DNA from: Octopus bimaculoides
Lineage: Eukaryota
Direction of reading: 5' to 3'
Assembly (NCBI RefSeq): GCF_001194135.2
Contig: NC_068988.1
Location: 38,169,450 to 38,233,449 of the forward strand
DNA: 64,000 nucleotides
Part shown: positions 1 through 64,000 of the stretch, one piece after another
Layout: every line of letters starts with the position of its first letter
Numbering within the stretch: the first letter of the stretch is position 1
The notes under the pieces: generated by a model
Told to the model about the DNA's origin: nothing
The model's input: only the letters and a program-made list of their open reading frames with translations
Database searches by the model: none
Position numbers and translations under genes: made by a program

Positions 1-492
1 GTAACATAACAGGTGTTTGCTCTTACTGACCAACCTACACAACGAAACAGTTCAAAGAGGATTGTGTCTTTGAAAAGTCTGTTGCCACAGGCTGTACTTT
101 TAATGGCTGTCACATACATAACATGTCTCACAATAAATCCCTTTCTCCTTTTTCTTCTTCTCCTCTCTCAGTGTTGCTTAAGAGACTATCACAGAGAGAA
201 GAGACAGACAGAGACTGTCATCTCACATTGGTTGTCTCCAGCATAAATTTTGTTTTATATGATGTATTATTTACTGATTCTATCTTTATATGAATTGTAG
301 TTCTTGTGAAGATTGTTATAGTTAATAAGTGGAGCAATAAAACATTTTCTATGTAAGTAAATCCCTTAACCCTTTAGTTATCAGATTACTCAGTCAAATG
401 TAATACTTATTTATTCATATAATTTTGAATTAATCACAAATTATCTCATGGTTTCAAGATTTCGATGATGAGATTGTTTATCTTTAGAATAA

Positions 493-1995
493 GTAGCAAA
501 TTTACCGATCTATGATGGAGGCATAAAATGAAGGAGGGAAGTCATAACAGCAGTATGTATATATTGAGAAATGTGTAGATAGACTTGATAGTTTACTAGG
601 TGCTGTCTTAGAGAAATCACATTATTGTTGGTGATACAGCGTTCTATTGCAGCTATATGATATGTTTGCAACTAAGTGACATGTGATGACGATTCACTCC
701 TGAACTGAAATAGGCTCCCACATGTATCATGAGTGGTTATGTGGACCACTCTTAACGAAAGCTAGAGCTTCTTTCAACCACTACATAAGAAGTATTAAGA
801 AAAAAATGTTATTTAAGTATTTTAGTTACTTATACTATTTTACACTTGTTTATACTCTTATACATTCAAAGTTCACAAATTTCCTTATTTAAATTATGAA
901 TCATATTCCTTTCGATAATATCAATATGATTACAAAACTTCTTTGTCGTCGATATTTCCTGTTTGGTTGACACTAATTTTCAAATTATTGGAGTCTGTTG
1001 CTCTATTCATAGTGACGTATAACTGGCTGCGTGTAAACATCAGAGAGGGTAAAAATACACCTACATGATCTAAAGTCTGGCCTTGTGCCTTGTATGCTGT
1101 GAGTGTGCAAGCGGAATCTTTAGGGTTGCTAAAAATCAAACTAAGACTTACCTCTCACTGTTCTATGCGAATAATGTCTGGATGTTCTGGTACCATGGGT
1201 TATTTTGATTGACAAAACTGAGATGTAAACAACAGCTGCATCAATTAGCCATTTCGAATCCTGCTCAGGACTGACACACTTCAATAATCACTAAATAATC
1301 ACACACACTGTATACTGATACACACTTTTTCCATTTTATTTTTGCTATTAACTGCCCTCGCGACTTCAAATCTATGATGGGGCCATGAACTATACAATGG
1401 AAATCCAGAGTTACTCATGGTCAGTGAATTTTTAATAAAAATGCGAAGGTGGTTTATCAATTCAAAAAATCAATATCCACAAAATAATCATACTTTCTGA
1501 TTTTTTAATGCTAAAAACCTTTCTGACGACCATTTTTGTAATCTTGAAAAATATTGTAACCATTGGTCCAGCCGTCTGGCCATGAAGAGGAAACAGACAA
1601 GAGAGATAGACAGACATAATGCCCATAGTAAGATAGCAAATATAGTAAAATAGCAAATTTGTAAGATAGCAAATTTTATAGTAAGATAGCAAATTTGCCC
1701 ATCTATGATGGGAAATAAGGGCATAGTATCACAAATCTAAACCCTCTAAATACACGAACTATACGGGGGGNNNNNNNNNNTTGCTGGAATTTTAACAAAA
1801 AAAAAAAATCAAAGGTGATTTATTAATACAAAACTCAATATCCACTAAATAATCAAACTTTTTCACATTTTTTTTTCACTAGAAACCTTCCTGATTACCT
1901 CCTTCATAATCCCCAAAAACATCGTGACCACTGGTTCAGCCATTTGACTGTGGAAAGGGAACAGACAGATGAACATAACGCACATTATAGTAAGA
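493..1995 (-). mobile_element. Helitron composite (non-autonomous, several tandem termini)
   Basis: On the minus strand: 5' a|TCTTACTAT at 1995, 3' hairpin CCCATC-ATA-GATGGG followed by aaatttgCTA (1687-1712; decayed copy at ~493-520), insertion between A and T with no TSD. Two related ~190-bp 5' units (1441-1634, 1810-1995) with ACAGACAG motifs. Confidence 0.75.
930..1260 (-). pseudogene. Helitron RepHel PIF1-type helicase C-terminal fragment
   Basis: ACTLTAYKAQGQTLDHVGVFLPSLMFTRSQLYVTMNRAT matches the PIF1/Helitron motif pattern AFAMTINKAQGQTL..VG..L....F.HGQLYVA.SR; frameshifted upstream. Confidence 0.8.
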
Positions 1996-2079
1996 TGTTG
2001 TAGGGCAGGTGTAAGAAGCCAAATCTAGCTGGTTTGAACATAAAGAAGTGTAATATTTAGGCTGAATATGGCAGAGAAA

Positions 2080-2621
2080 CTCATGAACGAGGAGAGCATG
2101 GTGAAGAATCCAGTTCTTAAAAGTCCTCCCTCATGCACTTCAAAACTTCACAGTTGAACTCTCAATTGATGGTCTGACCCTGGGGGACAAATTCTCGATA
2201 CACAATACCATATTTTCAAGGGTGACGTTCATGGCAGGTCTTTCAGATCGCTCATTGTCTTCTAGGGGCGTTCTTCCACTTTTGAAGCATCTGTTCCACT
2301 CAAAACAGTGCATATGACCCATTGCCTCATCGCCATAATCTTGCCAAAGCATGCTCAATGTCTCTGTAGCAGACTTCCCAAGTTTAATGCAAAATTTAAC
2401 ATTGGCTCTTTGCTCCAGCTTCCTGACCATGACAAAATCGCAGACTACAGCATACACGGAACAAAAACACAAATTTCACAACTTGTGAAGTAAACACAGC
2501 TATGTCACTTGGCACACTGCCTCATGAAGATCACTGCTAGCTCTCACTGTGCACACAACCATGTGCTGTCATCTGTTGGTGCACTACAGAACTAGTCCAG
2601 GAACTTTTTGATACCACCTTG
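2080..2621 (-). mobile_element. mariner remnant: one TIR, 5' region and N-terminal HTH
   Basis: VRKLEQRANVKFCIKLGKSATETLSMLWQDYGDEAM...FEW...FKSGRTPLEDNERSERP; TIR ...ACTAGTCCAGGAACTTTTTGATACCACCTTG|TA. Same family as 62646-63546. Confidence 0.85.
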
Positions 2622-2749
2622 TAAATGCCAAAGGGTTAAAGACAAAATTTGCTGACATCTCTGCACATGTTCCATATAAGTTAATCCTTTACATACCAAT
2701 ATTTTTTTTTATAATTCTTAGAATATATACTAATACAAGTACACCATTA

Positions 2750-3170
2750 ATTTTCTGGAGTCTTAGGGGATGTGGGTTTGAGTCCCATGGCAGTTTGTTG
2801 ACAACTTTTCTGCCTTGTAAGGGTTTAACCATTATTTCTGCTGTTCCAATGGCAATATTGCATTAAAAAAAATATCATCTTATTGCATCGTACATTATAC
2901 ATTTTGATGCTTCTAATAAAGACAAATTTAAGTTTGTTTACAATTACATACACGTGGTTGTTCAATAAGCTATTTAGCATCTAAATCAGTGAATGAATTT
3001 GTCAGCGGGCAGTTTAGCTTAATGGTAATGCACTCAGATTGAGTTTTGGGCAATGAGGGTTTGATTCCTATGGCTGTTTGTTGACAGCTTTTTCCTCCTT
3101 GTAAGGGTATTTACCCATTATGTCTGATGTTGAAATGGCAGTGCTGCATTCAAAAAACTATCATCTTATA
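2750..3170 (+). mobile_element. two tandem copies of a tRNA-derived SINE-like repeat (~2750-2890 truncated, ~3000-3170)
   Basis: A-box-like TAGCTTAATGGT and B-box-like GGTTTGATTCC in the second copy; ~130-bp body shared by both copies. Confidence 0.55.
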
Positions 3171-3223
3171 CATACATACATACATACATACATACATACA
3201 TACATACACATATATATATATAT

Positions 3224-3425
3224 ATCATCATCATCATCAGCGTTTAACGTCCGCTTTCCATGCTAGCATGGGTTGGACGATTTGACTGAGGACTGGTGAA
3301 ACCGGATGGCAACACCAGGCTCCAGTCTGATTTGGCAGAGTTTCTACAGCTGGATGCCCTTCCTAACGCCAACCACTCAGAGAGTGTAGTGGGTGCTTTT
3401 ACGTGTCACCCGCATGAAAACGGCC
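3224..3425 (-). mobile_element. 5'-truncated RTE LINE 3' tail with (GAT)n end
   Basis: Same tail that directly follows RTE ORF2 at 26400-26587. Other minus copies: ~4184-4518, 5880-6230, 12871-13375, 15004-15215, 30765-30963. Plus copies: ~12645-12785, 51830-52025, 54710-54975. Confidence 0.85.
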
Positions 3426-3900
3426 NNNNNNNNNNNNNNNNNNNNNNNNNNNNNNNNNNNNNNNNNNNNNNNNNNNNNNNNNNNNNNNNNNNNNNNNNNN
3501 NNNNNNNNNNNNNNNNNNNNNNNNNNNNNNNNNNNNNNNNNNNNNNNNNNNNNNNNNNNNNNNNNNNNNNNNNNNNNNNNNNNNNNNNNNNNNNNNNNNN
3601 NNNNNNNNNNNNNNNNNNNNNNNNNNNNNNNNNNNNNNNNNNNNNNNNNNNNNNNNNNNNNNNNNNNNNNNNNNNNNNNNNNNNNNNNNNNNNNNNNNNN
3701 NNNNNNNNNNNNNNNNNNNNNNNNNNNNNNNNNNNNNNNNNNNNNNNNNNNNNNNNNNNNNNNNNNNNNNNNNNNNNNNNNNNNNNNNNNNNNNNNNNNN
3801 NNNNNNNNNNNNNNNNNNNNNNNNNNNNNNNNNNNNNNNNNNNNNNNNNNNNNNNNNNNNNNNNNNNNNNNNNNNNNNNNNNNNNNNNNNNNNNNNNNNN
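3426..3900. other. assembly gap (N run)
   Basis: Other N runs: 1771-1780, 16666-16675, 18857-19578, 43376-44251, 44979-45113, 46832-46849, 49062-49301, 53084-53359, 55794-56132, 58520-58989, 60714-60892. Confidence 0.98.
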
Positions 3901-3935
<35 letters not shown>

Positions 3936-3959
3936 ATATATATATAATCCCCCCAAAAT

Positions 3960-4150
3960 AAAGAAAAAAACACAAGAAAAACAACAACATAAGGACGTGG
4001 TACATGCAAAGTATTAAAAGATGCCCAGAGAAGGAAAGAAGGAAAGAAAGGGTGTTTTACGTTTCAAACAAAGCTCTTCTTCAGAAACGGGAGACAGAAG
4101 AAAGTCCAAGAGAAAAGGGGGTGGGAGAAAACAAATCACCAACAATCCAC
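3960..4150 (-). mobile_element. short PLE-LTR-like repeat with hammerhead-like motif (family P2)
   Basis: Minus strand 4088-4054 reads GTTT-CTGAAGA-A-GAGC-TTT-GTTT-GAAACGTA-AAAC. Homologous to 6398-6570 (+) and 43140-43370 (+). Confidence 0.6.
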
Positions 4151-4534
4151 ATGTAGTTACATTTTACACACACACACACATATATCATCATCATCATCAT
4201 CATCATCGTTTAATGTCTGCTTTCCATTCTGGTATGGGTTGGACGATTTGACTGAAGACTGGAGAACCAGATGGCTGCACCAGGCTCCAATCTGATCTGG
4301 CAGAGTTTCTACAACTGGATGCCCTTCCTAATGCCAACCACTCTGAGAGTGTAGTGGGTGCTTTTACGTGCCACCGGCATGAGAGCCAGTCAGGCGGTAC
4401 TGGCAATGGCCACACTCAAATGGCGTATTTTACGTGCCACCTGCATAGGAGCCAGTCCAGTGGCACTGGCAATGACTTCGCTTGAATACTTTTTCATGTG
4501 CCACCAGCACAAGTGCCAGATATACATATATGTA

Positions 4535-4577
<43 letters not shown>

Positions 4578-4659
4578 ATATATACACACATATATATATA
4601 TACATGCACCAGCATGGCATCAAGGCAGTGCCCCAGCGTAAATGCAGTCTCATGACTGA

Positions 4660-5011
4660 AGCAAGTTAATGATAAAAGATTACTGTCTCTTTGCCTTGAC
4701 ATGATGTGAATGAATGTTACCAGCATGCAAGCAATTTCCTTCCTTCATCTTCCAAGGAAACATGCCTGGTTAGGTGGTATTATTACATTACTTGGAGATA
4801 GGTGAGGGTTGGTAACAGGAAAGGCATCTGGTTGTAGGAAATCCACCTCAACAAAGTTGGGTCTAACCTATTCAAGTGGATAATGTTGAAACAATGACGA
4901 TGACGACGACGACAATGATGATGATTGTGTTGGTGGTGGTGATGATGATGGTAGTGATGATGATGATGATGGTGATGGCGGTGGTGGTAGTGATGCTAGT
5001 GGAGATGATGG

Positions 5012-5045
<34 letters not shown>

Positions 5046-5200
5046 GGTGTTGATGATGGCGATTGTGGTGGTGGTAGTGGAGATGATGAAGGCGCTGGTG
5101 TTGGTAGTGGTGGTGGTAGTGGAGATGATGATGATGGGGTAGTGGTGGTGGTGGAGGTGAAGATGGTTTTGACGATGATGATGACAATGATGACAATGTA
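4660..5200 (+). repeat. SINE-like repeat with RTE-type tail running into a (GAT/GGT)n field
   Basis: GGGTTGGTAACAGGAAAGGCATCTGGTTGTAG resembles the RTE tail. Related decayed copies at ~18180-18330, ~36900-37110 and ~59030-59230 (-). Confidence 0.5.
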
Positions 5201-5514
5201 TACAATTCATATCTTATTTTGCTAAGAATTTTTATCCTTGATATGGTTTCTAAAGCAGGTACAAGTGTCAGTGGTTGCACCACCAATCAATATCGATGCA
5301 GGACAAGATCAAAGTTTTTGATTCTGTATGGAAGCTATGTGATATCTGTTGTATTGATTAGTCAACTATTTATGATGTAAAGAAGAAGAGGAACAAAAAC
5401 AAAACAAAAAAAAAACAAAACAAAAAAAAACAAACAAATTATTGAAATTCTATAAATATGGTGATTTAAAATAGCAAATGAGTATCAGGAAATCTATGAG
5501 AAGTTGGTAAGAAT

Positions 5515-5745
5515 AATCTTTTCTCTTCTAGGCACAAGGCCCGAAATTTTTGGGGAGGGGGCCAATCGATTAGATCGACCCCAGTATGCAACTGGTACTT
5601 AATTTATTGACTTTGAAAGGATGAAAGGCAAAGTCATCCTTGGCGGAATTTGAACTCAGAACATAAAGACAGATAAAATATCACTAAGCATTTTGCCCGG
5701 CATGCTAACATTTCTGCCAGCTTTGCCGCCTTAAGTTGGTAAGAA
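5515..5745 (-). mobile_element. abundant tRNA-derived SINE, family S1
   Basis: Minus strand: AAGGCGGCAAAGCTGGCAGAA...TTCTGAGTTCAAATTCCGCCAAGGATGACTTTGCCTTTCATCC with B-box GAGTTCAAATTCC. Further copies ~11995-12160 (+), 18058-18137 (-), 29320-29500 (-), 32620-32790 (-), 46158-46375 (+), 55480-55620 (-), 61720-62155 (two, -). Confidence 0.8.
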
Positions 5746-6397
5746 TAATGAGCATGATTGAGTGGTGAGGGAATAAGTTTGTCAGCATCAGAGTGATGCT
5801 GTAGACTTGTCATGCATGTCTAACACCATTTTAGTGGAATAGGCCAGATTATTCCATACAGAACTTAAATTTAAAAATTATCATCATCATCATCAACATC
5901 ATCATCATCATATTCATCATCATCATCATCATCATCATCATTTAGCATCTGCTTTCCATGCTGGCATGAGTTAGACAGTTTGACCGAAACTGGTAAGCTG
6001 GAGAGCTGCACCAAGTTCCAATCTTATTTGGCATGGTTTCTATGGCTGGATGCCCACCCTTCTGAATGCCAACCACTCCAAGAGTGTAATGGGTGTCTCG
6101 ACTATGATTTCACTTGGGTCTTCACTTGACGGGTCTTCTCAAGCATGGCATATTGCCAAGGGTCTCTGTCACTTGTCAATGCCTCCATGAGGCCCACCGT
6201 TTGATGGGTGCTTTTTATGTGCCACCAGCATTGTGTTTAAAGGTGTGGCTGTGTGGGAAGAAGCTTGTTTTCCAACCACAAGGTTCTAGGTTCAGTTCAA
6301 TTGCATGGCACCTTAGGCCAGTGTCTTCTACTATAACTTCAGGCAGATCAAAGCCTTGTGAGTGGGTTTGGTAGACAGAAACTGAAAGAAGCCCGCT

Positions 6398-6570
6398 GTG
6401 GCAATTTTTCCTTGTTTTTGCTTCTTTCTCTTTGGACTCTTCTCTTTCCGATGAAGAACTATGCTTGAAGCATTAATAACTCTCTCCTTTCACCAAGCAT
6501 CTAATTAATATATTGCTTGTGCACATCTTCACGGTTTTCTCATTTTACTCTGTTTTTTAATTGTTTGTTC
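6398..6570 (+). mobile_element. family P2 PLE-LTR-like repeat, decayed hammerhead-like motif
   Basis: CCGATGA-AGAAC-TAT-GCTT-GAAGC at 6448-6471; flanks align to 43180-43370. Confidence 0.45.
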
Positions 6571-8080
6571 TTTGAATTGACTATGTATGCAATAGATCCT
6601 GCTTTATAAATCCACTGATAATAAATCCACCCACTTAATATATCCAAAATAGGTTGGGATGGAATTTTTACACATAAAATCTCTCATTTAATAAATCCAA
6701 ATCATCACTTAATAAATCCAGTTATTGCTATTTCTTTCTAAAGTTTCAGCAAGTGGCAGTGAATGAATGAAATGTTTTTTTTTCACTCTTAAATACTGAC
6801 AGGTAGGCTCCAGCAGCCACTGCTACCCAGCTGTCATGTGGTTCACTCCATCATCCAAAAATAGATCAATAAATATGTAGTAGCTAGTGGTAGCTGCTGG
6901 AGCCTACCATACAACCTTGTCATTCAAGTAAAAAAGAAGGCTCTGGGACACCTCCTGTCAAAATTACATACCCTTCTCATTCATTGGATAATGGAGTGTA
7001 CCATGTGACAGCTGGCTGGTTGTGGCTGCTGAAGCCTACCTGTCGGTATTTAAGTGCAAAAAAACACATTATTCATCATTCACGAAGAGAGGCAGATACA
7101 CACACAAGTTGTTCAAAATGTTCAAAATGAAAAGAGAGGGGCAGGCTTGGGAATTTCAAGAGGTCTGCTCCAGAATTTTCTAAAGAATGAGGATGACTTT
7201 CGTGCTAAAGAACATGGCGGCAGTTCATCAAAGAGAAAGTGCCAACGAAAGGGAAAAGACCACCAGATAGACTATGCTCTCTATGATTGGTTTCCATTTA
7301 TTTGCTCGAGAAATATCCCCATCAATGGCCTGATCCTAATGCACAAAGTCAACACCATTGCTCAAGCTGCTGGATACAATTTTAAGGCATCCAAAGGTTG
7401 GTTTTACTGTTGGCAAAAAAAACATGGTTCTAAAAGATAAGCTTTGTAGTTCAGTAGTTCACATTTTCCTCTTTAGAGAACACAAACTAAACATTTCATA
7501 CATTGCAGGTGACGCAGCTGATGTTGATGGAGCCTATCAGTTTCATGAGACAACCATGCAGCTTCTTTTGAAATCATATCAGTCAAGGACATCTATAATG
7601 CCGATGAAACTGGGATCTACTTTCATGCATTATCAAGGAATACATATGTAGACAAGAGTTGCAAGAAAACTATGAGGGCTTTAAGATGGCAAAGGACCAT
7701 ATGACCTTGATGGTGGCTTGCAACATGAATGGAGACAAAGAAGGCTTGCTCTTAATCAGAAAGGCTGGTTCATCAAGATGTTTCAAAAATGTCAAAATGC
7801 TTCCCATTCAGTATGACCTTTCAACCAATGTTTGGATGACAGAAAAAAATGTACGGAAGATGGCTCAGATCTTGGGATCGTCATTTGCAGGAATCTAGAA
7901 GACAAGTGGTGGTCCTCCTTGACAATTGCTCTTCTCATGTAGTCATCGATTATCTCAAAGATATCACTTTAAAATTTCTTCCTCCCAACACAACATCAGT
8001 GCTGCAGCCCTGTGACATGGGGATAATGAAGACCTTGAAAGCCTACTTCAGACATGAAATGCAGGAGAAGACCATTGATG

Positions 8081-8610
8081 GAGTAAAGATTTTTGCCAAT
8101 ATAACATGGCAGTCCTGGTTTAGGATGAATGTTGCTGTAATTTAGTCCCAGGAGAGATGGTCTCCAGCTGGCTATATGACACAATCTGTGTCCTTATATT
8201 TTCAAACATGGGAATCTAGCACCCTCACTCAGCTCAAAACAATATCTGTGCATTGCGATTTCCAGGTTATTTCCCTTCATCAGCACAGAATAATTGTTTG
8301 GCTAGAGGTGGCGCTGCCAAATTCTTGCTTGAAATATATAGTTTTCTAAGTGACAACTAGTCACTGATCTATAAATTAGAAAATTACTATTTTTAAATCT
8401 CACAAGAGATATTCAGCAACAGTACTTTGGAGTAAAGATTTTTGCCAACATAACATGGCAGTACTGTCATATAGCCAGCTGGAGACGATGTCTCCTGGGG
8501 CAACATTCGTCCTAAACGAGGACTGCCATGTTATGTTGGCAAACAATCTTTACTCCAAAGTACTGTTGTTGAATATCTCTCGTTGTGAGATTTAAAAATA
8601 GTAATTTTCT
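8081..8610 (-). mobile_element. 530-bp insertion with 13-bp TSD, ~349-bp tandem period, inverted segment and hammerhead-like motif
   Basis: Flanked by AAGACCATTGATG (8068-8080) and AAGATCATTGATG (8611-8623). 8080-8113 repeats at 8429-8462. 8464-8612 is the reverse complement of segments ~8376-8462 and ~8080-8181. Confidence 0.8.
8245..8289 (-). ncRNA. candidate type I hammerhead ribozyme (mutated)
   Basis: TCTGTG-CTGATGA-AGG-GAAATAA-CCT-G-GAAA-T-CGCA-A-T-G-CACAGA: 6-bp stem I, CUGAUGA core, 3-bp stem II, minimal stem III. Position 17 is G and there is one extra G before GAAA. Confidence 0.55.
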
Positions 8611-9386
8611 AAGATCATTGATGTTATGGAAGACACTGAATGTGACATTTTTGCCCAAGAAGTTGCAAAACAGATCACCATTTTGGATATCATGTATGTG
8701 TTAACTGTAGCTTGGAAGAAGGTTTCTAGCCAGACAATCAAACATTGTTGGAGCAAAGCAGGTTTTGTTTCGGCCAAAGAATCAAATGAAGCCATAGATG
8801 TTAATGAAGATTTGATCCTGCCTTCACCACCTACTGGATTGGCCAAAAAGCAATTCAAGAATTAGTTGTCCATAGATGATGGTGCATTTGTTGCTCCAGA
8901 GATGATCACTGGAGCAGAAAAACTAGATGAGATCATTCACGACATTCGGCAATATGAGAAGAAAACTGAAAGAGATGAAGATGATGATTCTGATGTTGAT
9001 GTTAATGAAAGAGTTCCAGCGCCTCCAACACCTGCTGAAATGAGACACAATCTCACTCGATTAGAAAATGGCCTTGAAAGTTTTGATTTCAGTGACTTGA
9101 ATCTTTTTAGAACTCTTAAGGAAAAAAATCAATGCAGAGTTGCAAACAAAGTGTGCAGCAAAGCAAACAACACTCGACAAATTTTTCATTCTATGACATT
9201 GTTTATAATGTTTTTATTTGTGTATTTGCATATGTATATATTTTAATAAATACACATGTTTAATCAATCAGCGAATTTTGTTCCTTCGGTTAATCAATCC
9301 CTTATTTAATAAATCCAAAATAGGCAGTCCCAAGATGAATTTATAAAGTGGGGTCCACTGTGTATAAATATATATATATATATATA

Positions 9387-9507
9387 TCCACATGGTTCTG
9401 GGTTCAGTCCTATTGCATGGCACCTTGAGAAAGTGTCTTCTGCTATAGTGTTGGGTAAACCAAGTCCTTGTGAGTGGATTTGGTGGATAGAAACTAAAAG
9501 AAGTCTG

Positions 9508-9567
<60 letters not shown>

Positions 9568-9750
9568 ACGTATATATCTGTGTGTGTGTCTTTGTGTCTG
9601 TGTTTGTCTGCTCATCACAGTTTGACAACCAGTGTTGGCATGTTCATCTTCCTGTAACTTAGTGGTTCAGCAAAAGATACCAATAAAAAAAATACTAGGC
9701 TTAAAAAAATAAGTCCTGGGGTCAATTTGTTCAACTTAAAACCCTTCACA
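9387..9750 (+). mobile_element. tRNA-headed SINE with internal microsatellite (family S-ms)
   Basis: B-box GGTTCAGTCC, CCTTGRGCAAGT-like central block, (TA)n, conserved tail. Copies ~6240-6400, 27050-27390 (-), 32430-32550 (-), 36655-36830 (-), 42670-42790 (-), 44456-44935, 45450-45890, 50870-51035 (-), 61005-61400, 62500-62640. Confidence 0.8.
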
Positions 9751-9989
9751 AGTAAAAAATAAAAGATGACGTATTATTTTCTAATACAAGTGTGTCATGA
9801 GAGAGATTTGGCACATATGTTCTTAATTCAAATCCCTGAGAATGCATTTTTTTCTTTCTTTATTCCATCAGTATAAATGTAAGAAAAATAAATATCAAGG
9901 AAGTTCAGTGGACCCCAATAAACTATTCTCTCCACATATTTTCTGCATAATATTCCTCTATACATATTTTCTAACTTGTCTCTACATTA

Positions 9990-10790
9990 TCAGCTAACAA
10001 CCAGAAGCCCTCCTTATCTGCAGGGGTCAGCTTTCCAAGACTGTCTAGCTGCCTCAGCATTGTGCTGCATGCAGGCAATCAGCCAGGTTCTTGTTTGTAG
10101 TTCATTCTTTGATGTTATCAATCCAAAAACATCTTAGATAGCCTCTTGAATCTCTTGTCTTTCACACCTTCCTGCCAGGGTGGTCTTGTGCAATGACTTG
10201 TTGCACATTGTATATCAAAAATATGATAGCTTTGTGAACTTCCTTTTTTTTCACTGTTTTCACAGATTCCCAGGTCTCTCTGTCACCATCCAATTCCATT
10301 ATTATGAATTTGAATAGAGCCGTAGAAAATCTTTCATTAGCTAATTTCACAACCAAAGACACCACTCCTATCGACGTATTGCAGTTACTTTTTTGATAAA
10401 GCTTGGTGATCCTGATTATTGATAATCTGAGATTCTTCTACTCAGCATCAATGTAAGAAGCTCCATTAGCTCAGCTGAGCTCTTCTGCTATCTTTTTACA
10501 ATCTGCCATGCTGCAGTCCCATAACTTTGCCGCATCCCTGGCAGGGTGGCTGAATGGGTATTATGCCTTGCCAAAGAGCAGCCTGCAACTGTGCAGGGCA
10601 CCGTCATCACTCCGTGAGGAATTTTCAAAATACCTGCATATTTCAAAATACTTGCATATCTATTGTGGACTTGATTCTCAACGATAGGTGTCTTGGGATT
10701 TTAAGCTTTTTTAATACTGCAGTATTTGTCACTCTGTCTTTCTGGCTTATTCTGATCAATTTACAAACGAACCTTCTACACGCATCTACT
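9990..10790 (-). pseudogene. RTE/BovB-like LINE ORF2 C-terminal remnants (probably two tandem pieces)
   Basis: RRFVCKLIRISQKDRVTNTAVLKKL and GRKV*KTRDSRG...WIDNIKE*T...LADCLHAAQ resemble the RTE C-terminus; many stops and frameshifts. Confidence 0.6.
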
Positions 10791-11040
10791 TTATAGCTAA
10801 CCCCCACACATTTTCCATTTAACTTATCTTTACACATTTTCTATATAACCTTCTACCACACATATTTTCCACATAACTTACCTCTACATGCATTTTCCAC
10901 ATAATCTTCCCCGACACATTTTCTGTATAACCTTCTGCAGCACACATTTTCCACATAACTTACCTCTATATACGTTTTCTATATAATCTTCCCCTACTTC
11001 ACACAATTTCTATATAACCTCCTCCACATACATTTTCTGC
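10777..11040. repeat. degenerate ~27-bp minisatellite (ACATTTTCCACATAACTTACCTCT-like)
   Basis: About 9-10 diverged units; similar units at ~9925-9990 on the other side of the RTE remnant. Confidence 0.75.
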
Positions 11041-11499
11041 TATGTGCCAACGTAAAGAACCATTATTATTATTATTATTATTATTTTTTATGTATACATA
11101 TACATAAGTTCTTTCAAAAGCACAGAGAAAAAGAAAATCCTTTGCTTACATAGACATGTATCAAATGATATAATGCACTTATGCATGAATGCTATGTAAG
11201 TGCTGGCATATCATTTTTTAGCAGATTCATTGAAAAAAAATCATGGAAATTGTTGGTTGTCATAAAGATGTAGTCAATAGATGCAGAACAAACTCTTAGA
11301 CAATCAATCAATATAGGTTGCTTGTATCAAACTCGTTGAATCAATAATCAATAAGCATTTTCCATTTTTTTTTGTTAGTTCTACTCATTTTTTTTCTATT
11401 TTTTTCTCCTGTTTCTTTGGGAAGTTCTAGTTGTTTGTATAAACATCAAGTCTTTAGCCATTTATTATTATCATTGTTGTGTTTAATAATATTGTTGCC

Positions 11500-11599
11500 A
11501 ATGCTGCTGCCAATGCAGCTCCTGCTGCTCCTGCTGTTGTGCCTCCTCCTCCTCCTCCTCCTACTACTACTACTACTGTTGTTGCTGCTGCTGCTGCTG

Positions 11600-11638
<39 letters not shown>

Positions 11639-11665
11639 TTTGTTGAAGTTATTGCAGTTCTTCTT
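11500..11665. repeat. compound trinucleotide microsatellite (CTG/CCT/CTA/TTG)
   Basis: Directly visible; source of the poly-Leu ORF 11372-11791. Confidence 0.95.
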
Positions 11666-11759
11666 CTTCTCCCTTCTTTCTCCTCAGCCCTTCAACCTCT
11701 TCCTCTTTCCCTCCCTCTCCTTTTCCACCTTCATCCCCTTCTTCGTCTCCCCCCCCACT

Positions 11760-11990
11760 CAGGCACATGCATCACAACCATATCTGCATGACATGAGGAT
11801 CTCATATCAAGATAAGCAGTGCATGACCTTGCAGGTGGGGCCCAGTTAGAATTTTCTTCAGCTTAAGTAGCCCATCCCACTCAAAAGGTCCCTGAATAAG
11901 GGTTGTTTAAGGATGATGAATGAAACACTCATGTTTCCAGGAGTTAATTATTCAAACCCCAAAGAATTCCTCTCAACACATGGCTGTGAT
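11760..11990. repeat. unclassified interspersed repeat
   Basis: Aligns to the longer copy at ~22115-22640 (shared TTGCAGGTGGGGCCCAGTTAGAATTTTCTTCAG). Confidence 0.7.
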
Positions 11991-13373
11991 GGTCAGTGGT
12001 ATTTCATCTGTCTTCATACTCTGAGTTCAAAATCCGCCGAGGTCATCTTTGCCTTTCATCCTTTTGTGGTTTGATAAATTAAGTACCAATTAAACACTAG
12101 GGTTGATCTTGTCCCCCACCAACAAATTTCAGACCTTGTACCTATAGTAGAAAAGATTATTATTATTATTATTACTTTTTTTTTACTTTTAATCTGTATG
12201 TTTGTTACAGTCACCAGCTGAGAGACACCTAGTGTCCTGGGGCGAGTGAAGGATAAGAGATGTTACAATATGACTGAAAGCTTATAAAATTCAGCAGGCA
12301 AAACTTGATCCTATTTTCTACCAAATTGTAGCAATGGAACTCGATTTCTTGTGAGAAATCAGCTTAGAGGAAGAATTCAAATAATTTAGAAAAAATTTTT
12401 TAAATGTTGCATATCACCAGACAAACATATATAATATATAAGCACATAAATAGATAAACACTGAATAATTTATCACTTGGATTTTCTGGATTTTCAATTA
12501 CACAGATATTTCATGTTAAACTACTTTGTAATTGATTGCTATGTGAACTGATAGCCAAATCTGTAGGAGGAGCTGAGTGTGATAGCCACACAATACTTTA
12601 AATTCATATTTTATAAACAACTCCTTTATATGCACACACACATAGAAAGGGCACCCAGGCATAGAAACCATGCCAAAACAGACACCGAGTTTGGACAGCT
12701 CATTGGCAGGCTAGCTCCTGTCAAACTGTCTGACCCATGTCAGCATGGAAAATAGACATCAAATGATGATGATGATTATCATCATCACACACACATACAT
12801 GCATGTACATGCACACATGCAAGTGCATGCATGCACACGTGCACACACACACACACAAGGCAGATATAACACATCATCATCATCATCATCATCATCGTCG
12901 TCGTTTAACATCCGCTTTCCATGCTAGCATGGGTTGGACGATTTGACTGAGGACTGGTGAAACTAGATGGCTACACCAGCCTCCAATCTGATTTGACAGA
13001 GTTTCTACAGCTGGATGCCCTTCTTAACGCCAACCACTCAGAGAGTGTAGAGGGTGCTTTTACGTGCCACCGGCACGAAGGCCAGTCAGGCGGTACTGGC
13101 AATGGCCACGCTCAAAATGGTGTATTTTATGTGCCACCCACACAAGAGCCAGTCCAGGGACACTGGCAACGATCTCGCTCGAAAGTCCTTACACATGCCG
13201 CGGGCAAAAGTGCCAGAAAGGCGACGCTGGGCACAGGTGCCATCAAGATTTCGCTTTTGCTTGCCCCAGTAAGTCTTCACAAGCTGAGTTTCGTGTCCAA
13301 TGAAGGAGACGATGTTGGCATGGGTGCCAGTCGTCGAATTTAACTCGATTTCGATTTCACTTGCCTCAACAGG

Positions 13374-13410
<37 letters not shown>

Positions 13411-13715
13411 ATATATATATATATATAAGTAGATAGATAGATAGATAGATATATCGATGGATAGATGGATAAATATAGATTTATCTGAGTTTGTATAATT
13501 GTGTATAGAGTTCCACAGTTGACAATTGTGGAACACAACTGTCACTACATAAACCTGATGATTGCATAATGCATGAAAGTACTAGCTTATTCCAATATTG
13601 TAAAATTGTAAAAATTGCAAATGATAAAAACTGAAAACCAGACTTAGTGGAAATTTCTTTGATTTATATATATACAATATATATATATATACAATATATA
13701 TATATATATATATAT

Positions 13716-13716
<1 letters not shown>

Positions 13717-13751
<35 letters not shown>

Positions 13752-14500
13752 GTTTAACGTCCGCCTTCCATGCTAGCATGAGTTGGACGATTTGACTGAG
13801 GACTGGCGAACCAGATGGCTACACCAGGCTCCAATCTGATTTGGCAGAGTTTCTACAGCTGGATGCCCTTCCTAACGCCAACCACTCTGAGAGTGTAGTG
13901 GGTTCTTTTACGTGCCATCAGCATGAGGGCCAGTCAGGCGGTACTGGCAACAGCCATGCTCAAAATGGTGTATTTTACGTGCCACCTGCACAGGAGCCAG
14001 TTCAGTGGCACTGGCAACAACCTCGCTCGAATGTTTTTTCATGTGCCACCGGCACAAGTGCCAGTAAGGCAACGCTGGTAACGACCACTCTCAAATGGTA
14101 CTATTTACGTGCCACTGGCACGGAAGTCAGACAGCTGCTCTGGCAATGATCACGCTTGGACGGTGCTCTTAGTGTTCCACTGGTACAGGTGCCATCACGA
14201 TTTCGATTTCACTTGCTCCCAACAGCCGAGTTTAGTGTCCAATCATTGAATTTGGTTTGATTTCGATTTCGATTTCACTTACTTCAACAGGTCTTCGTAA
14301 GTGGAGTTTAGTGTCCAATGAAGGAAAAGCACGCATAAGTGGGCTGGCTACACCCCTAGCAGAGGCCTCGGATTATGGTCTCACTTGGCTTGCTGGATCT
14401 TCTCATGCACAGCATATTTCCAAAGGTCTCGGTCACAAGTCATTGCCTCAGTGAGGCCTAATGTTTGAAGGTCATGCTTCACCACCTCATCCCAGGTCGT
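13717..14500 (-). mobile_element. RTE LINE 3' end: ORF2 C-terminus, full 3' UTR and (GAT)n tail
   Basis: Minus strand TWDEVV.HDLQTLGLTEAMTCDRDLWKYAVHEKIQQAK*, then modular UTR and tail. Confidence 0.88.
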
Positions 14501-14777
14501 ATATTTAAACACATAAGAGGTATCCATCATAGGATTCCTTGCACGCTAGAAGGAACAGCTAAAATCCCAACCACTATTAGGTATAAATTTCGAAGGGAAT
14601 GAAAAATAAAAACATTTACCATCTATCTCCTGGACCATGATTTCAGGAGATAGATGGTAAATGTTTTTATTTTTCATTTCCTTCAAAATGTATCCCTAAT
14701 AGTGGTTTGGATTTTAGCTGCTCTTTCTAGCGTTCAAGGAACCCTTTGATGGATACCTCTTATGTGTTTAAATGTAC
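14499..14777. mobile_element. foldback MITE, ~134-bp arms and ~11-nt loop, probable TA TSD
   Basis: ...CATTTACCATCTATCTCCTG-gaccatgattt-CAGGAGATAGATGGTAAATG... with pairing continuing to GTATATTTAAACACATAAGAGG / CCTCTTATGTGTTTAAATGTAC. Confidence 0.85.
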
Positions 14778-14897
14778 ACTGTATTTATATGAATAATATA
14801 TAGTCTATTGACTAAATTTTTTTACACGCTAGGCCACTGGTAATAGAATTTCTAATATTTTTTATTACCCTGATATTATTATTCATTATTATTAATT

Positions 14898-14954
<57 letters not shown>

Positions 14955-15324
14955 CACACACACACACACATACATATATATACAGTATATATATATATAT
15001 ATATCATCATCATCATCATCAATATCGTTTAACGTCCGTTTTCCATGGTAGCATGGGTTGGACAGTTCGACTGGGGTCTGGGAAGCCAGGAGGCTGCACG
15101 AGGCTCCAGTCTGATCTGGCAGTGTTTCTACAGCCAGATGCCCTTCCTAATGTCAACCACCCCATGAATGTAGTGGGTGCCTTTTACATGCCACCGGCAC
15201 AGGGGCCAGAGGAGGCTGGTGACGGTATATATATATATACACACCAGCATTTGCATGTGTATGTGCGTGCATATCTATCTATCTATCTCTATATCAATCA
15301 GTTTGCCTATCTATCTGTCTGTCA

Positions 15325-15386
<62 letters not shown>

Positions 15387-15519
15387 GTATATATATATAT
15401 ATAAACGTCTGGATAGAATAGAGACAGCTGATGAAGGGATATTCCAAGGGGCTTTCCGTTTTCCTATGTGTTCGTTCCGTTGTCTGTAGTTTATTGTTCT
15501 AACGTCCTGTACCCTGATA

Positions 15520-15691
15520 TGCATGTATATACACATGTAGATGTAAGTATGTACATATATGTGTGTATACATGTATATATATTCTTTGTATTATATATAT
15601 ATGTATATATATATATATAAATATACACACACATACTTGCATACATACCTAAATGCAAACTTGTGCACATATGTATATTAAATGTGAAAAC

Positions 15692-15726
<35 letters not shown>

Positions 15727-16348
15727 CCATTCATACTTATACACATAAAGCCACCAGTACGTAAACATTTCAAGGGTCTATCATGGGCTGGCAGAGAACC
15801 GGAAAAAAAAAAAAATTCATAGAGAAATCCAATTAGTCTGCTATTTACACAAGCGTACTACTGATAAGTTCAATCAAAACATAATGATTAAGAGGTTCAA
15901 ACAGCAACAAACACTACAATAACTAACAAAAACAAAAGCAAAAACAACCCGAAAAGAAAGGCAAAAAAATAGAAAGAAATGTAAATAAATATATATAGCA
16001 AAGATTGCAATCTGGCGCTTTCGGAAAAATTGTCCAGGTAAATAGAGCAAAAATAGTTGGTGAATCATGTGATTCCCTATTTGGTAAAATGCCATATTCT
16101 CAAGTAGTGTTAACGTTGATTTTGTTGGTGCTGAGATCATTAAAACTAACTCAACATCTAATGTAATGAATATATTAATATATACACACACACACACATA
16201 TATACACTTATATATATATATTAATATACATACATATATATAGAGACACACACATATATATATATATATATGCATGCATATATATACACATATATATGTA
16301 TATATGCATGCATTCATATGTACATACATACCTACATACGTATATACA

Positions 16349-16386
<38 letters not shown>

Positions 16387-16956
16387 CATGCATATATGTT
16401 TATATATACATACATACATACACACATATATATATATATATGTATGTAAGTATATATGTATGTATGTATTTATGTATTTCTATAAATATGCATAATGTCC
16501 AAGTGGTCATGTATATACATACATATATAGACATATATATATAATGTATGACTATAAAATACATATGTGTGTGTATGTGTGTGTATTGCTAACGATATGT
16601 ATAATGTACAAGTGGTCATTTACATATGTATGTATGTATGCATGTATGTACGTACGTATGTATGTNNNNNNNNNNTGTATGTATGTATATATGTATGTGA
16701 GTATCATTATGATTATGTACAATGTACAAGTGGTCATGTACATATATATTTATATATGTATGCATGTATATGTATATGTCTGTGTATATGTTTATGTATA
16801 TATATGTGTGTGTGTGTGTGTATGTTTATGTATATATATGTGTGTGTGTGTATGAATACTAATAAAATGTGAAGTGGTCTCAGACACACACACATACATA
16901 ACCATGTATATGGTTGTATGCATGCATGTATGTATGTATGTATGTATGCATGCATG

Positions 16957-16990
<34 letters not shown>

Positions 16991-17260
16991 TGTCTATATA
17001 TATATGTATATAAATATACATATACATATATACATCCATATATATATACAACATACATTTTATATATACACACAGACATGAGTGTGTGTATATCTGTCTA
17101 CCAAAATGTAGACCCACTAAAGCACACATTTATAAATACTTATATAAGACCGCTTTACCCCCCACACACATACGCACACGCGCACACACACGCGCACACA
17201 CACACACACACACACAAGTTAATATCTATTTCTGCAATGTATGCATATATTTGAAGACAT
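15520..17260. repeat. large compound (TA)/(TG)/(CA)/(TATG) microsatellite field
   Basis: Directly visible. Similar fields at ~23710-24230, 49900-50270, 52190-52380 and 60630-61010. Confidence 0.95.
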
Positions 17261-17670
17261 GAATGTTATATGCAGATAGATTCATACTGTTTTGCATAAA
17301 GTCGTAGTTGTGCTTCTGTGTGTGTATTTCTATATATGTATGTGCACATGTGTGTGTGGTCGTCATCATAGTTATTGGTTCTTATACCAGTTATTTTTCC
17401 ATGCTACCATGTGCTAGACAAAATTTGTAGAGGTAGTATTGTAAAGCAGGATGCTCTTGCTCTTATGTTTGGTCTTTCACATGATAAACTACTGAATGAC
17501 TAGGAATGTCTTTATGTTCAGTTTAAACATTTACTTTACTGTGTTACTTGGTGATGAAAGTTCATATTGAACCTGTAAACAATGGCAGGAGCCAAAGGGA
17601 AGAATACAGGCATACACACATACAAGTATACACACACTTACACAAAATTACATATACCTATGCACACATA

Positions 17671-17930
17671 AGAGGGGTTGCTGAAAAGTTCCTGGAAAAA
17701 CAAATTAATAGAGAATAATGGAAATATAATAATGAGTAATACATTAATATATACTACTTCCATTATATATTTCCATGGTATCATAAAAAGCCTGACTGGA
17801 GGCCCAACCTTCCAAGTTCTTTTATAGGGCTTAGCAAAACTGAAGGACTGCTGCAATAAGTGTGAATATGTGGGGAATATGTTGATTAATATCATAATTA
17901 ACTGATCCTTGTGTATTTTCAGCACCCCTT
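17671..17930 (+). mobile_element. mariner-derived MITE
   Basis: TA|AGAGGGGTTGCTGAAAAGTTCCTGG ... TTTTCAGCACCCCT, retaining the transposase C-terminal tip. Copies at 59335-59803 (split by a SINE) and ~51676-51825 (-). Confidence 0.8.
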
Positions 17931-18004
<74 letters not shown>

Positions 18005-18540
18005 ATGGGTTTCCATACAATTTCCATTTCTCAGTTTTACTGAACTTCCTTCCTCCCTGTGAACTTAGAATGTAAAGAGCCAGAAAAAATACCGCTAAGC
18101 ATTTTGTCCACTGTGCTAATGATTCTGCCAGCTTGCTTTAATATATATATATGGGTGTGTGTTTGTGTTTTATTTTTCTTGACATTGTGTGATAGTTGTA
18201 AACAAGTGTCACTGTAATAGAAGCAGTGTTGTACATTTCCAATCTTCTGTGAAATCACAACTAAGCATAACAAAATATTACTTTGCTTGGAAACAGGCAA
18301 GGGTTGGTAAATATACACACATGCACATGACTCTGTGTGTATATATATATATATATAATAAGGGTAAAAAATTGATATTAATTTGATTAATATCAATTTA
18401 AACCAGTCGCTTAGCATATAGAAAAAAACCTGAAGATTCATAAAAATTATATTACATACATATAAGAGGGTTGACCACTAGCTAGGTCTACATTTAACAT
18501 ATTGGATGTCCACCTAGTGGTCATCCTTTTTATATACCCG

Positions 18541-18856
18541 TCAGAGTGTAAGTATCTTGAGAGAAAAGCTGAACATTAGAAGCATCAGTTGTGGCGTGCA
18601 AGAGAGACGATTGCGCTGGTATGGACATGTGGTGAGAATGGAGGAGGATAGCTGCGTGAAAAAGTGCCACACCCTAACAGTTGAGGGAACCCGTGGAAGA
18701 GGTAGGCCCAGGAAGACCTGGGCTGAGGTGGTGAGGCAAGACCTTCGTACATTGGGCCTCACCGAGGCGATGACTACGGACCGAGACCTTTGGAAATGGG
18801 CTGTGCGTGAGAAGACCCGGCAAGCCAAGTAAGATCGTTGCCAGTGCCCCTGGACT
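18541..18856 (+). pseudogene. RTE LINE ORF2 C-terminus (5'-truncated, relatively young)
   Basis: LREKLNIRSISCGVQERRLRWYGHVVRMEEDSCVKKC...GRGRPRKTWAEVVRQDL...AVREKTRQAK*; open for ~95 codons, followed by a gap. Confidence 0.92.
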
Positions 18857-19773
18857 NNNNNNNNNNNNNNNNNNNNNNNNNNNNNNNNNNNNNNNNNNNN
18901 NNNNNNNNNNNNNNNNNNNNNNNNNNNNNNNNNNNNNNNNNNNNNNNNNNNNNNNNNNNNNNNNNNNNNNNNNNNNNNNNNNNNNNNNNNNNNNNNNNNN
19001 NNNNNNNNNNNNNNNNNNNNNNNNNNNNNNNNNNNNNNNNNNNNNNNNNNNNNNNNNNNNNNNNNNNNNNNNNNNNNNNNNNNNNNNNNNNNNNNNNNNN
19101 NNNNNNNNNNNNNNNNNNNNNNNNNNNNNNNNNNNNNNNNNNNNNNNNNNNNNNNNNNNNNNNNNNNNNNNNNNNNNNNNNNNNNNNNNNNNNNNNNNNN
19201 NNNNNNNNNNNNNNNNNNNNNNNNNNNNNNNNNNNNNNNNNNNNNNNNNNNNNNNNNNNNNNNNNNNNNNNNNNNNNNNNNNNNNNNNNNNNNNNNNNNN
19301 NNNNNNNNNNNNNNNNNNNNNNNNNNNNNNNNNNNNNNNNNNNNNNNNNNNNNNNNNNNNNNNNNNNNNNNNNNNNNNNNNNNNNNNNNNNNNNNNNNNN
19401 NNNNNNNNNNNNNNNNNNNNNNNNNNNNNNNNNNNNNNNNNNNNNNNNNNNNNNNNNNNNNNNNNNNNNNNNNNNNNNNNNNNNNNNNNNNNNNNNNNNN
19501 NNNNNNNNNNNNNNNNNNNNNNNNNNNNNNNNNNNNNNNNNNNNNNNNNNNNNNNNNNNNNNNNNNNNNNNNNNNNNNTGTGTGTGTGTATACGGTCTAC
19601 TGCTTGTGTTTGTTCATTGGCTTGCATTCCCTTGATTAGGAGTTGTTTTCCTAGCCATTTCATTTATTGTTTAGATTATTTTTTGTGTTGTGGTGTTTGT
19701 ATTTCTTATTATTGTAGGTGAGAGGGTGTGTTAGTAATTTGCATTGAATTTGTGGGTGAAAGGTATGTTTGCA

Positions 19774-19816
<43 letters not shown>

Positions 19817-19879
19817 GTGTGCGTGCGTGTGCGTGCATGCGTGCGCATGTGTGTGTGATGTGGTAAATGTTGTTCCTAA

Positions 19880-20700
19880 AAAAGCTTGTTTATATAAGAA
19901 GTTAGCTGCAAATTTAAGAACATATTTATTGTGAGTAGCTATAGCCTCAGTGAAGAGTGCTTTCACAGCTGAGTGATTCTGAGGGATTATTTTTTGGGTA
20001 AAAACCATGTTTTATATGCTTTTTGGCGATGAAATTATGCTTATGTTTGCAGCAGTACTTTTTTCTTCGAGAAGTATTTGAATAGGGGTGTTGTCTTATG
20101 TTTATATATAGTCTGCAAAGTATATTCATGTTGTGTATATCTGTCTTTGAAGGTTCCACTAGTGACACCAATGTGGTTTCTTTTTGTTTGTCCTTCTTGT
20201 GAAACTGTTGCGTTATATACTGTGTTTCTTTTGTAAAATATTTTTGTGTGTAATGGGCACATCATAGTTCTTATGAAGTTGCATAGATATTTGGTTGTAT
20301 GTTGTGTGCCTATGGTGTGTTATTGTTTAGTAATTGCATGATGTGTTTTATGCTTTTGCTTTTTGTGCAGCTGTAGCTGACTTTTGTATAGCTTCTGATG
20401 AATAATTTACAGTATCTGCATTTGCTGATTAGTGTTAGGAAGGACTATGCTACATTGGCTGCTATATTCAGGCTGCATAGTGGGTTAAACCAGATGATGT
20501 GTTTTTTCCTGGGTTTCTCTGGTTTGGTATATGTTCATAGTATTGTTGTTCATAGCATTGTTGCAGCTCCTCAAAAAATCCATTTGATTTTAAGGTCCAA
20601 AATTTCTTTACTAGACAAAACTTACAAAATTTTATTGCTGATATTGCTAATGAAGTTTTTGATTATAGCTGTAGGTGGTTTGAATTTATATTAATGTATT
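19880..20700 (-). pseudogene. Penelope-like element remnant A: RT thumb, linker and GIY-YIG endonuclease
   Basis: Across frameshifts: SNHP.AIIKNFISNIS, RKKHIIWFNPLCSLNIAANVA, KVSYSC, CPL...NTVYNATV....K..HIGVTSGTFKDRYTQH, HNKYVLKF. Confidence 0.75.
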
Positions 20701-20787
20701 ACTCATTATTATATTTCTATGGGGCTAGGGTGTGAGTATATATATGTGTGTATGTGTGTGTGTGTATGTCTGTGTCTGTGTGTGTGT

Positions 20788-21073
20788 GAAGGCATGTGAC
20801 CTAGTGGGAAGGCTGTTGCACACATGATCTCTAGATTGTGGGTTCGATTCCCTGACTGGGCTGCACACTGTGTTCTTGAGCAAAACACTTTATTTCCTGT
20901 TGCTCTAGTCCCCTTTCTGTCAGTGGTAGTGGTGGTGGTGGTGGGGGGGAATGTTGGCTTGCTCACCTAGCCTGCAGGGTGGTGTCATTTGAAGGCTAAA
21001 ACAATCACAAAAGTGCATTGTGACTAGCAATATGCAACAACATCTGATAGGCTGGTCAGTCATGTGGTCATGT

Positions 21074-21075
<2 letters not shown>
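20788..21075 (+). mobile_element. tRNA-headed SINE with shared central domain, tail type 4
   Basis: GGTTCGATTCCC B-box, TGTGTTCTTGAGCAAAACACTTTATTTC block, distinct tail. Confidence 0.7.
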
Positions 21076-21105
<30 letters not shown>

Positions 21106-21107
<2 letters not shown>

Positions 21108-21213
21108 GAGAATGTACGGAAAAACAACAACAGACGAGGACAGGTGGTGTAAACAACAAAAGGATGTATTAGTATGACGCTCGGGAATACAGAAAGTCTT
21201 TAACGTTTCGAGC
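21106..21213 (-). mobile_element. PLE pseudo-LTR end fragment with half a hammerhead (GCTC-GAAACGTT)
   Basis: Aligns to the distal end of PLE remnant B (51048-51115). Confidence 0.65.
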
Positions 21214-21372
21214 TAAACTTGTATACGCTGATGTATATAAGTATCTATATAGGCATATATATATTGCATATATATATGCTCACGCGTATATATGTATATA
21301 TTTACACACACACACACATGCACACACACGCACGCACACACACACACACACACACAAACACGCACGTGCGCG

Positions 21373-21410
<38 letters not shown>

Positions 21411-22759
21411 AGCACATTATTGGAAAACTAGGTGGGAAAAATAATACCCGAATACCAAAGGTAGAGTAATATTCTTTCATTAAAGTGGCAAAATTATCAC
21501 AAGACTGTTACTCAGAGTTTCACATCTCTGTTCATTGGACAGTTGTGATATATACATATCTGTTCAGTTTAGTTTAGGCAAAAGCCTTGCAATCTGCTCT
21601 TAAAAGCCCTTATGCTTGCAGTCGGCTACAACATGTTAATTCCATCTCCCAGAGTAATTCACTGGTATGGGTATACAATATGGAACTCATTTCAGCTTAG
21701 GATAAATATAATAACAATAATAACATGAGGATGGAAATTCATACAATTTCTTAATGCATCTAAACATATGTTTCTGCACCATACACATTCATTAGGTAAC
21801 AATGTTTCATATCCATATGATATTACTGAAGGTTACTCTTAATAGTTATGTATTTGAATATTTTCTCAGCTCCTTTTCTAGTGTGGGTGCTTCCTTGATT
21901 ACAAGTGCTTCCTCAGACCTTGCATTATTCAAATACATAATTATTAGGAGTAATTTTAAGTAATGTTATATGAATATGAAAAATTGTAATCTAATGATGG
22001 TGTGTGATGTAGAAATGTATGTTGTGGTGCATTAATAAAGCCTACGAACTTCCATCCTCATGTTATTATTGCTATTAGAAATCATTATTATTGTTATTAT
22101 TATTATTGATTCAGAGAGCAGTGCATGCCATCGAAGTGACACTGGGGTAAAATATACAAAGCCCAATATACCCATCATGACTACCAGTCTGATAAGGGTA
22201 CACTAGGCACATGTATCACAACCACATGTGTGCGACATGGTAATCACACATCAAGATAAACAATGCATGGACTTGCAGGTGGGGCCCAGTTAGAATTTTC
22301 TTCAGGTTGAGTAGCCCATCCTACTCAAAAACGTCCGTGAATAAGGGAAGTTTAAGATGTTGAATGAAACACCCATATTTTCAGAGGTGAATTATTCGAA
22401 CCCCTCAAAATTTCTCTCAACATATGGCTACGATGCTCCCCAACTACTTCTGCTCATGATCAGAGATGCACATATTGTCAGCCACTAAGGGACATGCTCA
22501 ACTGGTTAAAGTCAAACAATTGGCAAGCAAATCTGTGGTATTGAGTAGAATATTTGCTGTAGCCCATCTTTTATACCAAGGCAAAACATGTATGTGCAAT
22601 ATAACACTTCCAATCAATTAAGATAAGAAGCCACGAGAAAAGTGTCTGGTACTGCTATTATTATTATTTCTATTATTATTGTTGTTGTTGTTGTTGTTGT
22701 TGTTATTAATATTATTTTGCTGGGTATGATGAAAAGTGTCAGCTGTCCACAGTCAGCAG

Positions 22760-23573
22760 ATAAACTTTGACTCTGCTGTGCATGCACAGTTTTAATGTTC
22801 TAGCTCACTTCTACTGTTTATAGCAGTGCTTGGAAGGAATGTGTGTAATGCATGATCATTGCATTGACTACAACAAAGAAAGTTGAGCAGAGAATCTGCA
22901 TGAAATTTTTCCAAAAGCTTGGCGATACCTGTTCAGAGGCCTATGCAAACTTTCCAAAAATATTTCATCATTCTTGTTACAATCAAGATTTTGTGCAACG
23001 GAAATCCGAGTGTCTTTTTGGTCAGCTGAAAGCAGTTTTGGCACAAACTTGGCAGACATGCATCTCGTACCCAAATCTTCAGTGATAATGGACTAAACTG
23101 AACTGTAATTAATATGCACTTCTTCAGATAACTCACAGATGGTGATTTGACGATTTCCTCTCACAGCTGCACACACATCTGCAATGTTTTTCTCAGTTCT
23201 ACTGGTTGCGGGTCTCCCAGAGTGTTCGTCTCTATCAACATCTTTTTGGCCATCTTGGAAACGTCTGAATCGCTCATACACCTGTGCATAGCTCTTACAC
23301 TCCTCTTCATGCATATTCTGAAAATTTGTGTAGACCTCTGAGCAGGTATTGCTATGACAACTTTCTCTGTCATGGCCAATGTAACGATCACACACTACAC
23401 ATGCTCACGCTCTTTCCAAGCATTGTTGCAAACAGCAAAAGTAAGCTAGAATATTAAAACTTAGTGTGCATGCACAGCAGAGTCCAAGGTCAATCTGTAC
23501 CAAGCAGCTTCACTCTGTGCACTTTAGCATCGTTACTATGGCAACAATCCGGATACTTATTGATCAGACCTCG
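22760..23573. mobile_element. mariner remnant made of two convergent 5' ends
   Basis: Plus 22760-22960 (KVEQRICMKFFQKLGDTCSEAY) faces minus 22960-23573 (TIR ...TTGATCAGACCTCG|TA; VYERFRRFQDG...DEHSGRPATSRTEKNI...SAKFVPKLLS). Confidence 0.8.
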
Positions 23574-24082
23574 TACAGTCAATAACCTATGGTACATGTA
23601 AAGTATTTAAACAGGGTATCACAAAAATACTTGGTATGTTGTTTTCATTATTCTGATGAAGGCAACTAAGCTGAAAGAACTGCAGTCACTGCCAATCTAT
23701 TCTTTGTTAACATAATACATACATACATACATATATATACATATATATATATATACACACATATATATTTATATTTACATACACACATAGACATGTATCA
23801 TGTGAATATATGCATATATATAGGCTTGGTATAAATATATAAATATATGCATATATATATACATATATGTTTGTATGTGTGTATGTATGCATGAATATGA
23901 ATGAATAGATATTTATATACATTCATACACACATACACACATAAACACTCATAGACATGCCCACACACACATGTGTATATGCGGCATATTGTAAAAAAAT
24001 CAGCTGTATACAAACTTACACATCCGTTATTAATCTTAGTTTTTTTTTACTGGTTCAAGCCAGTTCATTGCTGATATGACGT

Positions 24083-24115
<33 letters not shown>

Positions 24116-24807
24116 ACACACACACACACACACACATGCATGCACACACACACATGCATGCACACACACACACGCACACACTTACATATATACATACGCA
24201 CTCATGCACACGCATACACATATGCATACACGCGTACTTATGCCTTAATCAATCCATAGCTAAGCAGTTCATCCATGAATGCACAAATGTTCTTATTTTC
24301 CCATGAAAATATATGACTATGCAAATATGAGAGTATATAGAGTCCAACTGCATATGTTTGTTTTTGTGTGTGTGTATGTGTGTGTGTGTGTACATATATA
24401 TATATATATATATAAATGTTTTTTGTTGGTGTGTATCAGTAACGGCTGTAAGTATTGGTAATTGGATTAAAAGACTGGTGCTTTTAAAATAATGAAGTAC
24501 CCTGATACATTTGTCTTGCACTGAATTACACTGACTCTCCCTTGCCACTCTTATTGGAAATATGGCAAATCACCAAATGGGCCATTGGAAACCTATAACC
24601 TGTTCCCAAAATGCAATATGACTATGTATATGTATGTATGTATGTATGTGCATGTGTGTGTGTGTGTGTGTGTGTAAGTGCGTAAATACATATATTTTAA
24701 AGAGTTAAATGTTAAACTGGTCATATACACACACACACATACACACACACACACATACACACACACATACACACACACACATAGGTATCAACTTGTTGCA
24801 TCAGTAG

Positions 24808-26587
24808 ATGAAAGTTATGGAGAGGGTCATAGCCCAACTAATTAGGGAGAGAGTTAGTCTAGATGAGATGCAGTTTGGTTTTGTGCCAAGGAGAAATACC
24901 ATTGATGCTATATTTCTGGTAAGGCAGCTGCAGGAGAAGTACCTAGTCAACCTCTGTACTTGGTTTTTGCTGATTTGGAGAAAGCCTTTAACAGGTTCCC
25001 CTGATCCCTTATCTGGTGGTCAATGCAGAAACTAGGGATAGACGAGTGGTTGGCGAGAGCTGTAAAAGCCGTGTACAGGGATGCTGTTAGTAAGGTGAGG
25101 GTTGGCAATGAGTACAACAAAGAATTCAGGGTACAAGTAGGGGTTCACTAAGGATTGGTGCTCAGCCCCCACTTTTCATCATAATCTTCCAGGCAATAAC
25201 AGAGGAATTTAAGACAGGCTGCCCCTGGTAGCTCCTCTCTGCTGATGACCTTGCTCTTATAGCTGAATCACTACCGGAACTAGAGAAAAGTTTCAGATAT
25301 GGAAGCAAGGTCTAGAATCGAAGGGTCTTAGAATTAACCTAGCAACAAACAAAGTCTTAGTAAGTAGGAAGGCAGACAAATCACAAATCACTTTAGGTAG
25401 ATGGCCCTGCTCAATCTGAAGAAAAGGCATAGGTAGAAATTTCATGAGATGCACCCACTGTAAGATTTGGACACATAAGAGGTGCAGCAATATCAGAGGG
25501 AAAATAGCTTTTGTATGTGGAAGATGCACAGGTACAATAAATGCAGAAAATGTGCAGAAAATAGACTCCATCAGCTACCAGTGGGGTAAGCTAGAGGTAA
25601 TAGATAGCTTCTGTTATCTAGGTGACCAAGTCAGTAGCAGAAGTGGATGCTCTGAGAGCATAGTTGTGAGAATAAGAATAGGCTGGGCAAAGTTCAGAGA
25701 GCTCCTACCTCTGCTGGCAACAAAGGGCCACTCTTTCAGAGTGAAAGGCAAATTGTATGATGCTTGTGTGCGAACAGCTATGCTACACGACAGTGAAACA
25801 TAGGCTGTAACAGCTGAAGACATGCATAGGCTTGAAAAAAATGATGATAGCAAGCTTTGCTGGATGTGGAATGTCATTGTGCATGTTCAACAGAGTGTAA
25901 GCATCATGAGAGAAAAGGTGAGCATAAGCGGCATCAGATGTGGTGTCCAAGAGAGACGACTGTGCTGGTAAAGTCATGTGATGTGTATGGATGAGGACAG
26001 CTGTGTAAAGAAGTGCCAGTGTCTATCTATGGAGGGAGCCTGTGGTAAAGGTAGACCCAGAAAGACATGGGATGAGGTGGTGAAGCCTGATCTTTGAATT
26101 TTGGCCCTCACAGAGGCAATGACCGGTGACCAGGACCTTTGGTGATATGCTGTGCTTGAGAACACCTGTCAAGCCAAGTGAAATTGTAGTCGTGGCTGAC
26201 GCTAGTGTCACGTAACTCACACCTGTGCTGGTGACATAAAAAGCACATTTTGAGTGTTGGGCCCTATGGAGGCAAAGTGGCTGATGCCACTGACATGTGA
26301 AAAACACCTTTCAAGCATTGAGGAATGACCGAGACTTTTGGCATTATGTCGTTCTTGAAAAGAAGACCCATCAAGCCAAGTAAAATTGCAGTGGTAGCAG
26401 ATACTGGTTTCATGTAAAAGCACCCATTACACTCTTGGAGTGGTTGGCGTTAAGTAGGGTGTCCAGCTGTAGAAACCATGTCAAATCAGACTGGAGACTG
26501 GTGCAGCCTTCTAGCTTGCTAGCCCAGGTCAAACTGTCCAACCCATGCCAGAATGGACAATGGACATTAAATGATGATGATGATGAT
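24808..26587 (+). mobile_element. 5'-truncated RTE-clade LINE: RT, PHD-like finger, C-terminal domain, 3' UTR, (GAT)n tail
   Basis: QFGFVPRRNTIDAIFLVRQLQEKY, FADLEKAF, LLSADDLALIAES, FCYLG, GRPRKTWDEVVK; multiple stops and frameshifts. Confidence 0.93.
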
Positions 26588-26599
26588 ATATGTCTGTGT

Positions 26600-26641
<42 letters not shown>

Positions 26642-28069
26642 CATGAGTACATATGCCTGAAAGAAGCTGGAGTGAAATGAAAGGAAATAAAACAGGTTGT
26701 TGGTACCAACAGGAAAAATATGCTTGGTTGAAAAATAAAAAAAATACTTAATGGAAGAAGGGCCATGGGGCTGGAATAAAGCAAAAACAGAAAGTTGATT
26801 ATAGGAGTGAGTTGTAGAGTTGAAATGTTGAGAGAAGGGTGCATAAGTGAATTCAGTGGAGTAGATTGTGAGATATGAGGCCTCTTCATCTATCTCCAAA
26901 GCATTGCAGAATTGACGTTTGATACAATATACACAGTATTTTCTTGCATGCAGTTTGATATAAGTATATGTCGTTTGTATTTTACTCAGTCCAGTCATTA
27001 TACCGTGGACATGCTGGGGCACCACAATGGATAATTTTTAGTCAAATGAATTGACTCAAATAGTTTTTTTTTAAAGCCAAGTACTTATTCTTTCAGTCTC
27101 TTTTTCCAAACTGGTAAGTTATGGGGATGTAAACACACCAACACCGGCTGTCAAGCTGTGGTGGGAGGACAAACACAGACACAAACACACAAACACACAC
27201 ACACACACACACACACATGTATATATGATAGGTTTCTTTTAGTTTCTGTCTACCAAATTCACTTATAAATCTGTGTTTGGCCTGAGGCTATAGAAAAAGA
27301 TACTTGCCCAAAGTGCCAAGCAGTGGAACTGAACCTGGAACCATTTGGTTGCGAAGCAGGCTTCTTACCACACAATCATGCCTATGCTTAGTATAAACAT
27401 GTGGTATAAACATTTAAATATTGTCACTATCTTTCCAAATCCTGCTGCATTTCGTATAGAATTTCTGGTTCTCCTAAGTCATCTTGGTGTATAAGATGAC
27501 CAACTTTTAATGACTATAAATTTTGGTCTGTAAACTTCCTACTTGTAAGCTGGAAAATATGATAATAATACTAGAGGTGTATGTGAATTGATTGGCTACT
27601 TGGATGGAGGATTTAGAGTTGTGTTAGTCTGTGATGTTAAAGATAACAGAACAGGTAAAAAACAGGTGTAACAATGGGAGTGAGCACAGGTGAATGTTCC
27701 AGGTTAGCAATAAAATGACTGTTGCTTACATTGCTTATCCACGGTCTATGTAAGCAATACTGTTAACTAGGTTATCTATGAGCAATCTATAGTGCTCGTT
27801 TCATAGGTGCCTAACAAATCTAATACAAGCTGTGCATTTGATAACTTGGTTTTCTGTCAGCCTGCTGGAGATCCCACTGTACTTACTGCTAGCACTGAGA
27901 ATACAGTTCATGCATGAATATGCACATAAAAAAAACACCAATTCATGTACACATATGTACATATTCAAATACATATCACCAAACACACAAACACCCACAC
28001 AAACGCATACACAAACACGTACGTGTATACACACTAGTCTCCGCCATCAGTCTAATTTTAGTTGTATTA

Positions 28070-28345
28070 AGGTTTATCGTGGTTGATGTTACAGTGTTGG
28101 TGCTGATCATAATGATGGTGGCACTGACGATGTTGCTAGTGATAGTGATGGTGTTGTTAGTAGCAGTGATGGTGGTGGTGGTAATGGCAGTGGTGGTGGC
28201 AGTTGTGGTGGTGATAACAGTGGTGATGATGGTAGTGCTGGTTGCAGTGGTGATGAGAGTGATGGTGTTGATGCTGGTACGGATAGTAATGGTAGTAATA
28301 GTAGTGGTGGTGGTAACAACAGCAGTCGTGGTGATTGTGATATAT
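28070..28345. repeat. cryptic trinucleotide (GGT/GAT/AGT) simple-sequence field
   Basis: Directly visible. Larger field at 29500-30160; others at 39800-39990, 41915-42000, 53400-53660, 53980-54080 and 60420-60560. Confidence 0.95.
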
Positions 28346-28361
28346 TAGAGGTGGTGATAGT

Positions 28362-29190
28362 GAAGGCATGTAGCTGAGTGGTTAGAGTATTTGGCTCACA
28401 GTTGTAAGGTTGTGAGTTCAATTCCCGATGACATGTTGTGTCCTTGAGCAAGACATTTTATTTCCCATTGTTCCAGTCCACTCAGCTGGTGAAAATGAGT
28501 AGTACCTGTATTTCAAAGAGCCAACAATGTCACAGAGAGGATGAACATTTTTGAAATGGCTATTACTCAGCCCCAGGGAAAGGGACATATGTCTGACAAG
28601 TACCATTCGGTCTGTGGTGTCTTAGCCTTCTTTTTTCTTTTCAGGTGAAGCCATGGCGCTGTGGACAATAGAGCATCGCGTGTTTGTCTATGACAGTTAC
28701 ATGAAGAATAATAAGTCTGTCACAGCAGTTCAGCACGAGTTTTGGTACCACTTCAGCATTCACTGAAATCAGGTTGTTCCCACCCATAACACAATCTTAC
28801 GTTGGGTGAATGCACTTCGTACATGAGGTACACAAATTAATAGGAGACCAGTGGGAGCACCACGAACGGTATGGACTCCAGAAAATGTGGAATGCATCAA
28901 ACAAGCTTTCAGAAATCCATCAATGGAAACAAATGCCACATAATGGATGCTGTTTTTCACACTTGATTTCGACAAATGCTAATTCAATACAAACACATTG
29001 ATGTCAATAAAATTTGCTTGCAGCTAAAATTAATGATTTTGTGAAATTTTCAAAACACCCGTCCTCTCTGTCCCATCCCATATGTTATGGGTACACAAGT
29101 CTGTGGAGTGCTCAGCCACATATACATTAATTTCACAAGCAGGCTGGTCTGTCGATCGGATCAACCGGAACCCTTGTCATCGTAACCAGA
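28362..29190 (+). mobile_element. tRNA-headed SINE family S2, split by a DNA transposon at ~28525-29085
   Basis: Head and central block at 28362-28525; tail resumes at ~29085. Intact relatives at 37480-37780 (+) and 40460-40790 (-). Confidence 0.75.
28525..29085 (+). mobile_element. internally deleted Tc1/mariner-superfamily element, DUF4817-type HTH N-terminus
   Basis: MALWTIEHRVFVYDSYMKNNKSVTAVQHEF...VPTHNTILRWVNALRT*G...GAPRTVWTPENVECIK (28652-28920); imperfect TIRs ACAGAGAGGA...TTTTGAAA. Confidence 0.7.
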
Positions 29191-30379
29191 CGAAGTACAG
29201 TGCCAGAAGAAGTGGTGGTGGTAGTAGTGGTGGTAATGGTGGTGGCAGCGGTAGTGGTAGAAATAACAACTGTGGTGGTGGTAGTGGTAATATCAGTTTC
29301 AAATTCTGGCACAATGCCGGCAATGTTGTGGGTGGGGGACGTCAATTACATCGACCACAGCACTCAGTTAGTACTTATTTCATTGACCCTGAAAGGATGG
29401 AAGGCAAAGTCGTCCTGAGCAGAATTTGAACTCAGAATGTAAAGATGGATGAAATGCAGCTAAGCATTTTTCCCCTGCATGCTAATGATTCTGCCAGCAC
29501 ACCACCATTGGTAGTGGTGATATTAGCAGTAGTAATGGTTGCGGTGGTGGTATTGATTGTGGTCATGATGACAGTAGTAGTTATAGTGGTGTCTCGGTGG
29601 TGGTAGTGGTGGTGGTTGTCATGGTAGAATGTATAGTGATGTTAGTGGTCATGATGATGGTGTTGGTGATGATTGTAGTGGTGTTGATGATGGTGGTGAC
29701 TATAGTGTTGGTAGTGATGGTGGTGGTGGTGATGGTGATGATGATAATGATAATGGTTGTAATGGTGATTGTGGTATTGGTGGTGGTGGTGGTGGTGGTA
29801 ATGGCAGTGGTGATGATGGTGGTGGTGGTGATGATGATAATAATAATGGTGGTGATGGTGATTGTGGTATTGATGGTAGTGGTGGTTGTGGTGGTGATGG
29901 CTGTGGTGATGGTGATGATGGTGGTGGTGGTGATGGTAGTGGTAATAATGATGGTTGTGATGGTGGTGGTGGTGCTGCTGCTGCTGGTGCTGGTAATGAT
30001 GGTGGTGATGACAATGGTGGTAATGGTCATGGTGATGATGATGATGATAATGATAATAGTGATGATGGTGATTGTGGTATTGATGGTAGTAGTGGTGGTG
30101 GTAACAGGGATGCTGATTGTAATGATGGTGGTAATGATGATGATGATGGTAGTGCTAAAAAAAAGTGAAGTAACTTTTGATTATCTATAAAACCTGAAAA
30201 ACAGGCTCCCTATTATGGAACCACATCAGGTGCTGCCGGTGCTGTCAGTCTTCAATTTATTGATTCGCACCAGACAAATATTTCATCAAAGATTCTTAAC
30301 ACTGAACTGAATGTACTTAATGATCTTTCTTCTCCAAAAAGTCAGAGAGTGAAAGAGTGAATAAGTAAGATAGACAAAG

Positions 30380-30392
30380 AGAAAGAGAGAGA

Positions 30393-30466
<74 letters not shown>

Positions 30467-30475
30467 CTGAAGGAT
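30380..30475. repeat. (GA)n microsatellite
   Basis: Directly visible. Confidence 0.97.
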
Positions 30476-31489
30476 AGAGAAACAGAGAGAAAAAGTTCAA
30501 GATCTGTTAGTTAAAAGGAAACTTAAATAAAACTAATATATTGTCTACCACACTGTTAAACCTAAATCAACCTTTTACAGGTTTCCCGCCAAAGCAGTTG
30601 GAAGCAAGTATATGAAACATTTGGCTAACAGGAAATAATTATGTGAATACACACATACATACAAACATACATATATGCATACTGGGATATGTAACACACT
30701 GCCTAAATATCTCAGTATCCTTGTGAGCGGATTTGGTAGAGGGAAACTGAAAGAAGCCTGTCATATCATCATCATCATCATTTAACGTCCGCTTTCCATG
30801 CTAGCATGGGTTGGACGATTTGACTGAGGACTGGTGAAACCGGATGACAACACCAGGCTCCAATCTAATTTGGCAGAGTTTCTACAGCTGGATGCCCTTC
30901 CTAACGCCAACCACTCAGAGAGTGTAGTGGGTGCTTTTACGTGTCACCCGCACGAAGGCCAGTCATATATATATATATATATATGTATAGGAAAATTTGT
31001 TGAAAATGCACCTAAATTTGAAAAACTTGTAATTGTTTTGAAATAAATTTATTTACATACATACCAAATTAGTTTCAACAATATTTTTTGTTTATCAATG
31101 GTAAAAATTAAAAATTATGAATTAGAAAAACATGTTTAAAAGATTCAATGTTTACAAGATTCAATGATATCAAATATGATTTAAATGTTTACAACATTCA
31201 ATAATATTAAAAAAATGTGGATCATCTTGCTTAAATGCACAAAATTCAATTGTGTTAGAAGTGATCGATAAGAAATGTGGATTACCAAAGGTTCGGTCAT
31301 ACTGAGTTAAGAGGGAGAAAAACAAGGGTGAAATGAAGATAGTAAAAATAGGGTTTTATTTACAATTTCTGTGATTCTTTTTCCGTCATGAGCAGGGACT
31401 TTCACTTGTAACGGCATTTTTTGGAATCTGGTGTATTTATAATTTTTTCTGTGAATGGATCTGATTTTTGATTCGTTACAGTACTGGTG

Positions 31490-32030
31490 ACATCATTAAG
31501 TGAGGTCATTAAAAATGAAATGTCCGATTTTCTTATGCACCAAGTTTGACAGTTGTTAACTCTAATGTTTTATCCTCACAATTCTTTGTTTTACAACATT
31601 GAAGTGTTACATCATCACTTTTTGAAATGCAATTCATGGTATCTGATTATATTGTAAGTTTTCTTTTGTAAATCAATTTTTGTGAACACATGGAAAGATA
31701 AAAATTTGTTTTGTCTATGAATTTGGGTACCATTGTGGAATCAATGCATTCCAGACGGCTCGAAACATCAATGTTTGGTGAAGATGTGGTGAATGAGTGC
31801 ACTGTACATTGATGGTTTGAGAAGTTCCAGTCTGGTGACTTTAGCCTTGATAATCAGCCCCGTGGTAGACCTGAGACCAAGGTAGATAATGATGAGCTGG
31901 AAACTGGTGGAAGCAGATACATCTCAAACTACATGTGAGTTAGCAGCAAGGTTTGATGTTTCGATTCTGACTTCATTGGACCATCTGAAACAAATTGGCA
32001 ATGTCTAAACAAATAGATGGGAGATTGATA
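31490..32030 (+). pseudogene. mariner (Hsmar1/SETMAR-like) transposase N-terminal remnant
   Basis: QTARNINVFGEDVVNECTVH*WFEKFQSGDFSLDNQPRGRPETKVDNDEL.LVEADTSQTTCELAARFDVS...LDHLKQIG. Confidence 0.85.
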
Positions 32031-32854
32031 GAAAAAGATTGAGATATCAAAGTATGTGTGTGTGCATAAGGAACCTGAAAAACAAATCGAAAAGGTTGAA
32101 GCAGATTTTGATTGAAAAAAAATCAAAGAAAATATATTTATATAAATACATGCATATGTGAGTGTATGTATGTATGTGTGTGTGTGTGTTTGTGTGTGTG
32201 CATGTGCATGTGTGTGTGCATGTGCATGTGTGTCTGTGTGTTTCTTTAGATCTGCAATTATTTGCATTAAAATGCAGTGTGTAATATTGTAATCTGTTTG
32301 TCCTGTCGACACATTGTCTAAGCACTTTCTACCTTCAAATGTATGTGGAATAAGAGAGCCCTTACTCAAAAAGCAGTTGAGGAGTAGCATCAGAATGGCA
32401 TTCTTTGAGTTCCCTTTTACCAAATCCACCCATAAGCCTGTGGTTGGCCTGGGACTATAACAGAATATACATGCCCAAGATTCTGTGCAGTGCGACTGAA
32501 CCTAAAACCTTGTAACTTGGAAGTGAACTTCTCAAACACACAATCATATATAGATAGACAGAAGGAGAAGAAATAATAAATAATATGAATGCATGAATGG
32601 ACATAATTCTTTCTAATTGTAGCAAAAGGCCAGCAGTTTTACTGGGAAGAGCAAGTCACCTACATAGACCCCTGTATGTGAATAACATTATATTTTATCA
32701 ACCTTGAAAGGATGAATGGCAAACTTGACTTTCGTGGGATTTGCACTCAGAATGTAACAAGTCAGAAGAATTACCACAAAGCAGTTTTTCAATATTAGAA
32801 ATATTGCATTTTTGAATCCCTCAATGAGACTTGTACAGTAGCAGCATGATAAAG

Positions 32855-33056
32855 TGATGGTTTGTTGCCAACTTAATGTGGCAGTCCCAAGAAAGGAAAG
32901 AATACTACAGCTATTTAGCCTTAAGACACATTGTTTCCAGTTGGCTATGTCACACAAGCGTGTGTGGAAAGGGGAAACGATGTTTCCTAGGGCTAAATAG
33001 CAGTAGCATTCTTCCCTTTCCTGGGACTGCTACATTAAGTTGGCAACAAACCATCA
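32855..33056. mobile_element. hairpin MITE, ~84-bp arms
   Basis: TGATGGTTTGTTGCCAACTTAATGTGGCAGTCCCA... pairs with ...TGGGACTGCTACATTAAGTTGGCAACAAACCATCA. Confidence 0.8.
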
Positions 33057-33419
33057 GTTTTTGCAATGCTCTAATGATTTTGCTGGTCTAACCCCTTTGT
33101 AAATGAAATTAATGAAGGAGAATAAGGTTGTGAAAATGTAAGAGTAGGTCAGTGGGGAGATGGTTTTCAAATAAACAACAGGTTATGGTAAGTGAAATAG
33201 ATGAGGAAGTTCTCAGTCACACAGAAATTATTTGACTTCAAACTGCTGGAACACAGGAAATAAATGATGGTGCAAGGCTTCAAACTGAAAGATTAACAAT
33301 TACTGAAGAGAGACAGAAATCGATCTTATAATTTTCATTGAGTTAGGAGAAAGGGAGAGGGTGAGACAGAAAAATAAATAGGTAGGTGGATAGATAAATG
33401 ATAGATGGATAGGAAGATT

Positions 33420-33450
<31 letters not shown>

Positions 33451-33586
33451 TCATACATACATAGATAGGAAGACCTATAGCTAGCTAGCTAGCTAGATAG
33501 ATAAACAGACAGACAGATTGACAGACAGATAGATATATAGATATATAAGCAGACAGACAAATAGACAGACAGACAGATAGACAAGG

Positions 33587-33625
<39 letters not shown>

Positions 33626-34245
33626 AGAGAGTATGTAAAAGTGTAAGATACAGAAACAAACAGTGAATGTCATAAAATGGTGGATATGATTTGATTTCAA
33701 GTGACACAGTTTTATCCTTTTTTTTGGTAAAAGAGACAATTTCCAGATATTCTTATTTACAATGTTGATAAATAAATTGTCTGACCAATATTCTAATAAG
33801 GTAGATTCATTTTGTGTCTGCTGCAACCTGAAATCAGTCATGGCCAGCTGGATATAATTCTGGACAAAACTAGGAATTGGGTTAATTTGATGTCAAAGAT
33901 TTACAGGCACCAATATGGCTCTGTGATTAATTCACTTCCCAACCATGTGGTTTTGGGTTTGTGCAGCAAAAAAAAAAAGATTTATTGTCTGCTACTCAGA
34001 CAAATGGTGCTGTTCTAAACTAAATTGAGCATGCTGACAATGAATCTCAACTTAGAATTGCTGTAGCATGTCAGGATTTTGAGTTATGTGCATAATTATA
34101 TATTAATACTATATTAGAATCAGGAATAGTTAAGTTCAAGGTAAATAATTATTATAATAGTATATTAGTACTGTATATAGTAAATTTATGCTCAAGGCAA
34201 ATAGTATTATAATATAATGGTAGTTCTATATTTAAAAGATGAGGA

Positions 34246-34644
34246 ATTATGTACATTATTTACATTATTTATATTTGATGGATATTTGTCCTCATCTTGT
34301 TTGTTGTTAACACATTTTGGCTGATATACCCTCCAGCCTTCATCAGGTATCTTGGGGAAATTTTGAACCTGGATTCTCATTTCTAAGGTATTTTTTTATG
34401 TTGTTATTATTATTATTATTAAGGTCACTGCCTGGAATCGTACTTGGAATCTTAGGGTTATTAGCCCATGCTCTTAACCACTATGCCATATGTCCATGGG
34501 CATATGGCATAGTGGTTAAGACACCTGATGAAGGCTGGAGGGTATATCAGCTGAAATGTTGTGTTAACAAACAAGATGAGGACAAATATCCGTCAAATAT
34601 AAATAATGTAAATAATGTAAATAATGAATATAATGGTACATAAT
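34246..34644. mobile_element. head-to-head tRNA-headed element with hammerhead-bearing tail
   Basis: ~100-bp terminal inverted arms; central palindrome 34473-34520; tRNA-like head 34492-34422 (-); hammerhead-like motifs at 34520-34565 (+) and ~34350-34308 (-). Confidence 0.8.
34520..34565 (+). ncRNA. candidate minimal type I hammerhead ribozyme
   Basis: GACAC-CTGATGA-A-GGCTG-gagggtatat-CAGCT-GAAA-TGT-T-GTGTT. The sister copy allows reconstruction of ancestral CAGCC-GAAA, with CGTT as the likely pre-CpG-decay stem III. Confidence 0.7.
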
Positions 34645-37600
34645 ATATTTATGTTAAAGGAATACTCACTTTATTTTTGATATGCTCAGCTCAGAAATGT
34701 TTGAGATACTTGCTCTTGCGCTTATGCATCCTGCTGGTCTCCCGTTGTAGGAACCAACAGTTGTCACCCATCATGTGTGGACTGAGCCGGTCTTGATACC
34801 TTATTTCCATCTCAGATATGTCCTGGTAGAACCTATCACTATGCTCATCACTAAGGGCACCAAGATTTGTTGGAAAAAATCGAGATGAGGATGCAAGAAG
34901 TGCATTTTTAGGGACATTCAGCATCCCATTCTTTCATACGCTGTTAGCATGTTGTTTATTAAATCAACATAGTGTTCAACTCTATGATTTCCAAGAAAGT
35001 CCTGGACAACTAACACAAATGAATCCCATGCTGTCAGCTCAACTGGATTCAGTTTACCTCTGAATTTGCTATCAGGTATCAATTCTCTGATCTTGGATCC
35101 AATGAAAATGCCTGCTTTCAGTTTTGCGTCACTTTTCTCTGCACCAAATTTTACTTATAGGTACTGGAACCCACAACCTTCATGTTTCATTGCTTTGACA
35201 AAGTTTTCATGAGGCCAAGTTTGATGTGAAGGGGTGGAAAGAAGATCTTTTTGCGGGTCTACCAGTAGCATATGCTGCACATTGTACCAACCAACTATGA
35301 GCTCCTCTCTCTTAGGCCAGTCTTTTACAGTGTAATGATTGCTGTCATCACGGTCATTCCAAATACACAAGCACATATTTTTGGTATATCCCAACTGCAG
35401 TCCTAGGAGGAGGATCAATCACCTTTAAATCACCACAAATATTTCACTTATGAACTGAGTAATTAACTCCTTTCAGAATGAGTTCCATCGATTCGTAAGT
35501 TTCTTCCATACCAACAAATGACCCACAGGAATGGAAGGTTTTTCATTACCATTATGTGACAACACACCTTACTTGAGTCTATAAACAATCTCCATTTGTT
35601 AGCCACATGCATGTGTCCTAGTTTTTGCATGACTGCATTAATGTCAGTAGAGAAACAAGCATTATTTTCTTGCTTGAAAAAGACAGAGAAACCTTAATGG
35701 CGAGAACAGGAAATGGAAATTTTCATACCTTGCTGTAGGAGATTCCATTGTTGTAGTTTCGATCCCAAAACTTCTGCTCTCTCCTTTGACAATGCTAGGT
35801 CTCTTACTAAATCATTCAAATTTTCTTGAGCCTGGCTCATTTATCTTAGGAGAGTCAGGGGGTTCATCATACGACATGTCAAGATTTTTAAGTGAAACAT
35901 GTGAGAGGGTAACTGGGTCAGGGTTCTCGAAGTTATGTGGGACCGGTTTTAGAGTAAACTTACAATCTGCATACATAATTTTTGCTTTAGTCTTCTTTGA
36001 GAAACTACTAATACTAGTCATGTAAAAAGTAACAATCAGAAACATACCATTGGTACAGCGAAAAGCATTCCCTTCCGTTTTCCATTCAGCCACTGTGTAA
36101 GCCCTGAGTAACTTATGGTGCAGAATTTATGAGGTGCCTACCTCTTGTCTTGGTCCCCAACTTTACACCTGAAATAATATTTATAGGCAGTTTTTAATTT
36201 GGTGGCAATGTTCTTCTGCTGGTCACACAGAGCAAATTTTCTGCAGACATAACAAAGGTTGTCTGGATGATTCACACTGCTTCTCCTATTCATGATTTAA
36301 CACAATGACCACAGTTAAAACAGTAACCACACACAGTGAGAGATACATATACCACACGTCATGGCAGTGCAAATGACACTGAGAGTTACCAAGAACAAAC
36401 TGACATATTTGGCATTACACACAATACGTCAGCGCCATCTATTGCTAAACTAAATAATAAACTTTCTCATCGTTTGTTTTATTGCTGTTTTTTCTTTAAT
36501 TTTGAATGAAGACCGCTTTCATTCTAGCAAATTTTATAACACATCCTATATCTAGCTAAAAGTATAGATATAATCTTGCACATGCACATAGCTCAAAATC
36601 CTGACATGCTAGAACAATTCTGAGTGCGGATTCGGAATCAGCATCCTTGATTTAGTCTTAGACACATGCTTTTACCCCAGTTGGCAAATCTTTGTTGTCC
36701 AGTATCATGTGATACTTTGGGCAAGTATATTCTTCTATTGCCCCAAGGTGACCAAAGGCTTGTGATTGGATTTGGTTGATGGAAACTGAAACAAGCCTGT
36801 CACACATATCTATATGTGTGTATGTGTGTGTGGGTGAGTGTATGTATATACATGTTAATGTGTGTGTATGTGTGTGTGTAGTGTGCATGTATATTCATCT
36901 GTGTGTTGTACCCTCTTGTCTTGACTTTGTGTGAGAGTTATGATTGAGTGCCACCATCATACAAGTGGCATCCTTTGTTTCCAATATTCTGTGAAAACAC
37001 ATCCACTGATGGAGAAACATTACCTTGTTTGGAAACAAATGAAAGTTAAATCTGCCTCAACTAATCTTGTCTGAACCATGCATACATGGAATAGTGGACA
37101 TTAAAACGATGATGGTGAGATTGAAGTTTATGAAGGTCAAGGAAAAAAATCACAGATTCAAGTTTTATAACAAATATTGTAACTAAAGAATTATTACATT
37201 AAATATTTTTATACTAAAATAAATGTTTGCATTTATTAACCCTTGTACTGTGATATAAAATTTTATGGTTATTCTAGTAATGCTGTTCAATATCGACCAA
37301 AATATAGAATTGATATTCTCTGTAAGTCACGTTGCCTCAATAAACATGACATATATCAACAAAAATTAGTTTCAAACATAACATTCCTTTATAAAAGATA
37401 GATTTATATATAAAACTGTTTTCAACAGTTAAGAGTAAAGAAATTTTGAGTGGAAATATTCTGCTTTCTGTGAAGATGTGTGACTTAGCAGTTAGGGTAT
37501 TCGGCTCATGATCATAAGGTCGTAAGTTCAATTCCTGGTGGTGCATTGTGTCCTTGAGCAAGACACTTTATTTCATGTTGCTCCAGTCCACTCTGTTGGC

Positions 37601-37789
37601 AGAAATGAGTAGTACCTGTATTTCAAAGGGTCAACTTTATCACACTCTGTGTTACACTGAATCTCCCTGAAATCTACATTAAGGGTACTCATGTCTGTGG
37701 AGTGCTCAACCACTTGCATGTTAATTCCACAAGCAGGTTGTTCCATTGATTGGATCAACTGGAACCCTTATCATTGTAACATAAAGTTG

Positions 37790-38745
37790 GAAGAAATACT
37801 GCTTGGCATTTTGTCTGGTATGGTAACAATTCTGCCACCCAGCTACCTTACTAATGACTAATATTACTTTACTCTAATAAGGCAGTGAGCTGGTAGTATC
37901 GTTAACACACCAGGCAAGCTGCTTAAGTGGTATTTCATCTGTCTGCATTTTGATTTCAAATTTTGCTGAGGATGACTTTGCCTTTCATCCTTTAGGGGGT
38001 CAACAAAATAAGTAGCATTTGAACACTGGGGTCGATGTAATCATACTTTACCCCTCCCCGAAAACTGCTGGCCTTGTATTGAGATTCAAAACCAACATTA
38101 CTTTAATCTAAAGCAGCAAGCTGGCAAAAATGTTAGCACAGATGGACAAAATGCTTAGCGGTATTTCGTCTGCCGCTACGTTCTGAGTTCAAATTCCGCC
38201 ATGGTCGACTTTGCCTTTCATCCTTTCAGTTACGCATTGGGGTCAATATAATTGACTTAACCTGTTTGTCTGTCCTTGCTTGTCCCCTCTGTGTGTAGCC
38301 CCTTGTGGGAAGTAAAGAAATAAGAAACATTAGCACACTGGCCACAACTGCTTACTGGCATTTTGTTCATTCTTACTTTCTGAGTTCAAATTCTACCAAG
38401 GTTGACTTTACCTTTCATCTAATTGGTGTTACTAAAGTACTGGTGTTGCTGTAATCAACTTGCCCCCTCCCCTCAAAAAAAAAAAAAAACCTGCTGGTTC
38501 TGTGTCAAAATTTCAAACTATTATTTGAAGGCAGAGAGCTGACTGAGCTAATAGCACACTTGGCAAAATGCATAGTAGCACCTCGTCCATCTTTATGTTT
38601 TGAGCTCAAATTCTACTGAGGTCAACTTTGCCTTTCGTCTTTTTGGGGTAAATGAAATAAGTATCAGTTGAGCACTGGGGTTGATGTAATCAACTTGCCC
38701 CTCCCTCAAAATTGCTGGCCTTGTGCCAAAATTTGACACTGATAT
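37790..38745 (+). repeat. tandem array of 4-5 S1 SINE copies
   Basis: Units start at about 37880, 38110, 38325 and 38528; a decayed opposite-strand copy follows at 38760-38940. Confidence 0.8.
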
Positions 38746-39712
38746 TACTTTAATCTGATTCTGGAAAGGATGGAAGAAAACTGAAGATATTGTCTGGCTC
38801 TCTAACAGTTCTACCAATCCAATACCCTGGATTTGTACTTTTTTATCAACTCCAAGGGGATGAATGGTAAATTGGCCTCCGTGAGACTTTAGCTCTGTGT
38901 GTAGGAAGTTGAAGCAAGAACCATAAGGTGTTCTACCCAATACCCCTTTGGACTCTTCCAGCCTGCCATAGGCAGCTTAACACTGATCACATGATACAAA
39001 CTGCCAACCATTTGATTGGTTAGTCTGGTATGCTAGTAACTTACATAATTCCAGTTCCATAGCAGTAGGCCCCTCATCTGGGATACCTCATGCTGTGATA
39101 CTCCCATGGAAACTTTGTGTGTTCAGCTACCACCACAGGCTTCACTGCTCATCAAGTTGAGGAAAGCAAACTGTCAAAGAATCAGTCACTCTCTAACTGG
39201 TTTATGGTCAAGCCTGTGGCAATGGAGACCTCTGGTGTTCTTGGCCTCTGGACCATATCCCTGCTCACCATTATCAGACAGAGATGGCTATTCGCAAGTG
39301 TGAGCCCTGTGAGTCAGAGCAGCTGTTCCAGTGCATCTCCCTTGCCATCATCTGGGGCAATGTTTTTTTCCATTTTGTCTGCTGAGAACATGAGGCAACC
39401 TGAATTACAAGAAACTGAAAGAATTGTAAGAATTTGTTTACTGAATACTAATCGCTCCATCACTGCTTAAGACAACTTTAAGAGAAAATATCCTTAACAG
39501 AAAATATGTACTTATACAACTACATATCCTTGAATTGATGTGAAGGAGCCTCTATGTGACCACTCAGCTTGCTAGAAATGGCAATCAAAACTCCCTTAAA
39601 ATCACATGCTCCAGTTTTATATATAAAAAAAGGGGAATTTATACCCTGAACAATGTAGTATTAGATTTGCATAAAAAGACTGGATGGTTTGCTAGATTGT
39701 TCAAGACTTATC

Positions 39713-39754
<42 letters not shown>

Positions 39755-40459
39755 ATGTAGATCTTAATGAAAACTTGAACAGTGACTTATAGGTTAATAA
39801 AGAAACAACTCTTGACACTGAGCCAATGAAATTATGATCTTCCTCCTCCTCCTCATCATCACCACCATAATCATCATCATCATTGTCATCGTGGTCGTCG
39901 TTGTCGTCGTCGTCGTCATCATCATCATCATCATTATCATCATCGTCATCATCATTGTTATTATTATTGCCACCACTACCACCACTACCACCTTCTTCCT
40001 TTTATTTTTGCAACATATATTAAGGAATATCTTTAATTATAGAGGTGTGGTGTAACACAGTTCAAATATTAATTGATTTAGTCAACAGATAATTAATTTA
40101 ATTACCTCATCGTTATGTCTCTGTATATGTAGTTAGTTGTCTTCCATTTTCTTTTGTTGCATAAACTTATTAATTTCTACTGCCTCTGTGTGTATGTCTG
40201 TGATTGTGTGTGTATTTTATGTGTGTGAGTGTGTATGTGAGTGGTTATGCATGATTATGTGTGTGTGAGTGATTGAGTGTATCTGTATGAGTGCATGTTT
40301 GGGTGTAGCATTGGGTATGTCTGTGAGTGTGCTTGTATGGGCGTGTGTGCATGAGTATGTATATGTGTGTTTGTGTGTGTGACTATTTGGAAGAAGGGGT
40401 ATTTCTTAAGATCTGGGTGGGGGCACGTGAATGAGTACAAGCCAATCTGATAACGTGGC

Positions 40460-40790
40460 ACTCTGTTGGATATGACGACTAGGGTTCCAGTCGATCCACT
40501 CAACAGAACAGCCTGCTCGTGAAATTAACGTGCAAGTGGCTGAGCACTCCACAGACATGTGTACCCTTAATGTAGCTCTCAGGGAGATTCAGCATGACAC
40601 AAAGTGTGACATGGCTGGCCCTTTGAAATACAGGCACAACAGAAACAGAAAATAAGAGTGAGAGGAAGTTGTGGAGATTTAGGTGTTTTCACTCAATAAA
40701 CACTCACAATGCCCGGTCTGGGTATCGAAACCGCGATCCTATGACCGCGAGTCCGCTGCCCTAATCATTTGGCTATTGCGCCTCCACCCC
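40460..40790 (-). mobile_element. full-length S2-type SINE, CpG-rich head (young copy)
   Basis: GGAGGCGCAATAGCCAAATGATTAGGGCAGCGGACTCGCGGTCATAGGATCGCGGTTTCGATACCC head; body matches 37610-37780. Confidence 0.8.
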
Positions 40791-41061
40791 ATCTGATATA
40801 TAAATAGAAGAAACAATGACAAACTTCTTCTTTTCCTCCCCTCCTCCTCCCCTGCTCCTGTCTCTGCCCACTACTCTCACTCCCTCCTCTCCTCCTTCTA
40901 CCCTTTCCATTCCATTTCTCCTCCTTTCTCCAAATTTAATTATGTGTGTATGTATATATATATTTGATTTTTAGCCAGAACATTTACGCATTCTTGACAA
41001 ATACCAAAGTTCTACTGCTTTAAGCATTAATTGTTAGTTCAAGAATCATCATCATCATCGA

Positions 41062-41111
<50 letters not shown>

Positions 41112-41444
41112 CCGTTGCCGCCGCCGCCGTCTTCCATAAACAACCTTGCCCGGAATTGTGTAATGGAAGGTAACTATCTAGGTGCAATCCCATAGTCATT
41201 CATGACCGAAGGTGGTTTTTACCCTTTATTTCCCAGCATTGCAGATATTCCAACCCTGAAGACAATGCTGGCCCAATTTTGGTTGTAAAATGTTAGAAAG
41301 AAAGAGAGAAACATGGACTGAACATTTGTGCACATATTTCACTCAGATATTTCATTAGTGTCTTAGTTACCAATGATCCTGTTGATCATTTATAGTCTTC
41401 AGAAATGCAATAAGTTTATTGTAGACAAACCTTCCATTGGGCTC

Positions 41445-41730
41445 ACAAACATGTGGTAGAGAGTTTGATTCCCAGACCAGGCTGTGTGTTGTGCTCTTGA
41501 GCAAAACACTTTATTTCACATTGCTCCAGTTCACTCACCTGTAGAAATGAGTTTCAATGTCACTGGTGCCAAGCTGTATCAGCCTTTGCCTTTTCCTTGG
41601 ATACGATTGGGGGGGGGGGCTGGTATGCATGGCCTCTGCTAGTCTTCCAGACTTGTGCCTTGGAGTTGTGCCTTGGAGGGTAACTTTCTAGGTGTAATCT
41701 CATGGTCATTCATGACCGAAGGGATTCTTT
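41445..41730 (+). mobile_element. tRNA-headed SINE with shared central domain, tail type 3
   Basis: GAGTTTGATTCCC B-box, TTGTGCTCTTGAGCAAAACACTTTATTTCAC block, tail ending GGTCATTCATGACCGAAGG; isolated tail at ~41140-41215. Confidence 0.7.
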
Positions 41731-43139
41731 CTTTTTTTACACATTTGCTGGTGATGGCAAGCTCTTTCTCCATTTACCCTACAATCCAGATGAAGAGTAA
41801 AGATTCCAAAGCATTTCATTTGTTGCTCCTCATGACAACTGAACTGCTTATGCACATCTGTAGTATTGTTGGGGATGGTAAGAATAGAATGACAATGTTT
41901 TTAACAGAATTTATGGTGGTGTTGGTGTTGGAGGTGGTGGTAGTGTTAGTGCTGGTGCTGATGATGTTGGTGGTGGTGTCAATAGTAGCTATAACAGTGA
42001 AACCTCTCTTGTGTTCATTGATTATCCATTGTAATTTCCATTAAAACTTTGCTGTTTTAGAGGTTACACCATTATGACTACATGGCTTCTTGGTGTGTCT
42101 TGGTTTGTTTAATTTGCTGGTTCACTAGTTTGCTGCTTAGTTGTATAGTTCCCGAGTTTGTTGGTATTTTCCTTTGAATTGAAATCAATAATTGTGTCTG
42201 ATCGTGTATCTAAAACATTTTTAACTAAATGACAGATGATTTGTAAAGGTTTAGTCAATTTGGAACCAAGATATTTAATTATTTACATATATTATGATTG
42301 CCTGATCAGTTTGCCTGACTTCATATATATATATATCAAAGGATGGACAGATTTGCTTAAGCACAAAAATCAAATATGTTACAACCAACAAGAAAGGTCT
42401 CTGCAAAATTGCTCCTTCTGCTAAAAGTAGCAGCCAAATTTTTCTTTTTAATGTCTTTGAAAAACAAAATGCTAAAAGGAAAAGTCCTAGATATATTTTG
42501 TCTGTAAAAGTAAACCAGGTGGGGGCAAGACTGTAACCCCTGATCAAAAGTCTGCATGTTCAAAACTGACAAGGGGTGGTGTTTAGAGGTGGTCTCAACA
42601 GCAACAACAGCAGCAGTGGCAGCAGCAGCAGCAGAAACAGCAGCAGCAGCAGCAGCAGCAACAACAACTTGTTAAAGAGCTCACTAAGTGGCTCTAGGTT
42701 CAGTCTCACTGTATGGCACTTTGGGCAACTCTCTTCTACTATAGCCTTGTGAGCAGATTTGGTTGATGGAAACTGGAAGAATCCCATTGTCACATACACA
42801 CATACCCACACGTACACACACATGCACACTGGAAACAAAACACACACACACTACATATACATATACGCACACACACATACTTCAAACTACCAGTACTTTT
42901 CTACTGACCATTCTCCTATGCACATGTGTAGGTGAACACACAGCAGGCAACCACTCCTACCAACATTCTTACTATAAATTCTTCCTATGACCTTAAACGA
43001 TACTATGTCCAACCACACACATACATAAACAGCCACAACCACACACACACACACACATACATGTGCTATCATTACACACACACACATACCGCCTTCTCTT
43101 GCACTCTCCCGTCTTTGAAAAGAACTTTTCTTCACCCTT

Positions 43140-43370
43140 TCCCTTCCAGTCATTTCAATATGTGACCGCGTGTGCATCATTGGCAATTTTCTTTCTCTGT
43201 CTTCCCTTCTTTGGACTTTTCATATATATCTGATGAAGAGCTCCCCTCGAAATATAGAATACTCTTTCTTTTCTTTCCTTTCCTGAGCATCCAATAACAC
43301 TGTACTTATTCCATGTCCCCGCATTGTTGTTTTTTCGTGTTTTTTCTTGCTTGTTCATGTTTGGATTGTA
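43140..43370 (+). mobile_element. family P2 PLE-LTR-like repeat with hammerhead-like core
   Basis: CTGATGA-A-GAG-CTCCC-CTC-GAAA-TATA at 43230-43256. Confidence 0.6.
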
Positions 43371-44625
43371 TATATNNNNNNNNNNNNNNNNNNNNNNNNN
43401 NNNNNNNNNNNNNNNNNNNNNNNNNNNNNNNNNNNNNNNNNNNNNNNNNNNNNNNNNNNNNNNNNNNNNNNNNNNNNNNNNNNNNNNNNNNNNNNNNNNN
43501 NNNNNNNNNNNNNNNNNNNNNNNNNNNNNNNNNNNNNNNNNNNNNNNNNNNNNNNNNNNNNNNNNNNNNNNNNNNNNNNNNNNNNNNNNNNNNNNNNNNN
43601 NNNNNNNNNNNNNNNNNNNNNNNNNNNNNNNNNNNNNNNNNNNNNNNNNNNNNNNNNNNNNNNNNNNNNNNNNNNNNNNNNNNNNNNNNNNNNNNNNNNN
43701 NNNNNNNNNNNNNNNNNNNNNNNNNNNNNNNNNNNNNNNNNNNNNNNNNNNNNNNNNNNNNNNNNNNNNNNNNNNNNNNNNNNNNNNNNNNNNNNNNNNN
43801 NNNNNNNNNNNNNNNNNNNNNNNNNNNNNNNNNNNNNNNNNNNNNNNNNNNNNNNNNNNNNNNNNNNNNNNNNNNNNNNNNNNNNNNNNNNNNNNNNNNN
43901 NNNNNNNNNNNNNNNNNNNNNNNNNNNNNNNNNNNNNNNNNNNNNNNNNNNNNNNNNNNNNNNNNNNNNNNNNNNNNNNNNNNNNNNNNNNNNNNNNNNN
44001 NNNNNNNNNNNNNNNNNNNNNNNNNNNNNNNNNNNNNNNNNNNNNNNNNNNNNNNNNNNNNNNNNNNNNNNNNNNNNNNNNNNNNNNNNNNNNNNNNNNN
44101 NNNNNNNNNNNNNNNNNNNNNNNNNNNNNNNNNNNNNNNNNNNNNNNNNNNNNNNNNNNNNNNNNNNNNNNNNNNNNNNNNNNNNNNNNNNNNNNNNNNN
44201 NNNNNNNNNNNNNNNNNNNNNNNNNNNNNNNNNNNNNNNNNNNNNNNNNNNGTATGTATGTATGTATGTATGTATGTATGTATGTATGTATGTATCTATT
44301 TATATGTATATGTGTGTGTATGTGTGTATGATTATATAGATATAATTATAATTAAGGATACTGAGAAACAGTACCAACAAGCTAACAATGGAAGTCAAAT
44401 GACTCTAAAACCACACATATATTATATATGTATGTGTGCGTGTATATATATATAGGTGCACGCATGGCTGTGTGGTAAGAAGTTTGCTTCCCAACTATAT
44501 GGTTCTGGGTTCAGTCCCACTGCATGGCACCTTGGGCAAGTATCTTCTACAATAGCCTCAAGCTGACCAAAGCCTTGTGAGTGGATTTAGTAGATGGAAA
44601 CCGAAAGAAGCCTGTTGTATATGTT

Positions 44626-44656
<31 letters not shown>

Positions 44657-44944
44657 GCACATGAGTGTGTCTGTGTGCATGTGCATGTGCATATATATAT
44701 CTGTGAGTTTGTGTCTGTGTTTGTACTCACTACTATTGCTTGACAACTAATGTTGGTGTGTTTACGTGCCTGTAACTTAGCTGTTTGGCAAAAGACACTG
44801 ATAGAATAAGTACTAGGCTTACAAAGAATAAGTCCTGGAATCAATTTGTTTGGCTAGCACCCCTTAAGGTGATGCTCCAGCATGACCACAGTCAGATGAC
44901 TGAAACAAATAAAAGGATGAAAGAATAAAAGAATATATATATAT

Positions 44945-44978
<34 letters not shown>

Positions 44979-45888
44979 NNNNNNNNNNNNNNNNNNNNNN
45001 NNNNNNNNNNNNNNNNNNNNNNNNNNNNNNNNNNNNNNNNNNNNNNNNNNNNNNNNNNNNNNNNNNNNNNNNNNNNNNNNNNNNNNNNNNNNNNNNNNNN
45101 NNNNNNNNNNNNNATGAGCTGCAAATACACTGCAGTATCAAAACTGCAGTATTTGAATGTATAAATACTTGTAATACTGCTCATTGCTGTCTAGACTTTG
45201 ATAAAACTAAATTTTTAATTTTCCAATAATGGAAATACCTTATGGAAAAACATTAAAAAAAATATGCATGATAATCGATGTAAAGAAAGAAAGAAAGAAA
45301 GAAAGAAATTAATTAGCTGTTGTTTTATGTTTTATGAATTTATCAACTTTGATCAGCGAATGCGAACATGAAAAAAAAAGAATGATTTATTGTTTTTCTG
45401 TTTTAAATATTATAAAAGAGGACATTTGTTTCTTTTTCTAAAAAGGCACAAACATGGCTGAATGGTAAGAAGATTTTCCAACCACATGGTTCTCGGTTCA
45501 GTCCCACTGCATGGCACCTTGAGCAAGTGTCTTCTACAATAACCTTGGGATTACCAAAACCTTATGAGTGGATTTGGTAGATGGAAGCTGAAAGAAGCCC
45601 ATCATGTATTCATGTATATATATATCTATATATATATATATATATATCTTTATATCTATATATATTTATATATAAACACACACATATATATCTGTGTGTG
45701 TGTGTGTCTTTGTTTTTCCCTCACTGTCGTTTACAACCCCATAATAGTGGTTCAGCAAAAGATACTGATAAAATAAGTACCAGGATAAAAAAAATTGTAA
45801 GTCCTGGGGGTTGATTTATTTGACTAAAATTCTATAAGGTAATGACCCAGAACGGTCACAGTCTAATCACTGAAACATTTAAAAGCAT

Positions 45889-47760
45889 AGAAATATAAAG
45901 CAAAACAATGACAACCAAAGAATGTGAATAATTGAAATGAATACACAAATAAAAGGAGTAGAAGAGGAATTAGTGTCCTAAGCTAGATTATTTATCAAAG
46001 AGGAGTTAATGGAATAAGTGAAGAGAAAAAGACAAGTTGAAAATGCACTAAGCTGTATTACCCTGTATTACCCTGAACACATTTTCAACTTGACTTCTGA
46101 CTTGCATAGCTCTATATTTGGATTTGTATCCATTTTTTTATTATTAGTTTGGTATAAAGGCAGTGAGCGAGCAGAGTGGGTAGCATGTCAAACAAAATAC
46201 TTGTGGCATTTCTTCTAACTCCTTACATTCTTAGTTCAAATCTTGAAAAGGTTGACTTTGCCTTTCATTTTTCCAGAGGTGATAAAATAAATACCATTTG
46301 AACATTTGGGTCAATATAATCGACTAGTTCTCTCCTCGAAATTTCAGGTCTTGTGCCTACTGTTGAAATAATTATTAGTTTGGTATAATGGCAGGTGTTG
46401 TACCCATAGCCTTCACATATCATCTAACACTGCTGAGATTAATGCTGTCCACATTTTGCTTAAATTGTTGCAAGTCAATGACTGCAGGAAGCACTTGAAC
46501 AGGGAGAGAGTTCTAGAGAATTCTGGAAAGGAAGGTCTAAGTTTAGAGATTAATGCAAGAATGAAGAGTTTGGAGATAAACCAAATGTATATTTACACGT
46601 ATGCTCTCAGTAAGCTTTCTTAGGAAATTATTCTATGAATCTGCCTTTAGATTTGATGACTGCTTCAATGTAGGAATCACTGGCATGCCTGCACTAAATG
46701 GTCCTCATTCATTTTGGACATCACCTGGACACCAGTGGCCTTCAGTGGTATTCTGAGGATGTCAATCAGTCTTCCTTTCATCAATACTTCAACATATCCT
46801 CCCCTCCCCTCCTCCTCCTCCTCTCCTCCCCNNNNNNNNNNNNNNNNNNCCTACCACCTCCCCTAATGTTTTGAATCTGCTCATTCACAAGGTTGATTGT
46901 AGGCTGCAGTAAAAAAACACTTGCATAAGGTGCCATGCAGTGGGACTCTAGTGACACAGAAAAGAGCTATTTTGTTGTGGTGGAATAGCACAGTCATGCT
47001 ATGGCCACTTCATCTAATTAGAGCTGGCTGCAGAAGGGTACATGTAGCAACTTCTGCCCAGCAGTATATGTGCCTTTTTCAAATAGCTAAATTAGTTGCA
47101 GCATTGACAACCTTAGTGGCAACATCACCCTTTCTGATATGCAACTATTACAGTGAACACTATCAACGCCGTGCAACTCATTTAATTTATATCAGTTTTT
47201 ATCCTGCAGTGTATAAGCCACCCAAATGAAATACACCATAAGTCGTATGAATTTCTTCATGTCTTGTTACACCATTTATTTAGCATTCACACACAAACTA
47301 AAAAATAATTTTTATTGCTTTTTGTGAGTACTTGTTACCCTCCAAAAATAAATTTTTATGTCATATACACCTTGCCTTTTGACTTTCTTTACACATGCCA
47401 TCACAGAACACTCACATGAAAATAGTGATGACAGCCATCATTACAGGATTAAACCCCAAACCATGTGATTAGGAAGCAAGCTTCGTAACCACACAGTCAG
47501 TTAAAAAAGCATATAAATAAAATGTGCAAGATTATGAGGTTAGGAAATGACAAACAAATAAATTATAAATGAAGTTGAACGAAAATACAACATGTAACAG
47601 AAAAAAAACACAGAAATATAAAACAAAACAATGACAATCAATGAATGTGAATAATTAAAATAAATATACAAATAGAAAGAGTAGAAGAGGAATTGGTGTC
47701 CTAAGTTAGACTATTTATAAAAGAGGAGGTAAAGGAATAAGATAAGCAAGAGAAAAAGAA
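45889..47760 (+). repeat. pair of ~145-bp direct repeats (45889-46030 and 47612-47760)
   Basis: Shared AGAAATATAAA.CAAAACAATGACAA...GAATGTGAATAATT...GAGTAGAAGAGGAATT.GTGTCCTAAG.TAGA.TATTTAT. Confidence 0.85.
46390..46700 (-). pseudogene. possible L2/CR1-group LINE ORF2 C-terminal tip
   Basis: RIL*NSLPVQVLPAVIDLQQFKQNVDSINL resembles the ...LWNSLP..V.....L..FK ending. Confidence 0.4.
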
Positions 47761-47849
47761 ATAGAAATGATACCAAAATTTACATTGTCTATTTACATTG
47801 CACGCGATACACAGAAGAATTAATAGGTTGATTAAGATACTCTCATGGC

Positions 47850-48900
47850 ATGTGACCAGATGAGGTTTATATGTCAAAATAGTTCCTCTAGCAGTCTACA
47901 CACTTCTTCTATCAGTCTTGCAGTGCTTGGATCCTATTGATGAAGAAGCTTTTATCCTGTTGGTCTAAAAAGTCATCAGCAGCAGATTTGACATCATCAT
48001 CATCACTGTGACCTTGATGCTCAGTCAAGTGTTTTTTCATGTTGGGGAACAGATAATAGTTAGATACAGTGAAATCAAGGGAATAGGAAGAGTGATCAAC
48101 CAGTTCAAAGCCACAGTCATGTACAGCAGCCATTGAAACCAAGAACTTGTGTGCTGGAGTATTGTCCAGATGAAACAAACTCCTTTTCATCAGTTTTCTT
48201 GGCCATTCAGCCTTGATGGCTTTTCATAACTGCTCAGCAAGTTTGCATTGTGCTATCCATTGATGGTGTGGGGCCACTTGTGAAGATAGTCAATAAGCAC
48301 TATGTTTTTTGCATCCCAAGAAACTGATGTGATCACCTTACCTCCAGATGAAATGACCTTGGCCTTCATAGGAGCTGGTAAGGAGGGGATGTTTCCACTG
48401 CATGGATTGTCTTCTTTGTCTCTGGCTCAAAGTGATGAAGCCAACACTCATCCTGGGTTAGGAAAGATTCAAGGAAAACAGTTGGATCTGCCTCAAACAA
48501 TGTCAGACTTTCTTGTGATGTGATCAGCCTGGTGTGCTTTTCATCAGACGTCAGAAGACAAGACACCCACTCAGAAGAAACCTAATGCATGTCAAGTTCA
48601 TTGTGCAGAATATTCTCAGTTCTCACACGGTGGTGGTAGCTGCAAGATTTCCAGACCTTGGGTCATCTTCAAAACTCAGTTCCCCTCATAAATTCAGCTG
48701 CCCACTTCTGCACTGTTGATAAAGCTGGAGCATCATCCCCTAATGTAACAACCATATCAGCATTAAGGTCTTTGGTGGGATTAAACACTTTTTCTGCAGG
48801 TACTTTACAACACGACAATGCCAAACTTTGCCCATTTTCAAGAGAGATTGCCACTAGTTACTTTTGAAGTCTTCTTTGAACAGTTATATCTCAATTTACC
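47850..48900 (-). pseudogene. mariner DD34D transposase remnant
   Basis: LSTVQKWAAEF.RG; FLTQDECWLHHFEPETK; FHLDNTPAH...FELVDHSSYSLDFTVSNYYLFPNMKKHL. Confidence 0.88.
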
Positions 48901-49024
48901 TGGAAGGAAACAATGCAGTTATTCATAAGAAGGGGCGAAATTAATGCATGCAAGATTTCACAGCTCTAGCACCACTCCTTCAGAGTCAGCCTATGAACTT
49001 TTAAGCCCACACTTGCCTGTATAT

Positions 49025-49061
<37 letters not shown>

Positions 49062-50216
49062 NNNNNNNNNNNNNNNNNNNNNNNNNNNNNNNNNNNNNNN
49101 NNNNNNNNNNNNNNNNNNNNNNNNNNNNNNNNNNNNNNNNNNNNNNNNNNNNNNNNNNNNNNNNNNNNNNNNNNNNNNNNNNNNNNNNNNNNNNNNNNNN
49201 NNNNNNNNNNNNNNNNNNNNNNNNNNNNNNNNNNNNNNNNNNNNNNNNNNNNNNNNNNNNNNNNNNNNNNNNNNNNNNNNNNNNNNNNNNNNNNNNNNNN
49301 NTATATATATATATATATATGTATGTATATGTATATATATGTTTAGATAAATACATATGGTTGCTATTATGCAAAAGTGTTGTAAGTCCAAAATGTTGCT
49401 TTTCCAGAAAATGAAAAAAATAGTTTCACCATTCGATAGCAAAACCGTTCTACTACACTTTGACAAGTTTTGATATCTTGACATCTGAAGCAGCCAGAGA
49501 TATGATAGTTTGACCAAAAGAACCAGCTTTATCACAAGCAAAAATAAATATTGAGAAAAATGCATTTGACCAAATTTGGACATATGACAGTTTAACATAA
49601 TAGCAACGATATACATACATAGACGCATACTCATTCATTCACACACATACACATGCATGGAGGGAATTTAAATTTATCTGTTCTATAATTACACTTTTTA
49701 CAGTAAACTGATAAGAGGTAAACACTTGCCAAAACCTTGTATTATTCAATATCTGAGATTTTATGCAAATTTGGCACGACAACGTCTTAATAAATAAAAT
49801 TTCATCTATATCTAGACCAGTAATATAATTATTTCTTGAAATGCTTGAAGATGTATAGTGGATAAATATTAATATTTATGCCTTGGTATGTTTTTTTTTC
49901 TATTCAGTTAAGTCTACATATTATATTAAAGTATGTGTGTGTGCATATATTTCTAATAATATGATAACATATATATGTGTATGTGTGTGTGTGTGTGTGT
50001 ATGTGTATTTATATATGTGTGTATATTATATATGTATATGTATATGTGTGTATATATTTATGTATGCATTTATCTATATCTATCTATGTATCTATATAAA
50101 CACACACACACACACACATATATATGTATGTGTGTGTATGTGTACATATATATGTATATATATATATAAATATATATATATACATGTATGTATGTGTGTG
50201 TATGTGTATATATATA

Positions 50217-50269
<53 letters not shown>

Positions 50270-51047
50270 ATATCAGTTAATGGTTCTTACATTGTTACCG
50301 AGTAACAGTATTCAAACATGTGAAGAAGGGAAACAGCATGATAATTTACAAACAATGATATTTGTAAATATACTGCAAAAAAGCAGAAAAGCCCACAAGT
50401 AAAAACGTTAGAAAATGCATTTTAATTCATGTATTTAGCTGTCATATGTTAGAATATATGATATATTCCTCTATTCACATGCAAAATCATGTTGTATTTC
50501 ACATTCTCGGTAGCATATTTGTAAAACACACACACAAACAAGTGACAGTGGCTTTTGGTAATAAGATTTTAATGATGATGTATAACTCATTTTTTCTTTA
50601 ATTTGTCAGTATGCAGCAATCTTTCAGGAGGGTCTGGCATATCCATTACTTGGGAAACAAACAGCTTAAGCCAATTGGTATATATGAAATTCACCATATA
50701 TTTTTCCGTATTTACCATCCTTGAAAACTCACTTATATTAGGCAACTTCCTAATATCTAGTGTGAAACTAATTGGTAAGGTCAGGTGTAATGGATCTATA
50801 TTACTGTATACATTGATTTATATATATTCCTCCTCTCACTCTCTGGGAGAGAAGCACAAGCACATACACAGACATATACACACACGGCAGTAACTTCCGC
50901 CTACCAAATTCAATCACAAAGCTTCGGTCGGCTCGGGGCTATAGCAGAAGACACTCGCCCAAGGTGCTACGCAGTGGGACTGAACCCGAAGCCATGTAGC
51001 TGGGAAGCAAGCTTCCTAACCACACAGCCATGCCCATATATATATAT

Positions 51048-51675
51048 GGTGAGAATTTACATAAAAACAAAAGGCGAAGACGAGTGTGTAAACAACAAAC
51101 AGATGTATTAGTTTATTAGGGATGGGATGTATAGGGATAGTGGGGTTGGAAAGTGTAGAGGTGGGTAACAAGGGAGGGGGTGACAATGAAGGGAGAAGGT
51201 GGATAGGAGTGAAGAGAGGAAGTACGTGTCAGACCAAGAGAGAAGTGGGTGGGAGGAAGTAGGTGTGAGAGGAAGAGAGGAGAGAGGAGGAGAGTTAGAT
51301 GAAGAGGGGAGGAGAGTTGAGCCCATGTGGTGCAAAGGAGCAAAGAGAGAAGATTAATCCCTGTTCACGGCGAAGATGGGAGTCCAGATGGCCCCTGTAC
51401 AAGGACAATCCGAACACAGACAGGTGTTGTAAAGAATGACCAGTAGAGCAGAAATGGCGCAAGACCGGGGTGTCATTGCTGAGTCTGATGTCTTGGAGGT
51501 GTTCCACGAATCAGTCAGCCAAGTGGCGTCCCGTTTGACCGATATATAGAAGACAGAGAGAGTAGGAGATGCAGTAGATGATGTTGCTAGAAGTGCAGGT
51601 GAAGGAGTCAGTGATATGATAGGGCTGATCATGGGTGCCTGTGAGGAGGGTGGTGTCGGAGAGGTAAGGGCAAGG
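51048..51675 (-). mobile_element. Penelope-like element remnant B: GIY-YIG endonuclease and pseudo-LTR
   Basis: FTCTSSNIIYCISYSLCLLYIGQTGRHLAD*FVEHLQDIR...PVLRHF...H...REQGLIFSL...PHGLN* (51675-51295), then a pyrimidine-rich pLTR whose hammerhead segment appears deleted. Confidence 0.9.
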
Positions 51676-51995
51676 ATCAGTTAATTATGATTTCATTGAA
51701 GATATTCTCCTTTCAGATTCATGCACTTATTGCAGTGGTCCTTCAGTTTTTTTCTTAGCCTTGTAAAAAAATTCAGAAGGCCTTTCGCAATAACCTAAAA
51801 ACCAGGAACTTTTCAGCACCCCCTCATACATTCTGTAAAGTGGTTGGCATTAGGAAGGACATCCAACTGTAGAAATCATGTCAAAGTAGACAATGAGGTA
51901 CAATGCAGTCCTTGGAGTGTTGGATCCTCTTAGACTGTCCAGACCATGCCAGTATGGAACATGGACGTTAAATGATTTATAAATGATGACGGTAG

Positions 51996-52029
<34 letters not shown>

Positions 52030-52419
52030 GATGATGTAGATGATGATGCATATGCATGTATTTGTTTGTATATCTGTGGCCAAGGCCGCAGGTCACGTAC
52101 TGGACATCACAATCATTTTGGAAGTTGCTTTTCATCCTCCTTCACAACTCCACAGGCACTTTCTGTTTTCTGCAAAGACTAATAGACGTCACTGATATAT
52201 GTGTTTGTGTGTGTGTGTATGTGTGCGTGCGTGTGTGTGTGTGTGTGCATACATATATATGTGTATCTGTATGCATAAGTATGTGTATATATGTGCATTG
52301 TAATCTTTTGATATCCATCTTCCTTATAAGTATATATATACACATATATATGTACACACATATATACGCACAACATCTTTTGTATCGTTTTTTCTCTTTT
52401 TTTTTCTTTTTATATATTC

Positions 52420-52930
52420 TTTCCAATTTTAACTTCTAGCATTTATATTTCTCTCCTTCTCTCCAAATCTGTTCCAGTTTCTCTTCCTCTCTGCCTCTCT
52501 TTTTCTTTCGCTTCCTTTTCCTTCACTCTTTCATTAATTTTTTCTTTCATTTCTACTTTCACTTACTCTCCTTTTTCTCTCTTGTTTTGCACCCTTTCGC
52601 ATCCTTCTTCTCATTGTTCCTTTCTTTATTTTGTTCCATTTTCTCTCTGTCTTTCTCTTTTTCCTTCCTCCCTTCCTTCCTTCCTTTTCTTTATTTTCAG
52701 TTTCTCTATCCCTCTTAGTTGTTTTCATCTTTTTTTTCTCTCTTCCTATCTTCATCTCTGTATCTCTTTCTTATTTCCTTCTCTGCATTTTCTTTATTCT
52801 CGTCTTTCTTAGTATGATATCCTGTTTTGCATTTCTTTCTTCATTATTCACTTCTCACTCATTTACTTTCATTTTTCTTCGACCCCCCCCCATCCCTATT
52901 CTTGCCACTTTCTTTTTTTTCTTAATTGTT
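52420..52930. repeat. ~500-bp polypyrimidine tract
   Basis: Directly visible; a polypurine tract lies at 54110-54230. Confidence 0.9.
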
Positions 52931-55760
52931 TTTTTTTCAAAAAATATTTTTACATTACATTCTTTACATTTTGAAAGAAGAAAAACCAAAAACAGATGAG
53001 AATACAGCACATTGTAAAACAACCAAGAACAACAATCAAAAAAAAGGAGACAAAAAACAAAACAAAAAAATCAACAGCAAAATNNNNNNNNNNNNNNNNN
53101 NNNNNNNNNNNNNNNNNNNNNNNNNNNNNNNNNNNNNNNNNNNNNNNNNNNNNNNNNNNNNNNNNNNNNNNNNNNNNNNNNNNNNNNNNNNNNNNNNNNN
53201 NNNNNNNNNNNNNNNNNNNNNNNNNNNNNNNNNNNNNNNNNNNNNNNNNNNNNNNNNNNNNNNNNNNNNNNNNNNNNNNNNNNNNNNNNNNNNNNNNNNN
53301 NNNNNNNNNNNNNNNNNNNNNNNNNNNNNNNNNNNNNNNNNNNNNNNNNNNNNNNNNNNAGAATGCAATTAAAATTAAATTTATGTATCGATTTAACTTT
53401 ACCTTTAACCACTACCACTACTGCAACCACCACCACCACCACCACTGCAACTACCGCCACTGCCACCACTACCACCACCACCACCACCACCACCACCATC
53501 ACCACTGCAACCACTACTGCTGTTGCCACCACTGCCGCTGCTGCCACCACCACCAAGTCCAATGACAACAATGGCAACAACAACAACAACAACAACATCA
53601 TCATCAATACCAATGCCGTCAACAACAACAATAATAACAGCGACAACAACAAGAACAGTTTGGCAACGGTATCTACCATAGCAGCAACACAAGACATCCC
53701 TCATCTTGCTAGATACAATTTTTGGTTTGTTTCTCCACTCCAGCCAGACCTCACTCACTCTGGCCAGATCTCTTGTACTCACCACTCTAACCAGATCTCA
53801 CTCACTCTTACCTCTCTGCCATGTAAAAATAACTACAGAATCAATTGATAGTGAGCTGTAGGGCAGAAGTATTGGAACTTTGGAATTTTCTTTCTTCTTT
53901 TTCTCTGATATCTATTCCTTTCTTCCACTCAGTTTGTTATATCTTCATGTTCTGGTTTTTGCATGTTTGTCATAGTTGCTATCGTCGTTGTTGTTGTTGT
54001 TGGTGGTGGTGGTTGTGGTGGTTGTGGTGGTTGTGGTGGTTGTGGTGGTGGTAGTGGTGATGGTAGTAGTGTTATTGTTGTTGCTGTCTTTTAGCTTGGA
54101 AATAAGGAAAAGAGAAAGAATGAAAGAAAGAAAATTCAAAAAAGAAATAAAGAAAGAAAGGAAGGAAGGAAGGAAGGAAGGGAGGAAGAAAAGAAAAAAA
54201 GAAAGAAGGAAGCGTAAAAGAAAATGAAGTTAAGCGCAGCTGAAAATAAGTTTATTTATCCTAAAGTCACCGTGAGCAAAGAATGAAATTCAGAGCAGGA
54301 AGTATCAATTTTTGATACTTGTTTCATGACATGTAACTCTTTTAAATCCAGCCAGCTGAACCAAAATGAACCAACATCAGCTACAAAAGCAAATCAATAA
54401 CTCAATAGATTATGTAAATAAGTTTTAAATTTGGTTTGCTTCCACTCTGTAGGATTTGACATTTGGTTCCATTTAACTCAATTTAATGCTGCTTGATTTA
54501 TCTGGAACAAGACTGGACTCAGGCCGGACTGAGTAAGACTCAGGCTTGACTTGAAAGAATGAATTTGGCTTGGTTTTTCTCAGCTCAGCTTGTTTGATAG
54601 GGATTCAACTTGAACCTATTCGACTGTTTAATACAATTATGCTTAAAATAGCAATTTATGTATCATAATTGCTGTTGTCCATACATATAGGCTTTACATT
54701 TGCAGGTGCTGGTACTACATAAAATTGCACTTGTGCCAGTGCTGCATAAACACACCTGTGCCAGTGGCATGTAAAAAGCACCCAACTCACTCTGTAAAGT
54801 GGTTGGTGTTAGGAAGGGCACCCAGTCATAGAAAGCCTGTCACAATAGACAATTGTAGTCTGGACAGCTCCCTGTCTGGCCAGCTCCTGTCAAACTGTCC
54901 AACCCATGCCAGCATGAAAATGGAAAACAAACGTTAAATGATGATGATGGTGACGATGACGATGATGATGATGTGATGATTACCAGTCTTTGGGACTTTG
55001 GTATTCAAATTTATTCAGTTATTCAGGCTAAAAGACCAGATATTATGGTGCTGCCACATTTCTGTAAAAACATTTGAAAAGCTAAGTAAATTCAACGAAC
55101 TTGAAATAGAAGTCTCAAAACTGACATCTAAGAACAACAACTATACCAGTGATCATTGGAAACAAAATATCTGAACTACAGAAAATTGTTCTCATGGGAA
55201 CTGTCCACATCCAAAGAAAAACATTATCAACTTGAATATCCCTGAATTTTGTAAAATTCTTTCAAAACTGGAATATTACAAATTTAAAAGAATTTTATTT
55301 CTGGGATTCTGGTTTCCTTTCTTCACAATATATCACTACTAATCATAAATAACAGCCATAGAAAAACAACCAACTTGCTGTTATTTGATGTCTTTGAAAT
55401 TTTGAACAGCTTCTAGAAATTAAAACAACAATAATGTAAATAACAACAACAAAAGCAATAATTATAATTGTTTCAAATTTTGGCAAAAGACCAGAAACTT
55501 TAGTGGGTAGGAGGTGATTGCTAATAATATTGACAAAGTTGATTCTGTTGGAGTTTGGAATTTAAATGTAAAGAACTGGAAGAAAAATCACAAGGAATTT
55601 GTCTGACGCTCTATAATTTTAATCAAATGAAAAATATTGGCTTACTTCAATAAGATAACTGGTAGCCTATAACACACACACAAACACGTATATGTCTTTG
55701 ACTTTGTTTGAGTGTATGTGTGTGTGTGATTGTATATATATGTATGTATGCATGCATGTA

Positions 55761-55793
<33 letters not shown>

Positions 55794-56615
55794 NNNNNNN
55801 NNNNNNNNNNNNNNNNNNNNNNNNNNNNNNNNNNNNNNNNNNNNNNNNNNNNNNNNNNNNNNNNNNNNNNNNNNNNNNNNNNNNNNNNNNNNNNNNNNNN
55901 NNNNNNNNNNNNNNNNNNNNNNNNNNNNNNNNNNNNNNNNNNNNNNNNNNNNNNNNNNNNNNNNNNNNNNNNNNNNNNNNNNNNNNNNNNNNNNNNNNNN
56001 NNNNNNNNNNNNNNNNNNNNNNNNNNNNNNNNNNNNNNNNNNNNNNNNNNNNNNNNNNNNNNNNNNNNNNNNNNNNNNNNNNNNNNNNNNNNNNNNNNNN
56101 NNNNNNNNNNNNNNNNNNNNNNNNNNNNNNNNATATATATATATATATATATAAATTAAATCAAAGGAAAATTTAAGAATCATATCACCAAATAAAAGCT
56201 ATAATTTCAAATGATTACTTAGTATATTTATCAACATTGCCGTAACTTTGAAATGTATGAGAACCTCATGTTATTTATTTCTCAGTTTGTTTGTTGTTTC
56301 CAAACGGACACATCTCCAGATACTGCTGAGAAATAAAGTTGTTATGTAATAAACGGCATATCAGAATCACTCTGCATAGAAGTAAGAGGTTGGATTTATA
56401 GACTTATATGTGGAAATGAGATTATTTGATGTTTATACAGTCTTCAAGGGTATTAGTGGTAGGAGTAAAACTCCAAGAATCAGAGGGAGGATAAAGGGAG
56501 CTTCTATGTGGTCTGTCATTTGGTTTGTTAGAAATAACAGCCAAACCCCACCATTCATACAGTACTATATTGTCTTAAATAAAGGAAGGGCACATTGGAT
56601 GATAACGTCTTAGAC

Positions 56616-56945
56616 CAGAGGTTCTCAAACATTTTGGGCCACTGCCCACCTCATGGCCACATAATATCCTCAACATCCACACCCCTGTTTTTTATGTATA
56701 GATAAATATTTTATGTTTTACTAATTCATATATACAATGAATCATTTGATATTTAATATAATATTATATAATTTGTTTACAATAATATAATAATATTATA
56801 ATAAATTCATAGCATCCCCCAATTCACTGCCTTCCTCCCAACGCCTCTTTTTTCTCTACCACCCGCCTCCACTTAGGCACCAGCGCCCACCTGGACCATC
56901 TCAACACCCACTGGGAGGTGGTAGCACCTACTTTGAGGACCTATG
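56616..56945. mobile_element. hAT (Charlie-like) MITE with perfect 8-bp TSD
   Basis: TCTTAGAC|CAGAGGTTCTCAAA ... TTTGAGGACCTATG|TCTTAGAC. Confidence 0.9.
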
Positions 56946-57020
56946 TCTTAGACAAACTGGGAAAACAACAGGGTGGTCACAAATGGAACGTTTGTTTGAT
57001 CCAGATTGATCTAGAGTTAA

Positions 57021-57240
57021 TCCTTTAGCATTCAGATTTCGCTGTCACATGTAATGTTTATTGATCCACATTGTTTCGCAGTCATCATGTATTATCTTGT
57101 TGTTTTGAGATTTCAATGATGTGATTGTTTATTTTAAGAAAGACATTGTAAGATAGGTGTGAGAGGCTGGATCTAACAAGTTTGAACATAAAACAGGTCA
57201 GATATTTCGGCCTGATGAGGTCAGTTTAAATGCTAAGGGG
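57021..57240. mobile_element. piggyBac-like MITE, uninterrupted
   Basis: TTAA|TCCTTTAGCATT ... AATGCTAAGGGG|TTCA. Confidence 0.75.
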
Positions 57241-57264
57241 TTCAATTACAACAACAATAATAAT

Positions 57265-58148
57265 TCTTTCTACTAAAGGTACAAGGCCTTACATTATAGG
57301 AGAGAGGTGGCTAGTTGTTTACATTGACCCCAGTGTTTTACTGGTACATATTTCATAGAGCACAGAAAGGTGAAAGGCAAAGTTATCCTCAGTGGAATTT
57401 GAACTTAGAACATAAAGCTCAAAGAAATGCTGCTCAGCATTTTGCCTGGCATGCTAACAATTCTGCCTGCTTATTATTACCTTAACAATAATGATTTCAA
57501 ATTAAGGTGGTGAGCTGGCAGAAACGTTAGCACGCCAGGCGAAATGTTTAGCACAAATCCTGCCGAGGTTGACTTTGCCATTCTTCCTTGCGGGGTCAAT
57601 AAATTAAGTACCAGTTGTGTACTGAAGTCAATCTAATTGACTGGCCCCTGCCTCCCACAAAATTTTGGGCCTTGTGCCTAGAATAGAAAAAAATAATGAT
57701 TTCAAATTTTGCCACAAAGGTTGCAATTTCAGGGAAGCAGGTAAGTCGATTTCATTGTCCCCAGTGCTCAACTGGTTCTTAATTTTATCAACCTTGAAAG
57801 GATAAAAGGTAAAGTCGACCCGAGTAGAATTTGAACTCAGAATGTAAAGGCAGGCGAAATGCTACTAAGCATTATGTCTGGCACACTAACAATTTGGCCA
57901 GCTTGTTTTCTTAACAATAACAATAATGATCCTTTCTACTATAGGCACAAAGACTGAAATTTTTGTGGGAGGGGATAAGTTGATTACATCAACCCCAGTG
58001 CATAACTGGTACTTGTTTAATTGACTCCGAAAGGATGAAAGACAAAGTTGACCTCGGTGAAATTTGAACTCAGAATGTAGTGGTGATGGGCGAAATACTG
58101 CTGAGCATTTTGTCCAGCGTGCTAACAATTGTGCCAGCCGACCGCCTT
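57265..58148. repeat. cluster of four S1 SINEs in mixed orientation (-,+,-,-)
   Basis: Copies at about 57265-57475, 57503-57690, 57700-57905 and 57925-58148. Confidence 0.85.
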
Positions 58149-59497
58149 TAACAATAACAATAATAACAAAACAACAAAAATCAACAACAATAACAACATC
58201 AACAATAATAATGATGACAGTAACACCTGGATTACTGGCTTAATCCAGCAGAAAACTTAATTCATGAATCAGGGAGAGCGCCCTTATGCATTTATTTAGC
58301 CTGCTAGAAATAGCTACCAAATGCCTCTCATGTTACTCCTTACCCTCTTAAGAATGCAAAGGACACATTGGATAATGTAATTATGGATACACTAAGCTTT
58401 GAAAAGAAAAGACAAAACAAAATTAGATGTTTGGATAGTCATGGTTGGAATATCTTTGATCTTTAAAACTCAGGCTACTTGATTAGATTTGACCTGGGGT
58501 TAAATAACTGAAACAGCTTNNNNNNNNNNNNNNNNNNNNNNNNNNNNNNNNNNNNNNNNNNNNNNNNNNNNNNNNNNNNNNNNNNNNNNNNNNNNNNNNN
58601 NNNNNNNNNNNNNNNNNNNNNNNNNNNNNNNNNNNNNNNNNNNNNNNNNNNNNNNNNNNNNNNNNNNNNNNNNNNNNNNNNNNNNNNNNNNNNNNNNNNN
58701 NNNNNNNNNNNNNNNNNNNNNNNNNNNNNNNNNNNNNNNNNNNNNNNNNNNNNNNNNNNNNNNNNNNNNNNNNNNNNNNNNNNNNNNNNNNNNNNNNNNN
58801 NNNNNNNNNNNNNNNNNNNNNNNNNNNNNNNNNNNNNNNNNNNNNNNNNNNNNNNNNNNNNNNNNNNNNNNNNNNNNNNNNNNNNNNNNNNNNNNNNNNN
58901 NNNNNNNNNNNNNNNNNNNNNNNNNNNNNNNNNNNNNNNNNNNNNNNNNNNNNNNNNNNNNNNNNNNNNNNNNNNNNNNNNNNNNNNNNCCACCACAGCT
59001 GCCGCCGCCACCACCACCACCACCACCAGTTTAATGCCCACTTTTCATTGCAGGCATGGATTAGATGGAGTTTATTGAAGTGAATTTCTACAGCTGGATA
59101 CCCTTCCTGTCACTAACCTTCACCTGTTTCATTCCAAGGTAATATTTCCTCCATGGCCAGACATGTGTTTTTGCAGAATATAAGTACGAACGACACTGCT
59201 TGTATGACAGTGACACTCATTTACATCTATCATGGATCTCAAAGAACTGAAGAAAGCCACTTAAGGGATGATAAGATAACCAAAGCAACTGAGCCCAGCT
59301 CAAAGCGGTTGTGGTTGTTAAGGGATCAAATACACAAGGGATGCTGAAAAGTTCTTGGGTATCACAAAAGGCCCGGTTGGAGGTCCAACCTTCCGAGTTC
59401 TTTTTCAGGTCTTAGAAAAACTGAAGGACCACTGCAAGAAGTATATAAATCTGAGAGGGGAATAAGTTGAATAAAATCATAATTAACTGATCCTCCT

Positions 59498-59750
59498 GTA
59501 AGGCATGTGGCCTAGTGATTAGAGTGCTGGGCTCATGATTGTAAGATTGTGGTTTCGATTCTTGGACTGGGTGACATGCTGTGTTCTTGAGCAAAATGCT
59601 TCATTTCAAGTTGCTCCAGTTCACTCAGCTGGCAAAGAATGAATAATCCTGTGACAGACTGGTGTCCAATCCAGGTGGAGAATATATCATGAAACTAGGA
59701 AACCAGCCCTTATGAATCAGTAAGACCCAAGAAAGTAACTAAGAAGAACT
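59498..59750 (+). mobile_element. tRNA-headed SINE with shared central domain, tail type 5, inserted in a mariner MITE
   Basis: AAGGCATGTGGCCTAGTGATTAGAG head, GGTTTCGATTC B-box, TGTGTTCTTGAGCAAAA block. Confidence 0.7.
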
Positions 59751-60643
59751 AAGCTCTCCCTGTAGTTTCTTTTACCCAAAGCCAAGAACTTTTCAGCACC
59801 CCTACCCTCCCCGTAGAGCCTCTCTAAAGCTGAAGGCTAATTCATGCCATGTTGCCCCACTCAGGTAAAGCATACAGTCTAAGGGGTGAAACACTTTTGA
59901 TCTGAGATATCTGTTAATGATACAAAAGGGTTTCTAAAAATGCTATTGTGTTAGTCACTCACCCTCAAGAGAATCAGTGTGCAATGTCTTTTAAGAAGCT
60001 CCTACAGTTTCTGTTTAAGGCAAAGCATTCTCTGATTGTTATTTCATTCACAAGTATTTCTCATTCAATGTAGATGATGAAGACAGGCAGACATCAATGA
60101 AGCATGCATCAAGCTGGCAGGCCGACAGGCTGGCTGGCTGGAAAGCTTGTAAGCTGGTAGGCTGGCAGGCCTGTAGGCAGGATGTCTTAATGATTTGTTG
60201 GAGAAAAATCACAAGGTCTGAAATTTTCAATAATGAAATATCATATCAAAGAAAGTTGTTTTAATGTCTCTTCTTGAATCTGAAGATATTAAAGAGACAT
60301 TTTCATGCTCAAAGTGACATTGATTATTGCTGTGAAGACACTGTGAAATGAGTAGCACAAACAAACCAGTTTTCATACAACAGTCTGTAATTTATTGATT
60401 TCATTAGAAGTATTAAAAGTATTGATAATAACGATGATGATAATGATAATAATAACAACAATAATAATAATAATAATGATAATAATAATAATGATAATAA
60501 TGATAATAATGCTGGGATGATAAGGATGATGATAAGAATAATAGTGGTGGTATGGTAAACATCGAAATTGCTTACTAGAACGATTGGTAATTGACTATAT
60601 ATCATGTAGCTTGATTAGATATGACAACAGTTCAAATGTGTGC

Positions 60644-60713
<70 letters not shown>

Positions 60714-60892
60714 NNNNNNNNNNNNNNNNNNNNNNNNNNNNNNNNNNNNNNNNNNNNNNNNNNNNNNNNNNNNNNNNNNNNNNNNNNNNNNNNNNNNNNN
60801 NNNNNNNNNNNNNNNNNNNNNNNNNNNNNNNNNNNNNNNNNNNNNNNNNNNNNNNNNNNNNNNNNNNNNNNNNNNNNNNNNNNNNNNNNNNN

Positions 60893-60985
<93 letters not shown>

Positions 60986-62406
60986 GAAAGAGAGAGAGAG
61001 AAAGAGGTGTAGCTATGTGGTAAGAAGTTAGCTTTCCAACCTCATGGTTCTATGTTCAGTGCCACTATGTGACACCTTGGGCAAGTGTATTCCACAATAG
61101 CCTCTAGTTGACCAAATCCTTGTGAGTGTATTTGATAGATGGAAACTGAAAAGAAGCCCATCATCTTTACACACACACACACACACACATATACATGTGT
61201 GTGTCTTTGTGGTTTGTGTTTTCCGCCTCTCCCACTACTTGACAACTACTAGTATTGGTGTGTTTGGATCCCCATAACTTAGTAGTTCAGCAAAAAGAGA
61301 CAGATAAAATAAGTATCAGGTTTAATAAAAAATAAGTACTAAAATTTCTTGAAGGTTGTGCCCCAGTATGGCCAGAGTCTAATGGCTGAAATAAGTAAAA
61401 GATTATATGCATACATTTCTGTGTGTTTTTCCCTGTCCCCAACAATCTTACATCCGCTGTTGGTTTGTTTATATCCCCATAATTTAGACTTAGTGCTTCA
61501 GTGAAACAAAACCAATAAAATAAATACCAGGTTTCACAAAAAAAAAAAAAAAAATGCAATGGGGTCAATTTGTTCTATTAAACATTTCAAAGTGGTGCCA
61601 CAGTCACAAGACTGAAATGAGGAAAAAATAATAGAAAGGATATAATATGAAGAATTAAAAATGAAAGGGAGATAACAAGGAGAGATAATACAGGCGTAAG
61701 TAAGTGGCTTAACTTTGGGAATTCTTTTCTACTCTAGTCACAAGGCCGGAAATTTTGGGGGATGGGGCCAATCAATTACATCCACCCCAGTGTGTAACTG
61801 GTACTTAATTTATCGACTCCAAAAGGATGAAAGCAAAGTCGACCTCGGTGAAATTTGAACTCAGAACATGAAGACAGACGGAATACCGCTAAGCATTTCA
61901 CCTGGCATGCTAATGTTTCTTATTTCTTTATTGCCCACAAAGGGCTAAACATAGAGGGGACAAACAAGGACAGACAAAGGGGTTAAGCCGATTATATCGA
62001 CCCCAGTACGCAACTACTACTTCATTTATTGACCCCCTCCAAAAGGATGAAAGGCAAAGTCGACCTTGGCGGAATTTGAACTCAGAACGTAACGGCAGAC
62101 GAAATACCACTAAGCATTTCACTCAGAGTGCTAATGTTTCTGCCTGCTCGCCACTTTCTTAACTTTGGGAATTAATGGCAAAACATGCAGGCAAATAGCT
62201 TGATCATTTTGATATGTTCTTGCTTGTACATGCACATCTACATCAGTCGGTGTGCATGAACTGACATAGATGTGTACTAGGAGTGTTCTCATCTACAGGT
62301 GTAGCTGTTGATAATACAGATGATCAGATATTTGCACATGCTTTCAGGCAGGAACCTCAAAGCCACCCTTGCTTCAGCATCCACTCTAACAATACATTCA
62401 TGCACA

Positions 62407-62461
<55 letters not shown>

Positions 62462-62613
62462 ACAAATGCAGAGAATTGCTACCCAGCCATGTGCTCTTTA
62501 GGTTAAGCCCTGCTCTGTGGCATCTTGAGCAGATGTCTTCTGCTACAGCCTTGTGAGTAAATTTGGAAGACGGAAATTGAAAGAAGCTTGTTCTATATAC
62601 ATACATACATACA

Positions 62614-62645
<32 letters not shown>

Positions 62646-63546
62646 CAAGGTGCTATCAAAAAGTTCCAGGACTAGTTATGTTTAATAGAAAATAGCTTAT
62701 TTACCTAATCTTTGAGATCATCTCCTCTGAAATAGTTACCTTGCACAGCAATACACTGGTCCCAGTGTTTCTTCCACTTTTGGAATCTGGCTTAGAAGTC
62801 GTTTTTTGTGAGTTGAGGATCTTCTGCGATTCACTCTGGATCTTGGCAATGGTATTAAAACAGTGACCTTTGAGCTGCACTTTCATCTTGGGGGAGAGAT
62901 TGAAGTTTGCAGATACTAAATTTGGCAAATAGGGTGGGTGTGGAAGCAATACCATGTTGTTTTCGGTGAGAAACTCGCGAATGTCAAGAGCCCAGTGGCA
63001 GGATGCAGTGTCGTTGTGAAGAATCCAATTCTTCGCACTCCACAAATTTGGTTGCTTTTGCCAAATGTCCTCCCTCAAATGCTTCAAAACATTGCTTGAT
63101 TGTCCTCTGATGATCTTCATGCACAAGCTGATGAAATTTCTCTACATTTCTGAGGGTGATGCTCATGGCAAGTCTTCCAGATTGCTTATTGTCAATCAGG
63201 GATGTTCTGACACTTTTGAAGCACGTGTGCCACTCGAAACATCACATACAACCCATTGCCTCATCACTGTAAGCTTGTTGCAGCATGCTCAATGTCTCTG
63301 AAGCAGACTTCCTAAGTTTAACGCAAATTTCCATGTTGGTTCTTTGTTCCATGACAAAATCACAGACTACAACATACACATGATCACAAAAACACAAATT
63401 TCACAACTGGCGAAGTAAACACAACAATGACATTTGGCACACTGCCTCATGAAGATCACTGCTAGCTCTCACTGCACACACAATTGTGTGCTGCCATCTG
63501 TTGGTATGCTACAGAACAAGTTCAGGAACTTTTGAATATCACATCA
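62646..63546 (-). mobile_element. internally deleted mariner with both TIRs
   Basis: TA|CAAGGTGCTATCAAAAAGTTCCAGGACTAGTT ... AACAAGTTCAGGAACTTTTGAATATCACATCA|TA; C-terminal WILHNDTASCH...LPHPPYLPNL and N-terminal HTH retained. Confidence 0.88.
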
Positions 63547-63639
63547 TATATGTGTGTGTGCATATGTATATAAATGTATATATGTATATATATATATTTA
63601 TATATATATATTGAAAAAAAAGTCGTCAGAATTTTGGAA

Positions 63640-63820
63640 TAACTTTGTAGTAACGCCTGCGCATGCGTAGTCTTATGCATGCATAGAATTAAACAAGCAA
63701 GCGTTTCCCGCTCAATTCATCCTCTTTCTCGCTGGCCAGCGATTGAGCATGGACGTGTGTTTAAAGCTGTCTCTACATCTTTCGGTCTTATACTCGACAG
63801 CTCGTTATTCTCACCTCTAA
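63640..63820. promoter_or_regulatory. possible promoter-like CpG-retaining patch with NRF1-type motif
   Basis: TGCGCATGCGT at 63658-63668 plus locally frequent CpGs in an otherwise CpG-poor window. Confidence 0.3.
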
Positions 63821-64000
63821 AGATGTATAACTAAAGATTTGTATGTTTTACCAAGTAAATAAATGTTGTTTAAGTTGTTTAGTCTGGAGTTCAGCATTCC
63901 GTCTATTTCTTTAATTTTATAGTAGAAAGTCAGGTATACAATCTAAAGATGTATAACCCACTTTCTACTAAAACTTCTTTCATTTATTTTATACATATAT

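What the first reader, a model, noticed from the sequence alone, without database searches (positions are those of the whole stretch)
8081..8610. Retrozyme-like insertion: ~349-nt circularly permuted monomer with a hammerhead motif, an inverted segment and a 13-bp TSD
Seen in sequence: the insertion splits the Tigger transposase between AAGACCATTGATG and AAGATCATTGATG. It has one ~349-bp unit (8080-8428), the start of a second unit (8429-8462), and an inverted block (8464-8612). The inverted block reads continuously across the end-to-start junction of the unit, so the template was tandem or circular. The minus strand carries a type I hammerhead-like fold (8289-8245: 6-bp stem I, CUGAUGA, short stem II, GAAA, minimal stem III). 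Established: metazoan retrozymes are short non-coding hammerhead-containing monomers that form circular RNAs and are thought to use Penelope-like machinery, and PLE insertions often have inverted ends. Inference: this is a retroposed copy of a cephalopod retrozyme-like circRNA. This copy has G at position 17 and an extra G before GAAA, so it is probably inactive.
Basis: partly seen in the sequence, partly recalled or inferred. Interest (0 to 1): 0.85.

Follow-up and report, generated by a model that had tools for sequence, protein, structure and literature searches.

The report
Dead hammerhead-bearing retroelement copy in octopus Tigger
A 530-bp piece of non-coding DNA that jumped into an old Tigger transposon of an octopus-like genome looks like a decayed copy of a "retrozyme", a small parasitic element built around a self-cutting hammerhead RNA; this kind of element is already known in other molluscs, so it is a neat example and not a new phenomenon.

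Summary
A 530-bp insertion (8081-8610) sits between two copies of a 13-bp target sequence (12/13 identical) inside a Tigger/pogo transposase pseudogene. Removing it restores the DDE_1 domain, and three Octopus paralogues carry the site uninterrupted. The insert has one 349-bp unit, 37 nt of a second unit, and a 148-nt inverted block that reads across the unit junction.

The minus strand carries a type-I hammerhead-like motif at 8289-8245 with two core defects.

The bare motif is not significant: 0.63 such hits are expected per random window, Rfam gives no hit, and my own covariance model gives E = 0.13. Motif plus distal helix is expected about 0.001 times per window.

Best reading (confidence 0.6): a dead retroposed copy of a non-LTR retrozyme-like element, copied from a template at least 1.29 units long, with Penelope-style or twin-priming anatomy.

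Not shown: a canonical hammerhead in the family consensus, tandem arrays, circular RNA, or the reverse transcriptase used. I found only one other, partial relative (32789-33080). This is a new member of a known kind, of moderate interest.

The parts
8068..8080 (.). Left copy of the 13-bp target-site duplication, AAGACCATTGATG.
   Evidence: The paralogues have a single copy of this sequence.
8081..8429 (-). One full 349-bp unit. The sense strand is taken to be the hammerhead strand, which is minus. 37% G+C, no ORF longer than 57 aa.
8245..8289 (-). Type-I hammerhead-like motif. It has a 6-bp proximal stem I, CUGAUGA, a 3-bp stem II (or 4 positions with an A.G at 10.1/11.1), GAAAU, a 2-bp stem III with tetraloop CGCA, U16.1, and G17 where A, C or U (H) is required.
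8200..8334 (-). Imperfect 42-bp rod (8200-8250 paired with 8284-8334). Its 33-nt apical loop (8251-8283) is the hammerhead core. The rod includes a 7-bp distal stem I helix, AAACAAU/AUUGUUU, beyond a 3-nt/1-nt internal loop.
8430..8466 (-). Start of a second unit, joined head to tail. 35/37 identical to 8081-8117.
8465..8612 (+). Inverted block, the reverse complement of unit 296-349 followed by unit 1-101. It reads across the unit junction. It shows 2-nt microhomology at both of its ends (TG at 8465-8466, AA at 8611-8612).
8611..8623 (.). Right copy of the target-site duplication, AAGATCATTGATG.
7054..9246 (+). Host element: a Tigger/pogo transposase pseudogene (HTH_Tnp_Tc5 and DDE_1 domains) that the insertion interrupts.
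32789..33080 (.). Second, diverged relative, about 69% identical. Unit 288-349 followed by unit 1-115, then an inverted copy, forming a hairpin with 88-nt arms. The breakpoints differ from the first insertion, and it has no hammerhead part. Its exact ends are unresolved.

Best explanation
The insertion is a dead, retroposed copy of a short non-coding element built around a type-I hammerhead. It is a non-LTR retrozyme-like element of an octopus genome, probably related to the pseudo-LTRs of Penelope-like elements.

Shown:
- A staggered cut in a Tigger copy was filled in, giving a 13-bp duplication.
- The DNA copied in is longer than one 349-nt period and needs at least 1.29 unit lengths of template.
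- Read on the hammerhead strand, the insert is an inverted 5'-side copy (148 nt) followed by a direct copy (386 nt).
- Each of the three junctions has 2 nt of microhomology.
- The direct copy runs straight through the predicted cleavage site (8250/8251).

Inferred:
- The template was an RNA that was uncleaved at that site or had been re-ligated, meaning a multimeric transcript of a tandem array or a circular RNA copied by rolling reverse transcription.
- Reverse transcription was primed on the nicked target by microhomology at the 8081 end.
- A second priming or template switch produced the inverted part, as in Penelope-type insertions or L1 twin priming.
- The hammerhead was canonical in the source and has since picked up G17 and a defect at the base of stem II.
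- With a single, mutated hammerhead, this locus could never release a monomer.
For: Insertion and non-coding nature:
- The duplication and empty site are verified.
- Layout and junction continuity are verified.
- The same 349-to-1 junction is contiguous in a second locus (E = 1e-17; nhmmer 1e-7).
- The longest ORF is 57 aa and has no relative among 5.8 billion proteins.
- The unit is 37.2% G+C.

Hammerhead motif:
- CUGAUGA, GAAAY and RU are intact, and stem III has 2 bp plus a tetraloop. The same 6-bp stem I, internal loop and distal helix can be read in the published coral retrozyme sequence (PMC7229834 supplement).
- A descriptor allowing only this copy's two defects finds 1 hit in the window and 0 in 60 random windows.
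- The probability that a random 33-nt loop on a given stem reads as a hammerhead core is 6e-5.
- The probability of the distal 7-bp helix is 0.00165.

RNA structure:
- The 79-nt region has z = -3.8.
- The circular monomer on the hammerhead strand has MFE -101.3 kcal/mol against -71.4 +/- 4.9 for shuffles, z = -6.05. The antisense strand has z = -2.6.

Decay:
- The internal duplicates differ by about 4-5% (6/144, 2/37, 1/13). About one substitution per 45 nt is therefore expected since insertion, which fits two defects.

Literature:
- Metazoan retrozymes are 150-450-bp low-GC repeats with type-I hammerheads and duplications longer than 4 bp. Mussel units are 350-390 bp (PMC7229834).
- Penelope-like insertions are partial tandems, often with an inverted 5'-truncated copy at the 5' end (PMC8557442).
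- Octopus vulgaris has recently active Penelope families (PMC13282606).
- 235 Rfam Hammerhead_1 hits were reported in the giant squid (PMC6962438).
Against: - Rfam reports no hammerhead at gathering score in the window. It also reports none at E <= 10 in 901 nt or in 106 nt.
- The covariance model built from four published retrozyme hammerheads gives only 13.8 bits, E = 0.13. It ranks below a hit at 13549-13590 that has no stem I. The best score in 62 kb of other Octopus DNA is 11.2 bits.
- If any two defects are allowed, the bare motif is expected 0.63 times per random window, and a second such hit exists at 21504-21543.
- The rod is almost entirely Watson-Crick (39 of 42 pairs). It is therefore a DNA-level palindrome and gives little strand-specific evidence of selection on RNA.
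- Only 1.1 direct units are present and there is no tandem array.
- The only other relative lacks the hammerhead part.
- None was found in 62 kb of O. bimaculoides and O. vulgaris DNA.
- Ends near unit position 296/297 recur in both loci, which random priming on a circle does not predict.
Confidence: 0.6

Rival explanations
1. An ordinary non-autonomous retroposon (SINE-like, or a transcript of a short tandem repeat) inserted by a LINE reverse transcriptase, with L1-type twin priming producing the inversion. The hammerhead-like loop is a chance resemblance on a hairpin that exists for other reasons.
For: - A 13-bp duplication and an inversion with microhomology junctions are classic for target-primed reverse transcription with twin priming (established knowledge; junctions).
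- Hammerhead covariance models do not separate the motif from noise.
- 0.63 two-defect motifs are expected per window.
- A possible preferred end at unit 296/297, next to a T4 run, would suit a defined transcript end.
- LINE reverse-transcriptase fragments lie in the window.
Against: - There is no A-rich or microsatellite tail at either end, no B box, and only A-box-like matches with 2 mismatches.
- ARAGORN finds no tRNA-like gene.
- The two loci end at different unit positions on the direct copy.
- The joint chance of the motif and the distal helix is about 0.001 per window, and 6e-5 given the hairpin.
Confidence: 0.2
2. A heavily 5'-truncated fragment of an autonomous Penelope-like element, meaning its pseudo-LTR or 3' region carrying tandem hammerhead repeats. 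It would not be a separate non-autonomous retrozyme family.
For: - Penelope-like pseudo-LTRs carry hammerheads, sometimes in tandem, and insertions are strongly 5'-truncated with tandem and inverted parts (PMC8557442; PMC7229834).
- A 2026 preprint places retrozymes within pseudo-LTR phylogeny (10.64898/2026.07.22.740005).
Against: - The head-to-tail period is 349 nt, far shorter than a Penelope-like element.
- Stem III (2 bp plus a tetraloop) and the long stem I look like the canonical retrozyme type described in PMC7229834, not the minimal Penelope type.
- No Penelope-like reading frame stood out among the window's ORFs of 90 aa or more. These ORFs were not scanned against a domain library.
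Confidence: 0.12
3. A DNA-level event: a foldback or MITE-like DNA transposon, or a templated patch copied in during double-strand-break repair.
For: - Long inverted repeats are present in both related loci.
- All junctions show microhomology.
Against: - The two termini are not inverted repeats of each other.
- A 13-bp duplication is longer than those of the known cut-and-paste superfamilies (established knowledge).
- Two diverged loci share the same sequence family, so it is a mobile family and not a one-off patch.
Confidence: 0.06
4. An assembly artefact, such as a chimeric palindromic read.
For: The window is a gapped scaffold with 3750 N.
Against: - The arms differ by 6 substitutions and 3 indels.
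- The structure is embedded between matching Tigger flanks with a target duplication.
Confidence: 0.02

Closest known systems
Metazoan non-LTR retrozymes (Cervera and de la Pena 2020, PMC7229834), for example the Mytilus galloprovincialis Mg353 repeat
   Same: - Short non-coding unit: 349 bp here, 350-390 bp in mussel.
- Low G+C.
- Type-I hammerhead layout with a 2-bp stem III plus tetraloop and a long stem I with an internal loop.
- Highly self-paired RNA.
- Head-to-tail unit junction.
- Duplication longer than 4 bp.
- Mollusc host.
   Different: - Only 1.1 direct units are present, not dimers to multimers.
- The hammerhead fails the RUH rule (AUG) and has a stem II base defect.
- Circular RNA, self-cleavage and copy number are untested.
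- There is no sequence similarity to the published mussel unit outside the core.
Penelope-like element insertions and their pseudo-LTR hammerheads (PMC8557442; Cervera and de la Pena 2014, as cited there)
   Same: - Partial tandem plus an inverted truncated copy on the 5' side, relative to the hammerhead strand.
- A hammerhead is present.
- A duplication of variable, fairly long size.
   Different: - There is no reverse-transcriptase or GIY-YIG reading frame.
- The period is 349 nt.
- The inverted copy does not share its outer end with the direct copy (unit 297 against unit 1).
- The hammerhead is not of the minimal Penelope type.
L1 twin-priming inversions
   Same: An inverted 5' segment joined to a direct 3' segment, with microhomology at the junction, inside one target-site duplication.
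   Different: - There is no poly(A) tail.
- The template is a short periodic RNA.
- The inverted and direct parts overlap on the template unless it spans at least 2.27 units.
Plant LTR retrozymes (PMC4918200)
   Same: Non-autonomous, hammerhead-bearing, and propagated through circular RNA.
   Different: Plant retrozymes have type III hammerheads in LTRs, a primer-binding site and polypurine tract, 4-bp duplications and G+C above 55%. None of these applies here.

Membership tests
Metazoan non-LTR retrozyme | Type-I hammerhead with the conserved core CUGANGA / GAAAY / RUH and perfect helix topology. This is the criterion in the PMC7229834 supplement. | tested here: not met
   CUGAUGA and GAAAU are present, but RUH reads AUG (G17). 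Stem II has an extra G, or an A.G at 10.1/11.1. Rfam gives no hit and my own covariance model gives 13.8 bits. This applies to this copy only. The family consensus could not be tested.
Metazoan non-LTR retrozyme | Tandem repeats (dimers to multimers) of 150-450 bp, each unit carrying a hammerhead. | tested here: inconclusive
   The 349-bp unit is in the right size range and a head-to-tail junction is present. However, there are only 1.1 direct units and one hammerhead. Tandem arrays elsewhere in the genome could not be searched.
Metazoan non-LTR retrozyme | Non-coding, with low G+C (below 45-50%). | tested here: met
   ORFs are 57 aa or shorter, and the longest one has no protein relative. G+C is 37.2%.
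Metazoan non-LTR retrozyme | Highly self-paired RNA. | tested here: met
   The circular monomer on the hammerhead strand has z = -6.05 and 64% of its bases paired. The rod has 42 bp.
Metazoan non-LTR retrozyme | Self-cleavage and accumulation as circular RNA. | not testable with these tools
   This needs in vitro transcription and RNA data. This copy is predicted to be inactive because of G17.
Metazoan non-LTR retrozyme | A dispersed multi-copy family in the genome. | tested here: inconclusive
   One further partial relative lies in the window. None was found in 62 kb of other Octopus DNA. None was found in the metagenome, GTDB or viral collections either, apart from one chance match, L001.
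Penelope-type insertion | Partial tandem with an adjacent inverted 5'-truncated copy at the 5' end, plus a target duplication. | tested here: met
   On the hammerhead strand the order is inverted 148 nt, then direct 386 nt, within a 13-bp duplication. Caveat: the inverted copy's outer end is unit 297, not the 3' end of the direct copy.
Penelope-type insertion | Sequence shared with an autonomous Penelope-like element that has a reverse-transcriptase and GIY-YIG reading frame. | not tested
None stood out among the window's ORFs of 90 aa or more, which were not scanned against a domain library.
tRNA-derived SINE | A tRNA-like head with A and B boxes, and a LINE-type 3' tail. | tested here: not met
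   ARAGORN finds none. There is no B box within 2 mismatches and no tail.

The most novel reading that the evidence does not exclude
The 349-bp unit represents a still uncharacterised cephalopod retrozyme family. Its consensus would carry an active hammerhead and be expressed as abundant small circular RNAs in octopus tissues. This copy would then preserve a clean integration footprint (duplication, more than one unit, inverted 5' copy, microhomology junctions) showing that retrozyme RNAs longer than one unit are reverse-transcribed into the genome by Penelope-type machinery. That step is currently only hypothesised.
Probability: 0.3. Interest if true: 0.55.

Novelty: new member of a known kind. 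Interest (0 to 1): 0.4.

Why it matters
Retrozymes are thought to spread through circular RNAs copied by Penelope-like reverse transcriptases, but that integration step has not been shown directly. This copy has exact boundaries verified against an empty site. It is longer than one unit, it runs through the cleavage site without a break, and it has a Penelope-like tandem-plus-inverted layout. If the family proves to be a real retrozyme, this copy is a small piece of direct evidence on how the step works. It would also extend retrozymes to cephalopods. For this locus the practical result is modest. It is one more decayed repeat nested in another repeat, and it has no predicted activity.

Tried and rejected
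Searches for known RNA families:
- Rfam at gathering score on the whole window, and at E <= 10 on 901 nt and on 106 nt, gave no hammerhead. The only hits were hairpins scoring as microRNA precursors and a C-box-like snoRNA fragment. A C/D snoRNA is rejected because there is no D box.

Searches for more copies:
- A protein-word search with the 57-aa ORF over the hammerhead region found nothing.
- Two metagenome scans found nothing for the S-region 21-mer. The hammerhead 21-mer gave one hit, L001, which is a bacterial-looking chance match with no GAAA after it.
- A GTDB scan and a viral scan found nothing.
- 62 kb of O. bimaculoides and O. vulgaris DNA, fetched through Tigger paralogues, contained no copy by nhmmer with the unit or with a 4-sequence S profile.
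- A third protein search, using a LINE reverse-transcriptase ORF to reach more octopus DNA, returned Octopus entries without contigs.
- Exact look-ups of three window ORFs were not on record.

Leads that turned out to be chance:
- The 14-mer at 32482 resembling stem I belongs to an unrelated common SINE.
- The 24-mer at 23653 resembling CUGAUGA plus stem II has no flanking homology.
- A shared outer end at unit 297 in both loci could not be settled. Two equally good alignments of the second locus disagree.

Rejected readings: tRNA-SINE, MITE, and assembly artefact.

Full report
**1. The observation**

AAGACCATTGATG lies at 8068-8080 and AAGATCATTGATG at 8611-8623, bracketing 530 bp. Three results show this is a true insertion.
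- Deleting 8081-8623 leaves the reading frame intact (…MQEKTID-V-MEDTE…). The spliced 157-aa product matches Pfam DDE_1 in one stretch, profile positions 60-177, E = 3.9e-24. An upstream ORF matches HTH_Tnp_Tc5.
- The closest named proteins are Tigger-derived proteins of Octopus bimaculoides and O. vulgaris, 74-86% identical.
- Three paralogous Tigger copies fetched from those genomes align across the site at 85-88% over about 750 nt, with no insertion. They carry the target sequence once, for example GAGAAGATCGTTAATGTTATGG.

So the host is an octopus-like genome, and the 13-bp repeat is a target-site duplication.

**2. Anatomy of the insert**

Unit position is defined as coordinate minus 8080. 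The insert has three parts.
- Unit 1-349 at 8081-8429.
- Unit 1-37 again at 8430-8466, 35/37 identical.
- The reverse complement of unit 296-349 followed by unit 1-101 at 8465-8612.

A global alignment of the inverted block to the forward sequence shows 138 matches, 6 mismatches and 3 indels, with no break at the 349-to-1 junction. Each of the three junctions has 2 nt of ambiguity or microhomology: TG at 8079-8080, TG at 8465-8466 and AA at 8611-8612.

The two outer ends are not inverted repeats of each other. There is no A-rich or microsatellite tail and no B box. ARAGORN finds no tRNA-like gene. ORFs are 57 aa or shorter, and the longest one has no relative in the 5.8-billion-protein collection. 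The unit is 37.2% G+C, the same as the window.

**3. A second relative**

blastn and nhmmer find one more related stretch, at about 32789-33080. A doubled unit aligns from 295 through 349 into 1-111 as one block (69% identity, E = 1e-17). The order '…349 then 1…' is therefore a native, contiguous sequence of the family and not an accident of this insertion.

This second locus is a hairpin with 88-nt arms that are 89% complementary. Its breakpoints differ from the first: forward to about unit 115, then inverted from about unit 85. In the first insertion the forward copy stops at 37 and the inverted copy starts at 101. The second locus has no counterpart of unit 116-287, where the hammerhead lies.

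It abuts a very common SINE. Its ends and target duplication could not be resolved, because two equally good alignments place its right end at unit ~332 or ~290. A profile of the four copies of this shared part of the unit (positions 288-349 plus 1-115; 'S' in the notes) finds nothing else in the window or in 62 kb of other Octopus DNA.

**4. The hammerhead-like motif**

On the minus strand, 8289-8245 reads UCUGUG CUGAUGA AGG GAAAUAA CCU G GAAA U CGCA A U G CACAGA. CUGAUGA, GAAAY and the R-U of RUH are intact. Stem III is A-U and U-A with a CGCA tetraloop. Stems II and III are closed and stem I is open, which makes it type I.

There are two defects. Position 17 is G where A, C or U is required. 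The stem II-GAAA junction has either a bulged G or, read another way, an A.G at 10.1/11.1 above G.U, G-C, G-C. PMC7229834 describes a comparable weak base, a U.U, for an axolotl hammerhead.

After a 3-nt/1-nt internal loop there is a 7-bp Watson-Crick helix, AAACAAU/AUUGUUU. In the minimum-free-energy fold the pairing runs on to a 42-bp rod, 8200-8250 with 8284-8334, whose 33-nt tip is exactly the hammerhead core. The same plan (6-bp stem I, internal loop, distal helix) can be read in the coral retrozyme sequence printed in the PMC7229834 supplement.

**5. Is the motif more than chance?**

The answer depends on the test, so all of them are listed.
- Rfam gives no hammerhead hit at gathering score, and none at E <= 10 on 901 nt or 106 nt. 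Those E-values are multiplied by 4227 families.
- I built a covariance model from the four experimentally cleaving retrozyme hammerheads in the PMC7229834 supplement. It places the motif second in the window at 13.8 bits, E = 0.13. The top hit, 15.2 bits at 13549-13590, has no stem I. The best score in 62 kb of control Octopus DNA is 11.2 bits. This is marginal.
- A descriptor that tolerates only this copy's two defects finds 1 hit in the window and none in 60 random windows. That descriptor is post hoc.
- A fairer descriptor allowing any two defects finds 2 hits in the window and 0.63 per random window. That scales to about 0.006 for a 530-bp target.
- Adding structure that neither descriptor used, a distal Watson-Crick helix of 7 bp or more occurs by chance with probability 0.00165. 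Motif plus helix is then expected about 0.001 times per window.
- Given a stem, a random 33-nt loop reads as a hammerhead core with two or fewer defects at 6e-5.

I conclude that the motif is probably a real hammerhead relic, at roughly three in four. The evidence is structural context, not a model score.

**6. RNA structure of the unit**

Folded as a circle, the hammerhead-strand monomer has an MFE of -101.3 kcal/mol, against -71.4 +/- 4.9 for dinucleotide shuffles (z = -6.05). The antisense strand has z = -2.6. This fits the 'highly self-paired' retrozyme RNAs of PMC7229834. However, 39 of the 42 rod pairs are Watson-Crick. The rod is therefore a DNA palindrome and says little about which strand matters.

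**7. Mechanism**

Shown:
- A staggered break was filled in, giving the 13-bp duplication.
- The copied sequence needs at least 450 nt of template (1.29 units). If the inverted part came from upstream of the direct part, as in twin priming, it needs 794 nt (2.27 units).
- The direct copy passes through the predicted cleavage site (8251/8250) without a break.
- All junctions show microhomology.

Inferred:
- The template was an RNA that was uncleaved or re-ligated at the hammerhead site, either a multimeric transcript or a circle.
- First-strand synthesis was primed at the 8081 end.
- A second priming or template switch gave the inverted segment.

Read on the hammerhead strand, the order is an inverted truncated copy and then a partial direct tandem. 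That is the arrangement published for Penelope-like elements and their non-autonomous derivatives (PMC8557442). L1-type twin priming gives the same picture, and the reverse transcriptase cannot be named from this locus.

The internal duplicates differ by 4-5%. About one substitution per 45 nt is expected since insertion, so the two hammerhead defects could be post-insertion decay. With one hammerhead and 1.1 units, the locus could not release a monomer even when it was new. The 2026 preprint defines an active retrozyme as one with a hammerhead in every repeat.

**8. Comparison with what is known**

The closest known kind is the metazoan non-LTR retrozyme. These are 150-450-bp low-GC repeats with type-I hammerheads and duplications longer than 4 bp, with 350-390-bp units in mussels. 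This copy meets the size, composition, non-coding, self-pairing and duplication features. It fails the strict core criterion (AUG where RUH is required). It is inconclusive for tandem arrays and copy number. Cleavage and circular RNA cannot be tested here.

Type-I hammerheads have already been counted in a cephalopod genome: 235 Rfam hits in the giant squid (PMC6962438). Octopus vulgaris has recently active Penelope families (PMC13282606). A cephalopod retrozyme would therefore be expected and not surprising.

**9. Verdict**

The most likely identity, at 0.6, is a dead retroposed copy of a retrozyme-like, hammerhead-bearing element. The main rival, at 0.2, is a LINE-mobilised repeat with a coincidental hammerhead-like hairpin. 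This is a new member of a known kind, with interest 0.4. The decisive test is a genome-wide consensus of the 349-bp unit, which the collections available here could not provide.

Noticed in passing
window 32395-32793, with copies at 5513-5694, 6278-6390, 9390-9502, 11996-12081, 27234-27379, 29376-29442, 36717-36794, 38142-38228, 44469-44609, 45484-45602, 46201-46289, 50902-51046, 57782-57871 and 62042-62119: A very common SINE-like repeat with at least 15 fragments in 64 kb. The copy at 32395-32793 stops short where the second retrozyme-like hairpin begins, so the hairpin may have inserted into it.
   Followed up: partly
window 32789-33080: The second relative consists only of the part of the unit shared with the first insertion (288-349 plus 1-115; 'S' in the notes), arranged as a hairpin. 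Its ends near unit 296/297 coincide with the outer end of the inverted block of the first insertion. This hints at a preferred terminus, '…AAUUUUCUAA' on the hammerhead strand, which includes a T4 run.
   Followed up: partly
window 13549-13590 (+) and 21504-21543 (-): Two other hammerhead-like matches. The first scores 15.2 bits with my own covariance model but has no stem I. The second has two core mismatches. I treated both as chance hits and used them as controls.
   Followed up: yes
window 23653-23676 (+): TTATTCTGATGAAGGCAACTAAGCTGAAAG shares 20 of 24 nt with the CUGAUGA-stem II part of the motif and lacks the extra G. There is no flanking homology and no stem I.
   Followed up: partly
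window 2140-2472 (-), 23093-23395 (-), 47912-48190 (-), 62701-63126 (-); 18557-18832 (+), 25444-25803 (+): Mariner-like transposase ORF fragments and LINE reverse-transcriptase tail ORFs. The 25444-25803 ORF is 80% identical to an O. bimaculoides protein.
   Followed up: partly
window 6759-6858 and 6984-7083: An inverted repeat of about 100 nt, 83% identical, just upstream of the Tigger reading frames. It may be part of the Tigger end region or another nested element.
   Followed up: no
L001 2097-2117 (metagenome contig Ga0138256_10000006): The only exact 21-mer match to the hammerhead region in the metagenome collection. The context looks bacterial and there is no further similarity, so it is a chance match.
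   Followed up: yes
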